The notes: generated from the letters alone by a model not told the origin. DNA of 64,000 bases from Candidatus Nomurabacteria bacterium (GCA_020632415.1 JACKFO010000002.1:119947-183946), one strand, 5' to 3'. Counted from the first letter of the stretch, positions 1 to 64,000 are shown. Made by a program: numbers and translations.

Positions 1-1
1 A

Positions 2-724
2 GCTGGTCCTTGTACAATCGCTCAAGTTAAGAGTGATAAAGATGGCTACAAAGCTGTACAAGTAGGCTTTGACACAAAACGTGTCATCAATAAACCTCTG
101 GCAGGTCACTTAAAGGGCCTGGCAAATTTTCGTTATTTAAGAGAATTTAGAGTTTTAGATACTGCTAATTTTGAAAAAGGAAAAGTTTTTGATCTTTCCA
201 GTTTTGAAGTTGGTGATCAGATCAAAGTGACTGCTATTTCTAAGGGTAAAGGTTTTCAGGGTGTAGTTAAACGTCATGGATTCCATGGCTCTCCTGCTTC
301 TCATGGTCACAAAGATCAATTGCGTATGCCTGGTTCTATTGGCGCTACTGATGCAGCTCGTGTTTTTAAAGGTACTCGGATGGCTGGCCACATGGGCGTT
401 GATACAGTGACTGTTCCAAATTTAAAAATAGTTGAGATTGATCAAGAAAATAATTTATTGTATGTCAAAGGAGCAATTCCTGGACATCGTAATACTTTAG
501 TTAAAATTGTTGCTGATGGAGATTTAACTTTTGTTGATTTAGAAGCCAAAAAAGAAGTCAAGTCAGAAGCCACAGAAGAAACAGCAGTAGAAGCTGAAGT
601 TAAAGAAGAAGTGACTTCAGAGGCAGTAGAAAATTCTGAAGTAGCAACAGAAGAAAAAGAAGAAACAAAGGTTGAAGAGAAAGTTGAGGCTCCAGTTGAT
701 TCAACAGAAGAACAAAAATCATAA
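2..724 (+). CDS. rplC: 50S ribosomal protein L3 (5' end lies outside the window) with a C-terminal Glu/Lys-rich tail
   Basis: The frame stays open from position 2. The translation ...KGKGFQGVVKRHGFHG...MAGHMG... is typical L3. It lies first in the conserved L3-L4-L23-L2 order. Confidence 0.9.
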   Translation, partial: AGPCTIAQVKSDKDGYKAVQVGFDTKRVINKPLAGHLKGLANFRYLREFRVLDTANFEKGKVFDLSSFEVGDQIKVTAISKGKGFQGVVKRHGFHGSPASHGHKDQLRMPGSIGATDAARVFKGTRMAGHMGVDTVTVPNLKIVEIDQENNLLYVKGAIPGHRNTLVKIVADGDLTFVDLEAKKEVKSEATEETAVEAEVKEEVTSEAVENSEVATEEKEETKVEEKVEAPVDSTEEQKS

Positions 725-747
725 TTTGGTAAATTTAAGCTAATTTT

Positions 748-1383
748 ATGGCAGATCTTAAAGTAAAATTATACGACTTCGCAGGTAAAGAGTTAGGAGA
801 AGAGAAATTAGACCCTAAATTATTTGGCGTGACTGTAAAACCAGGTGTAGTTCAAGAAGTTTATGTCGCGCAAACTGCAAATTCTCGTCAGGTTTTAGCT
901 CACACCAAAGGTAGAGCAGAAGTTCGTGGTGGTGGTAAAAAACCTTGGAAACAAAAAGGAACTGGTCGTGCTCGTCATGGTTCTTCACGTTCTCCAATTT
1001 GGATTGGTGGTGGAATCACTTTTGGTCCAACTAAAGAACGTAATTTTTCCAAACAAATTAATAAGAAAACCAAAAAAGCCGCTCTTGCCATGGTTTTATC
1101 AGACAAGCTTGCAACTGATCGTTTAGTTTTGCTTGATGCTTATGCTTTGAGTGAAGCTAAGACCAAGTTATTAAAAAATAGTTTAGATAAATTACCAAAC
1201 AAGAATAAATCAACTTTGATTGTTACCAAAAAAACTGATCAAAATGTAAAATTAGCAGCAGCTAATTTACCAAGAACAGAAACTATTTATTATGGTAGTT
1301 TAAATATTGTTGATTTATTAAAATACGATTATTTACTTTTAAGTAAAGAATTGTTAGCTAAGCTTGAAAAACATTATTCATAA
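748..1383 (+). CDS. rplD: 50S ribosomal protein L4
   Basis: The translation carries an L4-like KPWKQKGTGRARHGS motif. It follows rplC. Confidence 0.9.
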   Translation: MADLKVKLYDFAGKELGEEKLDPKLFGVTVKPGVVQEVYVAQTANSRQVLAHTKGRAEVRGGGKKPWKQKGTGRARHGSSRSPIWIGGGITFGPTKERNFSKQINKKTKKAALAMVLSDKLATDRLVLLDAYALSEAKTKLLKNSLDKLPNKNKSTLIVTKKTDQNVKLAAANLPRTETIYYGSLNIVDLLKYDYLLLSKELLAKLEKHYS

Positions 1384-1387
1384 AGAT

Positions 1388-1822
1388 ATGGGTATTTTTA
1401 ATAAAAAATCAAAAGAAGAAGTAAAGGATGCAGAACAAAAAGATCTTGCAGTCAAAGAGGATTCTGCTAAAAAGGTAGTAAAAAAAGCTACTAAAAAAGT
1501 TGATCGTGTTAAAAACACCGATGATCTTAAAGTTGATGTTATTGCTAGTCGTATTTTATTACGTCCAGTTATTTCTGAAAAAGCAACGATGGCTAATTCT
1601 GAAAATAAATATATTTTTGAAGTAGCAATCAAGGCTAATAAAGTAGAAGTCAAAAAAGCAATTCAAGAAGTTTATGGAATTGTGCCGCAAGCTGTGAATA
1701 TTATCAATCAGTCTGGCAAAAAAGTGCATTTTGGTCGTAGAGCAGGTCGTACCAAAGATGTTAAGAAAGCTATTGTTACTTTGAAAAAAGGTGATAGTAT
1801 TACAATTTACGAAGGTATTTAA
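1388..1822 (+). CDS. rplW: 50S ribosomal protein L23 with a Lys-rich N-terminal extension
   Basis: The C-terminal 95 aa, ...LLRPVISEKAT...VNIINQSGKKV..., form the L23 core. The ATG at 1388 lies right after the rplD stop. The upstream ORF start at 1364 is TTG. Confidence 0.85.
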   Translation: MGIFNKKSKEEVKDAEQKDLAVKEDSAKKVVKKATKKVDRVKNTDDLKVDVIASRILLRPVISEKATMANSENKYIFEVAIKANKVEVKKAIQEVYGIVPQAVNIINQSGKKVHFGRRAGRTKDVKKAIVTLKKGDSITIYEGI

Positions 1823-1844
1823 GTTTCAAATTTAAGCTAATTTT

Positions 1845-2693
1845 ATGGCAATTAAAGTTTACAAACCGACAACTCCAGCCAGAAGACAGACTAGTGTCTT
1901 GGTCAACAAATCTTTGAGCAAAGCTCGTCCAAAGAAATCTTTGATCGTGATTAAAAAGAAAAACGCTGGCCGTAATAGTCAAGGAAGAATTACTGTTCGT
2001 CATCAAGGCGGTGGCGTTAAAAGATATATTCGTTTAGTAGATTTCAAACGTCAAAAATTTGATGTTCCGGCTCGTGTTGAAACTTTAGAATACGATCCAA
2101 ATCGTAATGCTAGCATTGCTTTGCTTGTTTATGCTGATGGTGAACGTCGTTATATTTTAGCTCCAGAAAAATTAAAAGTTGGAGACAAAATTATTTCCTC
2201 TCAAGGAAAAGTAGCGATTAGCAATGGCAATCGTTTGTTGTTAAAAAATATTCCTACCGGTACAGTTGTTTATAATGTAGAAATGATGCCAGGCAAAGGT
2301 GGGCAATTAGCTCGTTCAGCTGGTAATTCTGTTACTTTAATGGCCTTAGACAACGGTAAAGCGCAATTAAAATTACCAAGTGGTGAAATCAGAATTGTTT
2401 CAGAAGAATGTTCAGCTACTATTGGCTCATTGAGTAATCCAGAACATCGAAATATCCGTTGGGGTAAAGCTGGTCGTATGAGACGTTTAGGTATTCGTCC
2501 AAGTGTCCGTGGTAAAGTAATGAATCCAGTAGATCATCCTCATGGTGGTGGTGAAGGTTCTAACCCGATTGGTTTGAAATCACCTAAGACTTATAAAGGT
2601 AAAAAAGCTTACGGTATTAAAACTCGCAAAGCTAAAAAATCTTCTAGCAAGCTTATTATCAAACGTCGTAAGAGTAGACAAACAAGTAAATAA
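1845..2693 (+). CDS. rplB: 50S ribosomal protein L2
   Basis: The motifs [16 protein letters not shown] and HPHGGGEG are hallmark L2. Confidence 0.95.
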
Positions 2694-2702
2694 TAAAACA
2701 TT

Positions 2703-2981
2703 ATGTCAAGAAGTTTAAAAAAAGGTCCTTATACTGATCCAAAGTTGCTAAAAAAGGTTAGTGATTTAAAACCAGAAGATGGCAAAGTTATCAAAACTTG
2801 GTCACGTCCTTCTGTAATTACTCCTGAAATGGTTGGCTTTACTTTTGGTGTCCACAATGGTCGTGAACATTTAAATGTTTATGTTGTTGAAAACATGGTT
2901 GGTCATAAGCTAGGAGAATTTGCTCCAACCAAAAAATTTGTCGGTCATGGTGGTAAAATGGCTAAAGAGAAAAAGAAATAA
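2703..2981 (+). CDS. rpsS: 30S ribosomal protein S19
   Basis: [17 protein letters not shown] is the S19 signature. Confidence 0.95.
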
Positions 2982-2993
2982 TTTTAAAAAATT

Positions 2994-3509
2994 ATGATTG
3001 AAGTCAAAGCAAAATTAAGTAACTTAAGAATTTCTGCCAAAAAAGCTCGTTTGGTAGTCGGTGCTATTCGTGGACTCAGTGTTAGCGAAGCTTTATTCCG
3101 TTTGCCGGTTATTTTTAAGAAAACAGCTCCAGTAGTTGAAAAACTTTTAAAATCAGCTGTTGCCAATGCCGTTGATCAATATGATTTAAAAGTAGAGGAT
3201 TTAGTTATCAAAAGCATTATTGTCAACAAAGGCATTGATTTAAAACGTTGGATTCCAGCTGCTTTTGGTCGCGCTCATCCTTTCCGTAAACACTCTTGTC
3301 ATATTGAAGTTGTTCTTACTGTCAAAGATGGTGTAAAAGTAGAAAAGAAAATCAAAGATACCAAAGTAGAAACAGTAAAATTAGCTGATTTAGATAAAGA
3401 AAAAAAAGCAGAACCAAAAAAAGAAAAAACTGAAAAAAAATCAGTAAAAAAGATTGAAAAAGAAGAAGCAAAAGAAGAGTCTAAAGAAAAAGATACTAAT
3501 AAGAAATAA
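2994..3509 (+). CDS. rplV: 50S ribosomal protein L22 with a Lys/Glu-rich C-terminal tail
   Basis: The core ...AKKARLVVGAIRG...RAHPF... is L22. It is followed by about 60 aa of KEKK repeats. Confidence 0.9.
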   Translation: MIEVKAKLSNLRISAKKARLVVGAIRGLSVSEALFRLPVIFKKTAPVVEKLLKSAVANAVDQYDLKVEDLVIKSIIVNKGIDLKRWIPAAFGRAHPFRKHSCHIEVVLTVKDGVKVEKKIKDTKVETVKLADLDKEKKAEPKKEKTEKKSVKKIEKEEAKEESKEKDTNKK

Positions 3510-3512
3510 TCT

Positions 3513-4298
3513 ATGGGACGCAAAATTAATCCAAAATTATTCCGCCTTGGTTTGAGTGAAAATTGGCGCTCTCGCTGGTACGCTGGTCGTGACTATGTTG
3601 AGTTTTTACGACAAGATACAGTGATGCGTAAATTTTTAAATGTCAAACTTAGAGACGCCGGCATTGATAAAATAGAGATTGAAAGAAACCGTGGCGAAGT
3701 AACAGTCAATATTTTAGCTGCTAAACCAGGTTTGATTATCGGCCGTGGTGGTTCAGGAATTGAAGATTTGAAAAAAATAATTTTAGCTAAATTTGTTGAT
3801 CGAAATACAAAATTACAGATCAATATTACTGAAATTTCCAATCCAAATTTATCAGCTGCCGTGATTGTTCGTAGTATGGCTGATGATTTAGAACGCCGTC
3901 TTCCTTTCCGCAGAGTTTTGAAACAGAATATTGAAAAAGTAATGAAGGCCGGCGCTAAGGGTGTCAAAGTTATGGTTGCTGGTCGTTTAAACGGTGTAGA
4001 TATCGCTCGAACTGAAAAACTAGTCGAAGGTACTATTCCGGTTAGTACTTTAAGAGCTGATGTTGATTATAGCCGTGGCATAGCAAGTACTACTTACGGT
4101 GTAATCGGAATTAAAGTTTGGATTTACAAAGGTGAATATTTTGCTAAAAAAGACAAAAAAGCTGACGAAGTTAAAGAGCCAGCAAAATCAGTTAAACTTT
4201 TCGGTAAAAATAAAGCTAGTATCCCAGAGATTAAAAAAAATAATAATAAAACTACCGAAAAGAAAGTAGTTAAAGTAGTCAAAAAAGAGACTAAATAG
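3513..4298 (+). CDS. rpsC: 30S ribosomal protein S3 with a Lys-rich C-terminal tail
   Basis: MGRKINP...GIIGRGGSGIE is the S3 KH domain. The tail is KKDKKADEVKEP... Confidence 0.95.
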   Translation: MGRKINPKLFRLGLSENWRSRWYAGRDYVEFLRQDTVMRKFLNVKLRDAGIDKIEIERNRGEVTVNILAAKPGLIIGRGGSGIEDLKKIILAKFVDRNTKLQINITEISNPNLSAAVIVRSMADDLERRLPFRRVLKQNIEKVMKAGAKGVKVMVAGRLNGVDIARTEKLVEGTIPVSTLRADVDYSRGIASTTYGVIGIKVWIYKGEYFAKKDKKADEVKEPAKSVKLFGKNKASIPEIKKNNNKTTEKKVVKVVKKETK

Positions 4299-4331
4299 TT
4301 AAAAGTCAAATAATTTAAATAATATTTTATT

Positions 4332-4748
4332 ATGTTAGCACCAAAGAAAGTAAAACATAGAAAGTGGCAAAGAGGAGACCAAATCAAAGGTAAAGCCACC
4401 CGAATGACTAAAGTTAGTTTTGGTGAGTATGGCCTAAAAAGTTTACAAGCTGGTTGGGTCACCTCTCGTCAAATCGAATCTGCTCGTCGTGCGATTACTG
4501 GTCATGTCCAACGTGGCGCTGATGTTTTTATTCGTATTTTTCCTGACAAGCCAATTACCGCCAAAGGTAACGAAATGCCAATGGGTAAAGGTAAGGGAGC
4601 TGTTGATCATTATGTAGCGGTTGTCAAACCAGGTACTGTGATGTTTGAAATGAAAGGTGTTGATGAGGAAACTTCTAAAAGAGCTTTGACTTTAGCTGCT
4701 CATAAATTGTCAGTAAAAACTAAATTTGTAACCAAGGAATTAAGATAA
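4332..4748 (+). CDS. rplP: 50S ribosomal protein L16
   Basis: [11 protein letters not shown]...RMGKGKG matches L16. Confidence 0.95.
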
Positions 4749-4752
4749 AATT

Positions 4753-4971
4753 ATGAAAGTCAATGAATTAAGACAATTGAGCATGGCTGATTTAAATAAG
4801 AAATTGCAAGAGTTAAGAAATAAAACCAGAGAGTTAAGATTTAGTATTGCTAATAATCAATTAAGTCATGTTAAGGATTTAGATAAAACTAAAAAAGAAA
4901 TTGCCAGAATTTTGACGATCATTAATCAAAAAAGAAGTGTTAGTGAAGGTCAATCTGTAGAGGCTAAATAA
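4753..4971 (+). CDS. rpmC: 50S ribosomal protein L29
   Basis: It has the expected size and position, with an L29-like ELRQLS...LQELR stretch. Confidence 0.85.
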   Translation: MKVNELRQLSMADLNKKLQELRNKTRELRFSIANNQLSHVKDLDKTKKEIARILTIINQKRSVSEGQSVEAK

Positions 4972-4995
4972 AAATGACTAATTAAGATCAAAAAA

Positions 4996-5250
4996 ATGTC
5001 AAACGAAGTTATTAAAAGAAAATTGCAGGGAGAAGTTGTCAGTAATAAAATGGACAAAAGTGTTATTGTCAAAGTTATTACTATTAAAACTCATCCTAAG
5101 TATAAAAAGCAATATAAAGTTAGCCGCAAATATTCAGCTCATGATGAGAAAAATGAATATCAGATTGGCGACGTGGTGATTATTGAGGCTTGCCGACCAT
5201 TGTCCAAGACAAAGCGTTGGAGAGTTTTAAAGAAAGCTACTAAAGCTTAA
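4996..5250 (+). CDS. rpsQ: 30S ribosomal protein S17
   Basis: ...[16 protein letters not shown]...HDE...GD matches S17. Confidence 0.9.
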
Positions 5251-5281
5251 GGTTTAAAAGATTTAATTTTAATTCACAGAT

Positions 5282-5653
5282 ATGATTCAACATAGATCAA
5301 TGCTAAAAGTTGCTGATAACTCTGGTGCCAAGTTAGTACAGTGCATCCGTGTTTTAGGTGGCTACAAAAAGCGTTATGCTCAAATCGGCGATATTATCAC
5401 CGTGGTTATTAAATCTGCTCAACCTTATGCTCAAGTCAAAAAGAGCCAAGTGGTCAGTGCAGTGATTGTTCGTCAAAGAAAAGAAATTCGCCGTAAAAAT
5501 GGTATTTACATCCGTTTTGATGAAAATGCAGTTGTGATTATTGATAAAAAGAATAAAGAGCCAAAAGCTACTCGTATTTTTGGACCAGTAGCCAGAGAAT
5601 TAAGAGCTAAAGGTTTTAATAAGATCGTTTCTTTAGCACCGGAGGTATTATAA
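5282..5653 (+). CDS. rplN: 50S ribosomal protein L14
   Basis: [17 protein letters not shown] is the canonical L14 N-terminus. Confidence 0.95.
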
Positions 5654-5654
5654 T

Positions 5655-5978
5655 ATGAACAAAAAATTTAAAATCAGAATCAATGACAAAGTTCAGGTTA
5701 TTGCCGGAAAAGATAAAGGAAAAACTGGCAAAGTTACCCAAATTTTACCTGAATTAGACAAAGTCGTAATTGAAGGCATTAATGTGATGTATAAACACAT
5801 TAAGAGTCGCAAACAGGGTGAAAAGGGTCAAAGGGTAGAATTTAATGGCCCAATTCATGTTAGTAATGTCATGTTAGTTTGTCCAAAAAGTGGCAAGCCA
5901 ACTAGAATTGGTATTAAAGCAGGTGAAAATAAACAAAAATCAAGAATCAGTAAAAAAGCAAAAGAAGTTATTGATTAA
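5655..5978 (+). CDS. rplX: 50S ribosomal protein L24
   Basis: The KOW motif IRINDKVQVIAGKDKGKTGKV is present. Confidence 0.9.
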   Translation: MNKKFKIRINDKVQVIAGKDKGKTGKVTQILPELDKVVIEGINVMYKHIKSRKQGEKGQRVEFNGPIHVSNVMLVCPKSGKPTRIGIKAGENKQKSRISKKAKEVID

Positions 5979-6001
5979 TTCTTGATTAAATTCAAAATAT
6001 T

Positions 6002-6553
6002 ATGAAAGGTTTGAAAGAATTGTATAATAAAGAAATCAAAGCCAAGCTAAAAGAAGAATTAGCTTTAGGTAATCTAATGTCCGTGCCAAAGATGCAGAAG
6101 GTCTCTATTAATATTGGCCTAAGTCGTGCCGCTCAAAACAAAGAATGGATTGAGATCGGCAAAAGCATTTTGGAGCGTATTAGTGGCCAAAAACCAGTTT
6201 TGACCAAAGCTAAAAAATCTATCTCTAATTTTAAAATCAGAGAAGGCATGGTTGTTGGCGCCAAAGTTACTTTGCGCGGCCAAAGAATGTATGATTTTAT
6301 CGACAGATTTGTGAATAGCACTTTGCCTCGAATGAGAGATTTTCATGGTCTAGATTTCAAAAAAGGCTTTGATGGAAATGGGAATTATACAATTGGTTTT
6401 AAAGAGCATATTATTTTTCCAGAAATCGGTATGGAAGATGTTGACAGGACGCATGGCTTGGAAGTGACCTTTAATACTAGTGCCAAGAAAAATGACCACA
6501 CTTTAGCTTTACTTAGAGCTTTTGGTTTTCCTTTTAAGAAAAATAAGAAATAA
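6002..6553 (+). CDS. rplE: 50S ribosomal protein L5
   Basis: [15 protein letters not shown] is the L5 signature. Confidence 0.95.
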
Positions 6554-6561
6554 TTAAGAAT

Positions 6562-6756
6562 ATGGCAACAAAAGCACAAATTGTAAAATCAAAAAGATCA
6601 CTAGAAAATCCAAAATATTCTACCAGAATAGTACGTCGTTGTTGGCGTTGTGGTCGAAAGCATGCTTATATGCGTGAGTTTGGATTATGCCGTATCTGTT
6701 TTCGAGAATTAGCTTCCAAGGGCGAAGTGCCAGGCGTAACTAAATCTAGTTGGTAA
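6562..6756 (+). CDS. rpsN: 30S ribosomal protein S14 type Z (zinc-binding)
   Basis: It is 64 aa with a CxxC...CxxC motif, [20 protein letters not shown]. Confidence 0.9.
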
Positions 6757-6790
6757 ATTTTATACATTAAATTAATTTTATATTAAAATT

Positions 6791-7180
6791 ATGACGGATC
6801 CTATTGCAGACATGTTAACAAGAATACGCAATGCTGTGGCTGTTAAAAAGCCAGAGGTGGTTTTGCCTTTCTCCAAGGTCAAGTTTAACATTGCTAAATT
6901 ATTGGAATCAGAAAACTATGTCGAAAAAGCTGAGCTGATTAAGGAAGCTAATTTTGATAAGGTAAAAATTACATTGAAATATAACGATGATCAACCGGCA
7001 ATTAGCCATTTGAAGAGAATTTCTAAGCCTGGTCAAAAAATTTATATCAATAGTCAAGAAATTCCAAGAATTTTAAATGGTTATGGTTTAGCGATTATTT
7101 CTACTTCCCAAGGAATTATGAGCGGCAAGCAAGCCAAGGTCGCTAAAGTCGGCGGAGAATTAATGTGTGAAATTTGGTAA
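6791..7180 (+). CDS. rpsH: 30S ribosomal protein S8
   Basis: MTDPIADMLTRIRNA is the canonical S8 N-terminus. Confidence 0.95.
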   Translation: MTDPIADMLTRIRNAVAVKKPEVVLPFSKVKFNIAKLLESENYVEKAELIKEANFDKVKITLKYNDDQPAISHLKRISKPGQKIYINSQEIPRILNGYGLAIISTSQGIMSGKQAKVAKVGGELMCEIW

Positions 7181-7213
7181 TTTTAGTTTTTATTTATTAG
7201 ATATTTAGATATT

Positions 7214-7753
7214 ATGTCAAGAATTGGAAAAAAACCGATCACCATCCCTCAAGGTGTTGAAGTAAAAATTGAAGGTCAAAAAGTTAGCGTCAAAGGACCA
7301 AAAGGGTCTTTAGAGGTTGAAATTTTACCAATGGTCAAAGCAGAATTAACAGATGGCCAAGTAATTTTTACAGTAGAAAATTCAGAAGACAGAGAGCAAA
7401 AAGCTTTTTGGGGTTTATTTCGTAACTTGGTTAATAACGCCATTATCGGAGTAAGTGAAGGTTTTTCAAAAAGTTTAGAAATTAACGGAGTCGGTTTCAA
7501 GGCAGCAATGCAAGGAAAAGATTTATTGTTAAACGTTGGTTTTTCTCACCCAGTTGTTTATAAGGCAGTAGAAGGAATTACGATTGAAGTAGAAAAAAAT
7601 GTGATCAAAATCAGCGGCATTGATAAACAGTTAGTCGGACAAACTTCTTCCGAAATTAGAGCGATCAAAAAACCAGAGCCTTACAAAGGCAAGGGCATTA
7701 AATACAGCGATGAAGTTATCAGACGTAAAGCTGGTAAGGTAGTCAAATCTTAA
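7214..7753 (+). CDS. rplF: 50S ribosomal protein L6
   Basis: MSRIGKKPI...GVEV is the L6 N-terminus. Confidence 0.95.
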   Translation: MSRIGKKPITIPQGVEVKIEGQKVSVKGPKGSLEVEILPMVKAELTDGQVIFTVENSEDREQKAFWGLFRNLVNNAIIGVSEGFSKSLEINGVGFKAAMQGKDLLLNVGFSHPVVYKAVEGITIEVEKNVIKISGIDKQLVGQTSSEIRAIKKPEPYKGKGIKYSDEVIRRKAGKVVKS

Positions 7754-7766
7754 TCTTTAAAATATT

Positions 7767-8123
7767 ATGAAAGATTTAAATAAATTAAAACAAGCCAAAT
7801 TCTTTCGTCGTCAAAGACGTACTAGAGCCAAAATCAACGGCACAAGCCAAAAGCCACGTTTGTCTGTTTTTCGTAGTCTAAAACACATCAGCATTCAAGC
7901 TATTGATGATTTTAATCGTGTGACTTTGGCTGCTGCCTCTGACAGAGAGTTGAAAGAAAAAGGAAATAAAACAGAGTTGGCTTCAAAACTTGGTGCATTA
8001 TTAGCTACTAAATTACAAGAAAAAAATATCGCCGAAGCAGTTTTTGATAAAGGCGCTTATAAATATCATGGTCGCGTCAAAGCAGTAGCTGAGGCTTTAA
8101 GAAGTAGTGGAATAAAATTTTAA
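7767..8123 (+). CDS. rplR: 50S ribosomal protein L18
   Basis: ...RRTRAKI...PRLSVFRSLKHI... matches L18. Confidence 0.9.
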   Translation: MKDLNKLKQAKFFRRQRRTRAKINGTSQKPRLSVFRSLKHISIQAIDDFNRVTLAAASDRELKEKGNKTELASKLGALLATKLQEKNIAEAVFDKGAYKYHGRVKAVAEALRSSGIKF

Positions 8124-8125
8124 TT

Positions 8126-8731
8126 ATGGCAGAAGAAAAAACAACAAAGGAAAATATCGCTCCTGCAGCAACCAAACAAAGTTTTGAAAAAAAACCAAAC
8201 TTTAGAGGTCGTCGTAGACAAGATTCTCGTCAAGAAAGAGAAAAAGATGAATTCCAACAAAAAATGGTTGATTTAGCTCGAGTTACTCGTGTGATGGCTG
8301 GTGGTAAAAGAATGAAGTTCAGAGCTTGTATGGTTGTTGGTGACGGCAAGGGCAAAGTTGGCATGGCTGTCGCTAAAGGTGCTGATGTTTCTTCGGCAAT
8401 TAATAAGGCAGTGACCAAAGCCAAAAAGGCTTTGATTACTGTACAGATTGTTGATGGTACAATTCCTCACGAAATTAATATTAAATTTAAAGCTGCTAGA
8501 CTAATGCTTAAACCTGCTAAAAAAGGTAATGGTATTAAAGCTGGCGGTGTGGTGCGTGTTGTTTTAGAGCTTGCTGGTGTCAAAGATGCGGTGGCTAAAA
8601 TTTTAGGTACTAATAACAAAGTCAACAACGTAAAAGCAACAGTTCAAGCTTTAAATTCTTTTAAGACTAGAACCAAGATGAAAACTGTGCTTAAAAAAAG
8701 CGAAACAGAAGTAAAAGAAGCCAAAGTTTAA
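8126..8731 (+). CDS. rpsE: 30S ribosomal protein S5 with N- and C-terminal extensions
   Basis: ...VDLARVTRVMAGGKRMKFRA.VVGDG.GKVG.A.AK... is the S5 core. Confidence 0.9.
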   Translation: MAEEKTTKENIAPAATKQSFEKKPNFRGRRRQDSRQEREKDEFQQKMVDLARVTRVMAGGKRMKFRACMVVGDGKGKVGMAVAKGADVSSAINKAVTKAKKALITVQIVDGTIPHEINIKFKAARLMLKPAKKGNGIKAGGVVRVVLELAGVKDAVAKILGTNNKVNNVKATVQALNSFKTRTKMKTVLKKSETEVKEAKV

Positions 8732-8759
8732 GATCATAAAAAAGATTTAAGAAATAATT

Positions 8760-9257
8760 ATGTTAGCTGTACACACATTAAAAGCGAACAAAAGCAATAA
8801 AAAGCCAAACAAGAGAGTTGGTCGTGGTAATTCTTCTGGTAAGGGTACTTATTCTGCTCGTGGCTTGAAAGGTCAGAAATCTCGTTCTGGCGGTAAGTCT
8901 GGACTACAAACTCGTAGCATCAAGGCTTATTTGTTGCGTATTCCAAAAAATAGAGGCTTTAAGTCTTTGCAAAATAAACCAGAAGTTGTTAATTTGTCAG
9001 ATTTAGAAAACAAATTTGAAGCCGGTAATAAAGTCAATGCTCGTGCTTTATTAAAAGCCGGATTGATTAGCACTATCGCTAATGGCGTAAAGGTTTTGTC
9101 TAACGGAACATTAACCAAGAAATTGCTAGTAGAAGCCAATGCTTTTTCAGAAACCGCTAAAGAAAAAATTGAAAAAGCCGGTGGTCAAGCAACTGTTGTT
9201 GGACAAAAAGCTAAAGATATTTTAAAAGAAGAAGCAAATAAACAAAAAGATGCTTAA
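8760..9257 (+). CDS. rplO: 50S ribosomal protein L15
   Basis: ...KRVGRGNSSGKGTYSARG.KGQKSRSGG is L15. It starts 28 nt after the rpsE stop, so there is no room for rpmD. Confidence 0.9.
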   Translation: MLAVHTLKANKSNKKPNKRVGRGNSSGKGTYSARGLKGQKSRSGGKSGLQTRSIKAYLLRIPKNRGFKSLQNKPEVVNLSDLENKFEAGNKVNARALLKAGLISTIANGVKVLSNGTLTKKLLVEANAFSETAKEKIEKAGGQATVVGQKAKDILKEEANKQKDA

Positions 9258-10527
9258 AAAAATACAACAACTTTGGAAAGCTAAAGACATTAGAAATAGT
9301 ATTTTCTATGTTTTGGCTTTACTAGTGGTTTTTAGGATTGCCGCTCATATTCCGATCCCTGGAGTTGATGCTGGTAGTCTAAAAGAAATTTTTTCTGGTA
9401 ATGATATTTTAGGCTTATTAAACTTATTCTCTGGTGGTGGCTTAGAAAATTTTTCCGTAGTTATGTTGGGCGTTGGTCCTTACATTACCGCTTCGATTAT
9501 TTTTCAGCTTTTGGTCATGATTGTTCCACGCTTGGAAGCTTTACAAAAAGAAGGGGAATATGGACAACAGAAAATTAACCAATACACTCGTCGTTTAACC
9601 GTGCCTTTGGCTATTGTTCAAGGTTATGGTTTTATTCATTTGTTAGATCAAAGAACCAATGGTGCTTTGATGGCTAACATGAGTGGTTTTCAATTTTTTA
9701 CTGCTATTGTGATGGTTACTGCCGGTACTGTTTTCTTGATGTGGCTTGGAGAATTAATTACTGAAAAGAAAATTGGCAATGGTATTTCTTTATTGATTTT
9801 TGCTGGTATTATCGCTAGCCTACCACAATCATTTGCTAATACTTTACTTGCTTTTGATAGCTCCCAAGTTTTGAATTTTGTTATTTTTATTATCATTGCT
9901 TTAGTCACCATTATTGCAATTGTGGTGATTACCGAAGGTCAAAGAAACATCCCTGTTTCTTATGCTCGTCATATGGTTGGTCAACGCAGCATGGGCGGAG
10001 TAAACACTCATTTGCCTTTACGAGTTAATCAAGCTGGCGTGATTCCAATCATCTTTGCTATCTCCATGATCTTGATTCCTCCTACTTTAGCTCAGTTTTT
10101 CTTAAGATCAGATGTTAGTTGGCTAGCTAGTTTTTCCCAATGGACCATTGATCTCTTCCAAAATCAAACTTTTTACGGTATTTTTTACTTTATTGTAGTT
10201 ATTGCTTTTACTTATTTTTACACTTCAATTATTTTTCATCCAAATCAGATTGCCGAAAATTTACAAAAGCAAGGTGGGTTTATTCCTGGCATTCGTCCTG
10301 GTCGTCATACTGAAGAGTATTTAAATAAGGTAATGACTCGTATTATTCTAGCTGGCGCTTTATTTTTGGGCGTTGTAGCCGTGTTACCGATTGTCGTTGC
10401 TCCACTTACTGGTGTCAGAACCATGTCTTTGGGCGGTACTAGTATTTTGATTGTTGTAGCGGTAGTGATCGAGACTGTGAAGCAAATTGATGCGCAATTA
10501 GTAATGCGTGATTACGAAGGATTTTAA
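9250..10527 (+). CDS. secY: preprotein translocase subunit SecY
   Basis: It is a 425-aa polytopic protein at the canonical SecY position, with a SecY-like GIS...GI..SL motif. Confidence 0.95.
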   Translation: MLKKIQQLWKAKDIRNSIFYVLALLVVFRIAAHIPIPGVDAGSLKEIFSGNDILGLLNLFSGGGLENFSVVMLGVGPYITASIIFQLLVMIVPRLEALQKEGEYGQQKINQYTRRLTVPLAIVQGYGFIHLLDQRTNGALMANMSGFQFFTAIVMVTAGTVFLMWLGELITEKKIGNGISLLIFAGIIASLPQSFANTLLAFDSSQVLNFVIFIIIALVTIIAIVVITEGQRNIPVSYARHMVGQRSMGGVNTHLPLRVNQAGVIPIIFAISMILIPPTLAQFFLRSDVSWLASFSQWTIDLFQNQTFYGIFYFIVVIAFTYFYTSIIFHPNQIAENLQKQGGFIPGIRPGRHTEEYLNKVMTRIILAGALFLGVVAVLPIVVAPLTGVRTMSLGGTSILIVVAVVIETVKQIDAQLVMRDYEGF

Positions 10528-10552
10528 ACAAAATAAGAATTTACATCTTTTT

Positions 10553-10576
10553 GCCCCCAGCCTTGGGGGCTTTTGT
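10553..10576 (+). terminator. rho-independent terminator after secY
   Basis: A GCCCCCA gcct TGGGGGC stem-loop is followed by TTTTG. Confidence 0.7.
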
Positions 10577-10601
10577 ATTTACAAGCATATTTTGCTATAA
10601 T
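10573..10601 (+). promoter_or_regulatory. sigma70-type promoter for adk-map-ruvX
   Basis: TTGTAT-N17-TATAAT lies 47 nt upstream of the adk ATG. Confidence 0.55.
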
Positions 10602-10648
10602 TTGTATGTTTCTAATTATTAAATCGGGGAAAAGAAATTTTTTATTTT

Positions 10649-11299
10649 ATGCCCAATAGTATAAAAAGAATTATTTTGATGGGGCCACAAGGCTCCGGAA
10701 AAACAACTCAAGGAGAGCGAATTGCCGAATTTTTAGAAGTAAAAATTATACCTGCTGGCAATGTTTTGAGGCAGGAGATAAAAGAAGAAAGTGATTTTGG
10801 AAAAAAAGTAAAAGAAATTGTTAATTCTGGATCTTTGATTCCCGATCAATTAATGATTGATCTAATGTTCTCTAAACTAGAACAAGTTGAATACCAAGAT
10901 GGTTTTATTTTGGATGGTTTTCCGCGTAGTGTTTTTCAAGCTAAAGCTTTAGATCAAAAATTTAAGATAGACAAAGTATTTAATATTGAAATTTCTGATC
11001 AAGAAGCAATTAAGCGTTTAAGTCAGAGAAGGGTTTGTCCAAATGGTCATGTGTTTCATTTAGTTTTCAATTTACCTCGTGTTGAAGGTATTTGCGACCT
11101 TTGTGGAGAAAAATTAAGTCAAAGAAAAGACGACTCAGAAGAAATTGTAAAAAAAAGATTAAAAATTTACCGTCAAGAAACAAGTAAACTTTTAAATTAC
11201 TACCAAGTGCAGAAAAAAATAGTAGTTTTTGATGGTGAAAAAAATATTCCTTTGGTGACTGATGAAATTTTAAATTATTTAAAGAATGAAATTAGATAA
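10649..11299 (+). CDS. adk: adenylate kinase with a Cys/His lid
   Basis: GPQGSGKTTQ is the P-loop. The lid is CPNGHVFH...CDLCGEKL. Confidence 0.95.
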   Translation: MPNSIKRIILMGPQGSGKTTQGERIAEFLEVKIIPAGNVLRQEIKEESDFGKKVKEIVNSGSLIPDQLMIDLMFSKLEQVEYQDGFILDGFPRSVFQAKALDQKFKIDKVFNIEISDQEAIKRLSQRRVCPNGHVFHLVFNLPRVEGICDLCGEKLSQRKDDSEEIVKKRLKIYRQETSKLLNYYQVQKKIVVFDGEKNIPLVTDEILNYLKNEIR

Positions 11300-12035
11300 A
11301 AAAACTTCAGAAGAAATTAAAATTTTGCAAGAAGGTGGTCACATTTTAGCTTTGATCAGAGATCAATTAGCTCAAATGGCTACTCTTGGCGTGACCGGCT
11401 TAGAGCTTGATGCTCAAGCGCAAAAGATGATTAAAGAAGCTGGTGGCAAACCAAGTTTTTTGGGTTATCACGGCTTTCCAAATGCTTTGTGTGTTTCGAT
11501 AAACGAAACTGTAGTGCACGGTATTCCTAATAAACAAGCTTTTCAGGAAGGAGATCTAGTCGGTTTGGACATTGGTATGGAATACAAAGGTTTGTATACT
11601 GACACCGCAACTACCGTGGCCATTGGCAAGGTTTCCGAAAAAATTCAAAAGTTATTAGAAGTGACCAAAAATTCTCTAGCCTTAGGAATTGATCAGGCTC
11701 AAGTCGGAAATGACATTGCTCAAATCGGCCAAGCCATTGAAAAATACGTTCGTCCTTTTGGCTTTGGGATTGTCAAAGATTTGGCCGGACATGGCGTCGG
11801 CCGGGCCGTTCATGAAGAGCCTTTTGTGCCAAATTATAATCCTGGTCAGAAGATTGCTAAAATACCTTCGGGCCTAGTGATTGCCATTGAACCAATGTTG
11901 ATTTTAGGTGGTAGTGACGAAGTATTGACCGGTTCAGATAATTGGGCAGTAAATGCTGCTGATGGCACCCAAACAGCTCATTTTGAGCATACTATCGCGA
12001 TTACAGAAGATGGTCCTTTGATTTTGACTATTTAA
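11286..12035 (+). CDS. map: type I methionine aminopeptidase
   Basis: It is of MetAP type with ...ALCVSINETVVHGIP...GHGVGRAVHEEP... It overlaps adk by 14 nt. Confidence 0.95.
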   Translation: MKLDKKTSEEIKILQEGGHILALIRDQLAQMATLGVTGLELDAQAQKMIKEAGGKPSFLGYHGFPNALCVSINETVVHGIPNKQAFQEGDLVGLDIGMEYKGLYTDTATTVAIGKVSEKIQKLLEVTKNSLALGIDQAQVGNDIAQIGQAIEKYVRPFGFGIVKDLAGHGVGRAVHEEPFVPNYNPGQKIAKIPSGLVIAIEPMLILGGSDEVLTGSDNWAVNAADGTQTAHFEHTIAITEDGPLILTI

Positions 12036-12037
12036 AT

Positions 12038-12439
12038 ATGCTCAAGGAAAAAGCAAAAATTTTAGGCTTAGATTACGGTGATCAAAGAGTTGGCGTAGCT
12101 TTAGCAAGTAAAGATAGTATGGCCGCTCCTTATTTGGTTTTAAAAAATAAGTCTTTTGATTTTTTGCTAGCAGAATTAAAAAAAATTATCGAGAGCGAAG
12201 AAATTGAGGCAATTGTGGTTGGTTTACCGCATAGTTTGTCTGGTCAAGTCAATCAACGATTATTAACCACGGAAAAATTTGTCGAACGCTTAAGGGAAAA
12301 AATAAACCTAGAAATTTTTACTGTTGATGAACAATATACTTCTAAATTATACACTCAACAAGGAGTGACCAAAGATCTTGATAAATATGCTGCAACCGCT
12401 ATTTTAGAAACTTGGCTTGAGCAAAATAAAAATGCTTGA
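12038..12439 (+). CDS. ruvX: Holliday-junction resolvase-like / pre-16S rRNA nuclease YqgF
   Basis: ILGLDYGDQRVGVALAS is the RuvX/YqgF N-terminus. It is 133 aa long. Confidence 0.85.
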   Translation: MLKEKAKILGLDYGDQRVGVALASKDSMAAPYLVLKNKSFDFLLAELKKIIESEEIEAIVVGLPHSLSGQVNQRLLTTEKFVERLREKINLEIFTVDEQYTSKLYTQQGVTKDLDKYAATAILETWLEQNKNA

Positions 12440-13511
12440 TGTAAAATTAAAATTTGTTCTAGTTTTTTTAAGCAGTTTAATTTTAAGCGCTTTATTTACT
12501 CGCTTGATGATTTTTCTCGCTAAAAAATGGGATATTTTAGATCGACCAGGTCAGCTTAGGAAAATTCATCAAAAAGCAATTCCTCTTTTAGGTGGTTGGG
12601 CAATTTATGCAGCAATACTTGTGGTTGTGCTTTATTTGTGGTGGCAAGGACAATTGATCGACGCAAAAATTTCCGCTAGTTTAGTTTTTTATTTTCTAGT
12701 TGCTGGTTTGATCTTGATGATTAGTGGATTTTTTGATGATAAATTTTCCCTTTCTTCAAAAATTAGTATTTTAGGGCCACTGATCGCTAGTTCTTTGATG
12801 CTTTTTGCTGGTTTAAAAATTGCTTATCTGACCTCTTGGCAAGGGGGAATTTTTTATTTAGAGCATTTGTTTGATAACTTTGCTCTAGCTAATTTTTTGA
12901 TGTTTGCTTTGACTTTTTTCTGGCTTTTAGGAACGACTTATACTACTAAAATTTTGGATGGTCTTGATGGCTTGGCCTCTAGCATTGGCTTAGTTGCAAG
13001 TTTAGTGATTTTTATCGTTAGTTTGTCTTGGGATGTTTCCGGTTCAACCACTTCTTTGTTAAGCTTAAGTTTAGCAGGAGCAATTTTAGGATTTTTAATT
13101 TTTAATTGGCATCCAGCAAAAATATTTTTAGGAGAAGCAGGTAGTACTTTTATTGGTTTTAGTTTAGGAGTTTTAGCGATTATTTCTGGATCAAAAATTG
13201 CCACCGCCTTACTCGTGATGGGTTTGCCGGCTTTAGATATTTTGTGGGTTATTGTCCATCGTTTAAAAAATCATCAGGCTTTTTGGCAAGGGGACAATCA
13301 GCACTTGCATTTTCGCTTGTTAAGAGTCGGCTTTTCTCAACAGCAGGTAGTTTTATTTATTAGTTTTTTAAGTTTACTTTTTGGTTTAGTTTCTATCTTT
13401 TTTACAACTAGAGCTAAATTAGGAGCTTTATTAATTTTATTAGCCTTGATGTTTGTTCTTAGTGCTTGGTTAAATTATCGTTTAAGTCAAAAAGATGAAG
13501 AAATTTCTTAG
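12417..13511 (+). CDS. GT4-family polyprenyl-phosphate HexNAc-1-phosphate transferase (WecA/TagO/MraY superfamily)
   Basis: It is a polytopic protein with an IPLLGGWAI motif (WecA has IPLVGG) and a GFFDDKF DD-motif. It is not in a dcw cluster context. Confidence 0.7.
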   Translation: MSKIKMLDVKLKFVLVFLSSLILSALFTRLMIFLAKKWDILDRPGQLRKIHQKAIPLLGGWAIYAAILVVVLYLWWQGQLIDAKISASLVFYFLVAGLILMISGFFDDKFSLSSKISILGPLIASSLMLFAGLKIAYLTSWQGGIFYLEHLFDNFALANFLMFALTFFWLLGTTYTTKILDGLDGLASSIGLVASLVIFIVSLSWDVSGSTTSLLSLSLAGAILGFLIFNWHPAKIFLGEAGSTFIGFSLGVLAIISGSKIATALLVMGLPALDILWVIVHRLKNHQAFWQGDNQHLHFRLLRVGFSQQQVVLFISFLSLLFGLVSIFFTTRAKLGALLILLALMFVLSAWLNYRLSQKDEEIS

Positions 13512-13932
13512 CTTTTTAGCTTTATTTTTGTTTTTCAGTGCTTGTGGAATAGAAAGTAGTCCTTTGCCGCGAACAAAAATTCATTTAGCTGGCTCTACTT
13601 TTCAGGTAGAATTAGCTAGAGATCGTACTGAGCAGACCAAAGGGCTTTCTGGTAGGGCAAGCTTGGCAGTTGACGAAGGAATGTTATTTGTCTATGCTGA
13701 TAAACAGCCTCTTAGGTTTTGGATGAAAGAAATGCTTTTTCCGATTGACCTGCTCTGGATCGATGGAAAAACCATTGTTGGTTTTGAAGAAAACCTGCCA
13801 AATCCAGTCCCAAATACCAAGGATGAGGATTTGACTAGCTTTAATTCTCCACAGGCCGTAGATAAGGTTCTGGAGCTTCCTGCGGGCACTGTTCAGCGCC
13901 TGAAGATTCAAATTGGTGATCAAATTAATTAA
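13495..13932 (+). CDS. DUF192 (COG1430) protein with a lipoprotein-like signal peptide
   Basis: LFVYADKQPLRFWMKEMLFPIDLLWIDG is the DUF192 core. The N-terminus LALFLFFSAC looks like a lipobox. Confidence 0.7.
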   Translation: MKKFLSFLALFLFFSACGIESSPLPRTKIHLAGSTFQVELARDRTEQTKGLSGRASLAVDEGMLFVYADKQPLRFWMKEMLFPIDLLWIDGKTIVGFEENLPNPVPNTKDEDLTSFNSPQAVDKVLELPAGTVQRLKIQIGDQIN

Positions 13933-13935
13933 AAT

Positions 13936-14658
13936 ATGCAAGCTTTATTACCATTTATTAGCCCAATTTTATTAGCCTTTGGTTTTTGGCGTTTTTTAGT
14001 TAAGCCAGATGATATTTGGTTGATTTCTGTTTTATCAATTGCTTTGATTATCTTGACAGTAAAGATTTTAGCTAAAAGACATTTTTTTGGTTTTTTTCGT
14101 TTGTGGATTAATTTGAGCATTGTTTATTTGGCACAGATTTTGTTTTTGATTATCCTCAATGTTAATTCTCTACGTTATTTATTGACAGTCCTTTGGATTG
14201 GTATTTGGTATTTGGTATTTTTGTTGATTGCTAAATATTTTAAAAATTTGAAGAACATCAATGACTTTGATTATTTAGCTTTTACTAGATTTTTGTATTA
14301 TTTATCTTTTTGGTTATTAGCCTCTAGTTTATATTATTTAATAATTTTTATTAACTTTTCTTTATGGTGGACTTTGGCTATTTTGTTATTGACGGCTGGT
14401 TTTTTTGCTAAAGAAATTTTATTGTTATCAGAAAAAATATCAAGTAAGCTTTTGTGGCTCTTGCTTTTTAGTTTAGGCCAATTATTATTGGCCCTGTATT
14501 TGATGCCGATTAGTTTTTATTTGGCGGGGACAATTGCTTGTTTATGGTTATTTTTCTTTTTAGAATGGAATTTGTTTGGCCAAAAAGGATTTTTGAAGTT
14601 TTTTTGGCTTTTTGTTGGAGCGATCGCTTTGTTATTGTTAAGTTCTTTACCTTTTTAA
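13936..14658 (+). CDS. hypothetical polytopic membrane protein rich in Trp/Phe/Leu
   Basis: It is 240 aa and almost entirely hydrophobic, with about 7-8 predicted helices. No motif was recognised. Confidence 0.5.
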   Translation: MQALLPFISPILLAFGFWRFLVKPDDIWLISVLSIALIILTVKILAKRHFFGFFRLWINLSIVYLAQILFLIILNVNSLRYLLTVLWIGIWYLVFLLIAKYFKNLKNINDFDYLAFTRFLYYLSFWLLASSLYYLIIFINFSLWWTLAILLLTAGFFAKEILLLSEKISSKLLWLLLFSLGQLLLALYLMPISFYLAGTIACLWLFFFLEWNLFGQKGFLKFFWLFVGAIALLLLSSLPF

Positions 14659-14680
14659 ATTAAAGTTTTAAGATAAATTT

Positions 14681-15784
14681 ATGGAAATAGATAAAAATTC
14701 TCACCATCCACATTTTGAACGTCCGACCAATATCAAGCCGCCTTCGATGTTTAGTTTGATTATTTTAGCAGCGATCATTGGTTTATTGGCTGGCGGTGCT
14801 GGTTATTGGTTGACTCAGTCTTTGGTTACCAGCGATTCGATCTATGCTGGATTTACAAACTTTAATAATCGAGTTAACGTCAACATCGATCAGCCTTTGA
14901 CTGATTTAGCTCAAAAATACAGCTCTAGCGTTGCTGGAGTCTACCAAAAGACAGCAAAATTAGTTAGTTTGGATAATCCGGTTTTTGATCAAAAAGATTA
15001 TTTAGGGGCAGCAACCGTGATCACTTCTGACGGTTGGTTAATGACTACTGACCAAGTTACCAAGAGTAAAGAGGTGATGCTTGTTTTAGGCGATAATGTT
15101 TATAGCCCAACAGAAATTAAATTTGATAGTTTTTCAGGATTAGCCTTTTTAAAAATAGAAGCTAGTTTTCTTTCGCCTATTGACTTTCAGTTAGCTGAAA
15201 ATTATCAAGCTGGTGAAAGATTATTTACAAATCTTGATTTAGCCCAGAGCAGTAGCGATTATTTCCACACAGCTTTTTTGAGTGATCGTCATTATGTTGC
15301 TGATAAATTTTTGACAACTGATCAAGTAGATTTTTATTTAAAAACTGATGAAGCAAATCTCAGTTTAAATTTGTTAGGAGCGCCATATTTCAATCTCAAG
15401 GGTGATGTTTTGGGTGTGGCTTATAGTTTTAATCAGGATTTGGTTTTGATTCCAGCTAAATATTTAAAACAAGCAGTGAAACATTTGTTAGACGGTACGG
15501 AGCGAGTGACCATGGGTCTTCGTTATTTAGATTTTGAAAATAATGCTGGCTTCTTAGAAAAAGGTCATTTGATTTATCATCCGACTTTAGCTGCTGTCGA
15601 AAGAAATTCCGCTGCTTTTAAAGCTGGAATTAAAGCTGGCGATCAAATTGTTGCCGTTAATAATAGTTTGATTTCTGAAGAGCAAAGTTTGACGGCTATT
15701 TTGCAAAATTATCGTCTGGGCGATAAAGTGATTTTAAGAATTTTACGTGATCGAGTAGAACAGGATATTGAGGTTCAATTGTAA
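14681..15784 (+). CDS. membrane-anchored HtrA/DegP-like protein with a C-terminal PDZ domain; catalytic residues appear substituted
   Basis: It has an N-terminal TM helix, a trypsin-fold-like middle and a PDZ-like C-terminus, GIKAGDQIVAVNN...LGDKVILRILRD. Where GNSGGAL is expected it has NLLGAPY. Where TNNHV is expected it has TTDQV. Confidence 0.6.
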   Translation: MEIDKNSHHPHFERPTNIKPPSMFSLIILAAIIGLLAGGAGYWLTQSLVTSDSIYAGFTNFNNRVNVNIDQPLTDLAQKYSSSVAGVYQKTAKLVSLDNPVFDQKDYLGAATVITSDGWLMTTDQVTKSKEVMLVLGDNVYSPTEIKFDSFSGLAFLKIEASFLSPIDFQLAENYQAGERLFTNLDLAQSSSDYFHTAFLSDRHYVADKFLTTDQVDFYLKTDEANLSLNLLGAPYFNLKGDVLGVAYSFNQDLVLIPAKYLKQAVKHLLDGTERVTMGLRYLDFENNAGFLEKGHLIYHPTLAAVERNSAAFKAGIKAGDQIVAVNNSLISEEQSLTAILQNYRLGDKVILRILRDRVEQDIEVQL

Positions 15785-15799
15785 ATTATAGTTAGAATA

Positions 15800-15832
15800 A
15801 AAAACTCTCAAGTCTAATTTGAGAGTTTTTTA
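15800..15832. terminator. bidirectional rho-independent terminator between convergent genes
   Basis: AAAAA CTCTCAA gtctaat TTGAGAG TTTTTT. Confidence 0.75.
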
Positions 15833-15833
15833 T

Positions 15834-16106
15834 TTATTCAGTAATTGTTTTTTCAGAAGGGGAGTATTTTTTATTCTTGATTTTCCACTGATCAACATAT
15901 TGCCCTAAACCTTGCGCCTTGAGTTGGTTAGAACGTCTAGTGGATTGTTGAGACCATTCAACTAGAGAGCTAAAGTTAATTTTATAACGGCCCTTGACAA
16001 CGATGTATTTTAACTCTTCGTTTTTGATTGCCTGGCGAATAGTTTTGCTAGAAACGCCAAATAATTGGCCAGCTTGAGAAACTGAAACTCGAATAATATT
16101 TTCCAT
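15834..16106 (-). CDS. small excisionase-family (MerR-like HTH_17) DNA-binding protein
   Basis: LFGVSSKTIRQAIKNEELKYIVVKGRYKINFSSLVEW resembles excisionase-type HTH proteins (…LGVS..TIYR.I..G.L…..G.R.RI…L..WL). Confidence 0.6.
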   Translation of the reverse strand: MENIIRVSVSQAGQLFGVSSKTIRQAIKNEELKYIVVKGRYKINFSSLVEWSQQSTRRSNQLKAQGLGQYVDQWKIKNKKYSPSEKTITE

Positions 16107-16414
16107 AGTTTTTTTAATTATCTATTTAAGTATACACTATTCTATACTTTATTACAAAAATAAGAACTTATTTACTTCTTGATCAGCTCGAACAAACGTC
16201 TGTTGAAATACGTTGTTTGCGTAGACTTACTGTTTTTTCTTTGGGCAAATAAGCTGAATCGAAGAGCTGGGGACAGAATCATTATTTGCTTAAAATAATA
16301 GCTTATTTGTTTTCTTTTCTTGTTTTTTTATGCTATAATTTTCGTTATTAAAGAATAATAATCAAGCCTGGTTTTAGGCTTTTGGTATTTACAAATATAG
16401 AAAATAGTGTTATA

Positions 16415-16478
16415 ATTTAGGCTAAGATTAGATTAATTATTTCTATTTTTTATATTTTTAGCTAATATTAGCCTAAAT
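16415..16478. promoter_or_regulatory. inverted repeat containing the palindrome GCTAATATTAGC, upstream of the ECF sigma gene
   Basis: ATTTAGGCTAA (16415-16425) is the reverse complement of TTAGCCTAAAT (16468-16478). The palindrome GCTAATATTAGC sits at 16461-16472. A TGTTATAAT extended -10 lies at 16407-16415. Confidence 0.45.
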
Positions 16479-16527
16479 AATCAAGTAAATTTACTGTAAT
16501 ATTTGTAGTAGTTTTGCGTCTTACCTT

Positions 16528-17082
16528 ATGAAAAGCTTAAAAAGCAATTTGAAAGAAAAAATAGCCTTTCTGAAGCTTAAAAGCGGAGATAGCGAAGCTT
16601 TCGGTTTTTTTTATGATCAATACCTTGGTCAGATCTATCGTTTTATTATGATGAAAGTTTCTGATCAGCAAGTTGCCGAAGATTTAACTCAAGATGTTTT
16701 CTTGAAAACCTGGCAACATTTAGTTGATCAAAAAAGCTTGAGTCATTTCCGGGCTTTCATTTTCCGAGTTGCTCGTAATGTCGTGATTGATCATTATCGT
16801 CAAAGTGGCAAACAAAACATTCCTTTAGAACACATTAGTGAAACTGTTGATGAAGCAGTTAACATTGATAAAAAGTTAGAGATTAAAGTAGAGGTCGAGC
16901 AATTGTTGCAGATTCTACAAAAACTCAAACCGGAGTATCAGGAAATTCTTGTTCTACGCTTTGTAGAAGAAATGTCATTTGATGAGATTGCTGAAATTCT
17001 CCAAAAAGATAAAAATAATGTTCGCGTCACTTTGCATCGAGCTTTAACTAAATTAAAACAATTAAGCGAAGAAAAGATTTAA
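16528..17082 (+). CDS. ECF-type RNA polymerase sigma factor (sigma-70 family, group 4)
   Basis: Region 2 reads DLTQDVFLKTWQHL...FRAFIFRVARNVVIDHYR. Region 4 reads ILVLRFVEEMSFDEIAEIL. Confidence 0.9.
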   Translation: MKSLKSNLKEKIAFLKLKSGDSEAFGFFYDQYLGQIYRFIMMKVSDQQVAEDLTQDVFLKTWQHLVDQKSLSHFRAFIFRVARNVVIDHYRQSGKQNIPLEHISETVDEAVNIDKKLEIKVEVEQLLQILQKLKPEYQEILVLRFVEEMSFDEIAEILQKDKNNVRVTLHRALTKLKQLSEEKI

Positions 17083-17094
17083 TAAATTAATCTT

Positions 17095-18474
17095 ATGAGT
17101 TTAGAAAAACAATTTGCCAAATTAAAGAATTTGGAAAAATTCCAAGCAAATCAAGATTGGCAAATGACAAGCAAATATGATTTGATGTCAGAGATTCATT
17201 CTCAAGCTAGATTGATGAAAGCTCAACAATTAAGTTCTGCTGAAAAGTTTGATCTTTTTGTGATGCGCTTTACTCGTCGTTTGATGCCTTCAGTAAGCAA
17301 AATGGTTGCTGGTTTATTGATTGTGGTGATGGGCTCTGGCGTTAGTTTTGCCGCACAGGCGTCTGTTCCAGGACAAGCTTTGTGGCCAGTTAAACGTTCG
17401 ATCGAAAAGGCTGAGTTAACCTTGGCTTTTAGCTCGGTTACTGAGACAGAAGTTCACATTAAGCATCTAAACAAAAGATTAGAAGAAATCAATAAAATTG
17501 TTGAAAAGTCTAAAGTTACTGATGAGCCGACTAGACTTGCTAAAAATGAAAAAGCAATTAAACAAGTAGTCCAACACTTAGAAAAAGAAGCTGTAGCTGT
17601 TGATCAAAATTTAAAAATAGTCAAAGAAGATACTAAGCCAATTGAAGTTGTTAATTTAGCTAAAAAAGTAACTGAAGTTGCCAAAGAAGCTAAAAAACAA
17701 GTCGGAGTTTTAGAAGGGCAAGTTGCTCAAACTGATCGCAGTGTCGTTTTAAAAGAAGCTTTAGACAATGTCAAAGTGATTAACGAAGAGGTTAATCGAA
17801 CTGCTGTAGATGTTGCAATTCAAGTTCATGAAGAGATAGTTGCTGCTAAAGTAGAAAAAGTTGCTAAAGAAATTTTAGAAAATCATTTTGATCAAGCTCA
17901 AACCGTGATTGATGATCAAGAAATAGAAGATGTTACTAAGGCTGTTGTTGAGTTAATCTTTGAGGATATCAATGAATTGAATGATGAAATTCAGGCTACT
18001 AAAGAAAAAACAGAGATTATTTCTGCAGAAAATATTGGTGAAGCAGTAACTAAGGCAAATAGTGTTGTTGCTGATCAAGAATTACCTGTAGATGGTGGTC
18101 CAGCAAAAGTAGAGGTAAAAGATATCAAAGAAATTAAAGAACAATCAGGTGAAGCACAGGCCACTTTAGAGCAGGCCAAAACTTTATTGGAAGAAGGATC
18201 TTTGAAGGATGCGGTGGCTAAAGTTGTAGAAACTAAAAAAATTCAGGAAAAAACTGCTACAGTCATTAAAAATATTGAACAAGCCGTTCAAGAAAAAGCA
18301 GTGTCAGACAAAGCCGAGGCTAGCGCCACATCAACTGTTCAGCAGATCAAACCGATAAATATCCAAATTAGTTCCACCACGATTGAAAAAGCAATGATTA
18401 ATGATGAAGATGCTTTGGTAGGAGAAGAAGAAAAGATTAAAGAAGAAGCGATTACTGATATTTTAAAACAATAA
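17095..18474 (+). CDS. putative anti-sigma factor (single TM, extracytoplasmic coiled-coil-rich domain)
   Basis: It is translationally coupled to the sigma gene. It has a short cytoplasmic N-terminus, one TM (MVAGLLIVVMGSGVSFAAQA), then a long Lys/Glu/Val-rich domain. Confidence 0.6.
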   Translation: MSLEKQFAKLKNLEKFQANQDWQMTSKYDLMSEIHSQARLMKAQQLSSAEKFDLFVMRFTRRLMPSVSKMVAGLLIVVMGSGVSFAAQASVPGQALWPVKRSIEKAELTLAFSSVTETEVHIKHLNKRLEEINKIVEKSKVTDEPTRLAKNEKAIKQVVQHLEKEAVAVDQNLKIVKEDTKPIEVVNLAKKVTEVAKEAKKQVGVLEGQVAQTDRSVVLKEALDNVKVINEEVNRTAVDVAIQVHEEIVAAKVEKVAKEILENHFDQAQTVIDDQEIEDVTKAVVELIFEDINELNDEIQATKEKTEIISAENIGEAVTKANSVVADQELPVDGGPAKVEVKDIKEIKEQSGEAQATLEQAKTLLEEGSLKDAVAKVVETKKIQEKTATVIKNIEQAVQEKAVSDKAEASATSTVQQIKPINIQISSTTIEKAMINDEDALVGEEEKIKEEAITDILKQ

Positions 18475-18480
18475 TTTAAA

Positions 18481-18830
18481 AATAAATCCCAAAGCGCGTA
18501 TTTAGTTTAGGTTGTGGATACATAGCTTTCGTTACCATGCACGGAAGGAAAGCTATAATCCCTAACTTATCGCTATATCGCGCGCGATTAGGGGTTATTG
18601 TTTTGTTCCTAGACAAAAATAATATTTACTTTCGGGGTCCGTACCCGAGCTTAATTGTTGCCTATAAGTTTAGTAGCCAGAAAGGTCGATGTGGCTAAAA
18701 ACTGCAGGAGCTAAGCATTATAGTTTTCCGCCAAAGGTGGATTAGTCTAAATGCATTTAGATGCTGACGATTTAGTTAAGAGTAAATTTTGTTTCCTAGA
18801 GAACATCTTATTAATTTAAAAAAAGAATAC
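18481..18830 (+). ncRNA. GC-enriched, highly structured ~300-nt leader or candidate small RNA upstream of the large surface-protein gene
   Basis: Several perfect hairpins are present. Example 1 is GGATacATAGCTTTC...GAAAGCTATaATCC. Example 2 is CCCTAA...ATCGC...GCGAT.TAGGG. Example 3 is TCGGG gtccgta CCCGA. Example 4 is TAGCCA...TGGCTA. A 14-nt palindrome CTAAATGCATTTAG lies at 18747-18760. Local GC is clearly above the flanks. Confidence 0.35.
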
Positions 18831-21800
18831 ATGAATTTAGTAAAGAAATTTTCAATCTTTGCTTTAATGATTGCTACAGTGTTCTCAATGTCCGGCGGCG
18901 TTTTATCCGTAAAAGCTGCTGGTAATTATGCTGCTGGTTCTTTACTTGCCCAATCTGGTGTAAGTGGAGCAGCTGTTTATTACATTGGCTCTGATGGCAT
19001 GAAATACGTTTTCCCAGATGTTAAAACTTATAACAGCTGGTACGAAAACTTTGACAATGTGGTTAGAGTATCTGTCGCCGAGTTAGATATGTACGCCGAT
19101 GGTGGTGCTGTCTCAGTTCGTCCAGGTACCAAATTAATCACTCACGAAAACACAGCAAAAATTTACGCTATTGAACCAGGTGGTGTAGCACGTTGGATTC
19201 CAACTGCTGAAGTTGCCGAAGCTTTATACGGCGCTAACTGGGGATCAAGAGTTATGGATGTAATTCCAGGCTTCTTCTCCTCAAGTTATACTGCTGGTTC
19301 TGATTTATCAAACACCTTACCAACTGGTACTATTGCCATGGAACAAGGTGGAAGTACTTATTATTACATTTCTAACGGCACCAAGAGACCATTTAGCTCT
19401 ATGGATGCTTTTGAAGCTAATAACTTCAATTTAGACAATGTTTTAGTAACATCTTTATCTTCATATAGTGCTGGTACATCCATCACTGGTGAAGAAATTG
19501 CTTTATCCGGCTATATGGCCGCTGAAGGTGGTAATGAAGTTGTTAGTGGAAATTTAACAGTGAGTTTAGCTGCTAATACTCCAGCTTCTACCACATTGGT
19601 AAAAGGACAGGCATTAGCTGATTTAGCTCACTTTAATTTTTCAGCATCAAATGCTGGTTCAGTTACAGTAAGAACATTAAAAGTTAAGAGAGTTGGCGTT
19701 TCTGAAGACGCAGACTTAACTTCTATTTATCTTTATGATGGATCAAATAGATTGACTGATAATGTTAGTGTTTCAAACAACTATGCAACATTTAATGATG
19801 CTAGTGGTTTATTCACTATTCCAGCTGGTACTACAAAAACTATTTCTGTTAAAGCAAACATTTATAGTTCAGCTAATGCTGGCTCAACAGTTGCTTTAGA
19901 AGTAGAAGCTGCTGGAGATGTAACTTCTAACTCAAGTTCAGTTGGTGGTTCATTCCCAGTTATGGGCAATACCCATACTATTGCTACTGCTACTTTAGCT
20001 GGCGTAGCTTTGGCTGGTACAACCTATCCAACAGCAAGTACTGTTGATGCTGGTGAAACAGAATACACAGTTTGGAAAAATAGTGTTAGTGTAACACAAA
20101 GATCTGCTAGTCTTGAATATTTGAGACTAAGAAATGTTGGTTCAATTGCTAACAACGATCTACAAAATTTAAAATTATTTGTAGACGGCGTACAAGCAGG
20201 TACATCACAGGCCACTTTGGATAGTGATGGCTATGTTACATTTGATTTAACTGGTTCCCCGGTAACTTTAACTACTGGCACTCGCGTAATCGAGGTCAGA
20301 GCTGATATTGTTGGCGGTTCTTCCAAGACATTCCAAATGTCTTTACGCTATGCTGTTGATGTAGTTGTAAAAGATACTCAATACAACGCTTACGTAACTG
20401 CTTCTGGTACTTTACCAGCCTCAGCTACAAGCGCTACTGTAAATTCTGGTAGTTTAACCGTTACCAAAATGACAGATTCTCCATCGGGCAATGTTCAAAA
20501 AGATGCTTCAGGTGTAACCTTGGCTTCTTATGAATTAAAGGCTTATGGTGAAAGTATTAAGATTGAACACTTACGTGTTACAGCCACTTCTACAAATGAC
20601 CAATCAATTAGTCAATTGAGAAATGGTGCTTTATTTGCTGACGGTGTACAAATTGGTTCTACGGCAGATATTCATATTGATGAAGCTGGCACTGATACAG
20701 TAACTGCAACTTATACTGATTACAACCTAGGTTCTTCCTTAATTGTAAATCCTGGTACCCCAGTTACTTTGGAAGTAAAGGCTGATATTTATGATAACGA
20801 TGGTACAAATAATATCACCGCAGGTGATTATTTGAAGGTAACATTGTCAACTTATACATCTGGTGCACAAAGAATGAGTTCATTAGGTTATATTGACGTA
20901 CCTACAAACTCAGTTGATGGCGGTACAGTTTCAGTAGTTACCGGTTCATTGAGTGTTGCTAAGAATACTTCTTATGGCAACCAGAACACAATTGATGATT
21001 TGTCAGCTTATAAGTTGGGATCATTTATTGTTTCTGCTACCGAAGGTGAAGATGTAAATATTAGTCAATTTACAGTTGGTGTTACTTATACAGATACCGT
21101 TTCTGATAGTGATACAGCTGCAACTACCTTGTCTGATATGTATTTGGTTTATGGTGATAATACTACAAATCCAAGAGGAACTGTTTCTGCTAGTAGCAAT
21201 AATTTCTCTGTAAATTATGTCATGCCAAATAACACTCAGATGCAGGTTGATGTTTATGCCAATGTAAACAATACTCCTGATGCTACAGATATAGTTTCGA
21301 CAACCTTGGCAGTTTCTGGTACAACAGCTGGTTCTGGTACCAATGCTGATGTTACAGCAGTATCTGGACAGACAATTACATTCCAAGATGGTTCAATCAC
21401 AGCCGCTGTTGATCCAACTACCGCGGTAACTGATATTGCTATTGCCGGTGGTTCTACAACTGCTGCTAAATTTAAATTAACAACTCAATATGCTCCTATT
21501 GTCTTGAAAGACTTTACCGTTAAAATGGTAACAGCTTCCAGTTCAAGAAGTGTTATGGGTGCTAAATTAGATTTAGATAACGATGGCATCGCTGATACTC
21601 CAAGAGTAAGCTTTGTTTATAATGCTGCGACTAATGCAAATTATGCTGCCTTCACAGGTTTGAATAACAACGTAGCGGCTAATACAAACAAAACTATCGG
21701 TGTTATTTTGGACTTGAATGACGTTATTGACAACGGCACATCTGGCGATGATGTAAAAGTAAACTTCTACAGTTACAAATACTCAATCGGTGGTGTAGAT

Positions 21801-22553
21801 ACAACAGCAACTCCTTCAAGTTTGAACGGTAATTCAATTTATGTACGTAACACTAAACCAACTGTTACCCAAGTAAGTACTGGTGGTACATTGACCAACG
21901 GTGCCGAAATGGATGTTTACAAGTTTACAGTAACAGCTGATCAAAATGCTAATGTTTCATTAAAACAAATGAAATATGCTGCTACTTTGACAGATGTTTC
22001 TACAACAGCTAACACATTGACATTGGGTAGTTGGAGATTCTTCCGTGGCTCTACAGATATCACTGATAGTGTATCTATAGAAAATGCTACAGGAACAGCT
22101 CCTGTAAGTTTGAAGTCTGGTGGAACAGCTTTTGCAGAAGGTGATACTACTGCAATCGTTAGATTCAGCACAGAAGAAGTTATCGAGGCTGGTGCTTCAG
22201 TAACTTATACTATCAAAGCTACTCCAAGTGGCTTTACCACTGCTTCTGACGATGATTATTTCACTATTCAAATGAGTGGTGATGCATCAGCTGCTACTGC
22301 TGGTAATGTTTACTTGCAAGACTCAGATGCAACGTCAAGTGAATATATCGCTGGCTTAGGTGCTGGTGATACCGATGATAGTGTACAAGCGGCCAACTTT
22401 ATCTGGTCAGACAATTCCAAGGTTTTGCATAATGCAACTTTGGCAGACACTACATCAGGCACTTCTGCTGCCTCAACTTCATCTGGAGATTGGACAAATG
22501 GTTATTTGATCAAGGATAACTTGCCAAGTAATTCAGTTCAATGGGTATACTAA
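18831..22553 (+). CDS. large secreted, signal-peptide-bearing Thr/Ser/Gly/Ala/Val/Asn-rich repeat protein; candidate S-layer or adhesin
   Basis: The signal peptide is MNLVKKFSIFALMIATVFSMSGGVLSVKAAG. Two N-terminal YYI(G/S)xxG.K..F...F..DNV repeats follow. After them come tandem divergent ~100-aa beta-rich modules recurring as ...L(Y/F)xDGV...V.F... The upstream ORF start at 18789 is TTG, so the ATG at 18831 is preferred. Confidence 0.75.
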   Translation: MNLVKKFSIFALMIATVFSMSGGVLSVKAAGNYAAGSLLAQSGVSGAAVYYIGSDGMKYVFPDVKTYNSWYENFDNVVRVSVAELDMYADGGAVSVRPGTKLITHENTAKIYAIEPGGVARWIPTAEVAEALYGANWGSRVMDVIPGFFSSSYTAGSDLSNTLPTGTIAMEQGGSTYYYISNGTKRPFSSMDAFEANNFNLDNVLVTSLSSYSAGTSITGEEIALSGYMAAEGGNEVVSGNLTVSLAANTPASTTLVKGQALADLAHFNFSASNAGSVTVRTLKVKRVGVSEDADLTSIYLYDGSNRLTDNVSVSNNYATFNDASGLFTIPAGTTKTISVKANIYSSANAGSTVALEVEAAGDVTSNSSSVGGSFPVMGNTHTIATATLAGVALAGTTYPTASTVDAGETEYTVWKNSVSVTQRSASLEYLRLRNVGSIANNDLQNLKLFVDGVQAGTSQATLDSDGYVTFDLTGSPVTLTTGTRVIEVRADIVGGSSKTFQMSLRYAVDVVVKDTQYNAYVTASGTLPASATSATVNSGSLTVTKMTDSPSGNVQKDASGVTLASYELKAYGESIKIEHLRVTATSTNDQSISQLRNGALFADGVQIGSTADIHIDEAGTDTVTATYTDYNLGSSLIVNPGTPVTLEVKADIYDNDGTNNITAGDYLKVTLSTYTSGAQRMSSLGYIDVPTNSVDGGTVSVVTGSLSVAKNTSYGNQNTIDDLSAYKLGSFIVSATEGEDVNISQFTVGVTYTDTVSDSDTAATTLSDMYLVYGDNTTNPRGTVSASSNNFSVNYVMPNNTQMQVDVYANVNNTPDATDIVSTTLAVSGTTAGSGTNADVTAVSGQTITFQDGSITAAVDPTTAVTDIAIAGGSTTAAKFKLTTQYAPIVLKDFTVKMVTASSSRSVMGAKLDLDNDGIADTPRVSFVYNAATNANYAAFTGLNNNVAANTNKTIGVILDLNDVIDNGTSGDDVKVNFYSYKYSIGGVDTTATPSSLNGNSIYVRNTKPTVTQVSTGGTLTNGAEMDVYKFTVTADQNANVSLKQMKYAATLTDVSTTANTLTLGSWRFFRGSTDITDSVSIENATGTAPVSLKSGGTAFAEGDTTAIVRFSTEEVIEAGASVTYTIKATPSGFTTASDDDYFTIQMSGDASAATAGNVYLQDSDATSSEYIAGLGAGDTDDSVQAANFIWSDNSKVLHNATLADTTSGTSAASTSSGDWTNGYLIKDNLPSNSVQWVY

Positions 22554-22580
22554 TTTAATTAATTAGTTATACAAAGAAAC

Positions 22581-22606
22581 AAAAAACCGCCATTTGGCGG
22601 TTTTTT
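22581..22606. terminator. bidirectional rho-independent terminator
   Basis: AAAAAA CCGCC attt GGCGG TTTTTT lies between convergent genes. Confidence 0.85.
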
Positions 22607-22627
22607 GTTTCTCTTTTTTAATATAAT

Positions 22628-23839
22628 TTAAAACAACCTCAAGTATATCTCCTCGATTTTTTCTAAAGTTTGTGTTAAGCTGAAATTTTTTTCAATGTTT
22701 TCTTTATTTTTTTTAGCTAACTTAGTAGCCAAATTATCATCGGCGGCTAATGTTTTTATTGCTTTTAATAAAGACGGGGGATTAGCAGGGGTTGTTAATA
22801 AACCAGTTTCTTGATTAGTGATGATTTCCGGAATACCACCAACATTACTGGCAATAGTCGGCACGCCGGCTAAACCCGCTTCTAAAATAGTATAAGGCAA
22901 GCCTTCTTTGACTGACGGCAAAATAAAATAGTCAAAAGCTTTGAGATATTTCCAGTCATTATCTTCTGACTTGATGATTTTGATATACTCTTCAAGCTTA
23001 CTTTCTTGAATTTTGTTTTTGATATTTTCTTCTTCTGGACCATCGCCAATAAAAATAAATTGGTGATTTTTTAATAACCCAGATTTTTCCGCCAGAGGCG
23101 GATCAGCCTTTGGCTGATCTTCTTTTAACAATTTAATCGCTTCAATCAAATAAGTATGCCCTTTGGTCTTATAAAAACTAGCAATTGTCCCAAAATATTT
23201 TTTATCATACTCCAAGGCTAATTTTTCTCTGGCCTGTTCTCGGTTTAAAAAATCATATTCTGAAAAATTTAAGCCATTATGAATGGTGATCATTTTATTT
23301 GGGTTGCAGATTTTATTTTCAATAGCACTTTGACGATCAAAGTCAGAAACAGTAATAATTGCATTTTCAAGGCTAGTGGAAAATTTTTCAGAGATTTTAT
23401 AAACAGTTTTTTCAATTTTGGCCAGCGGCTCATTAAAAACAAAACCATGAGCAGTATAGACTGTTCTTAGGCGCATGTTTAGAGGATTGAGGTTATGTAG
23501 CTTAGCAGCGATTGCGCCCAATAGACCGGCTTTTGAGCTGTTTAGGTGGACTAGATTATAGTTTTCTTTGGCTAGTAATTTTTTGATCTCAAAAATAGCA
23601 TTAACTTCTTTTGTTGGCTCAATTTTACGGACAAGGTTTTTTAAAGGAATGGTTTTAACACCGATTTTCTTAGCTTGGGTTAAAAATCTTTGATTTTGTT
23701 CAGTTATTTCACCAAAAGCTAGATGAACTTCGTTATTTTTAGCAAAATATTGAGCTAACTCTAGCACATATTTTTGTGCGCCACCCCATTTTGTCTGGGT
23801 AACTAGGTAGAGGATTTTTTTATTTTTGAGGTTTTTCAT
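22628..23839 (-). CDS. glycosyltransferase family 4 (GT-B fold)
   Basis: The C-terminus FILPSVKEGLPYTILEAGLAGVPTIASNVGGIPEII..ETGLL is GT4/EX7E-like. Confidence 0.85.
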   Translation of the reverse strand: MKNLKNKKILYLVTQTKWGGAQKYVLELAQYFAKNNEVHLAFGEITEQNQRFLTQAKKIGVKTIPLKNLVRKIEPTKEVNAIFEIKKLLAKENYNLVHLNSSKAGLLGAIAAKLHNLNPLNMRLRTVYTAHGFVFNEPLAKIEKTVYKISEKFSTSLENAIITVSDFDRQSAIENKICNPNKMITIHNGLNFSEYDFLNREQAREKLALEYDKKYFGTIASFYKTKGHTYLIEAIKLLKEDQPKADPPLAEKSGLLKNHQFIFIGDGPEEENIKNKIQESKLEEYIKIIKSEDNDWKYLKAFDYFILPSVKEGLPYTILEAGLAGVPTIASNVGGIPEIITNQETGLLTTPANPPSLLKAIKTLAADDNLATKLAKKNKENIEKNFSLTQTLEKIEEIYLRLF

Positions 23840-23891
23840 AGGTTTTTGTCTAATATTAGCTAAAATTAAAGTTGCTATTTTGTCCTGATTT

Positions 23892-23900
23892 TGTTATAAT
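23892..23900 (+). promoter_or_regulatory. extended -10 promoter element (TGTTATAAT) for the plus-strand GT operon
   Basis: TGnTATAAT lies about 35 nt upstream of the ATG at 23935. The region is divergent to the minus-strand GT gene. Confidence 0.45.
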
Positions 23901-23934
23901 TTTATAGTATTTATAGGATAAAAACAAGCTTTTC

Positions 23935-25080
23935 ATGCCTAAAATTCTTATTTTTTCCATTGCCTATCATCCTTTTATTGGCGGAGCAGAAATAGCGGTC
24001 AAAGAGGTTACTGATCGTTTACCTGATTTTGAGTATTATTTGATTACTAATAAATTTGATGCTAATTGGCTAGATGAAGAAAAAATTGGTAATATTAATG
24101 TTAGAAGAGTTGGAAATGGCAAAAAGATAGATAAATATTTTTATCCGTTTAGAGCTTTTCGTTATGCTTGGCGTTTGAATAAGCTAGTAAAATTTGATTT
24201 TGTTTGGAGCATCATGGCCTTTTATGCTGGGGCAACAGCTTTGTTTTTTAGGTATTTTAGCAAAATTCCGTATTTACTTACTTTGCAAAGTGGCGATAGT
24301 GATCAGTTTTTAAAGAAAAGAACTTGGTGGTGGAGTTTTTGGTACAAAAGAATTTATCGTCGTGCCAAATTAACACAGGTGATCAGCAAATACTTAGGAG
24401 AGCGATCTCGCAAAATGGGAAATAAAGGAGAAATTATTTTGATTCCTAATGGTGTTGATTTAAATTTGTTTCAAGCTAATTTGAGCATTGAAGAAAAAAT
24501 AGCCTTAAAAAGATCATTGGGTATTAGTGCTGATGATTTTGTTTTAATTTCCGCTTCACGTTTGGTTTTTAAAAATGCTATTGACGATCTAATTAAAGCT
24601 GTTAATTTTTTACTTTACAAGAGTGGCTTAAAAGTAAAATTAATTTTAATCGGTTCTGGTCCAGATGAACAGCCTTTAAAAAATCTAGCTCAACAACAAG
24701 GTGTAGCAGAAAATGTTATTTTTTTAGGACATAAACATTATTCTGAATTGCCAAGATATTTACAGTTGGCTGACGTATTTATTCGTCCTTCTTTGTCAGA
24801 GGGATTAGGCAGTGCTTTTTTGGAAAGCATGGCTGTCGGTACGCCGATCATTGGGACTGAGGTTGGTGGTATTCCAGATTTTTTAAAAAACGAAGAAACC
24901 GGTTTGTTTTGTGAGGTGAATAATCCAAGTTCTATTGCTTCTGCTGTTGAAAAATATGCCAAAAATCCAGAATTATATCAAAAGGTAAAAAATAATGGTC
25001 TAAAATTAGTTCCAGAAAAATATGATTGGGATTCCGTGGCTTTAAAAATGGCTAAATTATTTGAAAAAATGATTAATTAA
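23935..25080 (+). CDS. glycosyltransferase family 4
   Basis: FIRPSLSEGLGSAFLESMAVGTPIIGTEVGGIPDFLKNEETGLF. Confidence 0.85.
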   Translation: MPKILIFSIAYHPFIGGAEIAVKEVTDRLPDFEYYLITNKFDANWLDEEKIGNINVRRVGNGKKIDKYFYPFRAFRYAWRLNKLVKFDFVWSIMAFYAGATALFFRYFSKIPYLLTLQSGDSDQFLKKRTWWWSFWYKRIYRRAKLTQVISKYLGERSRKMGNKGEIILIPNGVDLNLFQANLSIEEKIALKRSLGISADDFVLISASRLVFKNAIDDLIKAVNFLLYKSGLKVKLILIGSGPDEQPLKNLAQQQGVAENVIFLGHKHYSELPRYLQLADVFIRPSLSEGLGSAFLESMAVGTPIIGTEVGGIPDFLKNEETGLFCEVNNPSSIASAVEKYAKNPELYQKVKNNGLKLVPEKYDWDSVALKMAKLFEKMIN

Positions 25081-25154
25081 GAATATGCAATTTTTATTTA
25101 TTTATGGTGCTTTAATTATCTTGTCTTTAATTTTTCAGCAAAATTTTTAATTTT

Positions 25155-26285
25155 ATGAAAATATTAATTGCTACCGGAATATTTATCCCAGAAGTTGGTG
25201 GGCCAGCAACTTATATTTTTAATTTAGCCAAAGAATTAATCGGCTCAGGTCATCAAATAATAATAGTCACATATTCAGATCAAAATATTTATGACTTAGA
25301 TCAAGACTTGCCTTATCAAGTGGTGCGGGTTAAAAGAAAATCAGGATTTTTTGGTAAATTTTTAAATTATTATAATTATTACAAAAAATTAAAAGAAATT
25401 TACTCTAAAGAGAATTTTGATATTGTATATTCTTTTGATCATTTTAGCGCTGGCATTCCAGTAAGCATCTTGGCTAAAAAAATAAAGAAACCAATAATTA
25501 TTCGAGTTGGCGGAGATTTTATTTGGGAACGATATTTATCTTACGCTAAGAAGCCGGTTACTTTAAGGGAGTTTTATCAACGAAGTTTTCATTTAAAATA
25601 TGAAAACATTAGGTTTAATTTAATCAGAAAAGTTTTTTCACAAGCAGATAAGATAGTTTTTACTACGCAATTTCAAAAAGAAATTTTTGCTCAGTATTAT
25701 AAATTGCCTGGCAGTAAGTTAGTCTTATTAAATAATCCTATTAACACAGCAATTAAATCAATAGAAAGAAATAATTTTAATCATAATATTATTTTTCATG
25801 GCCGAATAAATAAGAAAAATAATGTTAGTTTTTTGATCAAAGCTTTTTCGCAAATGCAAAATAAAGATTTTTCTTTACAAATTATTGGCGATGGCCCAGA
25901 AAAAAGTCAGTTAGAAAATTTAGTTGCCGAACTAAAATTAAACAATGTTATTTTTTTAGGTAGTTTATCCCGAGAAGAAACCTACCAGAAATTATCCAGA
26001 GCTTATTTAGCTGTTTATCCGAGTCTGACAGATATTAGTCCCAATGGTTTATTGGAAAGCTTACAGCTCAAGGTGCCGTTTGTCTGCACTACAGAAATTG
26101 GCTTTGATTGGCTAGCTGGTAAAGTAAAAATGTTTAGTCCACAAAAAATTGAGGAACTAATAAAAATTCTAGATGATTTGTCAATTTTAGATAATTATCA
26201 AGCATATCAAGGTAATTTAAATAAGATTGATTATCATTATAATTACTCACAATTAGCAGAAGATACCGTTAAAATTTTAAAGTAA
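25155..26285 (+). CDS. glycosyltransferase family 4-like
   Basis: The N-terminus MKILIATGIFIPEVGGPATY is GT4 N-domain-like. The C-terminus has LAVYPSLTDISPNGLLESL. Confidence 0.75.
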   Translation: MKILIATGIFIPEVGGPATYIFNLAKELIGSGHQIIIVTYSDQNIYDLDQDLPYQVVRVKRKSGFFGKFLNYYNYYKKLKEIYSKENFDIVYSFDHFSAGIPVSILAKKIKKPIIIRVGGDFIWERYLSYAKKPVTLREFYQRSFHLKYENIRFNLIRKVFSQADKIVFTTQFQKEIFAQYYKLPGSKLVLLNNPINTAIKSIERNNFNHNIIFHGRINKKNNVSFLIKAFSQMQNKDFSLQIIGDGPEKSQLENLVAELKLNNVIFLGSLSREETYQKLSRAYLAVYPSLTDISPNGLLESLQLKVPFVCTTEIGFDWLAGKVKMFSPQKIEELIKILDDLSILDNYQAYQGNLNKIDYHYNYSQLAEDTVKILK

Positions 26286-26289
26286 TTAA

Positions 26290-27366
26290 ATGAAAGTTTT
26301 AAATCTTAGTTTAGATCAAAAAATATTAGATAAAGAATCCGCAGTTTCCAAGCGAGCCATTTTGTATGGCCAAAAACTAGACAAATATTTTGTAGTGGCC
26401 ATTGGAGATAACAAGGAATTGCAATTATCTGATAAAATAAAGGTGTGTGGTGTTAGCGGGCAGAATAAAATATTTTCTTTTTTTAAATTAAGAAATTATC
26501 TAAGAAAATTATTAGCTCAAGAGCAATTTGATTTGATTACCATTCAAGATGCTTATTTTTTGGCTTTTTTGGGATTGTGCTTAGCAAAAAAATATCATTT
26601 AAAATCAGAAATTCAAGTTCACGGTTTTGAAAAGTTGAGCGGCATTAGAAAGTTTTTAGCTAAAAAGAATTTATCGCGAGCAGATTTGCTTAGAGTAGTG
26701 AGCCAGAGATTAAAAAATCAATTAGTTAAAGATTTTGGAGTGTCAGCAGAGAAAGTGTATATTGCGCCAGTTGCTGTTGACAAATTAAAGATTGAAAATA
26801 GTCAAGCAAATTTACAATTAAAACAAAAATATTATGGCAAATTCATTTTTTTGACGGTAGGGCGCTTAGTGCCAGTCAAAAAAATTGCTCTACAAATACA
26901 AGCTTTAGCCCAGTTAGATAACAAAAAAGTTCAATTATTGATAGTTGGTCAAGGTCCGGAAAAAAAACACTTACAAGACTTAGTTCAAGAACATTCTTTG
27001 CAGGCTCAAGTTGATTTTTTTGATTGGTCGGATGATATTGGTAGTTTTTATAAAATAGCAGATTGTTTTTTGTTGACTTCTCAGAGCGAAGGCTACGGCA
27101 TGGTCATAGCGGAGGCTGTATCAGTGAATTTGCCAGTGATTACGACTGACGTTGGCGTGGCTGGCGACTTGGTAGAGGATGGAACGAATGGCTTTATTGT
27201 TCCAATAAACGATTTAGAGACATTGAAGCGAAAAATGGAACTAATAGTTAGTAATAGTGATTTATTATCTAAATTTAGAAATAATACTAGCAAATTTAAA
27301 GATAAGATTTTAGATCAAGAAGAATTAAGGTCAAAAATTATAAGTAATTGGAAAAATCTTTTATGA
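26290..27366 (+). CDS. glycosyltransferase family 4
   Basis: FLLTSQSEGYGMVIAEAVSVNLPVITTDVGVAGDLVEDGTNGFIV. The stop codon is TGA. Confidence 0.85.
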   Translation: MKVLNLSLDQKILDKESAVSKRAILYGQKLDKYFVVAIGDNKELQLSDKIKVCGVSGQNKIFSFFKLRNYLRKLLAQEQFDLITIQDAYFLAFLGLCLAKKYHLKSEIQVHGFEKLSGIRKFLAKKNLSRADLLRVVSQRLKNQLVKDFGVSAEKVYIAPVAVDKLKIENSQANLQLKQKYYGKFIFLTVGRLVPVKKIALQIQALAQLDNKKVQLLIVGQGPEKKHLQDLVQEHSLQAQVDFFDWSDDIGSFYKIADCFLLTSQSEGYGMVIAEAVSVNLPVITTDVGVAGDLVEDGTNGFIVPINDLETLKRKMELIVSNSDLLSKFRNNTSKFKDKILDQEELRSKIISNWKNLL

Positions 27367-28400
27367 AACTATTGATCATTACGCAAATTGTGGATCAGAA
27401 TGACGCTGTTTTAGGATTTTTTCATAATTGGCTTTTAAAATTTTCTAAAAAATTTGAGCAGATAACTGTGATTTGTTTGCAAAAAGGAGAATGTAATTTA
27501 CCTGACAATGTAAAAGTTTTGTCTTTAGGTAAAGAGAAGAAAGTCTCACGTTTGCAGTATTTAATAAATTTTTATAAGTATCTTTGGCGAGAAAGAAAAA
27601 ATTATGACACTGTTTTTGTTCACATGAACCAAGAGTATGTTGTTTTAGCTGGGTTAATTTGGCGTATTTTTGGTAAAAAAATTGTCATGTGGCGCAATCA
27701 TCCTTATGGTAATTTTATGACCCGCTTGGCCATTTTTTTATCTAATAAAGTTTTATGTACATCAAAGGAGTCTTTTACTGCTAAATTCAGTAAAACAAAA
27801 ATAATGCCAGTTGGAGTAGATACTGATTTTTTCCAAAAAATATCAGAAAAAAAGGATGAAAATTCGATTTTATTTTTAAGTAGAATATCGAGCTATAAAA
27901 ATGCGGAGACTCTGATCAATGCTTTGGATATTTTACAAAAAAAATCGGTTAATTTTACGGCTAGCTTTATAGGAGACGCGCCTAAGAATTCTGTTGGCTT
28001 AAAAAAAGAATTAATAAACAAGACACAATCGTTGCACTTAGACTCAAAAGTTCAATGGTTGCCTGGCGTAAGTAATGAGCAAACTGTTTTTATATATAAT
28101 CAATTCGAGATATTTGTAAATGACACGACGCCAGGTAGTTTTGACAAGACAATTTTAGAGGCGATGTCCTGTCAGACTTTGACTTTAGCTTCAAATCCTT
28201 CGTTGCGTGATAGTTTGCCTGAGGAATTATTTTTTGAACATAAAAATGCTGTAGACTTGGCTAGTAAAATAGAAAATATTTTTAATCAGTCAGCAGAACA
28301 TAAGCGAGAGCTAGTTAAGAAATTAAGAAAAATAGTCATTGATAAGTACAGTTTGAACAATTTAGTGCACGAGTTAAATAAAATTTTTAATAATTTATAA
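27363..28400 (+). CDS. GT-B glycosyltransferase (GT1/GT4-like)
   Basis: It overlaps the upstream gene as ATGA. The C-terminus has FVNDTTPGSFDKTILEAMSC. The alternative TTG start is at 27348. Confidence 0.65.
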   Translation: MKLLIITQIVDQNDAVLGFFHNWLLKFSKKFEQITVICLQKGECNLPDNVKVLSLGKEKKVSRLQYLINFYKYLWRERKNYDTVFVHMNQEYVVLAGLIWRIFGKKIVMWRNHPYGNFMTRLAIFLSNKVLCTSKESFTAKFSKTKIMPVGVDTDFFQKISEKKDENSILFLSRISSYKNAETLINALDILQKKSVNFTASFIGDAPKNSVGLKKELINKTQSLHLDSKVQWLPGVSNEQTVFIYNQFEIFVNDTTPGSFDKTILEAMSCQTLTLASNPSLRDSLPEELFFEHKNAVDLASKIENIFNQSAEHKRELVKKLRKIVIDKYSLNNLVHELNKIFNNL

Positions 28401-28403
28401 TTT

Positions 28404-29075
28404 ATGGAAAATAATTCTACCCAAAATATTTATGAAAAACATCATCAAAACAGCAGAGAATCTGGCTTTAGCATTTTAGAAAAAGAAAGAGGAATTTTAC
28501 TTAAAGAAATTATTGGCGAAAATAAAAAAGTTTTAGATATTGGTTGTAGAGATGGCGCTTTGACTAAATATTTTTCTGAAAAAAATGATGTTACTGGAGT
28601 AGATATTGATAATTTGTCTTTAGCTAAGGCAGCAAAAAATTTAGGAATTAAAACTTCTTTTGTTGATTTAAACGGTGATTGGAGAGAGCTAAAAGAAGAA
28701 AAATTTGATTTTGTTGTTGCTGGTGAAATTTTGGAACATCTTTATCATCCGGAAAAAATTATTCAACAAGTTATAAAATATTTAGATCAAGGCGGCTTAT
28801 TTTTAGGTTCTGTTCCAAATGCTTTTAGTCTTAAAAATAGACTCAGATATTTAAAGGGATCAAAGAGATTTACGCCTCTTTCTGATCCAACTCACATCAA
28901 TCATTTTAGCTATAATGAATTAAAAAAGATATTTGAAAAATATTTTTTACAAGTGGAAATAATTGGTTTAGGTAGATATTCTTGGCTAGCAAAAAAATTT
29001 CCAAATTTTTTTGCTTTTGATTTATTTTTTAAAGTAAGTAGTTTTCAAAATGAAAAAAATATTAGTAGTAATTAA
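28404..29075 (+). CDS. class I SAM-dependent methyltransferase
   Basis: Motif I is VLDIGCRDGALT. The post-I region is FDFVVAGEILEHL. Confidence 0.8.
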   Translation: MENNSTQNIYEKHHQNSRESGFSILEKERGILLKEIIGENKKVLDIGCRDGALTKYFSEKNDVTGVDIDNLSLAKAAKNLGIKTSFVDLNGDWRELKEEKFDFVVAGEILEHLYHPEKIIQQVIKYLDQGGLFLGSVPNAFSLKNRLRYLKGSKRFTPLSDPTHINHFSYNELKKIFEKYFLQVEIIGLGRYSWLAKKFPNFFAFDLFFKVSSFQNEKNISSN

Positions 29076-30114
29076 TAGTTTGGGAGTTGGCGGAGCAGAA
29101 AGGATGGCAGTCAATCAAGTTAATGAGATGATTAGGCGCGGTTTTAAGGTTCGACTTTTGACTTTAAAATTAGAATCAGAAAAATCTTTTTTAAAGGACT
29201 GTTTAATTGAGCAAAAAAATTGGAAAATTATTAATTTTGGTAGTCTATTTAATTTTTTTAGTTGGCTAAAAGTATTTTTTTATCTTAAAAAAGAGCATCC
29301 AGATTTGGTGATTAGTCATTTGTGGTTTTCAAATTTAATTTCTAGAATTGTCTGTAAAATTTTAAATTTAAAAATATTATCTTTTGAGCAAAACGTCTAT
29401 GATTCAGTGAAGACTAAAAAAATGTTTTTTATTGATCGACTTTTGCAAGGATTGGCTTTTAAAATTGTTGCTGTTTCAGAGGTTGTAAAAAGATCATTGA
29501 TTAGTCATGGGATAAAAGAGGATAAAATAGTAGTTATTTATAATTCCGTAGATTTAGAGGCCTATCAAAATGTTGAGGTAGATCAAGAGATGTCAAAAGA
29601 TAAAAATTTTAAATTTTTATATGTTGGTAGGTTGATAAATCAAAAAGGTTTGGACACTTTAATTAAAGCTTTTGCAAAGACCAAGGGCGCAAATCTTTAT
29701 TTACTTGGTCAAGGTCAAGATCGTGAGCGGCTTGAAAAATTAGCTGAAGAAAAAGGCGTGAGAGATAGGGTATTTTTTTGGGGGGTAAGGGATAATGTTT
29801 CGAAAGTTATTGCAGCAGCCGACTCTTTTGTTTATCCTTCAAGACACGATGGTTTTAGCTTGGTTTTATTGGAGGCTTTAGCTTCAAAAAAGCCGGTAAT
29901 AGTTTCTGATTTTTTTTCGAATCTTGAAGTTGTGGAAGATGGAAAAAGCGGTTTAGTTTTTCCTGTTGACAATATCGAATCTTTGACTGAAAAGATGAAT
30001 TTGATTATGAATAATGAAAAAATAAGAATAGATTTATCATTTTTTGCTGGAGAGAGAGTGAAAGATTTTTCTATTACAAATCATATAAATAAAATCATTG
30101 AATATGCAAAATAA
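29050..30114 (+). CDS. glycosyltransferase family 4
   Basis: FVYPSRHDGFSLVLLEALASKKPVIVSD...VEDGKSGLVF. Confidence 0.85.
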   Translation: MKKILVVINSLGVGGAERMAVNQVNEMIRRGFKVRLLTLKLESEKSFLKDCLIEQKNWKIINFGSLFNFFSWLKVFFYLKKEHPDLVISHLWFSNLISRIVCKILNLKILSFEQNVYDSVKTKKMFFIDRLLQGLAFKIVAVSEVVKRSLISHGIKEDKIVVIYNSVDLEAYQNVEVDQEMSKDKNFKFLYVGRLINQKGLDTLIKAFAKTKGANLYLLGQGQDRERLEKLAEEKGVRDRVFFWGVRDNVSKVIAAADSFVYPSRHDGFSLVLLEALASKKPVIVSDFFSNLEVVEDGKSGLVFPVDNIESLTEKMNLIMNNEKIRIDLSFFAGERVKDFSITNHINKIIEYAK

Positions 30115-30880
30115 TAATTCTAATTCAAAAATAGAAGCTTATTTGAGCAAGAGATTTAAAAATTCTGATTCTTATGAATTAGATCATTTGCGAAGTGATT
30201 GGGAACATAAGGAAAAAAGCTCTTTTGGAGTGCTCAATGATTTTAAAAATAGAATAGGAAGTCCAAATGGAAAAAAAGTTTTGGACATTGGCTTTGGCAA
30301 TGGTATTATGACCAAAGTCTTTTTTTCCGAAGGGGCTATTATGAGCGGCATTGAGGTAGATGATTTTCTTTTTGAGATAGCCAAAGAATACTTGAATGAA
30401 CTAAGCATTGATGTTGATCTGAAACTTTACGATGGAAAAAAGTTTCCTTTTGACGATGATTATTTTGATTATATTTATAGTACAAGTGTTTTAGAGCACG
30501 TGGATGATTCAGAGCTTTTTTTATCAGAAGCAAGCAGAGTCTTGAAAAGTGGCGGTAAAATTTACTTAGCTTTTCCAAATAGATTTGCTTTGCGTGATAG
30601 TCATAGTGGAGTTTATTTTTTGGGTTATTTCCCTAGATTTATGTCTCAACTTATTTTGAAATTATTAAAAAAAGGGTCGTTAGAAGATTGGAATTTACAC
30701 TTTTTGAGTTATTTTTCAATATTAAAGATTATTAGAAAAAATAAATTGCCTTTAGAAATTAAGATGGAAACAAATTCAAAATATTTTTTTAGAAAGTTGG
30801 TTAAAAAATTTTTAGCAATTTTTAATATTCATTATGGAGCTTTGTTGTCTAGCATTGTTATTATTATAGAAAAAAAATAA
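30104..30880 (+). CDS. class I SAM-dependent methyltransferase
   Basis: VLDIGFGNGIMT and FDYIYSTSVLEHV are present. The ATG at 30104 is preferred over the TTG at 30098. Confidence 0.8.
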   Translation: MQNNNSNSKIEAYLSKRFKNSDSYELDHLRSDWEHKEKSSFGVLNDFKNRIGSPNGKKVLDIGFGNGIMTKVFFSEGAIMSGIEVDDFLFEIAKEYLNELSIDVDLKLYDGKKFPFDDDYFDYIYSTSVLEHVDDSELFLSEASRVLKSGGKIYLAFPNRFALRDSHSGVYFLGYFPRFMSQLILKLLKKGSLEDWNLHFLSYFSILKIIRKNKLPLEIKMETNSKYFFRKLVKKFLAIFNIHYGALLSSIVIIIEKK

Positions 30881-30881
30881 T

Positions 30882-32720
30882 ATGTTTTTAAAAACAGATT
30901 GGAGTGATTATTTGCATCAAATTAGAAAAAAAGAAATAGATATTATTTTTTCTTATTTTAAAAAAGATTTTTTTAACCATGGTCTTGAAATTGGCGCTGG
31001 AGATGGTTATCAAACACAGTTTCTTTTTACAAAATGCAAATCATTTATTTCTTCGGACTTGAACTTTGAAAGAATTAAAAAAGAAAACAAAAAAAATGAC
31101 GTTAAATATATAAAGTTAGATGCTGATAAAATGAGCGATTATTTTCCAGCTGATAAATTTGATTTTATTTTTTCTTCAAATGTCTTAGAGCATCTTTCTA
31201 ATGTAGATAACTTTTTGAAAGAAAATTATAGGATACTTTCTGACGATGGGATTTCTGTGCATATTGTGCCAAATAGATTTATGAAATTTTTTTATCTCTT
31301 ATTTTTTTATTTGCACATTTTTTCTTTAAGTGTTGATAGATTTTTTGGTTTATTCAGTGGAAAAAAGATATTTCGTGGTTCTGGTATTAATTTAGAAAAT
31401 AATATAAACTCAGTCAAAATAAAAGAAAAAAAGTTAGGGAAAATAAAAAAACTATTTTTACCACAAATACACGGAAATTATCACAGTCATGTCGAAGAGT
31501 GGAGAAGCTGGGGTCTTAAGAAATGGAGGAATAAATTTTTAGCCGCTGGATTTATCGTTGAGAAAGAAATGAAAGGACCTATTTTTTCTGGTTATGGATT
31601 CGGATTTAATGTTTTAAGGGCTATATTTGAAAAATTAGGAGTATCATCAGAGTATATCTATGTTTTGAGAAAAAAAGTCGATTATAAAATTAAGCCTAAA
31701 GAAATCGATGAATTAAGAGTTGCGATTATAACAGCTGTTAGTGGTGGAGGATATTTAACAAATACTGTAATAGACGGATTTTTGGATTTAAAAAATAGCG
31801 GAAAAAATATTAGTATTGGAATTCCGGATCATTACCCAGTAAAAATGTTTGATCAACATCTTTCTAGATTCAAAGAACAGGATTTTATTAATTTTTCTAA
31901 AACAGCTGATCTTATTTTTTGCGCATATACTGACGGTGGTTTGACTGATTATAAATTACTTAAAAAAATTGATTTATATAAAAATCTGATTGTTTTAGAT
32001 GGTTCTGAGACCAAGGGTACTGGACGTAGTAATTTTGAGGTTCAAAAAAAAATCATCAATCTCTCTTATGATAAATTTGGTGCAATTGATAACGATTTGT
32101 TAAAAAAATGCGCTCTATATTTTAGAAGGGAAAAACCTTATTTAAATAATATCATTCCCTTGCCTTATGGCATAGAAAGAAGGTATAAGGTTTACGATAA
32201 AAACTTTAAGAAAGACATAGACTTTGTTTGCATTTTTGGACAAGAGGATTTTTCGCCAATGAGAAAATATTGCCGTGAGATGTTAGAAGATTTTTGTAAA
32301 AAAAATAATCTTATTTGTGTGACAAAAAAAACCAAAGGATTTTCATTTGATTCGGGAAAAACTGTTGGTCGCGATGAGTTTTATGAGTTGCTTGCTCGCG
32401 CAAAGGTTGGGATTTCTGTTAGTGGCGGTGGTTATGATACCGCCAGGTTTTGGGAAACTTTGGCTAATAATTGTTTGCTTTTAACAGAGAAAATAGACAT
32501 TTTTAATCCAGAAGATAAAAAGCTTGATTATAAAAGAATTTGGGAATTTGGGAATTTATTTGATTTTCAATATCAGTTAGAAAAAATTAGTAGTTATCTG
32601 AAGAGTGAGTACAACGTAGAGTCTCTATCGGAAGAATACCAGCAAATATTGAACAAGCATTCTTCTAGAGCAAGGGTTGAAGAAATCTTAAGTGAAGTAA
32701 AAAAAAGAGGGATTTTATAA
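30882..32720 (+). CDS. fusion protein: N-terminal class I SAM methyltransferase plus C-terminal GT-B/CgeB-like putative glycosyltransferase domain
   Basis: The N-terminus has GLEIGAGDGYQT and FDFIFSSNVLEHL. The C-terminal ~350 aa have GT1-like ...SGGGYDTARFWETLANNCLLLTE... Confidence 0.6.
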   Translation: MFLKTDWSDYLHQIRKKEIDIIFSYFKKDFFNHGLEIGAGDGYQTQFLFTKCKSFISSDLNFERIKKENKKNDVKYIKLDADKMSDYFPADKFDFIFSSNVLEHLSNVDNFLKENYRILSDDGISVHIVPNRFMKFFYLLFFYLHIFSLSVDRFFGLFSGKKIFRGSGINLENNINSVKIKEKKLGKIKKLFLPQIHGNYHSHVEEWRSWGLKKWRNKFLAAGFIVEKEMKGPIFSGYGFGFNVLRAIFEKLGVSSEYIYVLRKKVDYKIKPKEIDELRVAIITAVSGGGYLTNTVIDGFLDLKNSGKNISIGIPDHYPVKMFDQHLSRFKEQDFINFSKTADLIFCAYTDGGLTDYKLLKKIDLYKNLIVLDGSETKGTGRSNFEVQKKIINLSYDKFGAIDNDLLKKCALYFRREKPYLNNIIPLPYGIERRYKVYDKNFKKDIDFVCIFGQEDFSPMRKYCREMLEDFCKKNNLICVTKKTKGFSFDSGKTVGRDEFYELLARAKVGISVSGGGYDTARFWETLANNCLLLTEKIDIFNPEDKKLDYKRIWEFGNLFDFQYQLEKISSYLKSEYNVESLSEEYQQILNKHSSRARVEEILSEVKKRGIL

Positions 32721-33977
32721 GTCTCTCTTTTTTAAGTTATAAGATAGTGTTAGAGAAAAAATATTACTGATCATTTTCCCTAAAATAGCGCCCCAAATAC
32801 CATAAAAATATATTAGGCCAATTGTTATCAAAATAGTAAATGCGGGATTGGCTATATTAAAAATAAATATTTTGTTTGAACGAGTCGCAAATAAAGATGT
32901 TATTGGTAAATTTCCAGCAAGATAAATAACAGCAGATAATATATAAATTTGAGAATAAACTATAGACTCTAAATATTGAGGAAAAAATACCTTAAAGATA
33001 AAAGGGGCTGCAAAAATATAAAGTAGTCCTATGGCCAGGGAAAAAATTAGTAATTGAATTGTTTTTTGAAAGATGTTTTTTGTTTGATTACCAGTACTTT
33101 CTTTTTCGGATAATTTTGGCAAGGCCATAGTTATGGCTGGTTTGAATAAGTTAATTATTCTTTCTGGTATATTTGCCGCAAAAGAATAAATAGCTAGAGC
33201 AGCAGCTCCTTGAAAGTAGAAGATGGCTAAACTTGGCACGCTGAATGCAACGAGAGGAAGGATGTTCGACAGGCTTAATTTTTTTCCATATTTTATCGCT
33301 TCATCGTCTCTGTTCTGGTTAAATTGGTATTTTTTTGTTAGTCTGATGTAAATAATAAGATTACTAAAGACTAATAGTAGAAAATTGATACTTATTAATA
33401 AGGTAATATTTTTAATGAAAACTACCCCAAGAATCATTCCTAGGTAGTATATAAAATTTATAAATTGATTATTAAGGAAAATATTTTTAAAATCTTTTTT
33501 CCCCTGTAGAAAAGCAACCCAGGTGTTTAAAGTGTTATTAAGAGGTATTAATAAACCAATTATTAAAATACCCAGAGAGATGCTTAATGTGTTATTTAAA
33601 AAATAGAAGTAGTATACAAATAGCAACAAAGAGAATAAAAACGGAATAAATAAAAATTTAATTTGTTCTCTTATCGCTTGTTTGAATACTTGGTCAGAAC
33701 CTTTGGCGACAGATTGAGTCACAGCTATGTTTATGCCAGTTAATGTGAGAGTTCCTATGATCGTGGATAGGGAAATAAGAAATTGATAGTTACCGTAATT
33801 TTCTTTACTTAAAAAATTTGCAAATAGTATTGATAAAATTAGAGCCAAAAGACTTGAGCCTAGGGTATTAAGATTTAACCAAAAACCACCTTTGCTTAAG
33901 TAAACCATGTCGGTTTTAGTGTATTTTTCACTCCAACGTAAAATTTGGTAGATTTTATTGCGTAATTTAGCCAACAT
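32715..33977 (-). CDS. Wzx-type oligosaccharide flippase (MOP / polysaccharide-biosynthesis family)
   Basis: It is 420 aa with about 12 TM helices. The N-terminus fits the polysacc_synt pattern, including ...ENYGNYQFLISL... An SD AGGAAG lies upstream. Confidence 0.75.
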   Translation of the reverse strand: MLAKLRNKIYQILRWSEKYTKTDMVYLSKGGFWLNLNTLGSSLLALILSILFANFLSKENYGNYQFLISLSTIIGTLTLTGINIAVTQSVAKGSDQVFKQAIREQIKFLFIPFLFSLLLFVYYFYFLNNTLSISLGILIIGLLIPLNNTLNTWVAFLQGKKDFKNIFLNNQFINFIYYLGMILGVVFIKNITLLISINFLLLVFSNLIIYIRLTKKYQFNQNRDDEAIKYGKKLSLSNILPLVAFSVPSLAIFYFQGAAALAIYSFAANIPERIINLFKPAITMALPKLSEKESTGNQTKNIFQKTIQLLIFSLAIGLLYIFAAPFIFKVFFPQYLESIVYSQIYILSAVIYLAGNLPITSLFATRSNKIFIFNIANPAFTILITIGLIYFYGIWGAILGKMISNIFSLTLSYNLKKRDL

Positions 33978-33978
33978 A

Positions 33979-35346
33979 TTATCTTCCTAAGCTTCTGTTA
34001 AAAATCGTATTGATGGTTTTTAAAATAATTGAGATGTCCAAAGCAATGCTTTGATTTTTTACATAAAATAAATCGTATTGAAGTTTTTCTTTAGCATCTT
34101 CAATAGAAGCTCCATAAGGAAAGTTGATCTGCGCCCAGCCAGTTAAGCCTGGTTTGATTAGGTGTCTTTCATTGTAGAAGGGGATTTCTTGCTTCAAAAT
34201 TTCTACAAATTCTGGTCTTTCTGGACGGGGACCGACAAAACTCATCTCACCTTTGATAATGTTCCAAAATTGAGGGATTTCATCAATTCTGGTTTTACGA
34301 ATAATTTTGCCAATTTTAGTAATTCGAGCATCTTTTTCTTTTGCCCATTGCGCGCCGGTATTTTTTTCAGCATCTTTTTTCATGGAACGGAATTTATAAG
34401 CATAGAATTCCTTACCACCCAAACCAACTCTTTTTTGTTTGTAAATCAGCGGGCCATTACTTTCTAGCTTGATGAGCAAGGCTAGAAATGGTAGGAAAAC
34501 TAAAGAGATCAAACCAAAAAGAATGGCAAAAAATAAATCATAAATTCTTTTAATAATTTGAAACCAATCATTATTTTTTTGGCTTAAATTTTCAAAAAAC
34601 CAGCTTCTTTCTAAATCTGTTACGGGAATTTTGCCAGTGATTTTTTCATAAAAATCTATTAAGTTGCTATAAGTAATCTTTAAGTCAATACTTTCAAATA
34701 AATAGCGGGCAACTTCTGGACTATATTTTGGATTGTTGACTACTACTACGGTATTGATTTTATATTTTTCAAGGTCTTTTTTTAAGTTTGCCAAATCTTT
34801 GGTACTAGGAATGATTTGAAATTTTTCAGGGATATTTAATGACTCCGGGTTAATAAATAATTTTAATTTATATCCCAAATGTGGTTGAGTGATTATTTCT
34901 TGGGCAAGGAGTAGCGACTCAGGGTTGATGCCAATGATTGCTAGATTATTAGATAGTCTGATGCTAGAAAGAAGGGAAAAGAATATTTTTCGCCAAATAA
35001 TCCAGAGAATTGCAAAGATTAAAATTAAGATGATCAAAACTTTTTGTGGTCTTAAGTTACTGAATCTTCCTAGGATCAAATAAAAGAAGGAAAAAGCCAG
35101 TAAAGTATTGACGATTAAATTATTGATTAGTTGTCCGTAAAATTTATAATCATTTTTTACTTTACGGATTTCGTATAGACCATTGATGAAAAAGACAATT
35201 AACCAAAGGGCAAAGACAATGCTAAAGGGCCAAAGGTGCTCTTGTAAGAGTTCCCAGCTAAAATATTGATAACGAATAAATAAGGTTATGACTAAACTGA
35301 AATAAAGTAGTATAATGTCAGTAAGCAAAAGGATTGTTTTTTTCAT
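33979..35346 (-). CDS. initiating polyprenyl-phosphate hexose-1-phosphate transferase (WbaP/PssY-type bacterial sugar transferase)
   Basis: It has N-terminal TM helices. The C-terminus PLIYKQKRVGLGGKEFYAYKFRSM...DEIPQFWNIIKGEMSFVGPRPERPEF is the conserved bacterial sugar transferase domain. Confidence 0.85.
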   Translation of the reverse strand: MKKTILLLTDIILLYFSLVITLFIRYQYFSWELLQEHLWPFSIVFALWLIVFFINGLYEIRKVKNDYKFYGQLINNLIVNTLLAFSFFYLILGRFSNLRPQKVLIILILIFAILWIIWRKIFFSLLSSIRLSNNLAIIGINPESLLLAQEIITQPHLGYKLKLFINPESLNIPEKFQIIPSTKDLANLKKDLEKYKINTVVVVNNPKYSPEVARYLFESIDLKITYSNLIDFYEKITGKIPVTDLERSWFFENLSQKNNDWFQIIKRIYDLFFAILFGLISLVFLPFLALLIKLESNGPLIYKQKRVGLGGKEFYAYKFRSMKKDAEKNTGAQWAKEKDARITKIGKIIRKTRIDEIPQFWNIIKGEMSFVGPRPERPEFVEILKQEIPFYNERHLIKPGLTGWAQINFPYGASIEDAKEKLQYDLFYVKNQSIALDISIILKTINTIFNRSLGR

Positions 35347-35416
35347 AATATTTTTAAGTATTTTCTATATTATAATAAAAATCATATTTTTTGTCAAATA
35401 AAATTAATTTCAAATT

Positions 35417-37516
35417 ATGTCAAAATTAAGTAAATATCTGTGGTGGAGTACTGTTGTTTTTAGTTTAGCAATTCTATTTGCGCCGCTAATTATAAATGGT
35501 AATTTTTATTTTCCTTTTATTGTGCCACGAAATCTGTTTTTCCGAATGCTCGTGGAACTTTCTTTTTTTAGTTATTTAATTTTAATCATTTTAGATCAGA
35601 ATTTTCGACCAAAATTTAATAAAGCTTATTTAATTTTTTTATTTTTTATTTTAAGTTTAACGATTTCTAGTTTGCTAGCTGGAAATTTTGGCTTTTCTTT
35701 TTGGAGTAATTTTGAGAGAATGGATGGTTTGTTAAATTGGTATCATTTGGCAGCCTATGTTTTTGTGTTGTTAGGAATTTTTGGTCACGATCAAAAGAAG
35801 ATTTTTTTATTCCTCAAGATTTCTTTAATTCCAGCCTTCCTAGTAGCTTTGATTGCTGTTGGTCAAAGATTGAATTTAAGTTTTGTCCTAGAGTCTTCTG
35901 GTGGCACCAGACTTGCTTCTACTTTGGGAAATGCTGCCTATGTTGGCTCGTATATGTTTTTGCATATTATCATTGCCCTTTATTTATTTTTTAAAGAAAA
36001 AGCCAAGAAATATTGGCAGTTTATTTATGCGTTTTTGATTATTTTATTTACTTGGACTTTGATTGGTACTTCTACTCGAGGTTCATTTTTGGGTTTAATT
36101 TTATTTATTTTTTTGTTAGGACTTTTCTTTTTGTGGTTCAAAAGAAAGCAAAAAAATCTTCAGTATTGGCTAGTTTTATCTCTAGCGGCTATTTCTATTA
36201 TTTTCGTTGTTGCTCTTTTTTTACAAAAAGATAGCGCTTGGGTTAAAGGCGTTCCTTTATTTAGTAAGATAGCTAATATTTCTTTGACCGACACAACTAC
36301 TCAGTCTCGTTTAGTCATTTGGCGCAATAGCTTGAGTGGTTTTCAGGGAAAGCCAATTTTTGGTTGGGGAGAAGAAAATTTTACCCAAGTTTTTAATAAA
36401 TATTTTCCAATTGAAATATTTCACGATACTGGCTCAGAAGTTTGGTTTGATCGTCCACATAATATCTTGGTCCAACATTTGATTCAAGGCGGAATCGTGG
36501 GTTTGGGTCTATATTTGGGAATTTTTATCTACCTGATCATTTTGCTTTATCGTCGACAAAAAAAAGATCAAGATTGGCTAAGCTTTTCTTTTTGGTCAGC
36601 GTTTTTGTTAAGCTTTTTGTTTCAAGATTTATTTATTTTTGACAATGTCAATGTCAATGTAGTCTTTTATTTTATTCTGTCATTTTTGTTTAGTTTGGAT
36701 GCCAAAGTTTATTTTGCTAAATATTCTTGGAAAAAATATCAGAAAATTTTTGTTTTATTGAGTTTTTGTTTATTTTTATTAAGTCTTAATTTTTTTATTA
36801 TTCGCCCTTATTATGCTAATACTTTATTAGTTCAAACCTTGCAGGCAGTTCCGGTGATTAATAATGATCAGGACTTAGAAATCGTTTTAAAAAATTGGGA
36901 AAAATCCTTTAAACTTACTAGACAAGGCGATAAAGAAAAGGTGCAAAATTTGTATCGTTTATCTCTAACTTTTGCTCAAAATCAAAATTTAAGCGTTGAA
37001 GCAAGATCGAATTTTATTTTGGCTACTGAAAATTATTTTGAAATTTTAAAAAATAGATATCCACAAGACGTTAGGTCAAATTTATTTTTATCAAATTTTT
37101 ATCAAAGTTTATCTAGTTTCAAGCCAGAGTACATTGAAAAAAATATTAGTTTATTAAATCATTTACAAGAACTCGCTCCAAATCGACCAGATATTTTATT
37201 GAACTTAACTACAGCTTACCTGATGTCCGGAAAAATAGAAGAAGCTCAGATTTCAGCCGATCATTTGAGGGACTTAGCTCCATGGGCGAAAGCAGTTTAT
37301 TGGAATAGTTTCAAAGTAGATACTAGCCTTGGAGATTTTGAAAAAATAAAAAAAGACCTAGATAAAATTGTGGAAATTAATCAGAGTAGTTCGAAATTAA
37401 ATTTTACGGAGCAAGAGTTAGGTCAAATTAATAGCTTTTTGGCTTATGTTCAAGAAAACGATAATCAAGCGTTGGAAGATTTATTGTTAAAGTATTTGTC
37501 ATTAAAAAATGAATAA
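35417..37516 (+). CDS. Wzy_C-domain (O-antigen ligase / O-oligosaccharyltransferase / polymerase-like) membrane protein with a C-terminal TPR-like domain
   Basis: It is polytopic, with RLVIWRNSL...PIFGWGEENF...FDRPHNILVQHLIQGGIVGL (Wzy_C HNxxL..E.G motif). The C-terminal ~220 aa are soluble and helical-repeat-like. Confidence 0.75.
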   Translation: MSKLSKYLWWSTVVFSLAILFAPLIINGNFYFPFIVPRNLFFRMLVELSFFSYLILIILDQNFRPKFNKAYLIFLFFILSLTISSLLAGNFGFSFWSNFERMDGLLNWYHLAAYVFVLLGIFGHDQKKIFLFLKISLIPAFLVALIAVGQRLNLSFVLESSGGTRLASTLGNAAYVGSYMFLHIIIALYLFFKEKAKKYWQFIYAFLIILFTWTLIGTSTRGSFLGLILFIFLLGLFFLWFKRKQKNLQYWLVLSLAAISIIFVVALFLQKDSAWVKGVPLFSKIANISLTDTTTQSRLVIWRNSLSGFQGKPIFGWGEENFTQVFNKYFPIEIFHDTGSEVWFDRPHNILVQHLIQGGIVGLGLYLGIFIYLIILLYRRQKKDQDWLSFSFWSAFLLSFLFQDLFIFDNVNVNVVFYFILSFLFSLDAKVYFAKYSWKKYQKIFVLLSFCLFLLSLNFFIIRPYYANTLLVQTLQAVPVINNDQDLEIVLKNWEKSFKLTRQGDKEKVQNLYRLSLTFAQNQNLSVEARSNFILATENYFEILKNRYPQDVRSNLFLSNFYQSLSSFKPEYIEKNISLLNHLQELAPNRPDILLNLTTAYLMSGKIEEAQISADHLRDLAPWAKAVYWNSFKVDTSLGDFEKIKKDLDKIVEINQSSSKLNFTEQELGQINSFLAYVQENDNQALEDLLLKYLSLKNE

Positions 37517-39377
37517 ACTACAAAAAATTTTACAATCTCTTTTGGTTTTGATTTTATTTACACCCTTGGTTTTAGATTTGCATTTTTACCAACCTTACAT
37601 TAGTGCTAAATATTTTTACTTTATTTTATTGCTTATTTTGGCCCTGCCTTTTGTTTTTGCTTTGTTAAAAAATAAAAAAATTATTTGGCAGAGTAATTTA
37701 GTAAGGGTAGTTTTTGGGTTTTTAGCTTTTTTGCTTTCTAGCCTTTTTTTAAGCATCGATCCTTTAAAAAGTTTTTTTGGTGATTGGCAGCGTTTTGATG
37801 GTTTGCTTTATTTTCTTTTCTTTTTTATTTTCTTTTTGGTCTTAATTTTAGTTTTTGAACAGAAAAAAGATTGGCTTCATTTTTTGCGGGTTAATCAGCT
37901 CGTGGTTCTAGCGACTCTACTTTGGGCTTATGGCCAATATTTTGCTCTAGGTTTTTTTGCTGATGATCAAGCGGGAAGAGTTTTTGCTTTGATTGGTAAT
38001 GCCAATTTTTTAGCGCACTATTTGTTGTTAGCGTTATTTTTGAGTTTATTTTTGGTATATTTTGATCAAAAATTTAAAATTTATCATCTTTTATTAAGCC
38101 TTTTGATTTTTCCTGTTATTTTAATGACGCAATCAAGGGCCGCTTTTCTAAGTTTGGTCTTAGTCTTTTTGATTTTGGCGATTGTGGCAATTATTAAATT
38201 TTGGCAAAAATCCAAAAAAACTAGTTTGGGCTTGATAGTCTTATTATTTTTGTTAGCACTATTTTCGAATCAGATTTTGAGCCATCGTTTTACTAAATAT
38301 TCTTGGCAAGATACAACCATTGAGACTAGATTGGTTGCTTGGCAAGCAGGATTGATCGGCTGGCAAGACAAGCCTTTATTTGGTTGGGGTAGGAACAATT
38401 TTAATTTAGTTTTTAATAAATATTTTGATTTAAAGATTTACAAAGGCGCCGGTACTCGAATGTGGTTTGATAAGGCTCATAATCAGTACCTAGATTATTT
38501 GGTAGAGCAGGGAATTTTGGGTTTGGTATTTTATCTAATATTTTTACTAATACCTTTTAGCTATTTTCAAAAAATTAAGAAAAAACATGGTTTAGCAGCA
38601 AGCATCTTTTTATTTTCTGGCTTAGTAGCAAATATCATTTTCTTATTTTTTAATTTTGATACTTTAAATTCTTATTTATTATATTTTGTTTATTTGGCCT
38701 TGATTTATTATTTGAGTTTTGAAAAAAGCGTAGAACAAAAAGAATTAAAGCAAGATAAATATTTGTTTGTTTTTGGCCTAGTTTTATTGTTTTTTTCTTT
38801 TTGTTATATTTTATTTCCGCAAATTCAAGGAAATTTAGCCTTAAAAAAGATTTTTCTCAGTCAACAGAATAATTTGAGCCTAAAAGATTGGTCTGAACAA
38901 GCAGAGATCGTTGCTCAAAAAACTCCTGAATATCAAGAAGACTTGAGTTTTGTTTTGGCAGAAAGTTTAGAAAAATCATCTTGGGAAATTAATGATCAAA
39001 TTCAAGCTCTGCAGACTTTGAATTATTATGGCAATCAAGCTGCTCAACAACACATTTTGGATGCCAGGTTGCATTATTTAATTGCCAATACTTTTTTACG
39101 TTGGGGTGCAATTTCTTCTGATCTTGATAAATTAGAGAAAGCAAAAAGTTATTATCAAGAGATTTTACCACGACTAACTAATCAAAAACGGCCAGAATTA
39201 GTCTATAATTTAGCTAGTGCTAATTATAATTTATCCTTATTTTTAACAGAGGAATCTGAAAAAAATCAACTCAAAAAAGAGAGTCTATCTGCTTTAGAGG
39301 ATAATTTTAAACGTTTTCCAAAAATTAAAGAAGCCAAAGATAAGTTAGAATATTTTCAATATTTATTTGAACAATAA
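37509..39377 (+). CDS. second Wzy_C-domain membrane protein with a C-terminal TPR-like domain (paralog of the upstream gene)
   Basis: RLVAWQAGL...PLFGWGRNNF...FDKAHNQYLDYLVEQGILGL. It has the same architecture as the upstream gene and overlaps it by 8 nt. Confidence 0.75.
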   Translation: MNKLQKILQSLLVLILFTPLVLDLHFYQPYISAKYFYFILLLILALPFVFALLKNKKIIWQSNLVRVVFGFLAFLLSSLFLSIDPLKSFFGDWQRFDGLLYFLFFFIFFLVLILVFEQKKDWLHFLRVNQLVVLATLLWAYGQYFALGFFADDQAGRVFALIGNANFLAHYLLLALFLSLFLVYFDQKFKIYHLLLSLLIFPVILMTQSRAAFLSLVLVFLILAIVAIIKFWQKSKKTSLGLIVLLFLLALFSNQILSHRFTKYSWQDTTIETRLVAWQAGLIGWQDKPLFGWGRNNFNLVFNKYFDLKIYKGAGTRMWFDKAHNQYLDYLVEQGILGLVFYLIFLLIPFSYFQKIKKKHGLAASIFLFSGLVANIIFLFFNFDTLNSYLLYFVYLALIYYLSFEKSVEQKELKQDKYLFVFGLVLLFFSFCYILFPQIQGNLALKKIFLSQQNNLSLKDWSEQAEIVAQKTPEYQEDLSFVLAESLEKSSWEINDQIQALQTLNYYGNQAAQQHILDARLHYLIANTFLRWGAISSDLDKLEKAKSYYQEILPRLTNQKRPELVYNLASANYNLSLFLTEESEKNQLKKESLSALEDNFKRFPKIKEAKDKLEYFQYLFEQ

Positions 39378-39412
39378 CATCTTTGTTTCACCAGCTAAAA
39401 TATGTTATAATA

Positions 39413-39438
39413 AAAGAGTTATTTAAGACTCTTTTTTG
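39413..39438 (+). terminator. stem-loop plus T-run after the glycan locus (terminator or 5' UTR hairpin of the chemosensory operon)
   Basis: AAGAGT tatttaag ACTCTT TTTTTG. A TGTTATAAT-like element sits immediately upstream at 39403-39411, so the role is ambiguous. Confidence 0.45.
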
Positions 39439-39481
39439 TTTTAAATTCGGATAACAAAAATAAAAATACCATTTTCGTTTT

Positions 39482-40621
39482 ATGCGTCTTTCTGAGACCA
39501 AAATATATTTTAAATTTATCGGTTGGTTTTTGCTAGTCGCTATTTTGCCTTTATTTTTATTATTTTTTGCCTTATTTAGACTTCAGCCAGATAGCTTTAT
39601 TTTTCAAACTACTTTTTTAAATAATGTTCTATTTAGCATTTTCTCCACTTCTGCTCTAGTTTTGACTTTAGCTCTGATTGCTGCTAGGCATTTTTCTTAT
39701 TTGATTACTAAGCCGGTTAAAGTTTCTATTGATGATTTAGAAAAAGTAATTGGCACTTTAAAAAAATCGATTGACAATTTAGCCGAAAGTAATAAGCATA
39801 ACAAGCAAATTGCCTCTTTGCTATTTTCTAGCACTAAAGATCAACAAAAAGGTTTAAATACCGGGGATAAAGCAGTGGGAGAAATTGTTCAATCTTTATC
39901 TTTGATTAATCAAAATATTAACCGAACCCAAAAAAATACTTCGCAAATCAAGGGTTTGGCCAATGAAGGAGAGTCCAAAGCTCAGCTGGCTTTGAGTAGT
40001 TTAGTGGCCATTAAACATCTTTCTACTGAAAACCAAAAATTAAATCAAGCTTTAGCGAGTTACGCGGGGCAAGTTTCCTCAATTGCTGAAAGAGTTGATC
40101 AAATGGCCGAGGCGGTGCGTTATTTAAGCCTCAATGCCTCAATAGAGGCAGCGAAATCAGAGGTTTCTCTAGAATTCGAAGCTTTAGTTCATCAAGTTAG
40201 GCAGATTAATTCCATCAGCCAAGAGGCTGCTTTAGGCATTAAAAAATTTGCTACTAGCATGCAGCAGCAAATTAAAAATTCAGAAAATGCTTCCCAGTAT
40301 GAATTAAAAGAAGCAGATAAAAATATTGGCATTGTTGGCCAAACTATCCAATTTTTGGCTAAAATTACGAAAGATAGTACTCAAATTAGTAAAAATATCG
40401 ACATTATTTGTTCTGAATCAGGAGAAACTAAACAAGCAGCTGATCAAGTTACCGAAGTTATTAAAAACCTGGGAAACAATAGTAAGAATTTAGTTAAAGA
40501 AGCTCAAAATGTTAATCACTTAGTTGAAAAACAAAGTAACAATTTAAGAGTTTTGCGTCGCTCTTTTAACATTTTGAGCGACACAGTGGCTAATTTAGCC
40601 GAAATAGTAGAAAAAAATTAG
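39482..40621 (+). CDS. methyl-accepting chemotaxis protein (PilJ-like; two N-terminal TM helices, minimal sensor loop)
   Basis: The MCP signalling domain is ...VRYLSLNASIEAAKSEVSLEFEALVHQVRQINSISQEAA... Confidence 0.8.
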   Translation: MRLSETKIYFKFIGWFLLVAILPLFLLFFALFRLQPDSFIFQTTFLNNVLFSIFSTSALVLTLALIAARHFSYLITKPVKVSIDDLEKVIGTLKKSIDNLAESNKHNKQIASLLFSSTKDQQKGLNTGDKAVGEIVQSLSLINQNINRTQKNTSQIKGLANEGESKAQLALSSLVAIKHLSTENQKLNQALASYAGQVSSIAERVDQMAEAVRYLSLNASIEAAKSEVSLEFEALVHQVRQINSISQEAALGIKKFATSMQQQIKNSENASQYELKEADKNIGIVGQTIQFLAKITKDSTQISKNIDIICSESGETKQAADQVTEVIKNLGNNSKNLVKEAQNVNHLVEKQSNNLRVLRRSFNILSDTVANLAEIVEKN

Positions 40622-41038
40622 ATGAATAAAACTAAACAAAAATTTATTTTGTTTGATCTAGCAGAGAATAAATATGCTCTAGAAATTTCTGATACTTATC
40701 GTATTTTTGAAGTACAAAGTTTAAGTCCTGTTCCTGGTTCTGATCAGAGAATTGCTGGCCTAAGTTATTTTGACGGTCATTTAGTGACAATTTTAGCCAC
40801 AGATAAAATTTTGAGTTTAAAAAATCAAAATCAAGAAATAAACCAGGCTTTACTAGTCAAAAATGATAATCATTATTATGCATATTTAGTTGATCAAGTA
40901 GCGGATGTAGTTGATGCTTTTTTGCAAAAAAGCAAGACTAAGCTTAATGGTTTAAATAATTTTATTTTAATCAATAAACAAAAAATTTTTGTCCTGGAAA
41001 CGGATTTTTTATTAAAAGAAATATTCGATAATGAATAG
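40622..41038 (+). CDS. CheW-like coupling protein (PilI-like)
   Basis: It is a 138-aa single CheW domain, FILFDLAENKYALEISDTYRIFEV. Confidence 0.75.
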   Translation: MNKTKQKFILFDLAENKYALEISDTYRIFEVQSLSPVPGSDQRIAGLSYFDGHLVTILATDKILSLKNQNQEINQALLVKNDNHYYAYLVDQVADVVDAFLQKSKTKLNGLNNFILINKQKIFVLETDFLLKEIFDNE

Positions 41039-42596
41039 CGAAAAGTATAAAGATTTTTACTTAGAAACAAGCCGTGATCAATTAAGAAAATTGTCTGATC
41101 TTTTTTTGGCTTGGGAGAAGAAAAGTACTGATCCTTATCTTTTGGAAGACATTTTAAGTCTTTTGCACTCAATGAAAGGTGCGGCGGTGACAATGGATTA
41201 TCAAAACACCGGCAAAGCTTTGCATCTTGCCGAAGATGTTTTTTATGCAATTTTGCATAAAGACTTGGAACTTAGTTCACTGATCATTGAAACTTTGTTT
41301 AGATTTTTAGAAAGTTTAGAAAATAATTTTGATTCTTTAGCAAAAAAAGGAAAAGAGTCTTCTTTTCAAGCTGTTTTTAATAATTTGCAAAAAATTGTTA
41401 AAAATAAAGCAAGTAAAAAACAAAGCAAAAAGAAAATTTCTTCAGAAACGATAATTAATTTAAATCACTCCCGTTCTTTTTTTAGAACACCTTTAGAGTT
41501 GGTGATTCCAACTTATCGCTTGGATAAAATTCAGAGCATCGTTGATAATCTATCAATTGCCAAAATAAACATCAATAGCAATATCAAAAATAGCGCTAGC
41601 GATAATTTGTTAAAATCTTGTGCTAATATCGATAAGATTGTTTCAGATTTGCGTCGAGAAATTGAAGAAATTAGACTTTTGCCGGTAGCACAGATATTTT
41701 CACCTCTACCTCGTTTAGTTAGACAGCTTGCTAAAGACGAGGAGAAAAAAGTCGATTTGATCATTGAGGATAATAATTTGTCTTTAGATAAATCTATTTT
41801 GGATGATTTGATGGATATTGTAATTCAGCTTTTGCGTAACGCTGTTGTTCATGGCATCGATAAAAAACAAGACAATGGTCAGATTATCGTTAGAGTTGAA
41901 TTAGTAGATGGTCGAGTGAGATTGATGGTTGCAGATAACGGTCACGGTATTGATTGGCAGGAAGTTGTAAAATTATCCGTTAGAAAGAAAATTATTAGCC
42001 AAGCGGAGGCTAAAAAATTAAACATTTTGGAAATTAAACAGCTTTTGTTTAGTAATCGTTTTTCCTCGCAAAAAGTAGTTACTTTAAATAGTGGTCGTGG
42101 CGTCGGTTTAAGTTTGGTTAAAAAAAGAGTTGATGATTTGAATGGAAATATCAGCTTGGAAAGTTCCAAGGCACATGGCGCACGTTTTATAATAGACTTG
42201 CCACTTTATACCTCTGTTTTTAGAGCTCTTGTTTTTCAACTAGCTGATTTTTATTTAGCAATTCCTTTGGTTAATATTCAAAAGATTATTCGTTTGCCAA
42301 AAATAGAAACTTTTTCTAATCAAAAAAGTTTTGTTTACAAGAAGATAAATTATCGACTTTTGTCTCTGAAAAAGATAATCGGAGCAAATCTTTCTTTGTC
42401 GACGCAGAATTTGTTATTGATCAAATTTAATGATCAGGAAAAATTGTTGGCTGTTCCGCAAAATTTAAAAGAAGAGGAAGTGGTGATGAAAAGGCAGCCA
42501 AAAATTTTGAAAGACAATCCGATTGTTTCTTCAGCCGCAGTAGCCAGTGATGGTCGGGTGATCTTGATTTTAAACATGCACAGTTTAATGCAATAA
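41031..42596 (+). CDS. CheA/ChpA-like histidine kinase (Hpt, dimerisation, HATPase_c and CheW domains)
   Basis: The Hpt is LHSMKGAAVTMDYQ. The dimerisation/kinase core is LPVAQIFSPLPRLVRQLAKDEEKKVDLIIEDNN...LLRNAVVHGI...DNGHGID...GRGVGLSLVKKRVDDLNGNISLES. It ends in a CheW-like domain. Confidence 0.85.
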   Translation: MNSEKYKDFYLETSRDQLRKLSDLFLAWEKKSTDPYLLEDILSLLHSMKGAAVTMDYQNTGKALHLAEDVFYAILHKDLELSSLIIETLFRFLESLENNFDSLAKKGKESSFQAVFNNLQKIVKNKASKKQSKKKISSETIINLNHSRSFFRTPLELVIPTYRLDKIQSIVDNLSIAKININSNIKNSASDNLLKSCANIDKIVSDLRREIEEIRLLPVAQIFSPLPRLVRQLAKDEEKKVDLIIEDNNLSLDKSILDDLMDIVIQLLRNAVVHGIDKKQDNGQIIVRVELVDGRVRLMVADNGHGIDWQEVVKLSVRKKIISQAEAKKLNILEIKQLLFSNRFSSQKVVTLNSGRGVGLSLVKKRVDDLNGNISLESSKAHGARFIIDLPLYTSVFRALVFQLADFYLAIPLVNIQKIIRLPKIETFSNQKSFVYKKINYRLLSLKKIIGANLSLSTQNLLLIKFNDQEKLLAVPQNLKEEEVVMKRQPKILKDNPIVSSAAVASDGRVILILNMHSLMQ

Positions 42597-42597
42597 A

Positions 42598-43260
42598 ATG
42601 AGTGAACAGAAAGTAAAAATTTTATTTGTTGATGATGATAGTTTTTTGAGAAAGGTTTATGATTCAGAATTAACAGAAAATAATTATGATGTAGCTCTGG
42701 CTGTTGATGGTCAAGATGGTTTAGATAAGGCGCGTGATGTTGATCCTGATTTGATCATTTTGGATATGGTAATGCCCAAAAAAAATGGTTTTGAAGTTTT
42801 GACAGAATTGCAATCTGATCCAGAAACAGCTCATATTCCAGTGATTATTTTATCAAATTTGGGTCAGGCAGCCGATCGGCAAAAGGGTCTGGATCTTGGC
42901 GCGGTTGATTATTTGGTAAAAGATAGCACGACTCTAGGAGTAATTATGTCTAGAATTGATAATATTTTACATTCACATACTAGCAGTAAAGAAGTAAGGA
43001 AAAAGAGTCATGAGATGGCGATCAAAGAAGCCAGTAAAATTCCTGAACCAGAAAAAATAGACGAAGCAAAAACTTCTGCTAATATTTTGACTAATGTTGC
43101 AAAACAGTTAGTCAAAAAATCAGAAAGAAAATCTACGGATGATAGACAGATAGAAAGTAGTAGCGGTGGCGCTGGTTTCCAATTTTGTCCAGAATGTGGT
43201 TCAAAAATAAAGATAAATTATAAATTTTGTCCAAAGTGTGGGTATAAATTAGAAAAATAA
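42598..43260 (+). CDS. CheY-like response regulator fused to a C-terminal zinc ribbon
   Basis: The REC domain is ILFVDDDSFLRK...DLIILDMVMPKKNGFEVL...IPVIILSN. The C-terminus is FQFCPECGSKIKINYKFCPKCGYKL. Confidence 0.8.
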   Translation: MSEQKVKILFVDDDSFLRKVYDSELTENNYDVALAVDGQDGLDKARDVDPDLIILDMVMPKKNGFEVLTELQSDPETAHIPVIILSNLGQAADRQKGLDLGAVDYLVKDSTTLGVIMSRIDNILHSHTSSKEVRKKSHEMAIKEASKIPEPEKIDEAKTSANILTNVAKQLVKKSERKSTDDRQIESSSGGAGFQFCPECGSKIKINYKFCPKCGYKLEK

Positions 43261-43264
43261 TTTT

Positions 43265-44950
43265 ATGGCGATAATTTCTGACAACAAAATTCACAATATC
43301 ATTAGTAAAGTAGGTTTGGTACCACTTGATGTTTTGGATACAAGTTTAAAAACTGCTCACGAGAAAAAAGAAGATTTTGTTACTTTTTTGATTAAGCAAA
43401 ATTTGATTAAATCAGAGGAAGTCGGTCAATTAATTGCCAACAATCTTCATGTTCGTTTTGTTAATTTAATCAAAGAGCAAATTAAGCTAGAAATTTTAAA
43501 AATTATTCCAGAGATTGTTGCTCGTAAACAAAAAATTATTGCTTTTCGTCATGATGAAGAGGGTTTAAAAGTAGCAATGAACAATCCTTTTGATTACAAC
43601 ATGGTCAAAATGTTAGAAAAAAAGGTGGGAGACAAAGTAATCCCTTATTATGCTACTGATTACGATATTAAAAATGCTTTTGGTTTGTATCGTAAGGCTG
43701 TTCAGCAAGAATATGCAACACAAATTCAGCAGCACGCGGTACGTGCTCAAGGTTCGCAAGTTGAAGATGTTTCGGTGGTTAGTTTGGTTGATGATTTGTT
43801 TAACTACGCTTACACTAATCATGCTTCGGATATTCATATTGAGCCAGCAGAAGAAGAAATTAAAATTAGATTTAGAATTGATGGTATTTTGCACGATGTT
43901 TTGACTCTACCAAAAAATATTTTGAGTTTGATCGTTGCTCGTTTAAAAATTTTAGCCAAGTTAAGAACTGATGAAACTCGCGCTGCTCAAGACGGAAAAA
44001 TAAACACCAAAGTAGAAGGTGAAAAAGTAGATATCAGAGTATCAATTGTTCCGATCACTCAAGGTGAAAAAGTCGTTATGCGTTTATTGTCTTCCAAAGG
44101 TCAGCAGTTTAGCTTGGAAGATTTAGGGATGAATAGTCGTGATTTAGGTTTGGTCTCAAGAGGAATTAAAAAACCTTATGGCATGATCTTAGTCACTGGT
44201 CCAACTGGTTCTGGTAAGACAACGACCCTTTATGCTTTGATTAAAATTATTAATAGCCGAGATGTTAATATTTGTACAATTGAAGATCCAGTAGAATATG
44301 ATTTAGAAGGAATTAATCAAATTCAAGTTAATCCAAAAACCAATTTGACTTTTGCCGAAGGTTTACGTTCTCTGCTAAGACAAGATCCAGATGTGATGAT
44401 GGTCGGAGAAATTCGAGATGAAGAGACAGCGAGTATTGCTGTTAATTCTGCAATGACTGGTCATTTGGTTTTATCTACTTTGCATACCAATGATTCAGCT
44501 ACTGCTTTACCACGTTTGTTGGACATGAAGATCGAGCCGTTTTTAGCAGCGTCAACAGTGAATGTGATCATTGCTCAGCGTTTGGTTCGACATATTTGTT
44601 TGAAATGTATTGTTAGTTATACTTTAACTGATCAAGAAATTGAAGATTTGAAAAAAATGGTGGATATCGATAAATTTTTGGATGTCGAAAAATTAAAAGA
44701 TATTCGTTTGTATCATGGTAAGGGCTGTGATAAATGTAACAACACTGGCTATACTGGTCGAATGGGCATTTTTGAAGTTTTGGAAGTGGAGGAGACGATT
44801 AGACAGTTGATTGCTGAGCGTGCTGATTCTGATCGAATTAAAGAGGCAGCTCAAAAATTAGGAATGACCACGATGCTTGAAGACGGTTTTGAAAAAGTGG
44901 TATCTGGTCAAACAACTTTAGATGAAATATTAAGAGTAACTCGTCAATAA
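43265..44950 (+). CDS. pilB: type IV pilus assembly ATPase PilB/GspE
   Basis: It has a T2SSE_N-like N-terminus and a Walker A GPTGSGKTTTLYA. The tetracysteine motif is CLKC...CDKC. Confidence 0.9.
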   Translation: MAIISDNKIHNIISKVGLVPLDVLDTSLKTAHEKKEDFVTFLIKQNLIKSEEVGQLIANNLHVRFVNLIKEQIKLEILKIIPEIVARKQKIIAFRHDEEGLKVAMNNPFDYNMVKMLEKKVGDKVIPYYATDYDIKNAFGLYRKAVQQEYATQIQQHAVRAQGSQVEDVSVVSLVDDLFNYAYTNHASDIHIEPAEEEIKIRFRIDGILHDVLTLPKNILSLIVARLKILAKLRTDETRAAQDGKINTKVEGEKVDIRVSIVPITQGEKVVMRLLSSKGQQFSLEDLGMNSRDLGLVSRGIKKPYGMILVTGPTGSGKTTTLYALIKIINSRDVNICTIEDPVEYDLEGINQIQVNPKTNLTFAEGLRSLLRQDPDVMMVGEIRDEETASIAVNSAMTGHLVLSTLHTNDSATALPRLLDMKIEPFLAASTVNVIIAQRLVRHICLKCIVSYTLTDQEIEDLKKMVDIDKFLDVEKLKDIRLYHGKGCDKCNNTGYTGRMGIFEVLEVEETIRQLIAERADSDRIKEAAQKLGMTTMLEDGFEKVVSGQTTLDEILRVTRQ

Positions 44951-44954
44951 AAAT

Positions 44955-46160
44955 ATGTGGTTTTCTTATCAGGTAGTTAATAAAAAAGGAAAGATTATCT
45001 CTGGCAACATTGAAGCAAGAGCAGAGGATCTTGCTCGAACAAAATTAGTCGAAAAAAAAGGTACGGTTTTGTCTTTGAATCAAATTAGTAAGCCAAATAA
45101 AGAGGGCTTGCAAATTGTGATTGGTCGAGTGAAATTGATGGACAAGATGATCTTTGCTAAGCATCTGGCAGTGATGATTCGTTCTGGCATGCCTCTTGAT
45201 GAGTCTTTGGACACTTTGATGCAGCAGAGTAGTCCGCCAATGGCTAAGAGAATTAAGCGTATTTTATTTGACGTCAAACAAGGAAATTCCTTGTCTAATG
45301 CCCTAAGAAAACAGAAGCGTGTTTTTGACACAATGTTTATTAACATGGTTGCTGCCGGAGAAGCGAGTGGACAATTAGAACAAAATTTAAATATCGTTGC
45401 TACTCAACAAGAAAAAAATTATACCCTACGAAGTAAAATCAAAGCAGCAATGCTTTATCCAACGGTAATTTTTTTGGCAATTATTGGTTTATTAGCTGTA
45501 ATTGCAATTTTTGTCTTACCAAAGTTAATCGGCTTTTTTAGTACGCTTAATGCTAATTTGCCATTATCTACTAGGATTTTAATTGCTGGTTCAGATTTTT
45601 TGGTTAATAATTGGCCTTTGGTTTTCGGGGGAATAATTCTTTTGTTTATTGCAATTAAAGTAATGACTCGTTTCGCAAAAACTAGGTTTATTTTGCATTT
45701 AATTTTATTACGCATTCCTATTTTCGGTAAGATTAGTAAAAATATGAATTTAGCGATTTTTTGTCGCTCTTTATCCTCGCTATTAAGTAGTGGAATTACC
45801 ATTGATCAAGCCTTGAATATTGTCTCAGATACAGTGACCAATGATAGTTATAAACATAAAATTAATGCCGTTTATCATCAAGTATTAAAAGGTAGCGCTT
45901 TATCAGAAGTTTTACTACAAGACAAAAGTTTCCCAATTTTGGTTTCTCGAATGAGTAAAGTTGGCGAGCGATCGGGAAATTTAGCAGAAACTTTGGATTA
46001 TTTGGCAGACTTTTATGAGACAGAAGTTGATAATACTACCAAAAACTTATCTACCATGTTAGAGCCAGCCTTATTGGTCTTTATTGGTTTGGCTGTTGGT
46101 TTTGTAGCTATTTCAATTATTAATCCAATTTATGAATTAACTAGTAAAGTTGGAGCTTAG
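44955..46160 (+). CDS. pilC: type IV pilus platform protein PilC/GspF
   Basis: It is 401 aa with 3 TM helices and duplicated GspF domains, ...MAAGEASGQLEQNL.../...SRMSKVGERSGNLAETL... Confidence 0.9.
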   Translation: MWFSYQVVNKKGKIISGNIEARAEDLARTKLVEKKGTVLSLNQISKPNKEGLQIVIGRVKLMDKMIFAKHLAVMIRSGMPLDESLDTLMQQSSPPMAKRIKRILFDVKQGNSLSNALRKQKRVFDTMFINMVAAGEASGQLEQNLNIVATQQEKNYTLRSKIKAAMLYPTVIFLAIIGLLAVIAIFVLPKLIGFFSTLNANLPLSTRILIAGSDFLVNNWPLVFGGIILLFIAIKVMTRFAKTRFILHLILLRIPIFGKISKNMNLAIFCRSLSSLLSSGITIDQALNIVSDTVTNDSYKHKINAVYHQVLKGSALSEVLLQDKSFPILVSRMSKVGERSGNLAETLDYLADFYETEVDNTTKNLSTMLEPALLVFIGLAVGFVAISIINPIYELTSKVGA

Positions 46161-46676
46161 ATGAGATTTTTTTTAAAAAATAATAAAGGCTTTTCTTTGT
46201 TAGAGATGATTTTGGTCGTTGCAATTTTTGTGATTATTTTATCTTCAGTCGTTGGTCTACTAGGAGACAAAACTGTGCGAGAAGATTTGTCAGCAAAAGC
46301 TCAAGAGGTGGTAAATATTATTTCTCGCGCTCATGATTATGCCGTTAATTCTTATTATGGAGATAATTGGGGGGTAAAAATTTTGGATGCTAGTACAGAT
46401 TGTTATACCGATGGTTCAAGTGGTGATTGTTTAATTATTTTCAAAGGAAAGTCTTATGATTCGCGTAGTTCTGATTACGATGAAAAAGTTTTATTAGATA
46501 CTTCGGTATTTATCGATAGTGATCAAACTAATGAATTTTATTTTCAAAGGATTTCCGGTTGGCTTTCAACTACTACTGGCGCCTTAGCTGAACAAGCGAT
46601 TATTTTACAAACCAATTTAGGAAGTCAAAAGATAGTTACCACCACTCCTACGGGCTTGGTTTATTATGGAGATTAA
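46161..46676 (+). CDS. prepilin-type N-terminal cleavage/methylation-domain protein (minor pilin)
   Basis: MRFFLKNNKG|FSLLEMILVVAIFVIIL is a class III signal peptide with Glu at +5. Confidence 0.8.
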   Translation: MRFFLKNNKGFSLLEMILVVAIFVIILSSVVGLLGDKTVREDLSAKAQEVVNIISRAHDYAVNSYYGDNWGVKILDASTDCYTDGSSGDCLIIFKGKSYDSRSSDYDEKVLLDTSVFIDSDQTNEFYFQRISGWLSTTTGALAEQAIILQTNLGSQKIVTTTPTGLVYYGD

Positions 46677-48729
46677 TAATATGAAAAAATTAAAACAAAA
46701 ATTTCAAAATAATTTTGGCTTTAGTTTAGTAGAGCTTGTAGTTGCCGTGGGTGTTTTTGCAATTTTAGCTTCTGGTGTGTTTTATGTTGTCACCAATTCG
46801 TATACAAATTTTTATGGCACTGGCGATAAACAGGCGATTGCAGAATTTGCTCAAGAGGGCTTAGAGGCTGTACGTTCAATTAGAGAAAATTCTTGGCAAT
46901 ATATCGAGGATAATGTTGGTTCAGACTTAGGTGTCTCGCAGACGGCTGGTTTATGGTCTTTTAGTGGTAGCTCTGATGTGAGCGGCGGGCTAACGCGTGT
47001 GATTACTATTGCTGATGTTAGTCGAGATACAAGTGGTAATATTGTTAGTTCTGGAGGAAGTGATGATCCTTTAACCAAAAAAATAACAATCACTGTTTCA
47101 GGTACTGGAATATCTGATTATGTACTTACCAGTTATTTAACTTCTTGGGCTAATCGCTCCTGGGAACAGACAGATTGGTCTGGTGGAGTTGGTACACATT
47201 ATTGGTCCTATGAAGATCAGGCTTATTCTTCTTCTAGTATTGACGGACTTTCAACACCAGGGGAGCTAAAGTTGGCTTATGTTCCAGGGGTAACTACTTG
47301 GGGATGGGGTGATCTAACTGATTTTGCTTCCAGCTCAATGACAGGGAATAATTACGCTGCCTTGATGGATGATGATCATGATTATTATTATAATTGCGGT
47401 AGTGATAGTGGTGTGAGGCGTTATGACATTTCTAATATCAAGACATCGGGGTTTGGTACTCAAACATATTTGGCTACTGGGCATAATTGTTATGCTTCAG
47501 GTCTGAATTCAGTCAACAAGCATATTTATGCTGCTGGCGGAGCAAGTGTTATAACGAGTATTGAAATTGGCACTTTTGCTGTTTTAGACACCTATACTCC
47601 AGCTACTTATTTGGGAAAACCTTATGCCATAGCTATTAATGAAGCGGGAGATCATATGTATATGGGCGGAGCTTCTAGTAAATTGTTCAGTTTAGATATT
47701 GCTTCGAATGGTACTCTGACCTGCACCAACTGCACTTTGTGGTGTGATACAAAAATTGACCCAAAATGTACTCCAAATATGGACGATCCGCAAAATTTTG
47801 GCGCTTCCGTGATCAATGGTCTTTGGCTTGATGACACGAATGAGAAGTTATACATGGTTACAGATGATGCGAATCGAGCCATTACTAGACTGGATGTTTC
47901 TGATCCAAATAATATTACTGAAGACTATTCTTTGTATTATGCTTATGACATGGTTGATATAAAATATATTGGTTTAAATTCTACTGGTCATCCTCGTTTT
48001 TTGGTTGGTTTAGATTATTTATCTTCTGGTAATGAAGTGATGTTGATCGATGATAATCCAGATTCTTCAACTTTTACAATTGTCGCCGGAGTTGATTTGA
48101 GCGCTTATGCTGGTAAGGCAATTTATGTTAGAGATTTGGAGTATACCAATAACAATGAGGCTTTTGTGGCTGCGGTTGATGCTGATGGCATACCTTATGT
48201 GCATTTGTATGCTCTTGATGATATTGCAGCTACAGATGGTGTTAGTCCTTCTATTATTTATAATGCCACTGGACCTTATGGTTATTATACGCTTAATTAT
48301 CATCCAATAGCTTATAGTGATAAGTATGGGGGAATTTTTGCTGGCTGGACTTATTATGATAGCTCGACTAGAAGAGTTACTTTTTTTGAGCAAGAAGAAG
48401 TTCCCGGAGTTGGTTCTTATGCTTCTAGCGGTAACCTAGTTTCTTCGATTTTGGACATTGGCTCAAGTGATCAGGAATTACATAGCTTAACAGTTTCTCA
48501 AAACATTCCTTCTGGCTGTGGGATTGAGATTACTCTAGAAGCTGATGATAACTCAAGTTTTTCTAGTCCAACCCAACAAGTGATTTCTGGCACAGCTAGT
48601 TCTTATGCCACGGAAATAAATGTGGCTCTTAGTAATCAAAGGTGGTTAAGATATCAAGTAGATATGACGCCTTGTAATAGCGGCACTGAAACTCCGAGTT
48701 TATACTCTTTGCATTTGAATTATCGTTAA
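46666..48729 (+). CDS. large (687 aa) prepilin-like protein with beta-propeller-like and Cys-rich domains (candidate pilus tip adhesin)
   Basis: ...NNFG|FSLVELVVAVGVFAILASG is the prepilin motif. Downstream are YVTN/LVIVD-like repeats, ...LYMVTDDANRAITRLDV..., and the Cys cluster CTNCTLWCDTKIDPKC. An alternative ATG is at 46681. Confidence 0.7.
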   Translation: MEINNMKKLKQKFQNNFGFSLVELVVAVGVFAILASGVFYVVTNSYTNFYGTGDKQAIAEFAQEGLEAVRSIRENSWQYIEDNVGSDLGVSQTAGLWSFSGSSDVSGGLTRVITIADVSRDTSGNIVSSGGSDDPLTKKITITVSGTGISDYVLTSYLTSWANRSWEQTDWSGGVGTHYWSYEDQAYSSSSIDGLSTPGELKLAYVPGVTTWGWGDLTDFASSSMTGNNYAALMDDDHDYYYNCGSDSGVRRYDISNIKTSGFGTQTYLATGHNCYASGLNSVNKHIYAAGGASVITSIEIGTFAVLDTYTPATYLGKPYAIAINEAGDHMYMGGASSKLFSLDIASNGTLTCTNCTLWCDTKIDPKCTPNMDDPQNFGASVINGLWLDDTNEKLYMVTDDANRAITRLDVSDPNNITEDYSLYYAYDMVDIKYIGLNSTGHPRFLVGLDYLSSGNEVMLIDDNPDSSTFTIVAGVDLSAYAGKAIYVRDLEYTNNNEAFVAAVDADGIPYVHLYALDDIAATDGVSPSIIYNATGPYGYYTLNYHPIAYSDKYGGIFAGWTYYDSSTRRVTFFEQEEVPGVGSYASSGNLVSSILDIGSSDQELHSLTVSQNIPSGCGIEITLEADDNSSFSSPTQQVISGTASSYATEINVALSNQRWLRYQVDMTPCNSGTETPSLYSLHLNYR

Positions 48730-48732
48730 AGA

Positions 48733-50019
48733 ATGTTAAAAATATTTAATAAAAAATTTAATCAGCAAGGCTTTAGTTTAGTAGAAACTATTTTGTATTT
48801 GGCGATTGTTGCGATTTTATTGGTGGCCGTGGTTAATTTTAATTTAACTTTGAGCGGCACAACTAGTAAGCTATCTGCTAATATCAAAACTTCTCAAAAC
48901 AGAAGAACTACCTTGGGTGTTATTGACTATTTGACGCGTAATGCCGATGGCTTGTTAAAAGATGTTGACGGCTATTGTATGTCATCGACTACTTTGGCTT
49001 TATATTTTGATAATGATGATTATCTGCCTGGTACTTGCGTAGAAAATGGTGGAGGAGTAAAAATCACCGCCAGTAGTAGTCGGGCGATTATGGATTGTTA
49101 TCCGAATATTAGCATTAATGGTCAATACGGAGCTTGTGATGCGACAATTGGTAATAGTTACTATTTAAGCGCGCCAGATATTAATATTGCAAGTAATGGT
49201 TTAGTGTTTTCTACTTCTACAGCCACTTCTACTTTTAGTAGTTTTATGAATATTAATGCCTATTTAACTTTTATAAATTTAGCTAACAATCAAACAGAAT
49301 TATTATCTACTTCTACTGCTACTTCTACCATGACCTTACGTAACGCTCAGCCTGATGGTTTGATTGCTTGGTGGAAAATGGATGATAGTCCAGCTTCAGT
49401 AATTACAGATAGTAAAAATGGCTATAACGGAACTTGTAGTCCAGCTCCAACGGCAGTTACCGGCTTGGTCAATAGTTCGAGTGGCGCTTTTGATTTTGAG
49501 TTGTCAGAAAGTGATTCTTGTGATCTAGGTAATGAAGATGCTTTAAATATTAATGATTCATTTACAATTACTTCTTGGGTTAAGCCAGAATCTTTTGTAG
49601 CAGCAAATATTATAGTGCATAAACATAATTGGTCAAATCAAACTGGTTATACTACTTGGTTGCAGTCAGGAAAATTTTATTGTCGAGTCTGTGATGACGT
49701 TGGTTGCACTGGTCCAAACGAAACAACTTCTACTTTGCTAGTTGATCACACTTATCACGTTGCTTGTACTTTTGATGAAGATACACAAGAGATAAAAATG
49801 TATGTGTACGAAGAAGGTGTTGGTGGCATTGGCACAACGACTTCAGCTACTACGCGTGAAAATTTGGTTAATTACGACACAAATATGAAAATTGGTGAGT
49901 CAGCTGATGTGGGCGGTAATTATTTTGATGGTGTAATTGACGAAGTGCGTATTTATAATCGTAAATTATCGGATCAAGAAATTTGGGCTTTGCAATCTCA
50001 AGGCGCCGTGGCTAATTAA
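48733..50019 (+). CDS. prepilin-like protein with a C-terminal LamG/concanavalin-A-like lectin domain
   Basis: ...NQQG|FSLVETILYLAIVAILL is the prepilin motif. The C-terminus DSFTITSWVKPES...DGVIDEVRIYNRKLSDQEIWAL is LamG_3-like. Confidence 0.7.
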   Translation: MLKIFNKKFNQQGFSLVETILYLAIVAILLVAVVNFNLTLSGTTSKLSANIKTSQNRRTTLGVIDYLTRNADGLLKDVDGYCMSSTTLALYFDNDDYLPGTCVENGGGVKITASSSRAIMDCYPNISINGQYGACDATIGNSYYLSAPDINIASNGLVFSTSTATSTFSSFMNINAYLTFINLANNQTELLSTSTATSTMTLRNAQPDGLIAWWKMDDSPASVITDSKNGYNGTCSPAPTAVTGLVNSSSGAFDFELSESDSCDLGNEDALNINDSFTITSWVKPESFVAANIIVHKHNWSNQTGYTTWLQSGKFYCRVCDDVGCTGPNETTSTLLVDHTYHVACTFDEDTQEIKMYVYEEGVGGIGTTTSATTRENLVNYDTNMKIGESADVGGNYFDGVIDEVRIYNRKLSDQEIWALQSQGAVAN

Positions 50020-50022
50020 AAT

Positions 50023-51792
50023 ATGTTTAATAAATATTTAAAATTAAATAATCAAGGAAACATCGCCTTAATTTTGGTAATTATGGTCACTACTTTGACT
50101 TTAGTTTCGGCTTTGACTTTGGCCTTGGTTAACATTTCAGATTTAACAGCTAATTATCATTTGATAGAAAATGAACAAATGATAAGTCAGCGCGATTCTT
50201 GTCTTGAGGATGCCTTGTCAAAAGTTAGCCAAAATTTATATGCAACAGGCACTTATTATTTGGTAACGGATAATATTTATTGTGATTATCAAATTTCAGA
50301 GACGATTGATGGTTTTAAAACTGTGACTACTACGGCAGCGGCTTTGGCGGATTTTGGATATTGGCAGGGGACAGTGATTGCAGAAGTAAATGTTTCTAGT
50401 ACGCCAATTGCCCTTAATTCTTACAAAGATTTGTCAGGCGATGCCTGGTCTAGTGCTGATTGGTTATATCGAATGAAAATATCTATTCACGGAGATCAGG
50501 TGTCAGAAGATTTGCATAATTTTCCAGTTTATCTTGATTTGGCTGATTTAGGCTCATCTTTTTTTAGTCATGTCAATAGTGATGGCTCGGACATCGTGAT
50601 TACTACTGCTGATGGTAGTACAAAATTGTTAAGAGAAGTAGTGAGATTGAGCACCGGAGGTGAAAGTGGAGAGCTTCATTTTTTGGCTCCAATTTTAGCC
50701 AGCGGAGTTGATACTGATTTTTATATTTATTTTGGCAATGCCGCGGCAACAGAAGCGAATAATTTGTTTTGGTTAGCTGATTATAGTTTGGTTCAGCATT
50801 TAGATCAAAATCCTTCAGATGTTGCTCCACAAATGTTAGATAGCAGTCAAAGCCAAAATGATGGCAGTAGTTATGGATCGATGTTGTCTGGTGATTTAGT
50901 TGATGCAAAAATTGGGAAAGGAATTGATTTTGATGGCTCAGATGATGGTATTAGTTTAGGCACTTTTAATAATTTAACATCAGCGCAAGGAACTATTTCT
51001 TTTTGGGTTAAGTTTAATACAATACAAGTTTCTACTCCGTTTCATTTTTATGAATCAGCTTATACGGATTTTATTAGGGCTTATTTATATGCCGATGGAC
51101 GCATACTTTTGACTGTTGAGGATGGTGATGCTCAAATGATCTCGGCAGTTAACAATACTTTTAATCCAGATACTACTACTTGGCGCTATTTAGCTTGGAC
51201 GCAAGATGGCGTAGCTGCAAAATTATATATCGATGGAGAAGAGGCCGTGTTAACTGGGACTAATAGCGGCGACTGGTGGACTGATCATTTGACTCTGAGT
51301 GGAGCTACAATTGGCGATGGTTCTTGGGGTAATGCAGCGGCGATTATGGATGAATTTCGAGTAAGCAACAAAGCTTTGTCTGCAGAATGGATAGCGACTG
51401 AATATAATAATCAAAATGACACTACAACTTTTTATTCAACTACTACCGCCGAGTATTTGCCAGGCGGAACTCCTTGTGATGGCTATTCTTATGAGGGTTA
51501 TTGTTGGTATTATGCTAGTACTTTTAATATGAGTTGTGATCAAGTTTGCGCTGAAAATGCTCTTTCTTGTGTTTCGGGTGTAGGCTATGGACCAGATACT
51601 AACTGTGATTTGAATAAAGGTGTTAGTGGAAAAACTTGTCTAAATGGTTGTTATGCTGCAGATGGACAATCTTATGCTCCTGGTGTTTATGATGCATATG
51701 ATTTTTGTTTATTTGATAATTTAAGTCCAGCTTACATTTGCTCTGAAACAGAGAGCGCTGGTATATATAATATTATCTGCGCCTGTGAGTAA
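50023..51792 (+). CDS. GspK/PilX-like minor pseudopilin (no Glu+5) with a LamG-like domain and a C-terminal Cys-rich module
   Basis: ...NNQG|NIALILVIMVTTL... is the N-terminus. GTISFWVKFNT...AIMDEFRVSNKALSAEWIATEYNNQ is LamG-like. The final ~110 aa carry 14 Cys. Confidence 0.6.
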   Translation: MFNKYLKLNNQGNIALILVIMVTTLTLVSALTLALVNISDLTANYHLIENEQMISQRDSCLEDALSKVSQNLYATGTYYLVTDNIYCDYQISETIDGFKTVTTTAAALADFGYWQGTVIAEVNVSSTPIALNSYKDLSGDAWSSADWLYRMKISIHGDQVSEDLHNFPVYLDLADLGSSFFSHVNSDGSDIVITTADGSTKLLREVVRLSTGGESGELHFLAPILASGVDTDFYIYFGNAAATEANNLFWLADYSLVQHLDQNPSDVAPQMLDSSQSQNDGSSYGSMLSGDLVDAKIGKGIDFDGSDDGISLGTFNNLTSAQGTISFWVKFNTIQVSTPFHFYESAYTDFIRAYLYADGRILLTVEDGDAQMISAVNNTFNPDTTTWRYLAWTQDGVAAKLYIDGEEAVLTGTNSGDWWTDHLTLSGATIGDGSWGNAAAIMDEFRVSNKALSAEWIATEYNNQNDTTTFYSTTTAEYLPGGTPCDGYSYEGYCWYYASTFNMSCDQVCAENALSCVSGVGYGPDTNCDLNKGVSGKTCLNGCYAADGQSYAPGVYDAYDFCLFDNLSPAYICSETESAGIYNIICACE

Positions 51793-51821
51793 GATTAGTT
51801 TCTTTATGTTATAATATATTT

Positions 51822-53567
51822 ATGTTGAATTTTATTAATCACTTTACCGAAGAGCAAGTTATTGGCTTAAATATTTCTGATTTTTCAGCCGAAGCTGTGA
51901 TTTTGGAGAAAAAAAATAAAGGCTGGAAAGTTTTGTCATTTGCTCGTTATCGTTTGTCGCCAGGAGTGGTTGAGGATGGAAATATTTTACAGGCCGAAAA
52001 ATTAAAAGAAGATTTAAAAAAACTATTTGCTTTAGGAAAACCGCAAGAAATGAAAGCTAGCAGTGTTTTTTTATCGATTCCTGATTCTAAGGTTTTTATT
52101 AGAGTTTTGTCATTGCCAAAAACCTTAAGACAGAAAGACTTGATTAACGCTGCTTTGGGAAAAGCAGAAGAATTTGTTCCAGAAGATACTGATAATCTTT
52201 CTCCGGTCACAAAGGTTTTGTCAGTGATAAATGGCCAGGCACAAGTTTTATATGCCGCTGCTAAAAAAAGCTTGGTCAAAGAGTGGGCAGATTTGTTTGA
52301 ATCCATGAACATTGATATTATTGGCATGACCGTGGAATCCGTCAGTTCTTTTGCTGGCTTGGCTGAGGGATTAAAGAAAGAAGATACTTTGCTTTTGGAT
52401 TTGGGGGCCAGGACTACTATTGCTTCTATTTTTGATCAAGAAGGAATTAAAGATTCAATCGTTGTTCCAATTGCTGGTAATAATATTACTGATGCAATTG
52501 TTCAGAAATTAAATATTTCTCATACTGCCGCTGAAGAGAAAAAAAGAAAAATTGGCATGGACGCTTCGGTTGATCAGGGGGAGATCATGTGGATTATTCA
52601 GGGGCAAATGCAACCGATAGCCGATGAGTTAAAAAGACTAATTGCTTTTCATGAGGAGAGTACTGGGAAAAAGTTAAAAAATTTGATTTTAATTGGCGGT
52701 ACAGCACAAATCAAGGGAATTGAAAAATATTTTGGTGATAATTTAGGCTTGAAAGTAATTCCAGTAGAAACTATTGTTGAACATAAACAAGCAAAGCATT
52801 TTGAATATTTTCAAGATTCCAAATACATCAATGCTTTGGGTTTGGCAAAACTTGCTTATGATAAAAAAACCGAAATTAATTTTTATCAAACAATTAGAGT
52901 TGATTTACAACAAAGAGTTGATTGGCAAAATTTGAGCCTCTGGTTGAAGGCGATCAAAATGTTTTTCAAAAAAGGAGCAAAATTTTTAGTTAGTCGTTTA
53001 GGAATTTTTATTATAGTTTTAGTAATTATTTCAGGAGTGGTAATTTGGAAATATGATAGTATTATTAATCTAGTTTCTCCTCCTCAAAAAATATTTAATC
53101 AAGAAGTGATTGTTGCCAAGCAGAATCAAGGGTGGAATAATTTTATTCAAGGCGCTGAGCTCAAAGAGTCGGTTTTTGTTAAACAAGATCTTCCAGGCTT
53201 GCCTTATCAGGCAGCTGTCAACTTGATTAGATTAGAAGGAGAAAAACTAGCTTTAGAAAGAGTTAAAAGTAAAATTAAAAGTACTCAATATTTATTAGAA
53301 AAACCAATTAATTTGGAGGTTATTAGTTTATTTCCAAGTGAAGAAGATTTTGTTATTGGCGACATTCTTAGCATGAGAGCAAATTATGTTTTTTTAGAAA
53401 TTGATCAACAATTGGTAAAAAAGTATATTTTATCTAATTTGAGCGCCAAAGAAATTGAAAAATATTCTACTTGGCAAATTGTTAGTCAAAATTTTAGCTT
53501 TACTCCAAGCATCGGCCAAGAACCTTATTTCGTGGTCCAAAGTCAGTTGGAGCTACGCAAGCCCTAG
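51822..53567 (+). CDS. pilM: PilM (actin-like ATPase fold) fused to a PilN/PilO-like TM and periplasmic domain
   Basis: The N-terminus VIGLNISDFSAEAVILEK...KVLSFA and ...LILIGGTAQIKGIEKYF... are PilM-like. A TM helix IFIIVLVIISGVVIW precedes a ~170-aa C-terminal domain. Confidence 0.75.
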   Translation: MLNFINHFTEEQVIGLNISDFSAEAVILEKKNKGWKVLSFARYRLSPGVVEDGNILQAEKLKEDLKKLFALGKPQEMKASSVFLSIPDSKVFIRVLSLPKTLRQKDLINAALGKAEEFVPEDTDNLSPVTKVLSVINGQAQVLYAAAKKSLVKEWADLFESMNIDIIGMTVESVSSFAGLAEGLKKEDTLLLDLGARTTIASIFDQEGIKDSIVVPIAGNNITDAIVQKLNISHTAAEEKKRKIGMDASVDQGEIMWIIQGQMQPIADELKRLIAFHEESTGKKLKNLILIGGTAQIKGIEKYFGDNLGLKVIPVETIVEHKQAKHFEYFQDSKYINALGLAKLAYDKKTEINFYQTIRVDLQQRVDWQNLSLWLKAIKMFFKKGAKFLVSRLGIFIIVLVIISGVVIWKYDSIINLVSPPQKIFNQEVIVAKQNQGWNNFIQGAELKESVFVKQDLPGLPYQAAVNLIRLEGEKLALERVKSKIKSTQYLLEKPINLEVISLFPSEEDFVIGDILSMRANYVFLEIDQQLVKKYILSNLSAKEIEKYSTWQIVSQNFSFTPSIGQEPYFVVQSQLELRKP

Positions 53568-53573
53568 GGTGGG

Positions 53574-53603
53574 TTGGGCAAATTTTAAAATTTGTGGTAT
53601 AAT
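53574..53603 (+). promoter_or_regulatory. sigma70 promoter with extended -10 (TGGTATAAT) for the pilin genes
   Basis: TTGGGC-N18-TGGTATAAT lies about 60 nt upstream of the pilin ATG. Confidence 0.5.
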
Positions 53604-53663
53604 AATTTTGTTATATTTTTAGAGATTATTTATTAAAAAATAGATTAATTAAATTAAAAAATT

Positions 53664-54149
53664 ATGAAAAAACAAGGTTTTACTTTGATAGAGTTGATCA
53701 TTGTGATTGCAGTGATTGCTCTACTTGCTGCGGCGGTGTTTGTGGCCGTTGATCCAGCAAAACGTATCGGTCAAGCACGTGATGCTCAGCGTTGGTCTGA
53801 TGTGACCGCGGTGGCTGACGCTATTATGAAATATGTTGTTGATAACAATGGTACTTTTGCAACAACTACGCCATTGCCAACTGTTGATGATTATTATTTA
53901 ATAGCTGGTTATCAAGTGACTGGTACCACGGGAACTACCTGTCAAAACGCTACTATTGATGGTGCTGGAGCCGCCATACGTTTAGATTCTTTAGTGCCAA
54001 CTTATTTACCGACTATGCCTACTGATCCTTCTTTTACTTCCGGCGCTAGCACTCAGTATTACTTTATGAGAAATTCTGCTGGTCGGATAAAGATTGGCGC
54101 TTGTGAGGAAAGTGATTACGCTACAGCTTCCATTTACGTCCAACGATAA
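53664..54149 (+). CDS. type IVa major pilin
   Basis: MKKQG|FTLIELIIVIAVIALLAAAVFVAV. A C-terminal Cys pair sits in the ...CQNATIDG...IGACEESDYATASIYVQR region. Confidence 0.9.
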   Translation: MKKQGFTLIELIIVIAVIALLAAAVFVAVDPAKRIGQARDAQRWSDVTAVADAIMKYVVDNNGTFATTTPLPTVDDYYLIAGYQVTGTTGTTCQNATIDGAGAAIRLDSLVPTYLPTMPTDPSFTSGASTQYYFMRNSAGRIKIGACEESDYATASIYVQR

Positions 54150-54169
54150 AAATTATCTTCTTTAATTTT

Positions 54170-54664
54170 ATGAACAAACGAGGATTCACTTTAATTGAAT
54201 TAATTATTGTGGTAGCAATTATTGGTTTGTTGGCTGCGGCGGCTTTTGTAGCTGTTGATCCAGCAAAACGTATTGGTAAGGCTAACGATGCTACGCGTTG
54301 GGCAGACATTACAGCGATTGCTGATGCAATTATGAAATATACAGTTGATCAAAATGGCACGTTACCCTCTGGCGTGAGTTCTGCTGTAGCTGATACTACT
54401 TATTTGCTTACTGTTGCCGGTGGCTCAGTAACTGGTAAATATTGTGACGCGCTTGGCTCTAGTACATATAATGGATTAAATATTTCTGGAGATATTGTGT
54501 CTGCTTATATAGCTACTATGCCAATTGATCCAGAAGTAACCATCTCAATAGCCAATGCAAGTTCTACTTCATATTATATCGTCAAAGATTCTAATGGCCG
54601 AATTAAAGTCGGGGCTTGTAATGAAAGTGATTACGCCACCGCCTCAATCTATGTTCAACGTTAA
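54170..54664 (+). CDS. type IVa pilin paralog
   Basis: MNKRG|FTLIELIIVVAIIGLLAAAAFVAV...VGACNESDYATASIYVQR. Its centre diverges from the first pilin. Confidence 0.9.
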   Translation: MNKRGFTLIELIIVVAIIGLLAAAAFVAVDPAKRIGKANDATRWADITAIADAIMKYTVDQNGTLPSGVSSAVADTTYLLTVAGGSVTGKYCDALGSSTYNGLNISGDIVSAYIATMPIDPEVTISIANASSTSYYIVKDSNGRIKVGACNESDYATASIYVQR

Positions 54665-54675
54665 ATTTAAATTAA

Positions 54676-54716
54676 AAACAGCCTTCCGGGTTTAAATCCC
54701 AGAAGGCTGTTTTTTG
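54676..54716 (+). terminator. rho-independent terminator after the pilin genes
   Basis: ACAGCCTTC cgggtttaaatccca GAAGGCTGT TTTTTG. Confidence 0.85.
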
Positions 54717-54740
54717 TCCCTAGCTGGTCTTTTTTAATTC

Positions 54741-54749
54741 TGGTATAAT
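54741..54749 (+). promoter_or_regulatory. extended -10 element (TGGTATAAT) for the ABC exporter operon
   Basis: It lies 27 nt upstream of the ATG at 54776. The 9-mer is identical to the one at the pilin promoter. Confidence 0.45.
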
Positions 54750-54775
54750 AGAAGTAGTAATTAAATTTTTACTCT

Positions 54776-56428
54776 ATGTTTAAGAAAAAATGGTTTATTT
54801 TTGGAGGAATCGTGATAGTGATTATTATTTTGGTAAGTGTTTTTAATAATCGTAATCAAGAAAGTCCATATTTAACAACTAAAGTTATAAAACAGGACAT
54901 TGTTCAAACAGTTGAGGTGACTGGTCAGATTGAATCAGCCGATGATATTGATCTTAATTTTAAAAGTTCCGGCTTAATTCAAAGCATTAGTGTTAAAGTC
55001 GGAGATTTGGTGAAAAAGGGGCAAGCTTTGGCTTATTTGAGGGCAAATAATATTTCTTCTCAAGTAGCCGATGCCCAGGCAGCGGTGGCAATTGCTCAAA
55101 GTGATTTGGAAAAATTAATGGCTGGTTTAAGCACAGAAGATTTATCAGTGATTGAAGAAGAGGTTCGGGCAGCGGAAATTAGCCATAATACAGCAGTTGA
55201 TAATTTAGATAATTTAATTAGTACTCGTGATCAAGATTTAAGTAATTTAAAAGCCACTCTTGTTGATACAATTCAAGATAAATATTTTGCGATTAGTTAT
55301 GCTTTGGATTTAGTAGAAGACGCTGTTGCTGATTCAGACGCTGATTATTATCTTTATGTGACAGATCAGAATGTTTTAAGAGACGCTAAAAATAAATATC
55401 AATTATCCAATAGTCATTATCAAGATTTTGCTATTAATCTAGATACTCTTTCAGCAAGTCAAGAAATTTCTAGCTTATTAAGCATTTCGGATGATTTTAA
55501 GTTATTATTAGAACAAACTTCACAAGCTCTTTCCCTTACTTTTGATACAATGTTAGTTACTATTGAAAATAGTGAATACACAGCCACGGTTATTGCTACT
55601 TTTAAGACTAACCTGAATACCCAGAGTACAGCTATTAATGCTGGGATTAGTAGTCTTCAAACAGCGGCAGCCAGTTTAAGAACAAAAAATTTGTATTATC
55701 AAACAGAAATTGCTGCCACTGAAAACGCCGTGCAGTCTGCTTTGGCGAATTTAAGTTTGGCTCAAGCTAAATTAAGAGCAAAGCAAGCTCCGCCAAGGGA
55801 TTTTGAAATTGCCTCAGCTCAGGCAAATGTTGCCAGAGCTCAAGCTACTTTAAATCGTTATTATAGTGAACTAGCCGACACAATTATTAAAGCGCCAGTT
55901 GATGGAATAATTACTAAGGTTAATTTTAATCCTGGAGAAACTAGTTCGCTTTCTCAAAGCGTAATTTCAATGATTGGTGATAGTGATTTACAAATTGAGG
56001 TTGAAGTTCCTGAATCGGATATTACTAAAATTGCAGTTGATGATAAAGTCAAAATTACTTTAGATGCTTTTTCTAGCGATGATCAGTTTATGGGCGTTGT
56101 CACTTTCATTGATCCAGCAGCGACGGTGATTAATGATGTAATCTATTATAAAGTAAAAGTATCTTTTGATAACATTGATCAGAGAATGAAGTCTGGTATG
56201 ACTGCGGATTTGACAATTTTTACTGATCAAAGAGAGGGTGTTTTGGCGATTCCGGCTCGTTCTATTATTTATCAAAACGGAGGAAAATACGTCAGAATCC
56301 TAAGTGAAGAGATGGTAATTGAAAAAGAGGTTGGCATTGGCTTAAAAGGTGACGATGGAATGATTGAAATCATTTCTGGTCTAAATTTAGATCAGGAAGT
56401 AATAACTTTTGATAAAACCGTTCAATAA
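54776..56428 (+). CDS. HlyD/MacA-family periplasmic adaptor (membrane fusion protein)
   Basis: It has an N-terminal TM, coiled-coil-rich centre and a beta-barrel C-terminus, ...IIKAPVDGIITKVNFNPGE... It is followed by MacB-type ABC genes. Confidence 0.8.
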   Translation: MFKKKWFIFGGIVIVIIILVSVFNNRNQESPYLTTKVIKQDIVQTVEVTGQIESADDIDLNFKSSGLIQSISVKVGDLVKKGQALAYLRANNISSQVADAQAAVAIAQSDLEKLMAGLSTEDLSVIEEEVRAAEISHNTAVDNLDNLISTRDQDLSNLKATLVDTIQDKYFAISYALDLVEDAVADSDADYYLYVTDQNVLRDAKNKYQLSNSHYQDFAINLDTLSASQEISSLLSISDDFKLLLEQTSQALSLTFDTMLVTIENSEYTATVIATFKTNLNTQSTAINAGISSLQTAAASLRTKNLYYQTEIAATENAVQSALANLSLAQAKLRAKQAPPRDFEIASAQANVARAQATLNRYYSELADTIIKAPVDGIITKVNFNPGETSSLSQSVISMIGDSDLQIEVEVPESDITKIAVDDKVKITLDAFSSDDQFMGVVTFIDPAATVINDVIYYKVKVSFDNIDQRMKSGMTADLTIFTDQREGVLAIPARSIIYQNGGKYVRILSEEMVIEKEVGIGLKGDDGMIEIISGLNLDQEVITFDKTVQ

Positions 56429-57137
56429 AATGATTGAATTAAAAAATATCAACAAAGAATTCGTCAATGAAGATGTGGTGACCAAGGTTCTGCACGACAT
56501 TAATTTTTCAATTGCTAAAGGAGAGTTTGTTTCGATTATGGGGCCCTCTGGTTCTGGTAAATCTACTCTGATGCATATTTTGGGTTTTTTGGATACGATC
56601 AGCAGTGGAGAATATCTTTTTTTTGATAAAGATGTTAGTAAATTATCAGAAGATAAATTAGCTGATTTAAGAAATGAAAGCGTTGGTTTTATTTTTCAGA
56701 ATTTTAATTTACTACCAAAAACTACGATTTGGGAAAATGTTCGATTACCACTTTTGTATGCTGATAAAAAAATAGATTTAAGCATTGTTGATCAAGTGAT
56801 TAAAAGCGTTGGTCTAGAACATCGTAAAGATTATTTATCAAATCAATTGTCAGGAGGAGAAAGACAGCGTGTGGCAATTGCACGAGCTTTGGTCAACTCT
56901 CCAGATATTATTTTTGCTGATGAACCAACTGGTAATCTAGATTCCAAATCAGGTTTGCAAGTAATGTCTATTTTACAAGATTTAAATGCTTCCGGAAAAA
57001 CGATCATTTTGGTAACTCACGAGACTTCAACCGCGGAACATGCCAAAAGAATTATCAAAATGAGAGATGGTAAAATAGAGGATGATACTACGGATTTTAA
57101 AAGAAAAATTGCCAATTCTTTGAGTGATTTGAAATAA
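56409..57137 (+). CDS. ABC transporter ATP-binding protein (MacB/LolD/FtsE type)
   Basis: Walker A is GPSGSGKST. The signature is [15 protein letters not shown]. Walker B is [12 protein letters not shown]. Confidence 0.9.
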
Positions 57138-58375
57138 TGAAAAAAGAAAAAATAACTAATTCTTTTTATTCTGTGCGAGTTTTGTTACGTAATAAAACCC
57201 GTACTTTTTTGACTTCTTTAGGGATCATCATTGGCATTGCCTCGGTAATTATCATTATGTCTGTTGGTGCTGGAGCACAGAGTTTAATCATTAATCAGAT
57301 CAAAGGGATTGGCTCTGACTTATTGGGTATTTTGCCTGGCGGTAGCGATGAAAGCGGTCGTCCGGCAGCTTCTTTAGGTGTTTCGATTACTACCTTGACT
57401 TATGATGACGTGCAAGCAATCGATGCTTTACCAGAAGTAGCTTTTGCAACTGGTTATTCCAAAGGGATGGCGACGGTGACTTGGCAAAATCGGAGCACAG
57501 ACACAAATTTTGTTGGGGTGACTAGTGATTATCCAGGGGTAGAATCAACTGAGCTTATTGATGGTAGTTTTTTGTCTCCGGAAGATGATTTTGGAGTAAA
57601 CAAGATTGCGGTTTTAGGATCACAGGTCAAAGAAGATTTGTTTGGAGATTTTAATCCGATTAATGAAAAAATAAAAATCAACAAAGAGTCTTTTCGAGTA
57701 ATTGGTGTCATGGAATCAAGAGGAACGGCCGGTTTTCAAAATCAAGATGATCAAATTTTTATTCCGATCGAAACAGCGCAAAAATTAATGCTGGGAGTAA
57801 ATCATTTAGGTTTTGCTCGAGCTAAAGTTGCTCCTAATGTTGACGGTTTAGTGGCTGAAGCTGCAGTGGAGGCTTTATTAAGAGAGCGTCACGATATTGA
57901 AAACCCTGAAGAAGACGATTTTACTGTCTCTTTGGCTGATCAAGCAATTGGTGCTTTGACTAGTATTACTGATGCTTTGAATTATTTTTTAGCAGCTGTT
58001 GCGGCCATTTCTTTATTGGTTGGTGGAATTGGTGTGATGAATATTATGTTAGTAGCGGTTTCAGAAAGGACTAGAGAAATTGGTTTACGTAAAGCAGTCG
58101 GCGCTCATCCCAAAGACATTAGCCAACAATTTTTACTAGAAGCAGTATTATTGACAGCAATTGGTGGTTTGATCGGCATTGTTATTGGAATTTTCATATC
58201 CTGGTTAGTAAGTTTAGTTGCTCAGTACTTGGGTTATGATTGGGACTTTGTGGTTTCTTTTTTCTCTATTTTTTTAGCAGTTATTTTTATTGCTTTAGTG
58301 GGCTTACTTTTTGGTTGGTGGCCAGCCAAAAAAGCAGCGAGTTTAAATCCAGTAGAAGCTTTAAGGTACGAATAA
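57137..58375 (+). CDS. ABC transporter permease, MacB/FtsX family with a periplasmic domain
   Basis: The topology is one N-terminal TM, a large extracytoplasmic domain, then a C-terminal FtsX-like 3-TM bundle. Confidence 0.85.
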   Translation: MKKEKITNSFYSVRVLLRNKTRTFLTSLGIIIGIASVIIIMSVGAGAQSLIINQIKGIGSDLLGILPGGSDESGRPAASLGVSITTLTYDDVQAIDALPEVAFATGYSKGMATVTWQNRSTDTNFVGVTSDYPGVESTELIDGSFLSPEDDFGVNKIAVLGSQVKEDLFGDFNPINEKIKINKESFRVIGVMESRGTAGFQNQDDQIFIPIETAQKLMLGVNHLGFARAKVAPNVDGLVAEAAVEALLRERHDIENPEEDDFTVSLADQAIGALTSITDALNYFLAAVAAISLLVGGIGVMNIMLVAVSERTREIGLRKAVGAHPKDISQQFLLEAVLLTAIGGLIGIVIGIFISWLVSLVAQYLGYDWDFVVSFFSIFLAVIFIALVGLLFGWWPAKKAASLNPVEALRYE

Positions 58376-58377
58376 TT

Positions 58378-59625
58378 ATGCAGTATAAAGAAAGCTTCAA
58401 GATATCTATTCAAGCTCTTAAAATCAACAAAGCCCGGTCTTTGTTGACGATTTTAGGCATTGTGATTGGCATTGCTGCAGTTTTAGTCGTCATGTCTGCT
58501 GGGCGCAGTATCCAGAATCTAGTTTATGATGAAATGGATAGTTTTGGTAGCGACGTAATTCAGACTGAAGTTAAAGTACCAAGTGCCAAGCAAGTTTCTT
58601 CAGATAACGCCTTATCAATGGCTCAAGGCGTGGTTATTACAACTTTGACTTTGGATGATAAAGAGGCTATTTCTAAGTTGCCAAACATCAAACAAAACTA
58701 CGCTGCTTTTATCGGTCAAGAAGTTGTTCACTGGGATTCGAATGTCAAAAGTACGATGATTATGGGAGCCTCACCTGAGATGCTTGATATTGATGCTTTG
58801 GAAATTGCTGAGGGAAGATTTTTCTCCAAAGAGGAAGATAACTCTTTGCTTAGAGTAGCAGTGATTGGCAGTGAAATTAAAGAAAAATTATTTGGTGCTA
58901 GTGAAGCAATTGGTCAAAATATAAAAATTAGAAAAACAAATTTTAAAATTATTGGTATAGCCAAGGCCAGTGGAGGATCTTTATTTTTTGATCGTGATCA
59001 AATTGTTTATATCCCAATTCAGACAGCTCAAAAAATATTGTGGGGAGTGGATTATGTAAATTACATCACTTCAGAAATGATCGATACAGCCAAGCAAGAT
59101 GAAACTGTGGATGAAATAATTTATACTTTAAGAGAAAGACATGATATTTCTGATCCAGACAAGGATGATTTTGCAGTGGTCTCAATGGAAGATGCTAAAA
59201 AATTATTAGACACAGTTTTCGGTGGAGTGCAGCTACTTTTAATCGCTTTAGCTGGTATTTCTTTGGTGGTTGGCGGTGTTGGGATTATGAATATTATGTA
59301 TGTTTCGGTTGCTGAGCGTACTTTTGAAATTGGCCTGCGCAAAGCAATCGGCGCTAAATACAAAGATATTATGCAACAGTTTTTAACTGAGGCGGTGGTA
59401 GTGACCGTGCTTGGCGGCGTAGTGGGAATAATTTTAGGTATTATTTTAAATTATTTAGTTTATTTGGTAGCCGGCAGTAAGGGTTTTAACTGGGCTTTGT
59501 CTTTACCACTTTCGGCTCTGTTTACTTCTTTGAGTTTTGCAGTAATAATTGGCTTAGTTTTTGGTATTTTTCCAGCCAAAACGGCAGCCAAGTTAGAGCC
59601 AATTCAAGCCTTACGGAAAGAGTAG
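58378..59625 (+). CDS. second MacB/FtsX-family ABC permease
   Basis: It is a paralogous architecture. The ATG at 58378 follows the upstream stop. The ORF-track start at 58240 would overlap the preceding gene and is rejected. Confidence 0.8.
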   Translation: MQYKESFKISIQALKINKARSLLTILGIVIGIAAVLVVMSAGRSIQNLVYDEMDSFGSDVIQTEVKVPSAKQVSSDNALSMAQGVVITTLTLDDKEAISKLPNIKQNYAAFIGQEVVHWDSNVKSTMIMGASPEMLDIDALEIAEGRFFSKEEDNSLLRVAVIGSEIKEKLFGASEAIGQNIKIRKTNFKIIGIAKASGGSLFFDRDQIVYIPIQTAQKILWGVDYVNYITSEMIDTAKQDETVDEIIYTLRERHDISDPDKDDFAVVSMEDAKKLLDTVFGGVQLLLIALAGISLVVGGVGIMNIMYVSVAERTFEIGLRKAIGAKYKDIMQQFLTEAVVVTVLGGVVGIILGIILNYLVYLVAGSKGFNWALSLPLSALFTSLSFAVIIGLVFGIFPAKTAAKLEPIQALRKE

Positions 59626-59698
59626 GTCAATTGACCTTGAATTAATTTTAATATACACTAAAATAAATAATGGTTGTTTTCAATGATGGAGTTAAACG

Positions 59699-59803
59699 AT
59701 GCGTGAATTGATTGTTCTATCAGCAGGGATCGTTTTTGCCGCCATTGCTTTGTTCATTGGCACTGGCTATGATTCTCTGCAGAGGCAGAAGCGATCTCAG
59801 TAA
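59699..59803 (+). CDS. candidate 34-aa hydrophobic small protein
   Basis: The translation is MRELIVLSAGIVFAAIALFIGTGYDSLQRQKRSQ. An SD GGAG lies 8 nt upstream and a terminator lies immediately downstream. Confidence 0.4.
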   Translation: MRELIVLSAGIVFAAIALFIGTGYDSLQRQKRSQ

Positions 59804-59810
59804 GATCTTT

Positions 59811-59844
59811 TCCCTCCCAACCCTTCTTGACGGAGGGTTTTTTA
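59811..59844 (+). terminator. rho-independent terminator
   Basis: TCCCTCC caacccttcttgac GGAGGG TTTTTT. Confidence 0.8.
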
Positions 59845-59878
59845 AATATGGCTAATATTAGCTAATATTTTATTTATA

Positions 59879-59905
59879 TTAGCACTCCTTGACTCTGAGT
59901 GCTAA
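59879..59905 (+). promoter_or_regulatory. CIRCE operator (HrcA binding site)
   Basis: TTAGCACTC-cttgactct-GAGTGCTAA is a perfect match to the CIRCE consensus with a 9-nt spacer. Confidence 0.9.
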
Positions 59906-59917
59906 ATGCTTTATAAT
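59889..59917 (+). promoter_or_regulatory. sigma70 promoter of the hrcA operon, with the -35 inside CIRCE
   Basis: TTGACT (59889-59894) -N17- TATAAT (59912-59917). Confidence 0.65.
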
Positions 59918-59940
59918 TATTTATACATAAACTTTTGAAG

Positions 59941-60591
59941 ATGGAAAAAAGGTCTGAACAATTATTAAAAGCAATCGTTGAGCTCTATATTGCAGATGCT
60001 CGACCAATTGGCTCGTCTGCTTTAGCTGATACCTTTGAGGTAAGTCCAGCTACTATTCGTAATGCTATGATGGCTTTAGAAACAGAAGGTTATATTTATC
60101 AGCCTCATACTTCGGCCGGTAGAATTCCTACTATTCAAGGTTATAAATATTATTTAGACAATTTACTATCTGTTACTGACTGTTCTGAAAAAGAAAAAAC
60201 AGAATTACAAACAGCCTATAATAAAGACGTTAGAGAATTAGCAAAATTATTAGTTGAAAAAACAAATTTAGCTAGCATTATTGCTTTTGCTCCTTCAGAT
60301 CTTTACTTTACCGGCTTGTTTAATTTATTTTCTCAGCCAGAGTTTGAAGATTACAAAATGGTTTTATCAATGAGTCAAGTTGTGGATAGTTTAGAAAAGG
60401 CCATTAATAATATTTATCATAAAATTGATAAGCCTCAGGTATTGTTAGGTGAAGACAATCCATTTTCTGCTGACTGTTCAGTGATTATTGCGCCCTTAGC
60501 TCATGATAACAAGCAACTATTAGCAATTTTAGGGCCAATTAGAATGGATTATAATAAAATTTTAGGTTTATTTGAAGCAATCGTAAAATAA
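59941..60591 (+). CDS. hrcA: heat-inducible transcription repressor HrcA (short form)
   Basis: LLKAIVELYIADARPIGSSALADTFEVSPATIRNAMMALETEGYIYQPHTSAGRIPTIQGYKYY is the HrcA winged-HTH N-terminus. It is only about 216 aa long. The ATG at 59941 is preferred over the TTG at 59935. Confidence 0.85.
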   Translation: MEKRSEQLLKAIVELYIADARPIGSSALADTFEVSPATIRNAMMALETEGYIYQPHTSAGRIPTIQGYKYYLDNLLSVTDCSEKEKTELQTAYNKDVRELAKLLVEKTNLASIIAFAPSDLYFTGLFNLFSQPEFEDYKMVLSMSQVVDSLEKAINNIYHKIDKPQVLLGEDNPFSADCSVIIAPLAHDNKQLLAILGPIRMDYNKILGLFEAIVK

Positions 60592-60597
60592 AACAAC

Positions 60598-61086
60598 ATG
60601 TCAGAAAAAAAAGAATCAAATAAAAAGCAAACTAAGCTCAGTCGAGAAGAATTAGAGATTCAAGTCGCCGAAAATTTAGCTGGTTGGCAAAAAGCCTTAG
60701 CTGATTATCAAAATTTACAAAGAGAAAATGGACAGAAGATTAGCAATTTGAGTAATCTATTAACTAATAATTTAGTTTTAGAATTATTGCCAATCTTTGA
60801 CAATTATCAAACAGCGATTAATCATATACCGGAAGCTGAAAAAACAAGTTCTTGGGCTGTTGGTTTAGAGCATATTTTGAAAATGTGGGAAACCTTTTTA
60901 GCAGATCATAATGTCACTCGCATCAAGACTATTGGCGAAGAATTTAATCCTCACATTCATGAAGCTTTAGATCAAGTCAGCGAAGAAGATAAGGCGGATC
61001 AAGAAATCGTTGAAGAAAAACAAGCCGGTTTTATGCTTAATGATGATGTTATCAGACCTGCAAAAGTAATTATAAATAATAAATAA
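60598..61086 (+). CDS. grpE: nucleotide exchange factor GrpE
   Basis: It is 162 aa, in the position between hrcA and dnaK, with a GrpE-like C-terminus ...GEEFNPHIHEAL... Confidence 0.85.
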   Translation: MSEKKESNKKQTKLSREELEIQVAENLAGWQKALADYQNLQRENGQKISNLSNLLTNNLVLELLPIFDNYQTAINHIPEAEKTSSWAVGLEHILKMWETFLADHNVTRIKTIGEEFNPHIHEALDQVSEEDKADQEIVEEKQAGFMLNDDVIRPAKVIINNK

Positions 61087-61101
61087 AGAAAGGAGAATAT
61101 T

Positions 61102-61491
61102 ATGTCATTAATACCATGGAGTCCATTTTTGGACACTTTTGAAAGTTTGGAAAATACAAATTTTCTACCAGCCATCGATGTCTATGAAGATCATGATCAG
61201 GTGGTAGTGGAGGCTAGTTTAGCCGGTATTAGTCCAGAAGATGTAAACATCTCAGTGAAAGACGATGTTTTTACACTAGAAGGAACACGTCGAGAAACTT
61301 CCGAAATTGATGAGAAAAATTATTATCGTAAAGAAGTGCGTACTGGTTCATTTCATCGTTCAGTAATCTTGCCAGATTCTGTTCAAGCTGACAAAGCAGA
61401 AGCTCATTTTGAAAACGGATTATTAAAAGTAAGATTACCAAAAGAGACTCAAGAAAAATCAAAAAATATTGAGATTAAAATTAAAAAATAA
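61102..61491 (+). CDS. Hsp20/alpha-crystallin family small heat-shock protein
   Basis: The alpha-crystallin domain is ...AIDVYEDHDQVVVEASLAGISPEDVNISVKDDVFTLEGTR...GSFHRSVILP...ENGLLKVRLPK. A strong SD AGGAG is present. Confidence 0.85.
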   Translation: MSLIPWSPFLDTFESLENTNFLPAIDVYEDHDQVVVEASLAGISPEDVNISVKDDVFTLEGTRRETSEIDEKNYYRKEVRTGSFHRSVILPDSVQADKAEAHFENGLLKVRLPKETQEKSKNIEIKIKK

Positions 61492-61823
61492 TGTTAAATA
61501 CAAATCATCCCTTAAGTCTGAAGTTGATCAAATCTTGTCCGATTTGTTCAAATGTTTATGAGCAAACCAAAATTCAAATTTTAGAGGAAAGTGAATACGG
61601 AATTTTGACTTATGTGACTTGTCAAAATTGTGGAGCTAACTTACTCACAAAAATTTCAACTCTCGCTCAAGGTTTAGTTGGACAAGCAATTTTAACCGAT
61701 TTAAAAGCTAGTGAAGTAATGGATTTTGCCGTTGGCAATGATCTTGAAGCGGATCAAGTTTTAAAGATGCAGGAGATGATTCATCAGAATCAATTAATTA
61801 ATAATTTTAGAGAAATAATTTAA
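61491..61823 (+). CDS. hypothetical zinc-ribbon protein embedded in the heat-shock operon
   Basis: It is 110 aa with CPICSN...CQNCGAN. It overlaps hsp20 as TAATG. Confidence 0.5.
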
Positions 61824-61834
61824 TCAAAAAAGAT

Positions 61835-63754
61835 ATGGGAAAAATATTAGGAATCGATTTGGGTACTACTAATTCCGCTTTCGCCATTATTGAAGGAGGC
61901 CAACCAAAAATCTTGGAAAACAAAGAAGGCGCTCGTACGACCCCTTCGATGGTTGCTATCTCCAAAAATGGTGAGCGTTTAGTAGGTTTGCCGGCAAAAC
62001 GTCAGGCAGTAACCAATCCAGAAAATACAATTTTTTCAGTCAAGCGTTTGATTGGAAGAAAATTTGAAGATGCTGAGGTATCAAAAGACATTGAAACAAT
62101 GCCTTACAAGATTATTAAATCAGGCGTTGGCGTCAAAGTCGTGATGAACGGTAAAGAGCATAGTCCACAAGAAGTTTCAGCAATGATTTTACAAAAAATT
62201 AAGGCTGACGCCGAAGAGCGTTTAGGTGAGTCAGTAACTGAAGCGGTTATTACTGTGCCAGCTTATTTTGATGACTCACAACGTCAGGCTACTAAAGATG
62301 CTGGTAAAATCGCTGGTTTAGAAGTAAAGCGTATTATTAATGAGCCAACAGCCGCAGCTTTGGCTTACGGATTTGATAAAAAGAAAGATCAACAAGTGGT
62401 AGTTTATGACTTGGGCGGTGGTACTTTTGATGTTTCTATTTTAGACGTTTCAGCTGATACCGTAGAAGTGAAATCCACCAATGGTGATACTCATCTTGGC
62501 GGTGATGATTTTGATCAAGTTATTATCAATTGGATTTTAAGTGAGTACAAAAGACAAGAAGGCATTGATTTATCCAAAGATAATTTAGCCTTACAAAGAT
62601 TAAAAGAGTCAGCTGAAAAAGCCAAGATTGAACTTTCTTCATCAATGGAGACTGAAATTAATCAGCCATTTATTACTACCGATGAATCTGGTCCAAAACA
62701 TTTGGTGATGAAAATTACTCGTGCTCAATTAGAAGATTTAGTTGGTGATTTGGTTACTAGAACTTTAGAGCCATGCAAAAAAGCGCTGGCTGATGCTAAA
62801 TTAGAAGTCAAAGATATCGAAGAGGTTGTTATGGTTGGTGGTATGACTCGTATGCCACTTGTCCAAAAGAAAGTAGAAGAATTTTTTGGTAAAAAACCAA
62901 ATGTTTCTGTCAATCCTGACGAAGTTGTGGCTTTAGGCGCGGCTGTACAAGCTGGAGTTTTGCAAGGTGATGTCAAAGATGTCTTGTTACTTGATGTTAC
63001 TCCGCTTACTTTAGGTATTGAAACCATGGGTGGTGTTCGTACGCCGTTGATTGATCGCAATACGACTATTCCTGCCTCCAAATCACAGATTTTCTCCACT
63101 GCTGCTGATAATCAGCCTAGTGTCGAGATTCATGTCTTGCAAGGTGAACGTGAAATGGCTGCTGATAACAAAACTTTAGGTAGGTTTACTTTGTCTGGTA
63201 TTCCACCAGCACCACGCGGTGTGCCACAAATTGAAGTTAGTTTTGATATCGATGCCAATGGTATTTTGCATGTCAAAGCTGTAGACAAGGGAACCGGCAC
63301 TGAACAAAAAATTACCATTCAGTCATCTTCTGGCTTATCTGATGAGGAAATTAAAAATATGCAAAAAGATGCTGAGATTCATGCCGATGAAGATAAGAAA
63401 AAGAAAGAAGCAGTAGAAACTCGTAACGCTGCTGACAATATTGTTTTCCAAACTGAAAAATTCATCAAAGATAATGGTGATAAATTCAAAGCAGAAGATA
63501 AAAAAGAAATGGAAGAAAAAACCGAAGCTCTGAAAAAAGTCAAAGATGGCGAAGATTTAGAAGTTATTAAAACTGCTACCAAGGACTTGGAAGAAGTAGT
63601 GCAAAAAGTTGGCGCTGCTATGTACCAGCAACAAGCTACTGATCAGCAACAAGCTGCTGGTAGTTCTGGTCCAGATGCTGCAGCTGAAGGCGAGAAAAAA
63701 GAAGATGCCTCTGAAGGTGACTTCGAAGACGTCAAAGCAGAAGAAAATAAATAA
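61835..63754 (+). CDS. dnaK: molecular chaperone DnaK (Hsp70)
   Basis: [18 protein letters not shown]...[12 protein letters not shown]...[11 protein letters not shown]. Confidence 0.97.
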
Positions 63755-63768
63755 TAAATTTAATTTGT

Positions 63769-63793
63769 CCGCCCCGGGATAAACCCGGGGCGG
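63769..63793 (+). promoter_or_regulatory. perfect GC-rich hairpin between dnaK and dnaJ (attenuator or processing / stability element)
   Basis: CCGCCCCGGG ataaa CCCGGGGCGG is a 10-bp GC stem with no T-run after it. Confidence 0.5.
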
Positions 63794-63805
63794 CTTAAAA
63801 TACAA

Positions 63806-64000
63806 ATGTCCAAAGACTACTATAAAATATTGGGTGTAAATAAATCCGCTAGCGCCGAAGAGATAAAAAAAGCTTTTCGAAAACTAGCCCACGAACATCA
63901 TCCTGACAAAAATAATGGTGATGATGCTAAATTTAAAGAAGCCAATGAAGCTTATCAAGTGTTGAGTGACAAAAACAAACGCGCTCAGTATGATCAATTT
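63806..64000 (+). CDS. dnaJ: DnaJ J-domain (3' end lies outside the window)
   Basis: [11 protein letters not shown]...[14 protein letters not shown]...EAYQVLSD includes the HPD motif. Confidence 0.9.

What the first reader, a model, noticed from the sequence alone, without database searches (positions are those of the whole stretch)
39482..43260. Chp-like chemosensory module hard-wired to the type IV pilus locus
An MCP with only a minimal extracytoplasmic loop, a CheW, a CheA carrying an Hpt and a C-terminal CheW domain, and a CheY-like receiver are encoded immediately upstream of pilB-pilC, and appear transcriptionally coupled to them. No CheB or CheR adaptation enzymes and no flagellar genes are in the window. 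This is the layout of a Pil-Chp-type surface-sensing or twitching-control pathway. In a reduced CPR-like genome such a dedicated pilus chemosensory circuit is notable and may govern host attachment.
Basis: partly seen in the sequence, partly recalled or inferred. Interest (0 to 1): 0.65.

Follow-up and report, generated by a model that had tools for sequence, protein, structure and literature searches.

The report
Minimal chemosensory module wired to pilus operon
An ultrasmall (CPR/Patescibacteria) bacterium carries a stripped-down four-gene chemotaxis-type signalling module fused to the front of its type IV pilus operon; the module is a rare, apparently undescribed CheA lineage, not a relative of the classic Pseudomonas Pil-Chp system, and may control how these bacteria deploy the pili they use to attach to hosts.

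Summary
Window 39482-43260 encodes an MCP-like receptor, CheW, CheA (P1-P3-P4-P5, no P2) and a CheY-like receiver with a C-terminal zinc ribbon. Gaps of -8 to +4 nt join them to pilB, pilC, pseudopilins, pilM and pilins. The window has no CheB, CheR, flagellar or PilT gene.

The genome is a Candidatus Nomurabacteria MAG (842-kb contig).

The same gene order recurs in all 24 distinct lineages recovered (PilB follows the receiver in 22/22). About 60 non-CPR cheA loci have no pilus genes nearby.

The CheA catalytic residues are invariant. The family is discrete and rare: 6 of about 22,000 CheA-like representatives among 1.84 billion proteins.

The "Pil-Chp type" reading is only partly right:
- The kinase core never groups with genuine ChpA (0/200 bootstraps; clade monophyly 98%).
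- It has one Hpt, no fused receiver and one CheY.
- The receptor has no sensor domain, HAMP or conserved methylation sites.
- The receiver resembles stand-alone receivers found next to pilB in other CPR-type loci.

Best model: a Che kinase module independently plugged into a pre-existing receiver-PilB partnership. This is a new variant of a known kind. No prior description was found.

The parts
39403..39411 (+). Possible extended -10 promoter element (TGtTATAAT) in the 104-nt gap upstream of the receptor gene
   Evidence: Read directly from the sequence. The consensus scan as a whole was at chance level, so this is weak.
39482..40621 (+). MCP-like receptor (379 aa). Conserved N-terminal juxtamembrane motif, TM1, ~13-residue outside loop, TM2, Pro78 linker, then one long coiled-coil hairpin with its tip at residues 224-229. 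No sensor domain, no HAMP.
   Evidence: Pfam MCPsignal 40.8 bits. Alignment to Thermotoga MCP structures. AF2 model with pLDDT 81: helices 83-223 and 230-377. Family alignment and conservation profile.
40622..41038 (+). CheW coupling protein (138 aa)
   Evidence: Pfam CheW, E=8e-13. Present in 22 lineages, with a typical 8-nt overlap with cheA.
41031..42596 (+). CheA histidine kinase (521 aa). P1/Hpt with His46, a Lys-rich linker and no P2, then P3, P4 and P5.
   Evidence: Pfam and NCBIfam. PDB CheA match over residues 162-518. Invariant H46, N270, H274, G275, D302, G304, G306, F340 and G355-G359 in 25 clade members.
42598..43260 (+). CheY-like receiver (acidic pocket D12/D13, Asp56, Ser86, Tyr105, Lys108) with a ~70-aa linker and a C-terminal CxxC...CxxC zinc ribbon (220 aa)
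   Evidence: Pfam Response_reg 83 bits and Zn_Ribbon_1. Alignment and tree. Distribution of the tail.
43265..44950 (+). PilB pilus-extension ATPase with an N-terminal MshEN/T2SSE_N-type domain (561 aa)
   Evidence: Pfam T2SSE 443 bits plus MshEN; NCBIfam PilB/GspE.
44955..46160 (+). PilC platform protein
   Evidence: Pfam T2SSF, E=4.5e-63.
46161..51792 (+). Four pseudopilin/adhesin genes (46161-46676, 46666-48729, 48733-50019, 50023-51792). Three have prepilin N-methylation motifs and two have Laminin_G_3 lectin-like domains.
   Evidence: Pfam N_methyl and Laminin_G_3. Conserved downstream of pilC in clade loci.
51822..53567 (+). PilM-like assembly protein (581 aa, extended)
   Evidence: Pfam PilM_2, E=9e-25.
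53664..54664 (+). Two pilin genes (53664-54149, 54170-54664)
   Evidence: Pfam N_methyl at residues 2-26 of each.
54674..54714 (.). 17-bp-stem hairpin flanked by A and T runs: likely bidirectional terminator closing the 13-gene unit
   Evidence: Terminator scan.
35417..39377 (+). Two Wzy_C (O-antigen-ligase-like) membrane proteins. They are the conserved upstream neighbours of the module in most clade loci and are possibly linked to the pilus (glycosylation). They are separated from the module by 104 nt.
   Evidence: Pfam Wzy_C. Synteny. The functional link is not tested.

Best explanation
This is a minimal, pilus-dedicated chemosensory phosphorelay from its own CheA lineage.

Proposed pathway:
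1. A membrane receptor is reduced to two TM helices plus a coiled-coil hairpin of about 42-44 heptads. With CheW, it controls a P2-less CheA.
2. CheA autophosphorylates on His46 and passes the phosphoryl group to Asp56 of the co-encoded CheY-like receiver.
3. The phosphorylated receiver acts by protein-protein contact on the pilus motor encoded immediately downstream. The most likely target is the N-terminal domain of the extension ATPase PilB. This switches pilus extension on or off.
4. The locus carries no CheR, CheB or phosphatase, and the receptor has no conserved methylation motif. It would therefore work as a non-adapting switch (for example contact or envelope-state triggered) rather than a gradient-measuring device.

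Evolutionary model: the receptor-CheW-CheA trio was grafted onto an older receiver-PilB partnership that is widespread in CPR-type pilus loci.

Shown computationally: gene content, catalytic residues, synteny, phylogenetic distinctness and receptor architecture.

Inferred: phosphotransfer, the receiver's target and the nature of the input signal.
For: Core components and catalytic motifs are present and invariant in 25 clade CheAs.

Gene order MCP-CheW-CheA-REC-PilB-PilC holds in 24 distinct lineages. REC follows CheA in 23/23, PilB follows REC in 22/22 and PilC follows PilB in 18/18. Median gaps are -8 to +5 nt, and this holds down to 28% CheA identity.

None of about 60 non-CPR cheA loci has pilB/pilC nearby. 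They carry CheB, CheR, CheC, CheD or CheX instead.

The family is discrete: 614-722 bits for 6 representatives, then 408 bits or less, among 22,424 CheA-like representatives.

The receiver and PilB are the slowest-evolving parts (median identity 66% and 72%, against 32-41% for MCP, CheW and CheA).

The receiver scores 91-116 bits against stand-alone receivers adjacent to pilB in Che-less CPR-type loci. It scores 56-71 bits against PilG/PilH and 38-57 bits against true CheYs. It shares their non-canonical K108 region.

Among Che-less relatives, adjacent receivers occur with 17/40 long PilBs and 0/15 PilBs lacking the N-domain. Within the clade the PilB N-domain is nearly as conserved as the ATPase core.

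In L025 the receptor and CheW are lost and CheA is truncated, but REC-PilB persists.

Precedent: phosphorylated PixG binds PilB1 in Synechocystis (PMC11181946). PATAN receivers bind PilB1 and PilC (bioRxiv 10.1101/2021.06.11.447907).
Against: No experiment or expression data exists; co-transcription is inferred from spacing only.

Deep nodes of the receiver tree are weak (38% and 24% bootstrap), so the shared receiver family rests on scores and motifs.

The PilB-length correlation is not corrected for relatedness.

The receiver could equally target PilC or PilM.

The zinc-ribbon tail in the window's subclade hints at a different or additional output.

The input is unknown, because the receptor has no sensor domain.

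No PilT is in the locus, so motility as opposed to adhesion or DNA uptake is undetermined.

CheR and CheB elsewhere in the genome cannot be excluded.
Confidence: 0.68

Rival explanations
1. It is a bona fide member of the Pil-Chp (Tfp-class) chemosensory family, simply reduced in a small genome.
For: It has the same general logic: a Che-type pathway linked to type IV pili, with no flagella in sight. Like ChpA, the CheA lacks P2.
Against: The kinase core is 22-27% identical to two genuine ChpAs and never groups with them (0/200 bootstraps), while the CPR clade is supported at 98%. It has a single Hpt and no fused receiver, whereas 94% of Tfp-class multi-Hpt CheAs carry one (PMC10782961). It has one CheY rather than PilG plus PilH. 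The receiver scores lower against PilG/PilH than against CPR pilB-adjacent receivers. The receptor scores 40.8 bits on MCPsignal against 150 bits for PilJ.
Confidence: 0.05
2. The module is an 'alternative cellular function' pathway. Its receiver, through the zinc ribbon, regulates something other than pilus motor activity, for example transcription or the adjacent surface-glycan/Wzy genes. Adjacency to pilB would reflect co-regulation rather than direct control.
For: A zinc-ribbon tail is present in the window's subclade and in the two deepest branches, L024 and L175. Wzy_C and glycosyltransferase genes lie immediately upstream in most loci.
Against: The largest subclade has a bare 135-166-aa receiver with no output domain, so output must be by protein contact. 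Junctions to pilB are 1-56 nt or overlapping, whereas a gap of 100 nt or more separates the module from upstream genes, and upstream content varies between loci. The receiver co-conserves with PilB.
Confidence: 0.12
3. The module does control the pilus, but the receiver's target is PilC, PilM or machine localisation rather than the PilB N-terminal domain.
For: Synechocystis PATAN receivers bind both PilB1 and the N-terminal domain of PilC (bioRxiv 10.1101/2021.06.11.447907). In some Che-less loci the receiver sits between pilB and a pilT-like gene.
Against: The receiver gene abuts pilB in 22/22 lineages. Adjacent receivers occur only with PilBs that have the N-domain. PilC and PilM are less conserved than the receiver and PilB.
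Confidence: 0.2
4. The module is a decaying, non-functional remnant of an acquired chemotaxis cluster.
For: One lineage (L025) has lost the receptor and CheW and has a CheA reduced to P1+P4. The receptor tip motif is degenerate, with GxGRG lost and a one-residue deletion.
Against: Open reading frames are intact in 23 other lineages. The phospho-His, N, G1, F and G2 boxes are invariant, and receiver active-site residues are conserved despite 60% sequence divergence.
Confidence: 0.04

Closest known systems
Pil-Chp system of Pseudomonas aeruginosa and relatives (Tfp class: PilG, PilH, PilI, PilJ, (PilK), ChpA, (ChpB), ChpC)
   Same: A Che-type receptor/CheW/CheA/CheY pathway whose output is the type IV pilus rather than a flagellum. 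CheA lacks P2. CheY-like receivers act on the extension machinery.
   Different: It is a separate CheA lineage (0% bootstrap grouping, 22-27% core identity).

ChpA is more than 2000 aa with many Hpt domains and a fused receiver, whereas this CheA is 521 aa with one Hpt. Pil-Chp has two CheYs and two CheWs against one of each here.

PilJ has a large periplasmic domain, whereas here there is a 13-residue loop and no HAMP.

Pil-Chp usually has CheR/CheB, and none is at this locus. Pil-Chp is not embedded in the pilB-pilC operon.
Cyanobacterial Tax/Pix chemotaxis-like systems (Synechocystis PixJ-PixL-PixG/PixH)
   Same: A Che-like kinase phosphorylates a receiver, which then binds the pilus extension ATPase PilB1 directly (PMC11181946). 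This is the closest precedent for the proposed output step.
   Different: PixL is a hybrid CheA-REC. The receiver that binds PilB1 carries a PATAN domain. The receptor is a photoreceptor. Two antagonistic receivers are used. The system is not in the pilB operon. Its phylogenetic relation to the CPR clade was not tested here.
F1-class chemotaxis systems (Thermotoga, Bacillus, Archaea), including archaeal control of the archaellum, itself a type IV filament machine
   Same: These are the best-scoring characterised relatives of the kinase core. The NCBIfam archaeal CheA model scores 234 bits against 125 bits for the E. coli type. Thermotoga CheA scores 152 bits against 124 bits for E. coli CheA. 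The receptor C-arm matches the length of a 44H Thermotoga receptor. It is a Che pathway driving a type-IV-filament ATPase machine.
   Different: The CPR clade does not group with F1 references (0% bootstrap). There is no P2 and no CheC, CheD, CheB or CheR at the locus. There is no CheF adaptor. The output is a bacterial PilB/PilC pilus.
Stand-alone receivers adjacent to pilB in other CPR-type pilus loci (uncharacterised)
   Same: These are the most similar receivers (91-116 bits). They share the L(S/T)NL(G/E) and YL(V/I)K-x motifs, with no Pro after the conserved Lys, and they sit in the same position next to pilB.
   Different: Those loci lack the receptor, CheW and CheA. Their kinase is unknown, and they often have 2-3 receiver copies and a PilT-like gene. 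The deep tree nodes linking them are weakly supported.

Membership tests
Core chemosensory system (any class) | Receptor with an MCP signalling hairpin | tested here: met
   Pfam MCPsignal 40.8 bits against a cut-off of 34.6. Conserved NxSIEAxK...F tip. AF2 antiparallel hairpin with pLDDT above 87. The tip is atypical: GxGRG is lost and there is a one-residue deletion.
Core chemosensory system (any class) | CheW plus a CheA with Hpt phospho-His, dimerisation, HATPase (N, G1, F, G2 boxes) and P5 domains | tested here: met
   H46, N270, D302xGxG306, F340 and G355-G359 are invariant in 25 sequences. The Pfam H-kinase_dim model does not hit, but residues 162-215 align to P3 of the Thermotoga CheA structure.
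Core chemosensory system (any class) | Cognate CheY-like receiver with the phospho-accepting Asp and the T/S and K switch residues | tested here: met
   D12/D13, D56, S86, Y105 and K108 are conserved across the clade. The region after K108 is non-canonical (no Pro, one extra residue).
Core chemosensory system (any class) | Methylation-based adaptation (CheR/CheB and methylation sites on the receptor) | tested here: not met
   No CheR or CheB in the 64-kb window or within 8-10 kb of the module in the clade loci. The methylation consensus recovers 4/4 Tar sites but no conserved site in 17 CPR receptors. The rest of the genome could not be searched.
Tfp class (Pil-Chp) | CheA kinase core groups phylogenetically with ChpA/PilL | tested here: not met
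   NJ tree of 362 columns and 59 taxa, with two genuine ChpAs identified by synteny. CPR+Tfp is recovered in 0/200 bootstraps; CPR monophyly is 98% and the Tfp pair 100%. Caveats: NJ only, gammaproteobacterial Tfp references only, and no MiST class HMMs.
Tfp class (Pil-Chp) | Multi-Hpt CheA with a C-terminal receiver domain (predominant class architecture per PMC10782961) | tested here: not met
   One Hpt and no receiver in 521 aa. ChpA references are 2039 and 2157 aa with FimL/Hpt repeats and a receiver.
Tfp class (Pil-Chp) | Two CheY-like regulators (PilG, PilH) and a PilJ-type receptor with a periplasmic domain | tested here: not met
   A single receiver, scoring 56-71 bits against PilG/PilH and 91-116 bits against CPR pilB-adjacent receivers. 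The receptor loop is about 13 residues.
Tfp class (Pil-Chp) | Output is type IV pilus function | not testable with these tools
   Only genomic linkage is available: 22/22 lineages have pilB directly after the receiver gene.
F1 class | CheA core groups with Bacillus/Thermotoga-type CheA, and CheC/CheD accessory genes are present | tested here: not met
   CPR+F1 grouping is 0/200. No CheC or CheD at the locus. F1-type CheAs are nevertheless the best-scoring characterised relatives.
MCP heptad class (44H as in F1; 40H as in PilJ, from memory of Alexander & Zhulin 2007 and Ortega et al. 2017) | Number of heptads in the cytoplasmic hairpin | tested here: inconclusive
   In the AF2 model the arms are about 144 and 153 residues, which gives roughly 42-44 heptads. 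The C-arm aligns without gaps to a Thermotoga 44H receptor, and the N-arm is about 11 residues shorter. Class HMMs were not available.
Type IVa-like pilus machinery | PilB, PilC, PilM and prepilins with an N-methylation motif | tested here: met
Type IVa-like pilus machinery | Retraction ATPase PilT | tested here: not met
   No PilT-like gene in the window or in clade loci through the pilin genes, whereas many Che-less relatives have pilB-(REC)-pilT-pilC. The rest of the genome was not searched.

The most novel reading that the evidence does not exclude
This is a previously unclassified chemosensory class, apparently centred on CPR/Patescibacteria (one deep-branching contig, L175, is of unknown taxon). 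It is the smallest complete Che pathway known: four proteins, a receptor without sensor or HAMP, and no adaptation. It would have been recruited to type IV pili independently of the proteobacterial/cyanobacterial Tfp class, by capturing a lineage-specific CheY-like receiver that docks on the N-terminal domain of PilB. In episymbiotic ultrasmall bacteria it could be the device that converts host contact or envelope cues into pilus deployment.
Probability: 0.45. Interest if true: 0.75.

Novelty: new variant of a known kind. Interest (0 to 1): 0.65.

Why it matters
Cultivated CPR bacteria depend on type IV pili to find, bind and move on their bacterial hosts (PMC9894109, PMC11623550). How they sense when to deploy pili is unknown, and CPR are usually described as lacking chemotaxis genes (for example PMC11809585). 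A sensory kinase pathway embedded in the pilus operon gives a concrete, testable candidate for that control.

For signal-transduction research it adds a discrete CheA lineage outside the 19 recognised classes as sampled here. It shows that Che modules were wired to type IV pili more than once. It also offers an unusually minimal receptor-kinase unit, together with natural variants, for dissecting array signalling. One variant has a 255-aa sensor domain and another has only a P1+P4 kinase.

It further points to an uncharacterised family of pilB-adjacent receivers that may be a general pilus regulator in CPR-type genomes.

Tried and rejected
- **tRNA and Rfam scans of the window:** nothing found.
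- **Promoter/terminator consensus scan:** counts were at shuffle level, so operon boundaries rest on spacing plus one strong hairpin.
- **Tfp-class reference from the plasmid/chromid collection:** this failed. The Nostoc plasmid cluster is a CheB/CheR/CheX-type system without pilus genes, and the P. aeruginosa hit is a flagellar-type CheA next to CheZ. It was solved by recalling PilG (99% identical to the real protein) and walking to ChpA.
- **Heptad class:** my first estimate of 44H, from TM2-to-tip distances, was revised to about 42-44H after the AF2 model showed a Pro-containing linker, so class assignment is left open.
- **Deep receiver phylogeny:** bootstrap is too weak (38% and 24%) to claim orthology with the pilB-adjacent receivers, so that claim is downgraded to scores and motifs.
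- **Nearest small P2-less CheAs outside the clade (P0078, P0080, P0120):** these are ordinary clusters with CheC, CheD, CheB, CheR or CheX, and are not pilus-linked.
- **Extracytoplasmic domain of the L175 receptor:** no Pfam match.
- **Genome-wide search for cheB, cheR, pilT and flagellar genes:** not possible. Only the 64-kb window and stretches of up to 10 kb on either side of the module in related loci are accessible.
- **Literature:** ten full-text searches found no description of Che systems in CPR. The large CheA architecture survey holds no Patescibacteria entries in its text or held supplements.

Full report
**1. What is in the window**

Window 39482-43260 holds four same-strand ORFs.
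- The first (379 aa) passes the Pfam MCPsignal threshold only narrowly (40.8 bits against 34.6).
- The second is a CheW.
- The third (521 aa) has Hpt, HATPase_c and a C-terminal CheW/P5 domain.
- The fourth (220 aa) is a receiver followed by a zinc ribbon.

The CheA P3-P4-P5 core aligns over residues 162-518 to Thermotoga CheA structures (E=4e-43). No P2 domain is detected, and residues ~105-160 are a Lys-rich linker.

Downstream lie pilB, pilC, four pseudopilin/adhesin genes (two with Laminin_G_3 domains), a PilM-like gene and two pilins. The thirteen genes are separated by -11 to +96 nt and end at a 17-bp-stem hairpin at 54674-54714.

The rest of the window holds a ribosomal-protein/secY operon, an ECF sigma factor, a glycosyltransferase/methyltransferase cluster, two Wzy_C proteins, a MacAB-like ABC system and hrcA-grpE-dnaK. 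It contains no CheB, CheR, CheC/D/X/Z, flagellar or PilT gene.

The CheA is identical to NCBI MCB9802542.1, annotated there as "CheW", from a Candidatus Nomurabacteria bacterium on an 842,326-bp contig.

**2. The arrangement is a conserved, discrete and rare system**

A word-indexed search found about 38 clusters (at 90% identity) of 509-524-aa CheAs. These are labelled Nomurabacteria, Parcubacteria or Patescibacteria where named. After them, scores drop sharply to canonical P2-containing CheAs.

An exhaustive HMMER search with the clade profile against 1.84 billion representatives gave 22,424 CheA-like proteins at E<=1e-30. Only six representatives (513-523 aa, 614-722 bits) belong to the clade, and the next single-domain hits score 408 bits or less.

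Among the 185,579 GTDB species representatives scanned, the clade appears in about 20 MAGs. They are named Parcubacteria, Komeilibacteria or Patescibacteria, and several TPA bins are labelled Gammaproteobacteria, probably wrongly.

After de-duplication at 90% CheA identity there are 24 lineages.
- The receiver gene follows cheA in 23/23 cases where sequence extends.
- pilB follows the receiver in 22/22.
- pilC follows pilB in 18/18.
- Median junctions are -4, -8, +2, +5 and +4 nt.

This holds for the divergent L024 (28% CheA identity) and L175 (a different, 51% GC contig). In contrast, none of about 60 non-CPR cheA loci has pilus genes nearby. They are ACF-type clusters (CheR-TPR/CheA-REC/CheB) or clusters carrying CheB, CheR, CheC, CheD or CheX.

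**3. The proteins look functional**

In 25 clade CheAs the phospho-accepting His46 (HxxKG), the N box (N270, H274, G275), G1 (D302xG304xG306), the F box (F340) and G2 (G355-R-G-x-G359) are invariant, despite only 37-65% overall identity.

The receiver keeps D12/D13, Asp56, Ser86, Tyr105 and Lys108.

The receptor family conserves a recognisable but atypical tip. It reads NxSIEAxK..SEEF..LVxQIRELN against the canonical [20 protein letters not shown], so the GxGRG motif is lost and one residue is deleted.

An AF2 model built on nine homologues (mean pLDDT 81, above 87 along the coiled coil) shows:
- TM1 (residues 3-33);
- a short outside loop;
- TM2 (39-76);
- a six-residue linker around invariant Pro78;
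- a single antiparallel hairpin (helix 83-223, turn 224-229, helix 230-377).

There is no sensor domain and no HAMP, and the length is roughly 42-44 heptads.

Receptor conservation is highest in the N-terminal juxtamembrane motif (ETKIYLKFIxWF), in residues 181-195 and at the tip. It is lowest in the loop.

A methylation-site consensus that recovers all four Tar sites finds no conserved site in 17 CPR receptors. This is consistent with the absence of CheR/CheB at the locus.

**4. It is not a Pil-Chp (Tfp-class) system**

I obtained genuine Pil-Chp clusters by searching with PilG and reading downstream. The Entomomonas and Thiopseudomonas loci contain pilG, pilH, pilI, pilJ, chpA (2039 and 2157 aa, with FimL/Hpt repeats, kinase, CheW and REC domains) and chpC.

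I built a neighbour-joining tree of the P3-P5 core (362 columns, 59 taxa). References were labelled by organism or synteny: Tfp; E. coli F7; P. aeruginosa CheA encoded beside cheZ and a flagellar motor gene (taken as class F6 from memory); Bacillus F1; and seven ACF-type.
- CPR clade monophyly: 98% of 200 bootstraps.
- Tfp pair: 100%.
- F1 trio: 98%.
- ACF: 93%.
- CPR+Tfp and CPR+F1: never recovered. The sister group of the CPR clade is unstable.

Core identity of the window CheA is 22-27% to ChpA, 27-30% to F1, 30% to the Pseudomonas flagellar CheA, 24% to F7 and 23-26% to ACF-type.

Architecture also differs from the Tfp norm, which is multi-Hpt plus a fused receiver (PMC10782961). The system is therefore a functional analogue of Pil-Chp from a separate lineage. 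The best-scoring characterised relatives are F1-type kinases, but membership of F1 is not supported either.

Caveats: only NJ trees were possible, Tfp references are gammaproteobacterial only, and MiST class HMMs were not available.

**5. The receiver points to how the module is wired**

Across 16 clade loci, median identity to the window proteins is:
- MCP 41%;
- CheW 32%;
- CheA 41%;
- receiver 66%;
- PilB 72%;
- PilC 55%;
- PilM 40%.

The output end is therefore far more constrained than the sensing end.

I examined 80 metagenomic loci encoding PilB relatives. Only the two closest (79-83% PilB identity) carry the Che trio. Many Che-less loci have one to three stand-alone receivers of ~120-140 aa directly upstream of pilB, or between pilB and a PilT-like gene.

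These are the window receiver's best matches outside the clade (91-116 bits). PilH scores 62-71, PilG 56-60, CheYs of ordinary che clusters 50-57 and E. coli CheY 38. They share its non-canonical motifs: L(S/T)NL(G/E), and YL(V/I)K followed by a non-Pro residue and one extra residue.

Bootstrap support is 100% for monophyly of the Che-linked receivers but only 38% and 24% for the deeper groupings. The relationship is therefore suggestive, not proven.

Among Che-less relatives, an adjacent receiver occurs with 17/40 PilBs of at least 540 aa. It occurs with 0/15 PilBs lacking the N-terminal ~150 residues. Fisher p=0.002, uncorrected for relatedness.

Within the Che clade the PilB N-domain is 61-81% identical, nearly as conserved as the ATPase core (69-84%). 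Outside the clade it falls to 13-44%, and it is higher where a receiver is adjacent.

In L025 the receptor and CheW genes are gone and CheA is cut down to P1+P4, yet REC-Zn-ribbon-PilB remains.

Together these observations favour a model in which a receptor-CheW-CheA trio was grafted onto an older receiver-PilB partnership. The phosphorylated receiver would act on PilB, probably on its N-terminal domain. A direct precedent exists: phosphorylated PixG binds PilB1 in Synechocystis (PMC11181946), and PATAN receivers bind PilB1 and PilC (bioRxiv 10.1101/2021.06.11.447907).

**6. Open points**

*Input.* The input is unknown. The loop-only receptor argues against classical ligand binding. In the deep-branching L175 lineage, however, the homologous receptor carries a ~255-aa extracytoplasmic domain (no Pfam match) exactly where the loop is. 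Sensor loss in the reduced lineages is therefore plausible. The invariant N-terminal juxtamembrane motif suggests a protein or membrane-borne cue; this is inference only.

*Zinc ribbon.* The tail (FCPxCG...NYKFCPxCGYxL) is present in the window's subclade and in both deep branches (L024, L175) but absent from the largest subclade. That pattern suggests it is ancestral and was lost once. Its role is unknown, and it keeps alive the rival idea of a non-pilus output.

*Retraction.* No PilT is encoded in these operons. The pilus resembles the PilT-less, host-association T4P-2 of Saccharibacteria more than the twitching pilus (PMC11623550). "Twitching control" is therefore not established.

*Untestable here.* Co-transcription, phosphotransfer and genome-wide absence of CheR/CheB could not be tested.

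**7. Novelty and verdict**

Ten full-text searches found no description of chemosensory systems in CPR/Patescibacteria. The Saccharibacteria pilus studies mention none. The 2023 survey of 13,673 CheAs contains no Patescibacteria entries in its text or held supplements.

Chemosensory control of type IV pili is a known kind of system. This is a new variant: a separate, rare CheA lineage with a minimal four-protein architecture embedded in the pilus operon of ultrasmall bacteria.

Interest is 0.65. The system is real, conserved and apparently undescribed, and it is relevant to how episymbionts control their pili. However, the mechanism is only inferred, and the general principle is not new.

Noticed in passing
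window 35417-39377 (and 22628-32720 upstream): Two Wzy_C (O-antigen-ligase-like) membrane proteins with long C-terminal extensions sit directly upstream of the Che-pilus unit in most clade loci, preceded by a large glycosyltransferase/methyltransferase cluster. Pilin O-oligosaccharyltransferases such as PglL and TfpO belong to the Wzy_C family (from memory), so these may glycosylate the pilins.
   Followed up: partly
L025:6362-7297 (MAG contig CAINYB010000002.1): A natural variant in which the receptor and CheW genes are absent and CheA is an intact 311-aa ORF with only P1 (Hpt, His retained) and P4 (G1 and G2 retained). P3 and P5 are deleted. It is still followed by REC-Zn-ribbon, PilB and PilC. 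It is either decay in progress or a receptor-independent mini-kinase.
   Followed up: partly
L175:5700-7604 (Logan contig SRR22388331_264390, GC 51%): In a deep-branching relative of the module, the receptor is 634 aa, with a ~255-aa extracytoplasmic domain (no Pfam match) between TM1 and TM2. That is exactly where the window's receptor has a 13-residue loop. The order CheW, CheA, REC-Zn-ribbon, PilB is retained.
   Followed up: partly
L093, L094, L098-L102, L104, L106, L120, L122, L134, L148, L152, L160, L161, L165: Many CPR-type pilus loci without any Che genes carry one to three stand-alone ~120-140-aa receivers next to pilB. These occur only with PilBs that have the N-terminal domain. This is an uncharacterised, apparently pilus-dedicated receiver family whose kinase is unknown.
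   Followed up: partly
NCBI MCB9802542.1; loci L005, L007, L012, L014-L016: Annotation problems. The window's CheA is deposited as 'chemotaxis protein CheW'. Several TPA 'binchicken' MAGs that carry this CPR-type locus are titled 'uncultured Gammaproteobacteria bacterium'.
   Followed up: no
window 16528-22553: An ECF sigma factor (16528-17082) and a DUF5667 protein (17095-18474) are followed by a 1254-aa ORF (18789-22553) with no Pfam match.
   Followed up: no
P0254: A 4858-aa protein in the representative library matches the HATPase region of the CheA profile in 33 separate stretches (508 bits summed). It is a highly repetitive kinase-domain protein or an assembly artefact.
   Followed up: no
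L001:7606-8268 (also L002, L005): In one lineage a 220-aa class-I methyltransferase (Methyltransf_11, not CheR by Pfam) is inserted between the second Wzy_C gene and the receptor gene.
   Followed up: no
window 46161-51792 and clade loci: The pseudopilin genes downstream of pilC vary greatly in size between lineages (about 170 to more than 1200 aa) and carry Laminin_G_3 or DUF2341 lectin-like domains. This is consistent with fast-evolving adhesive tip proteins.
   Followed up: no
L026, L027, L030, L036, L074 (Ekhidna and Roseivirgaceae, Bacteroidota): These non-flagellated-type Bacteroidota carry a conserved cluster with two CheA-like kinases (about 570 and 870 aa), CheB, CheR, CheC and two CheYs. 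It is not pilus-linked within the 10 kb examined.
   Followed up: no
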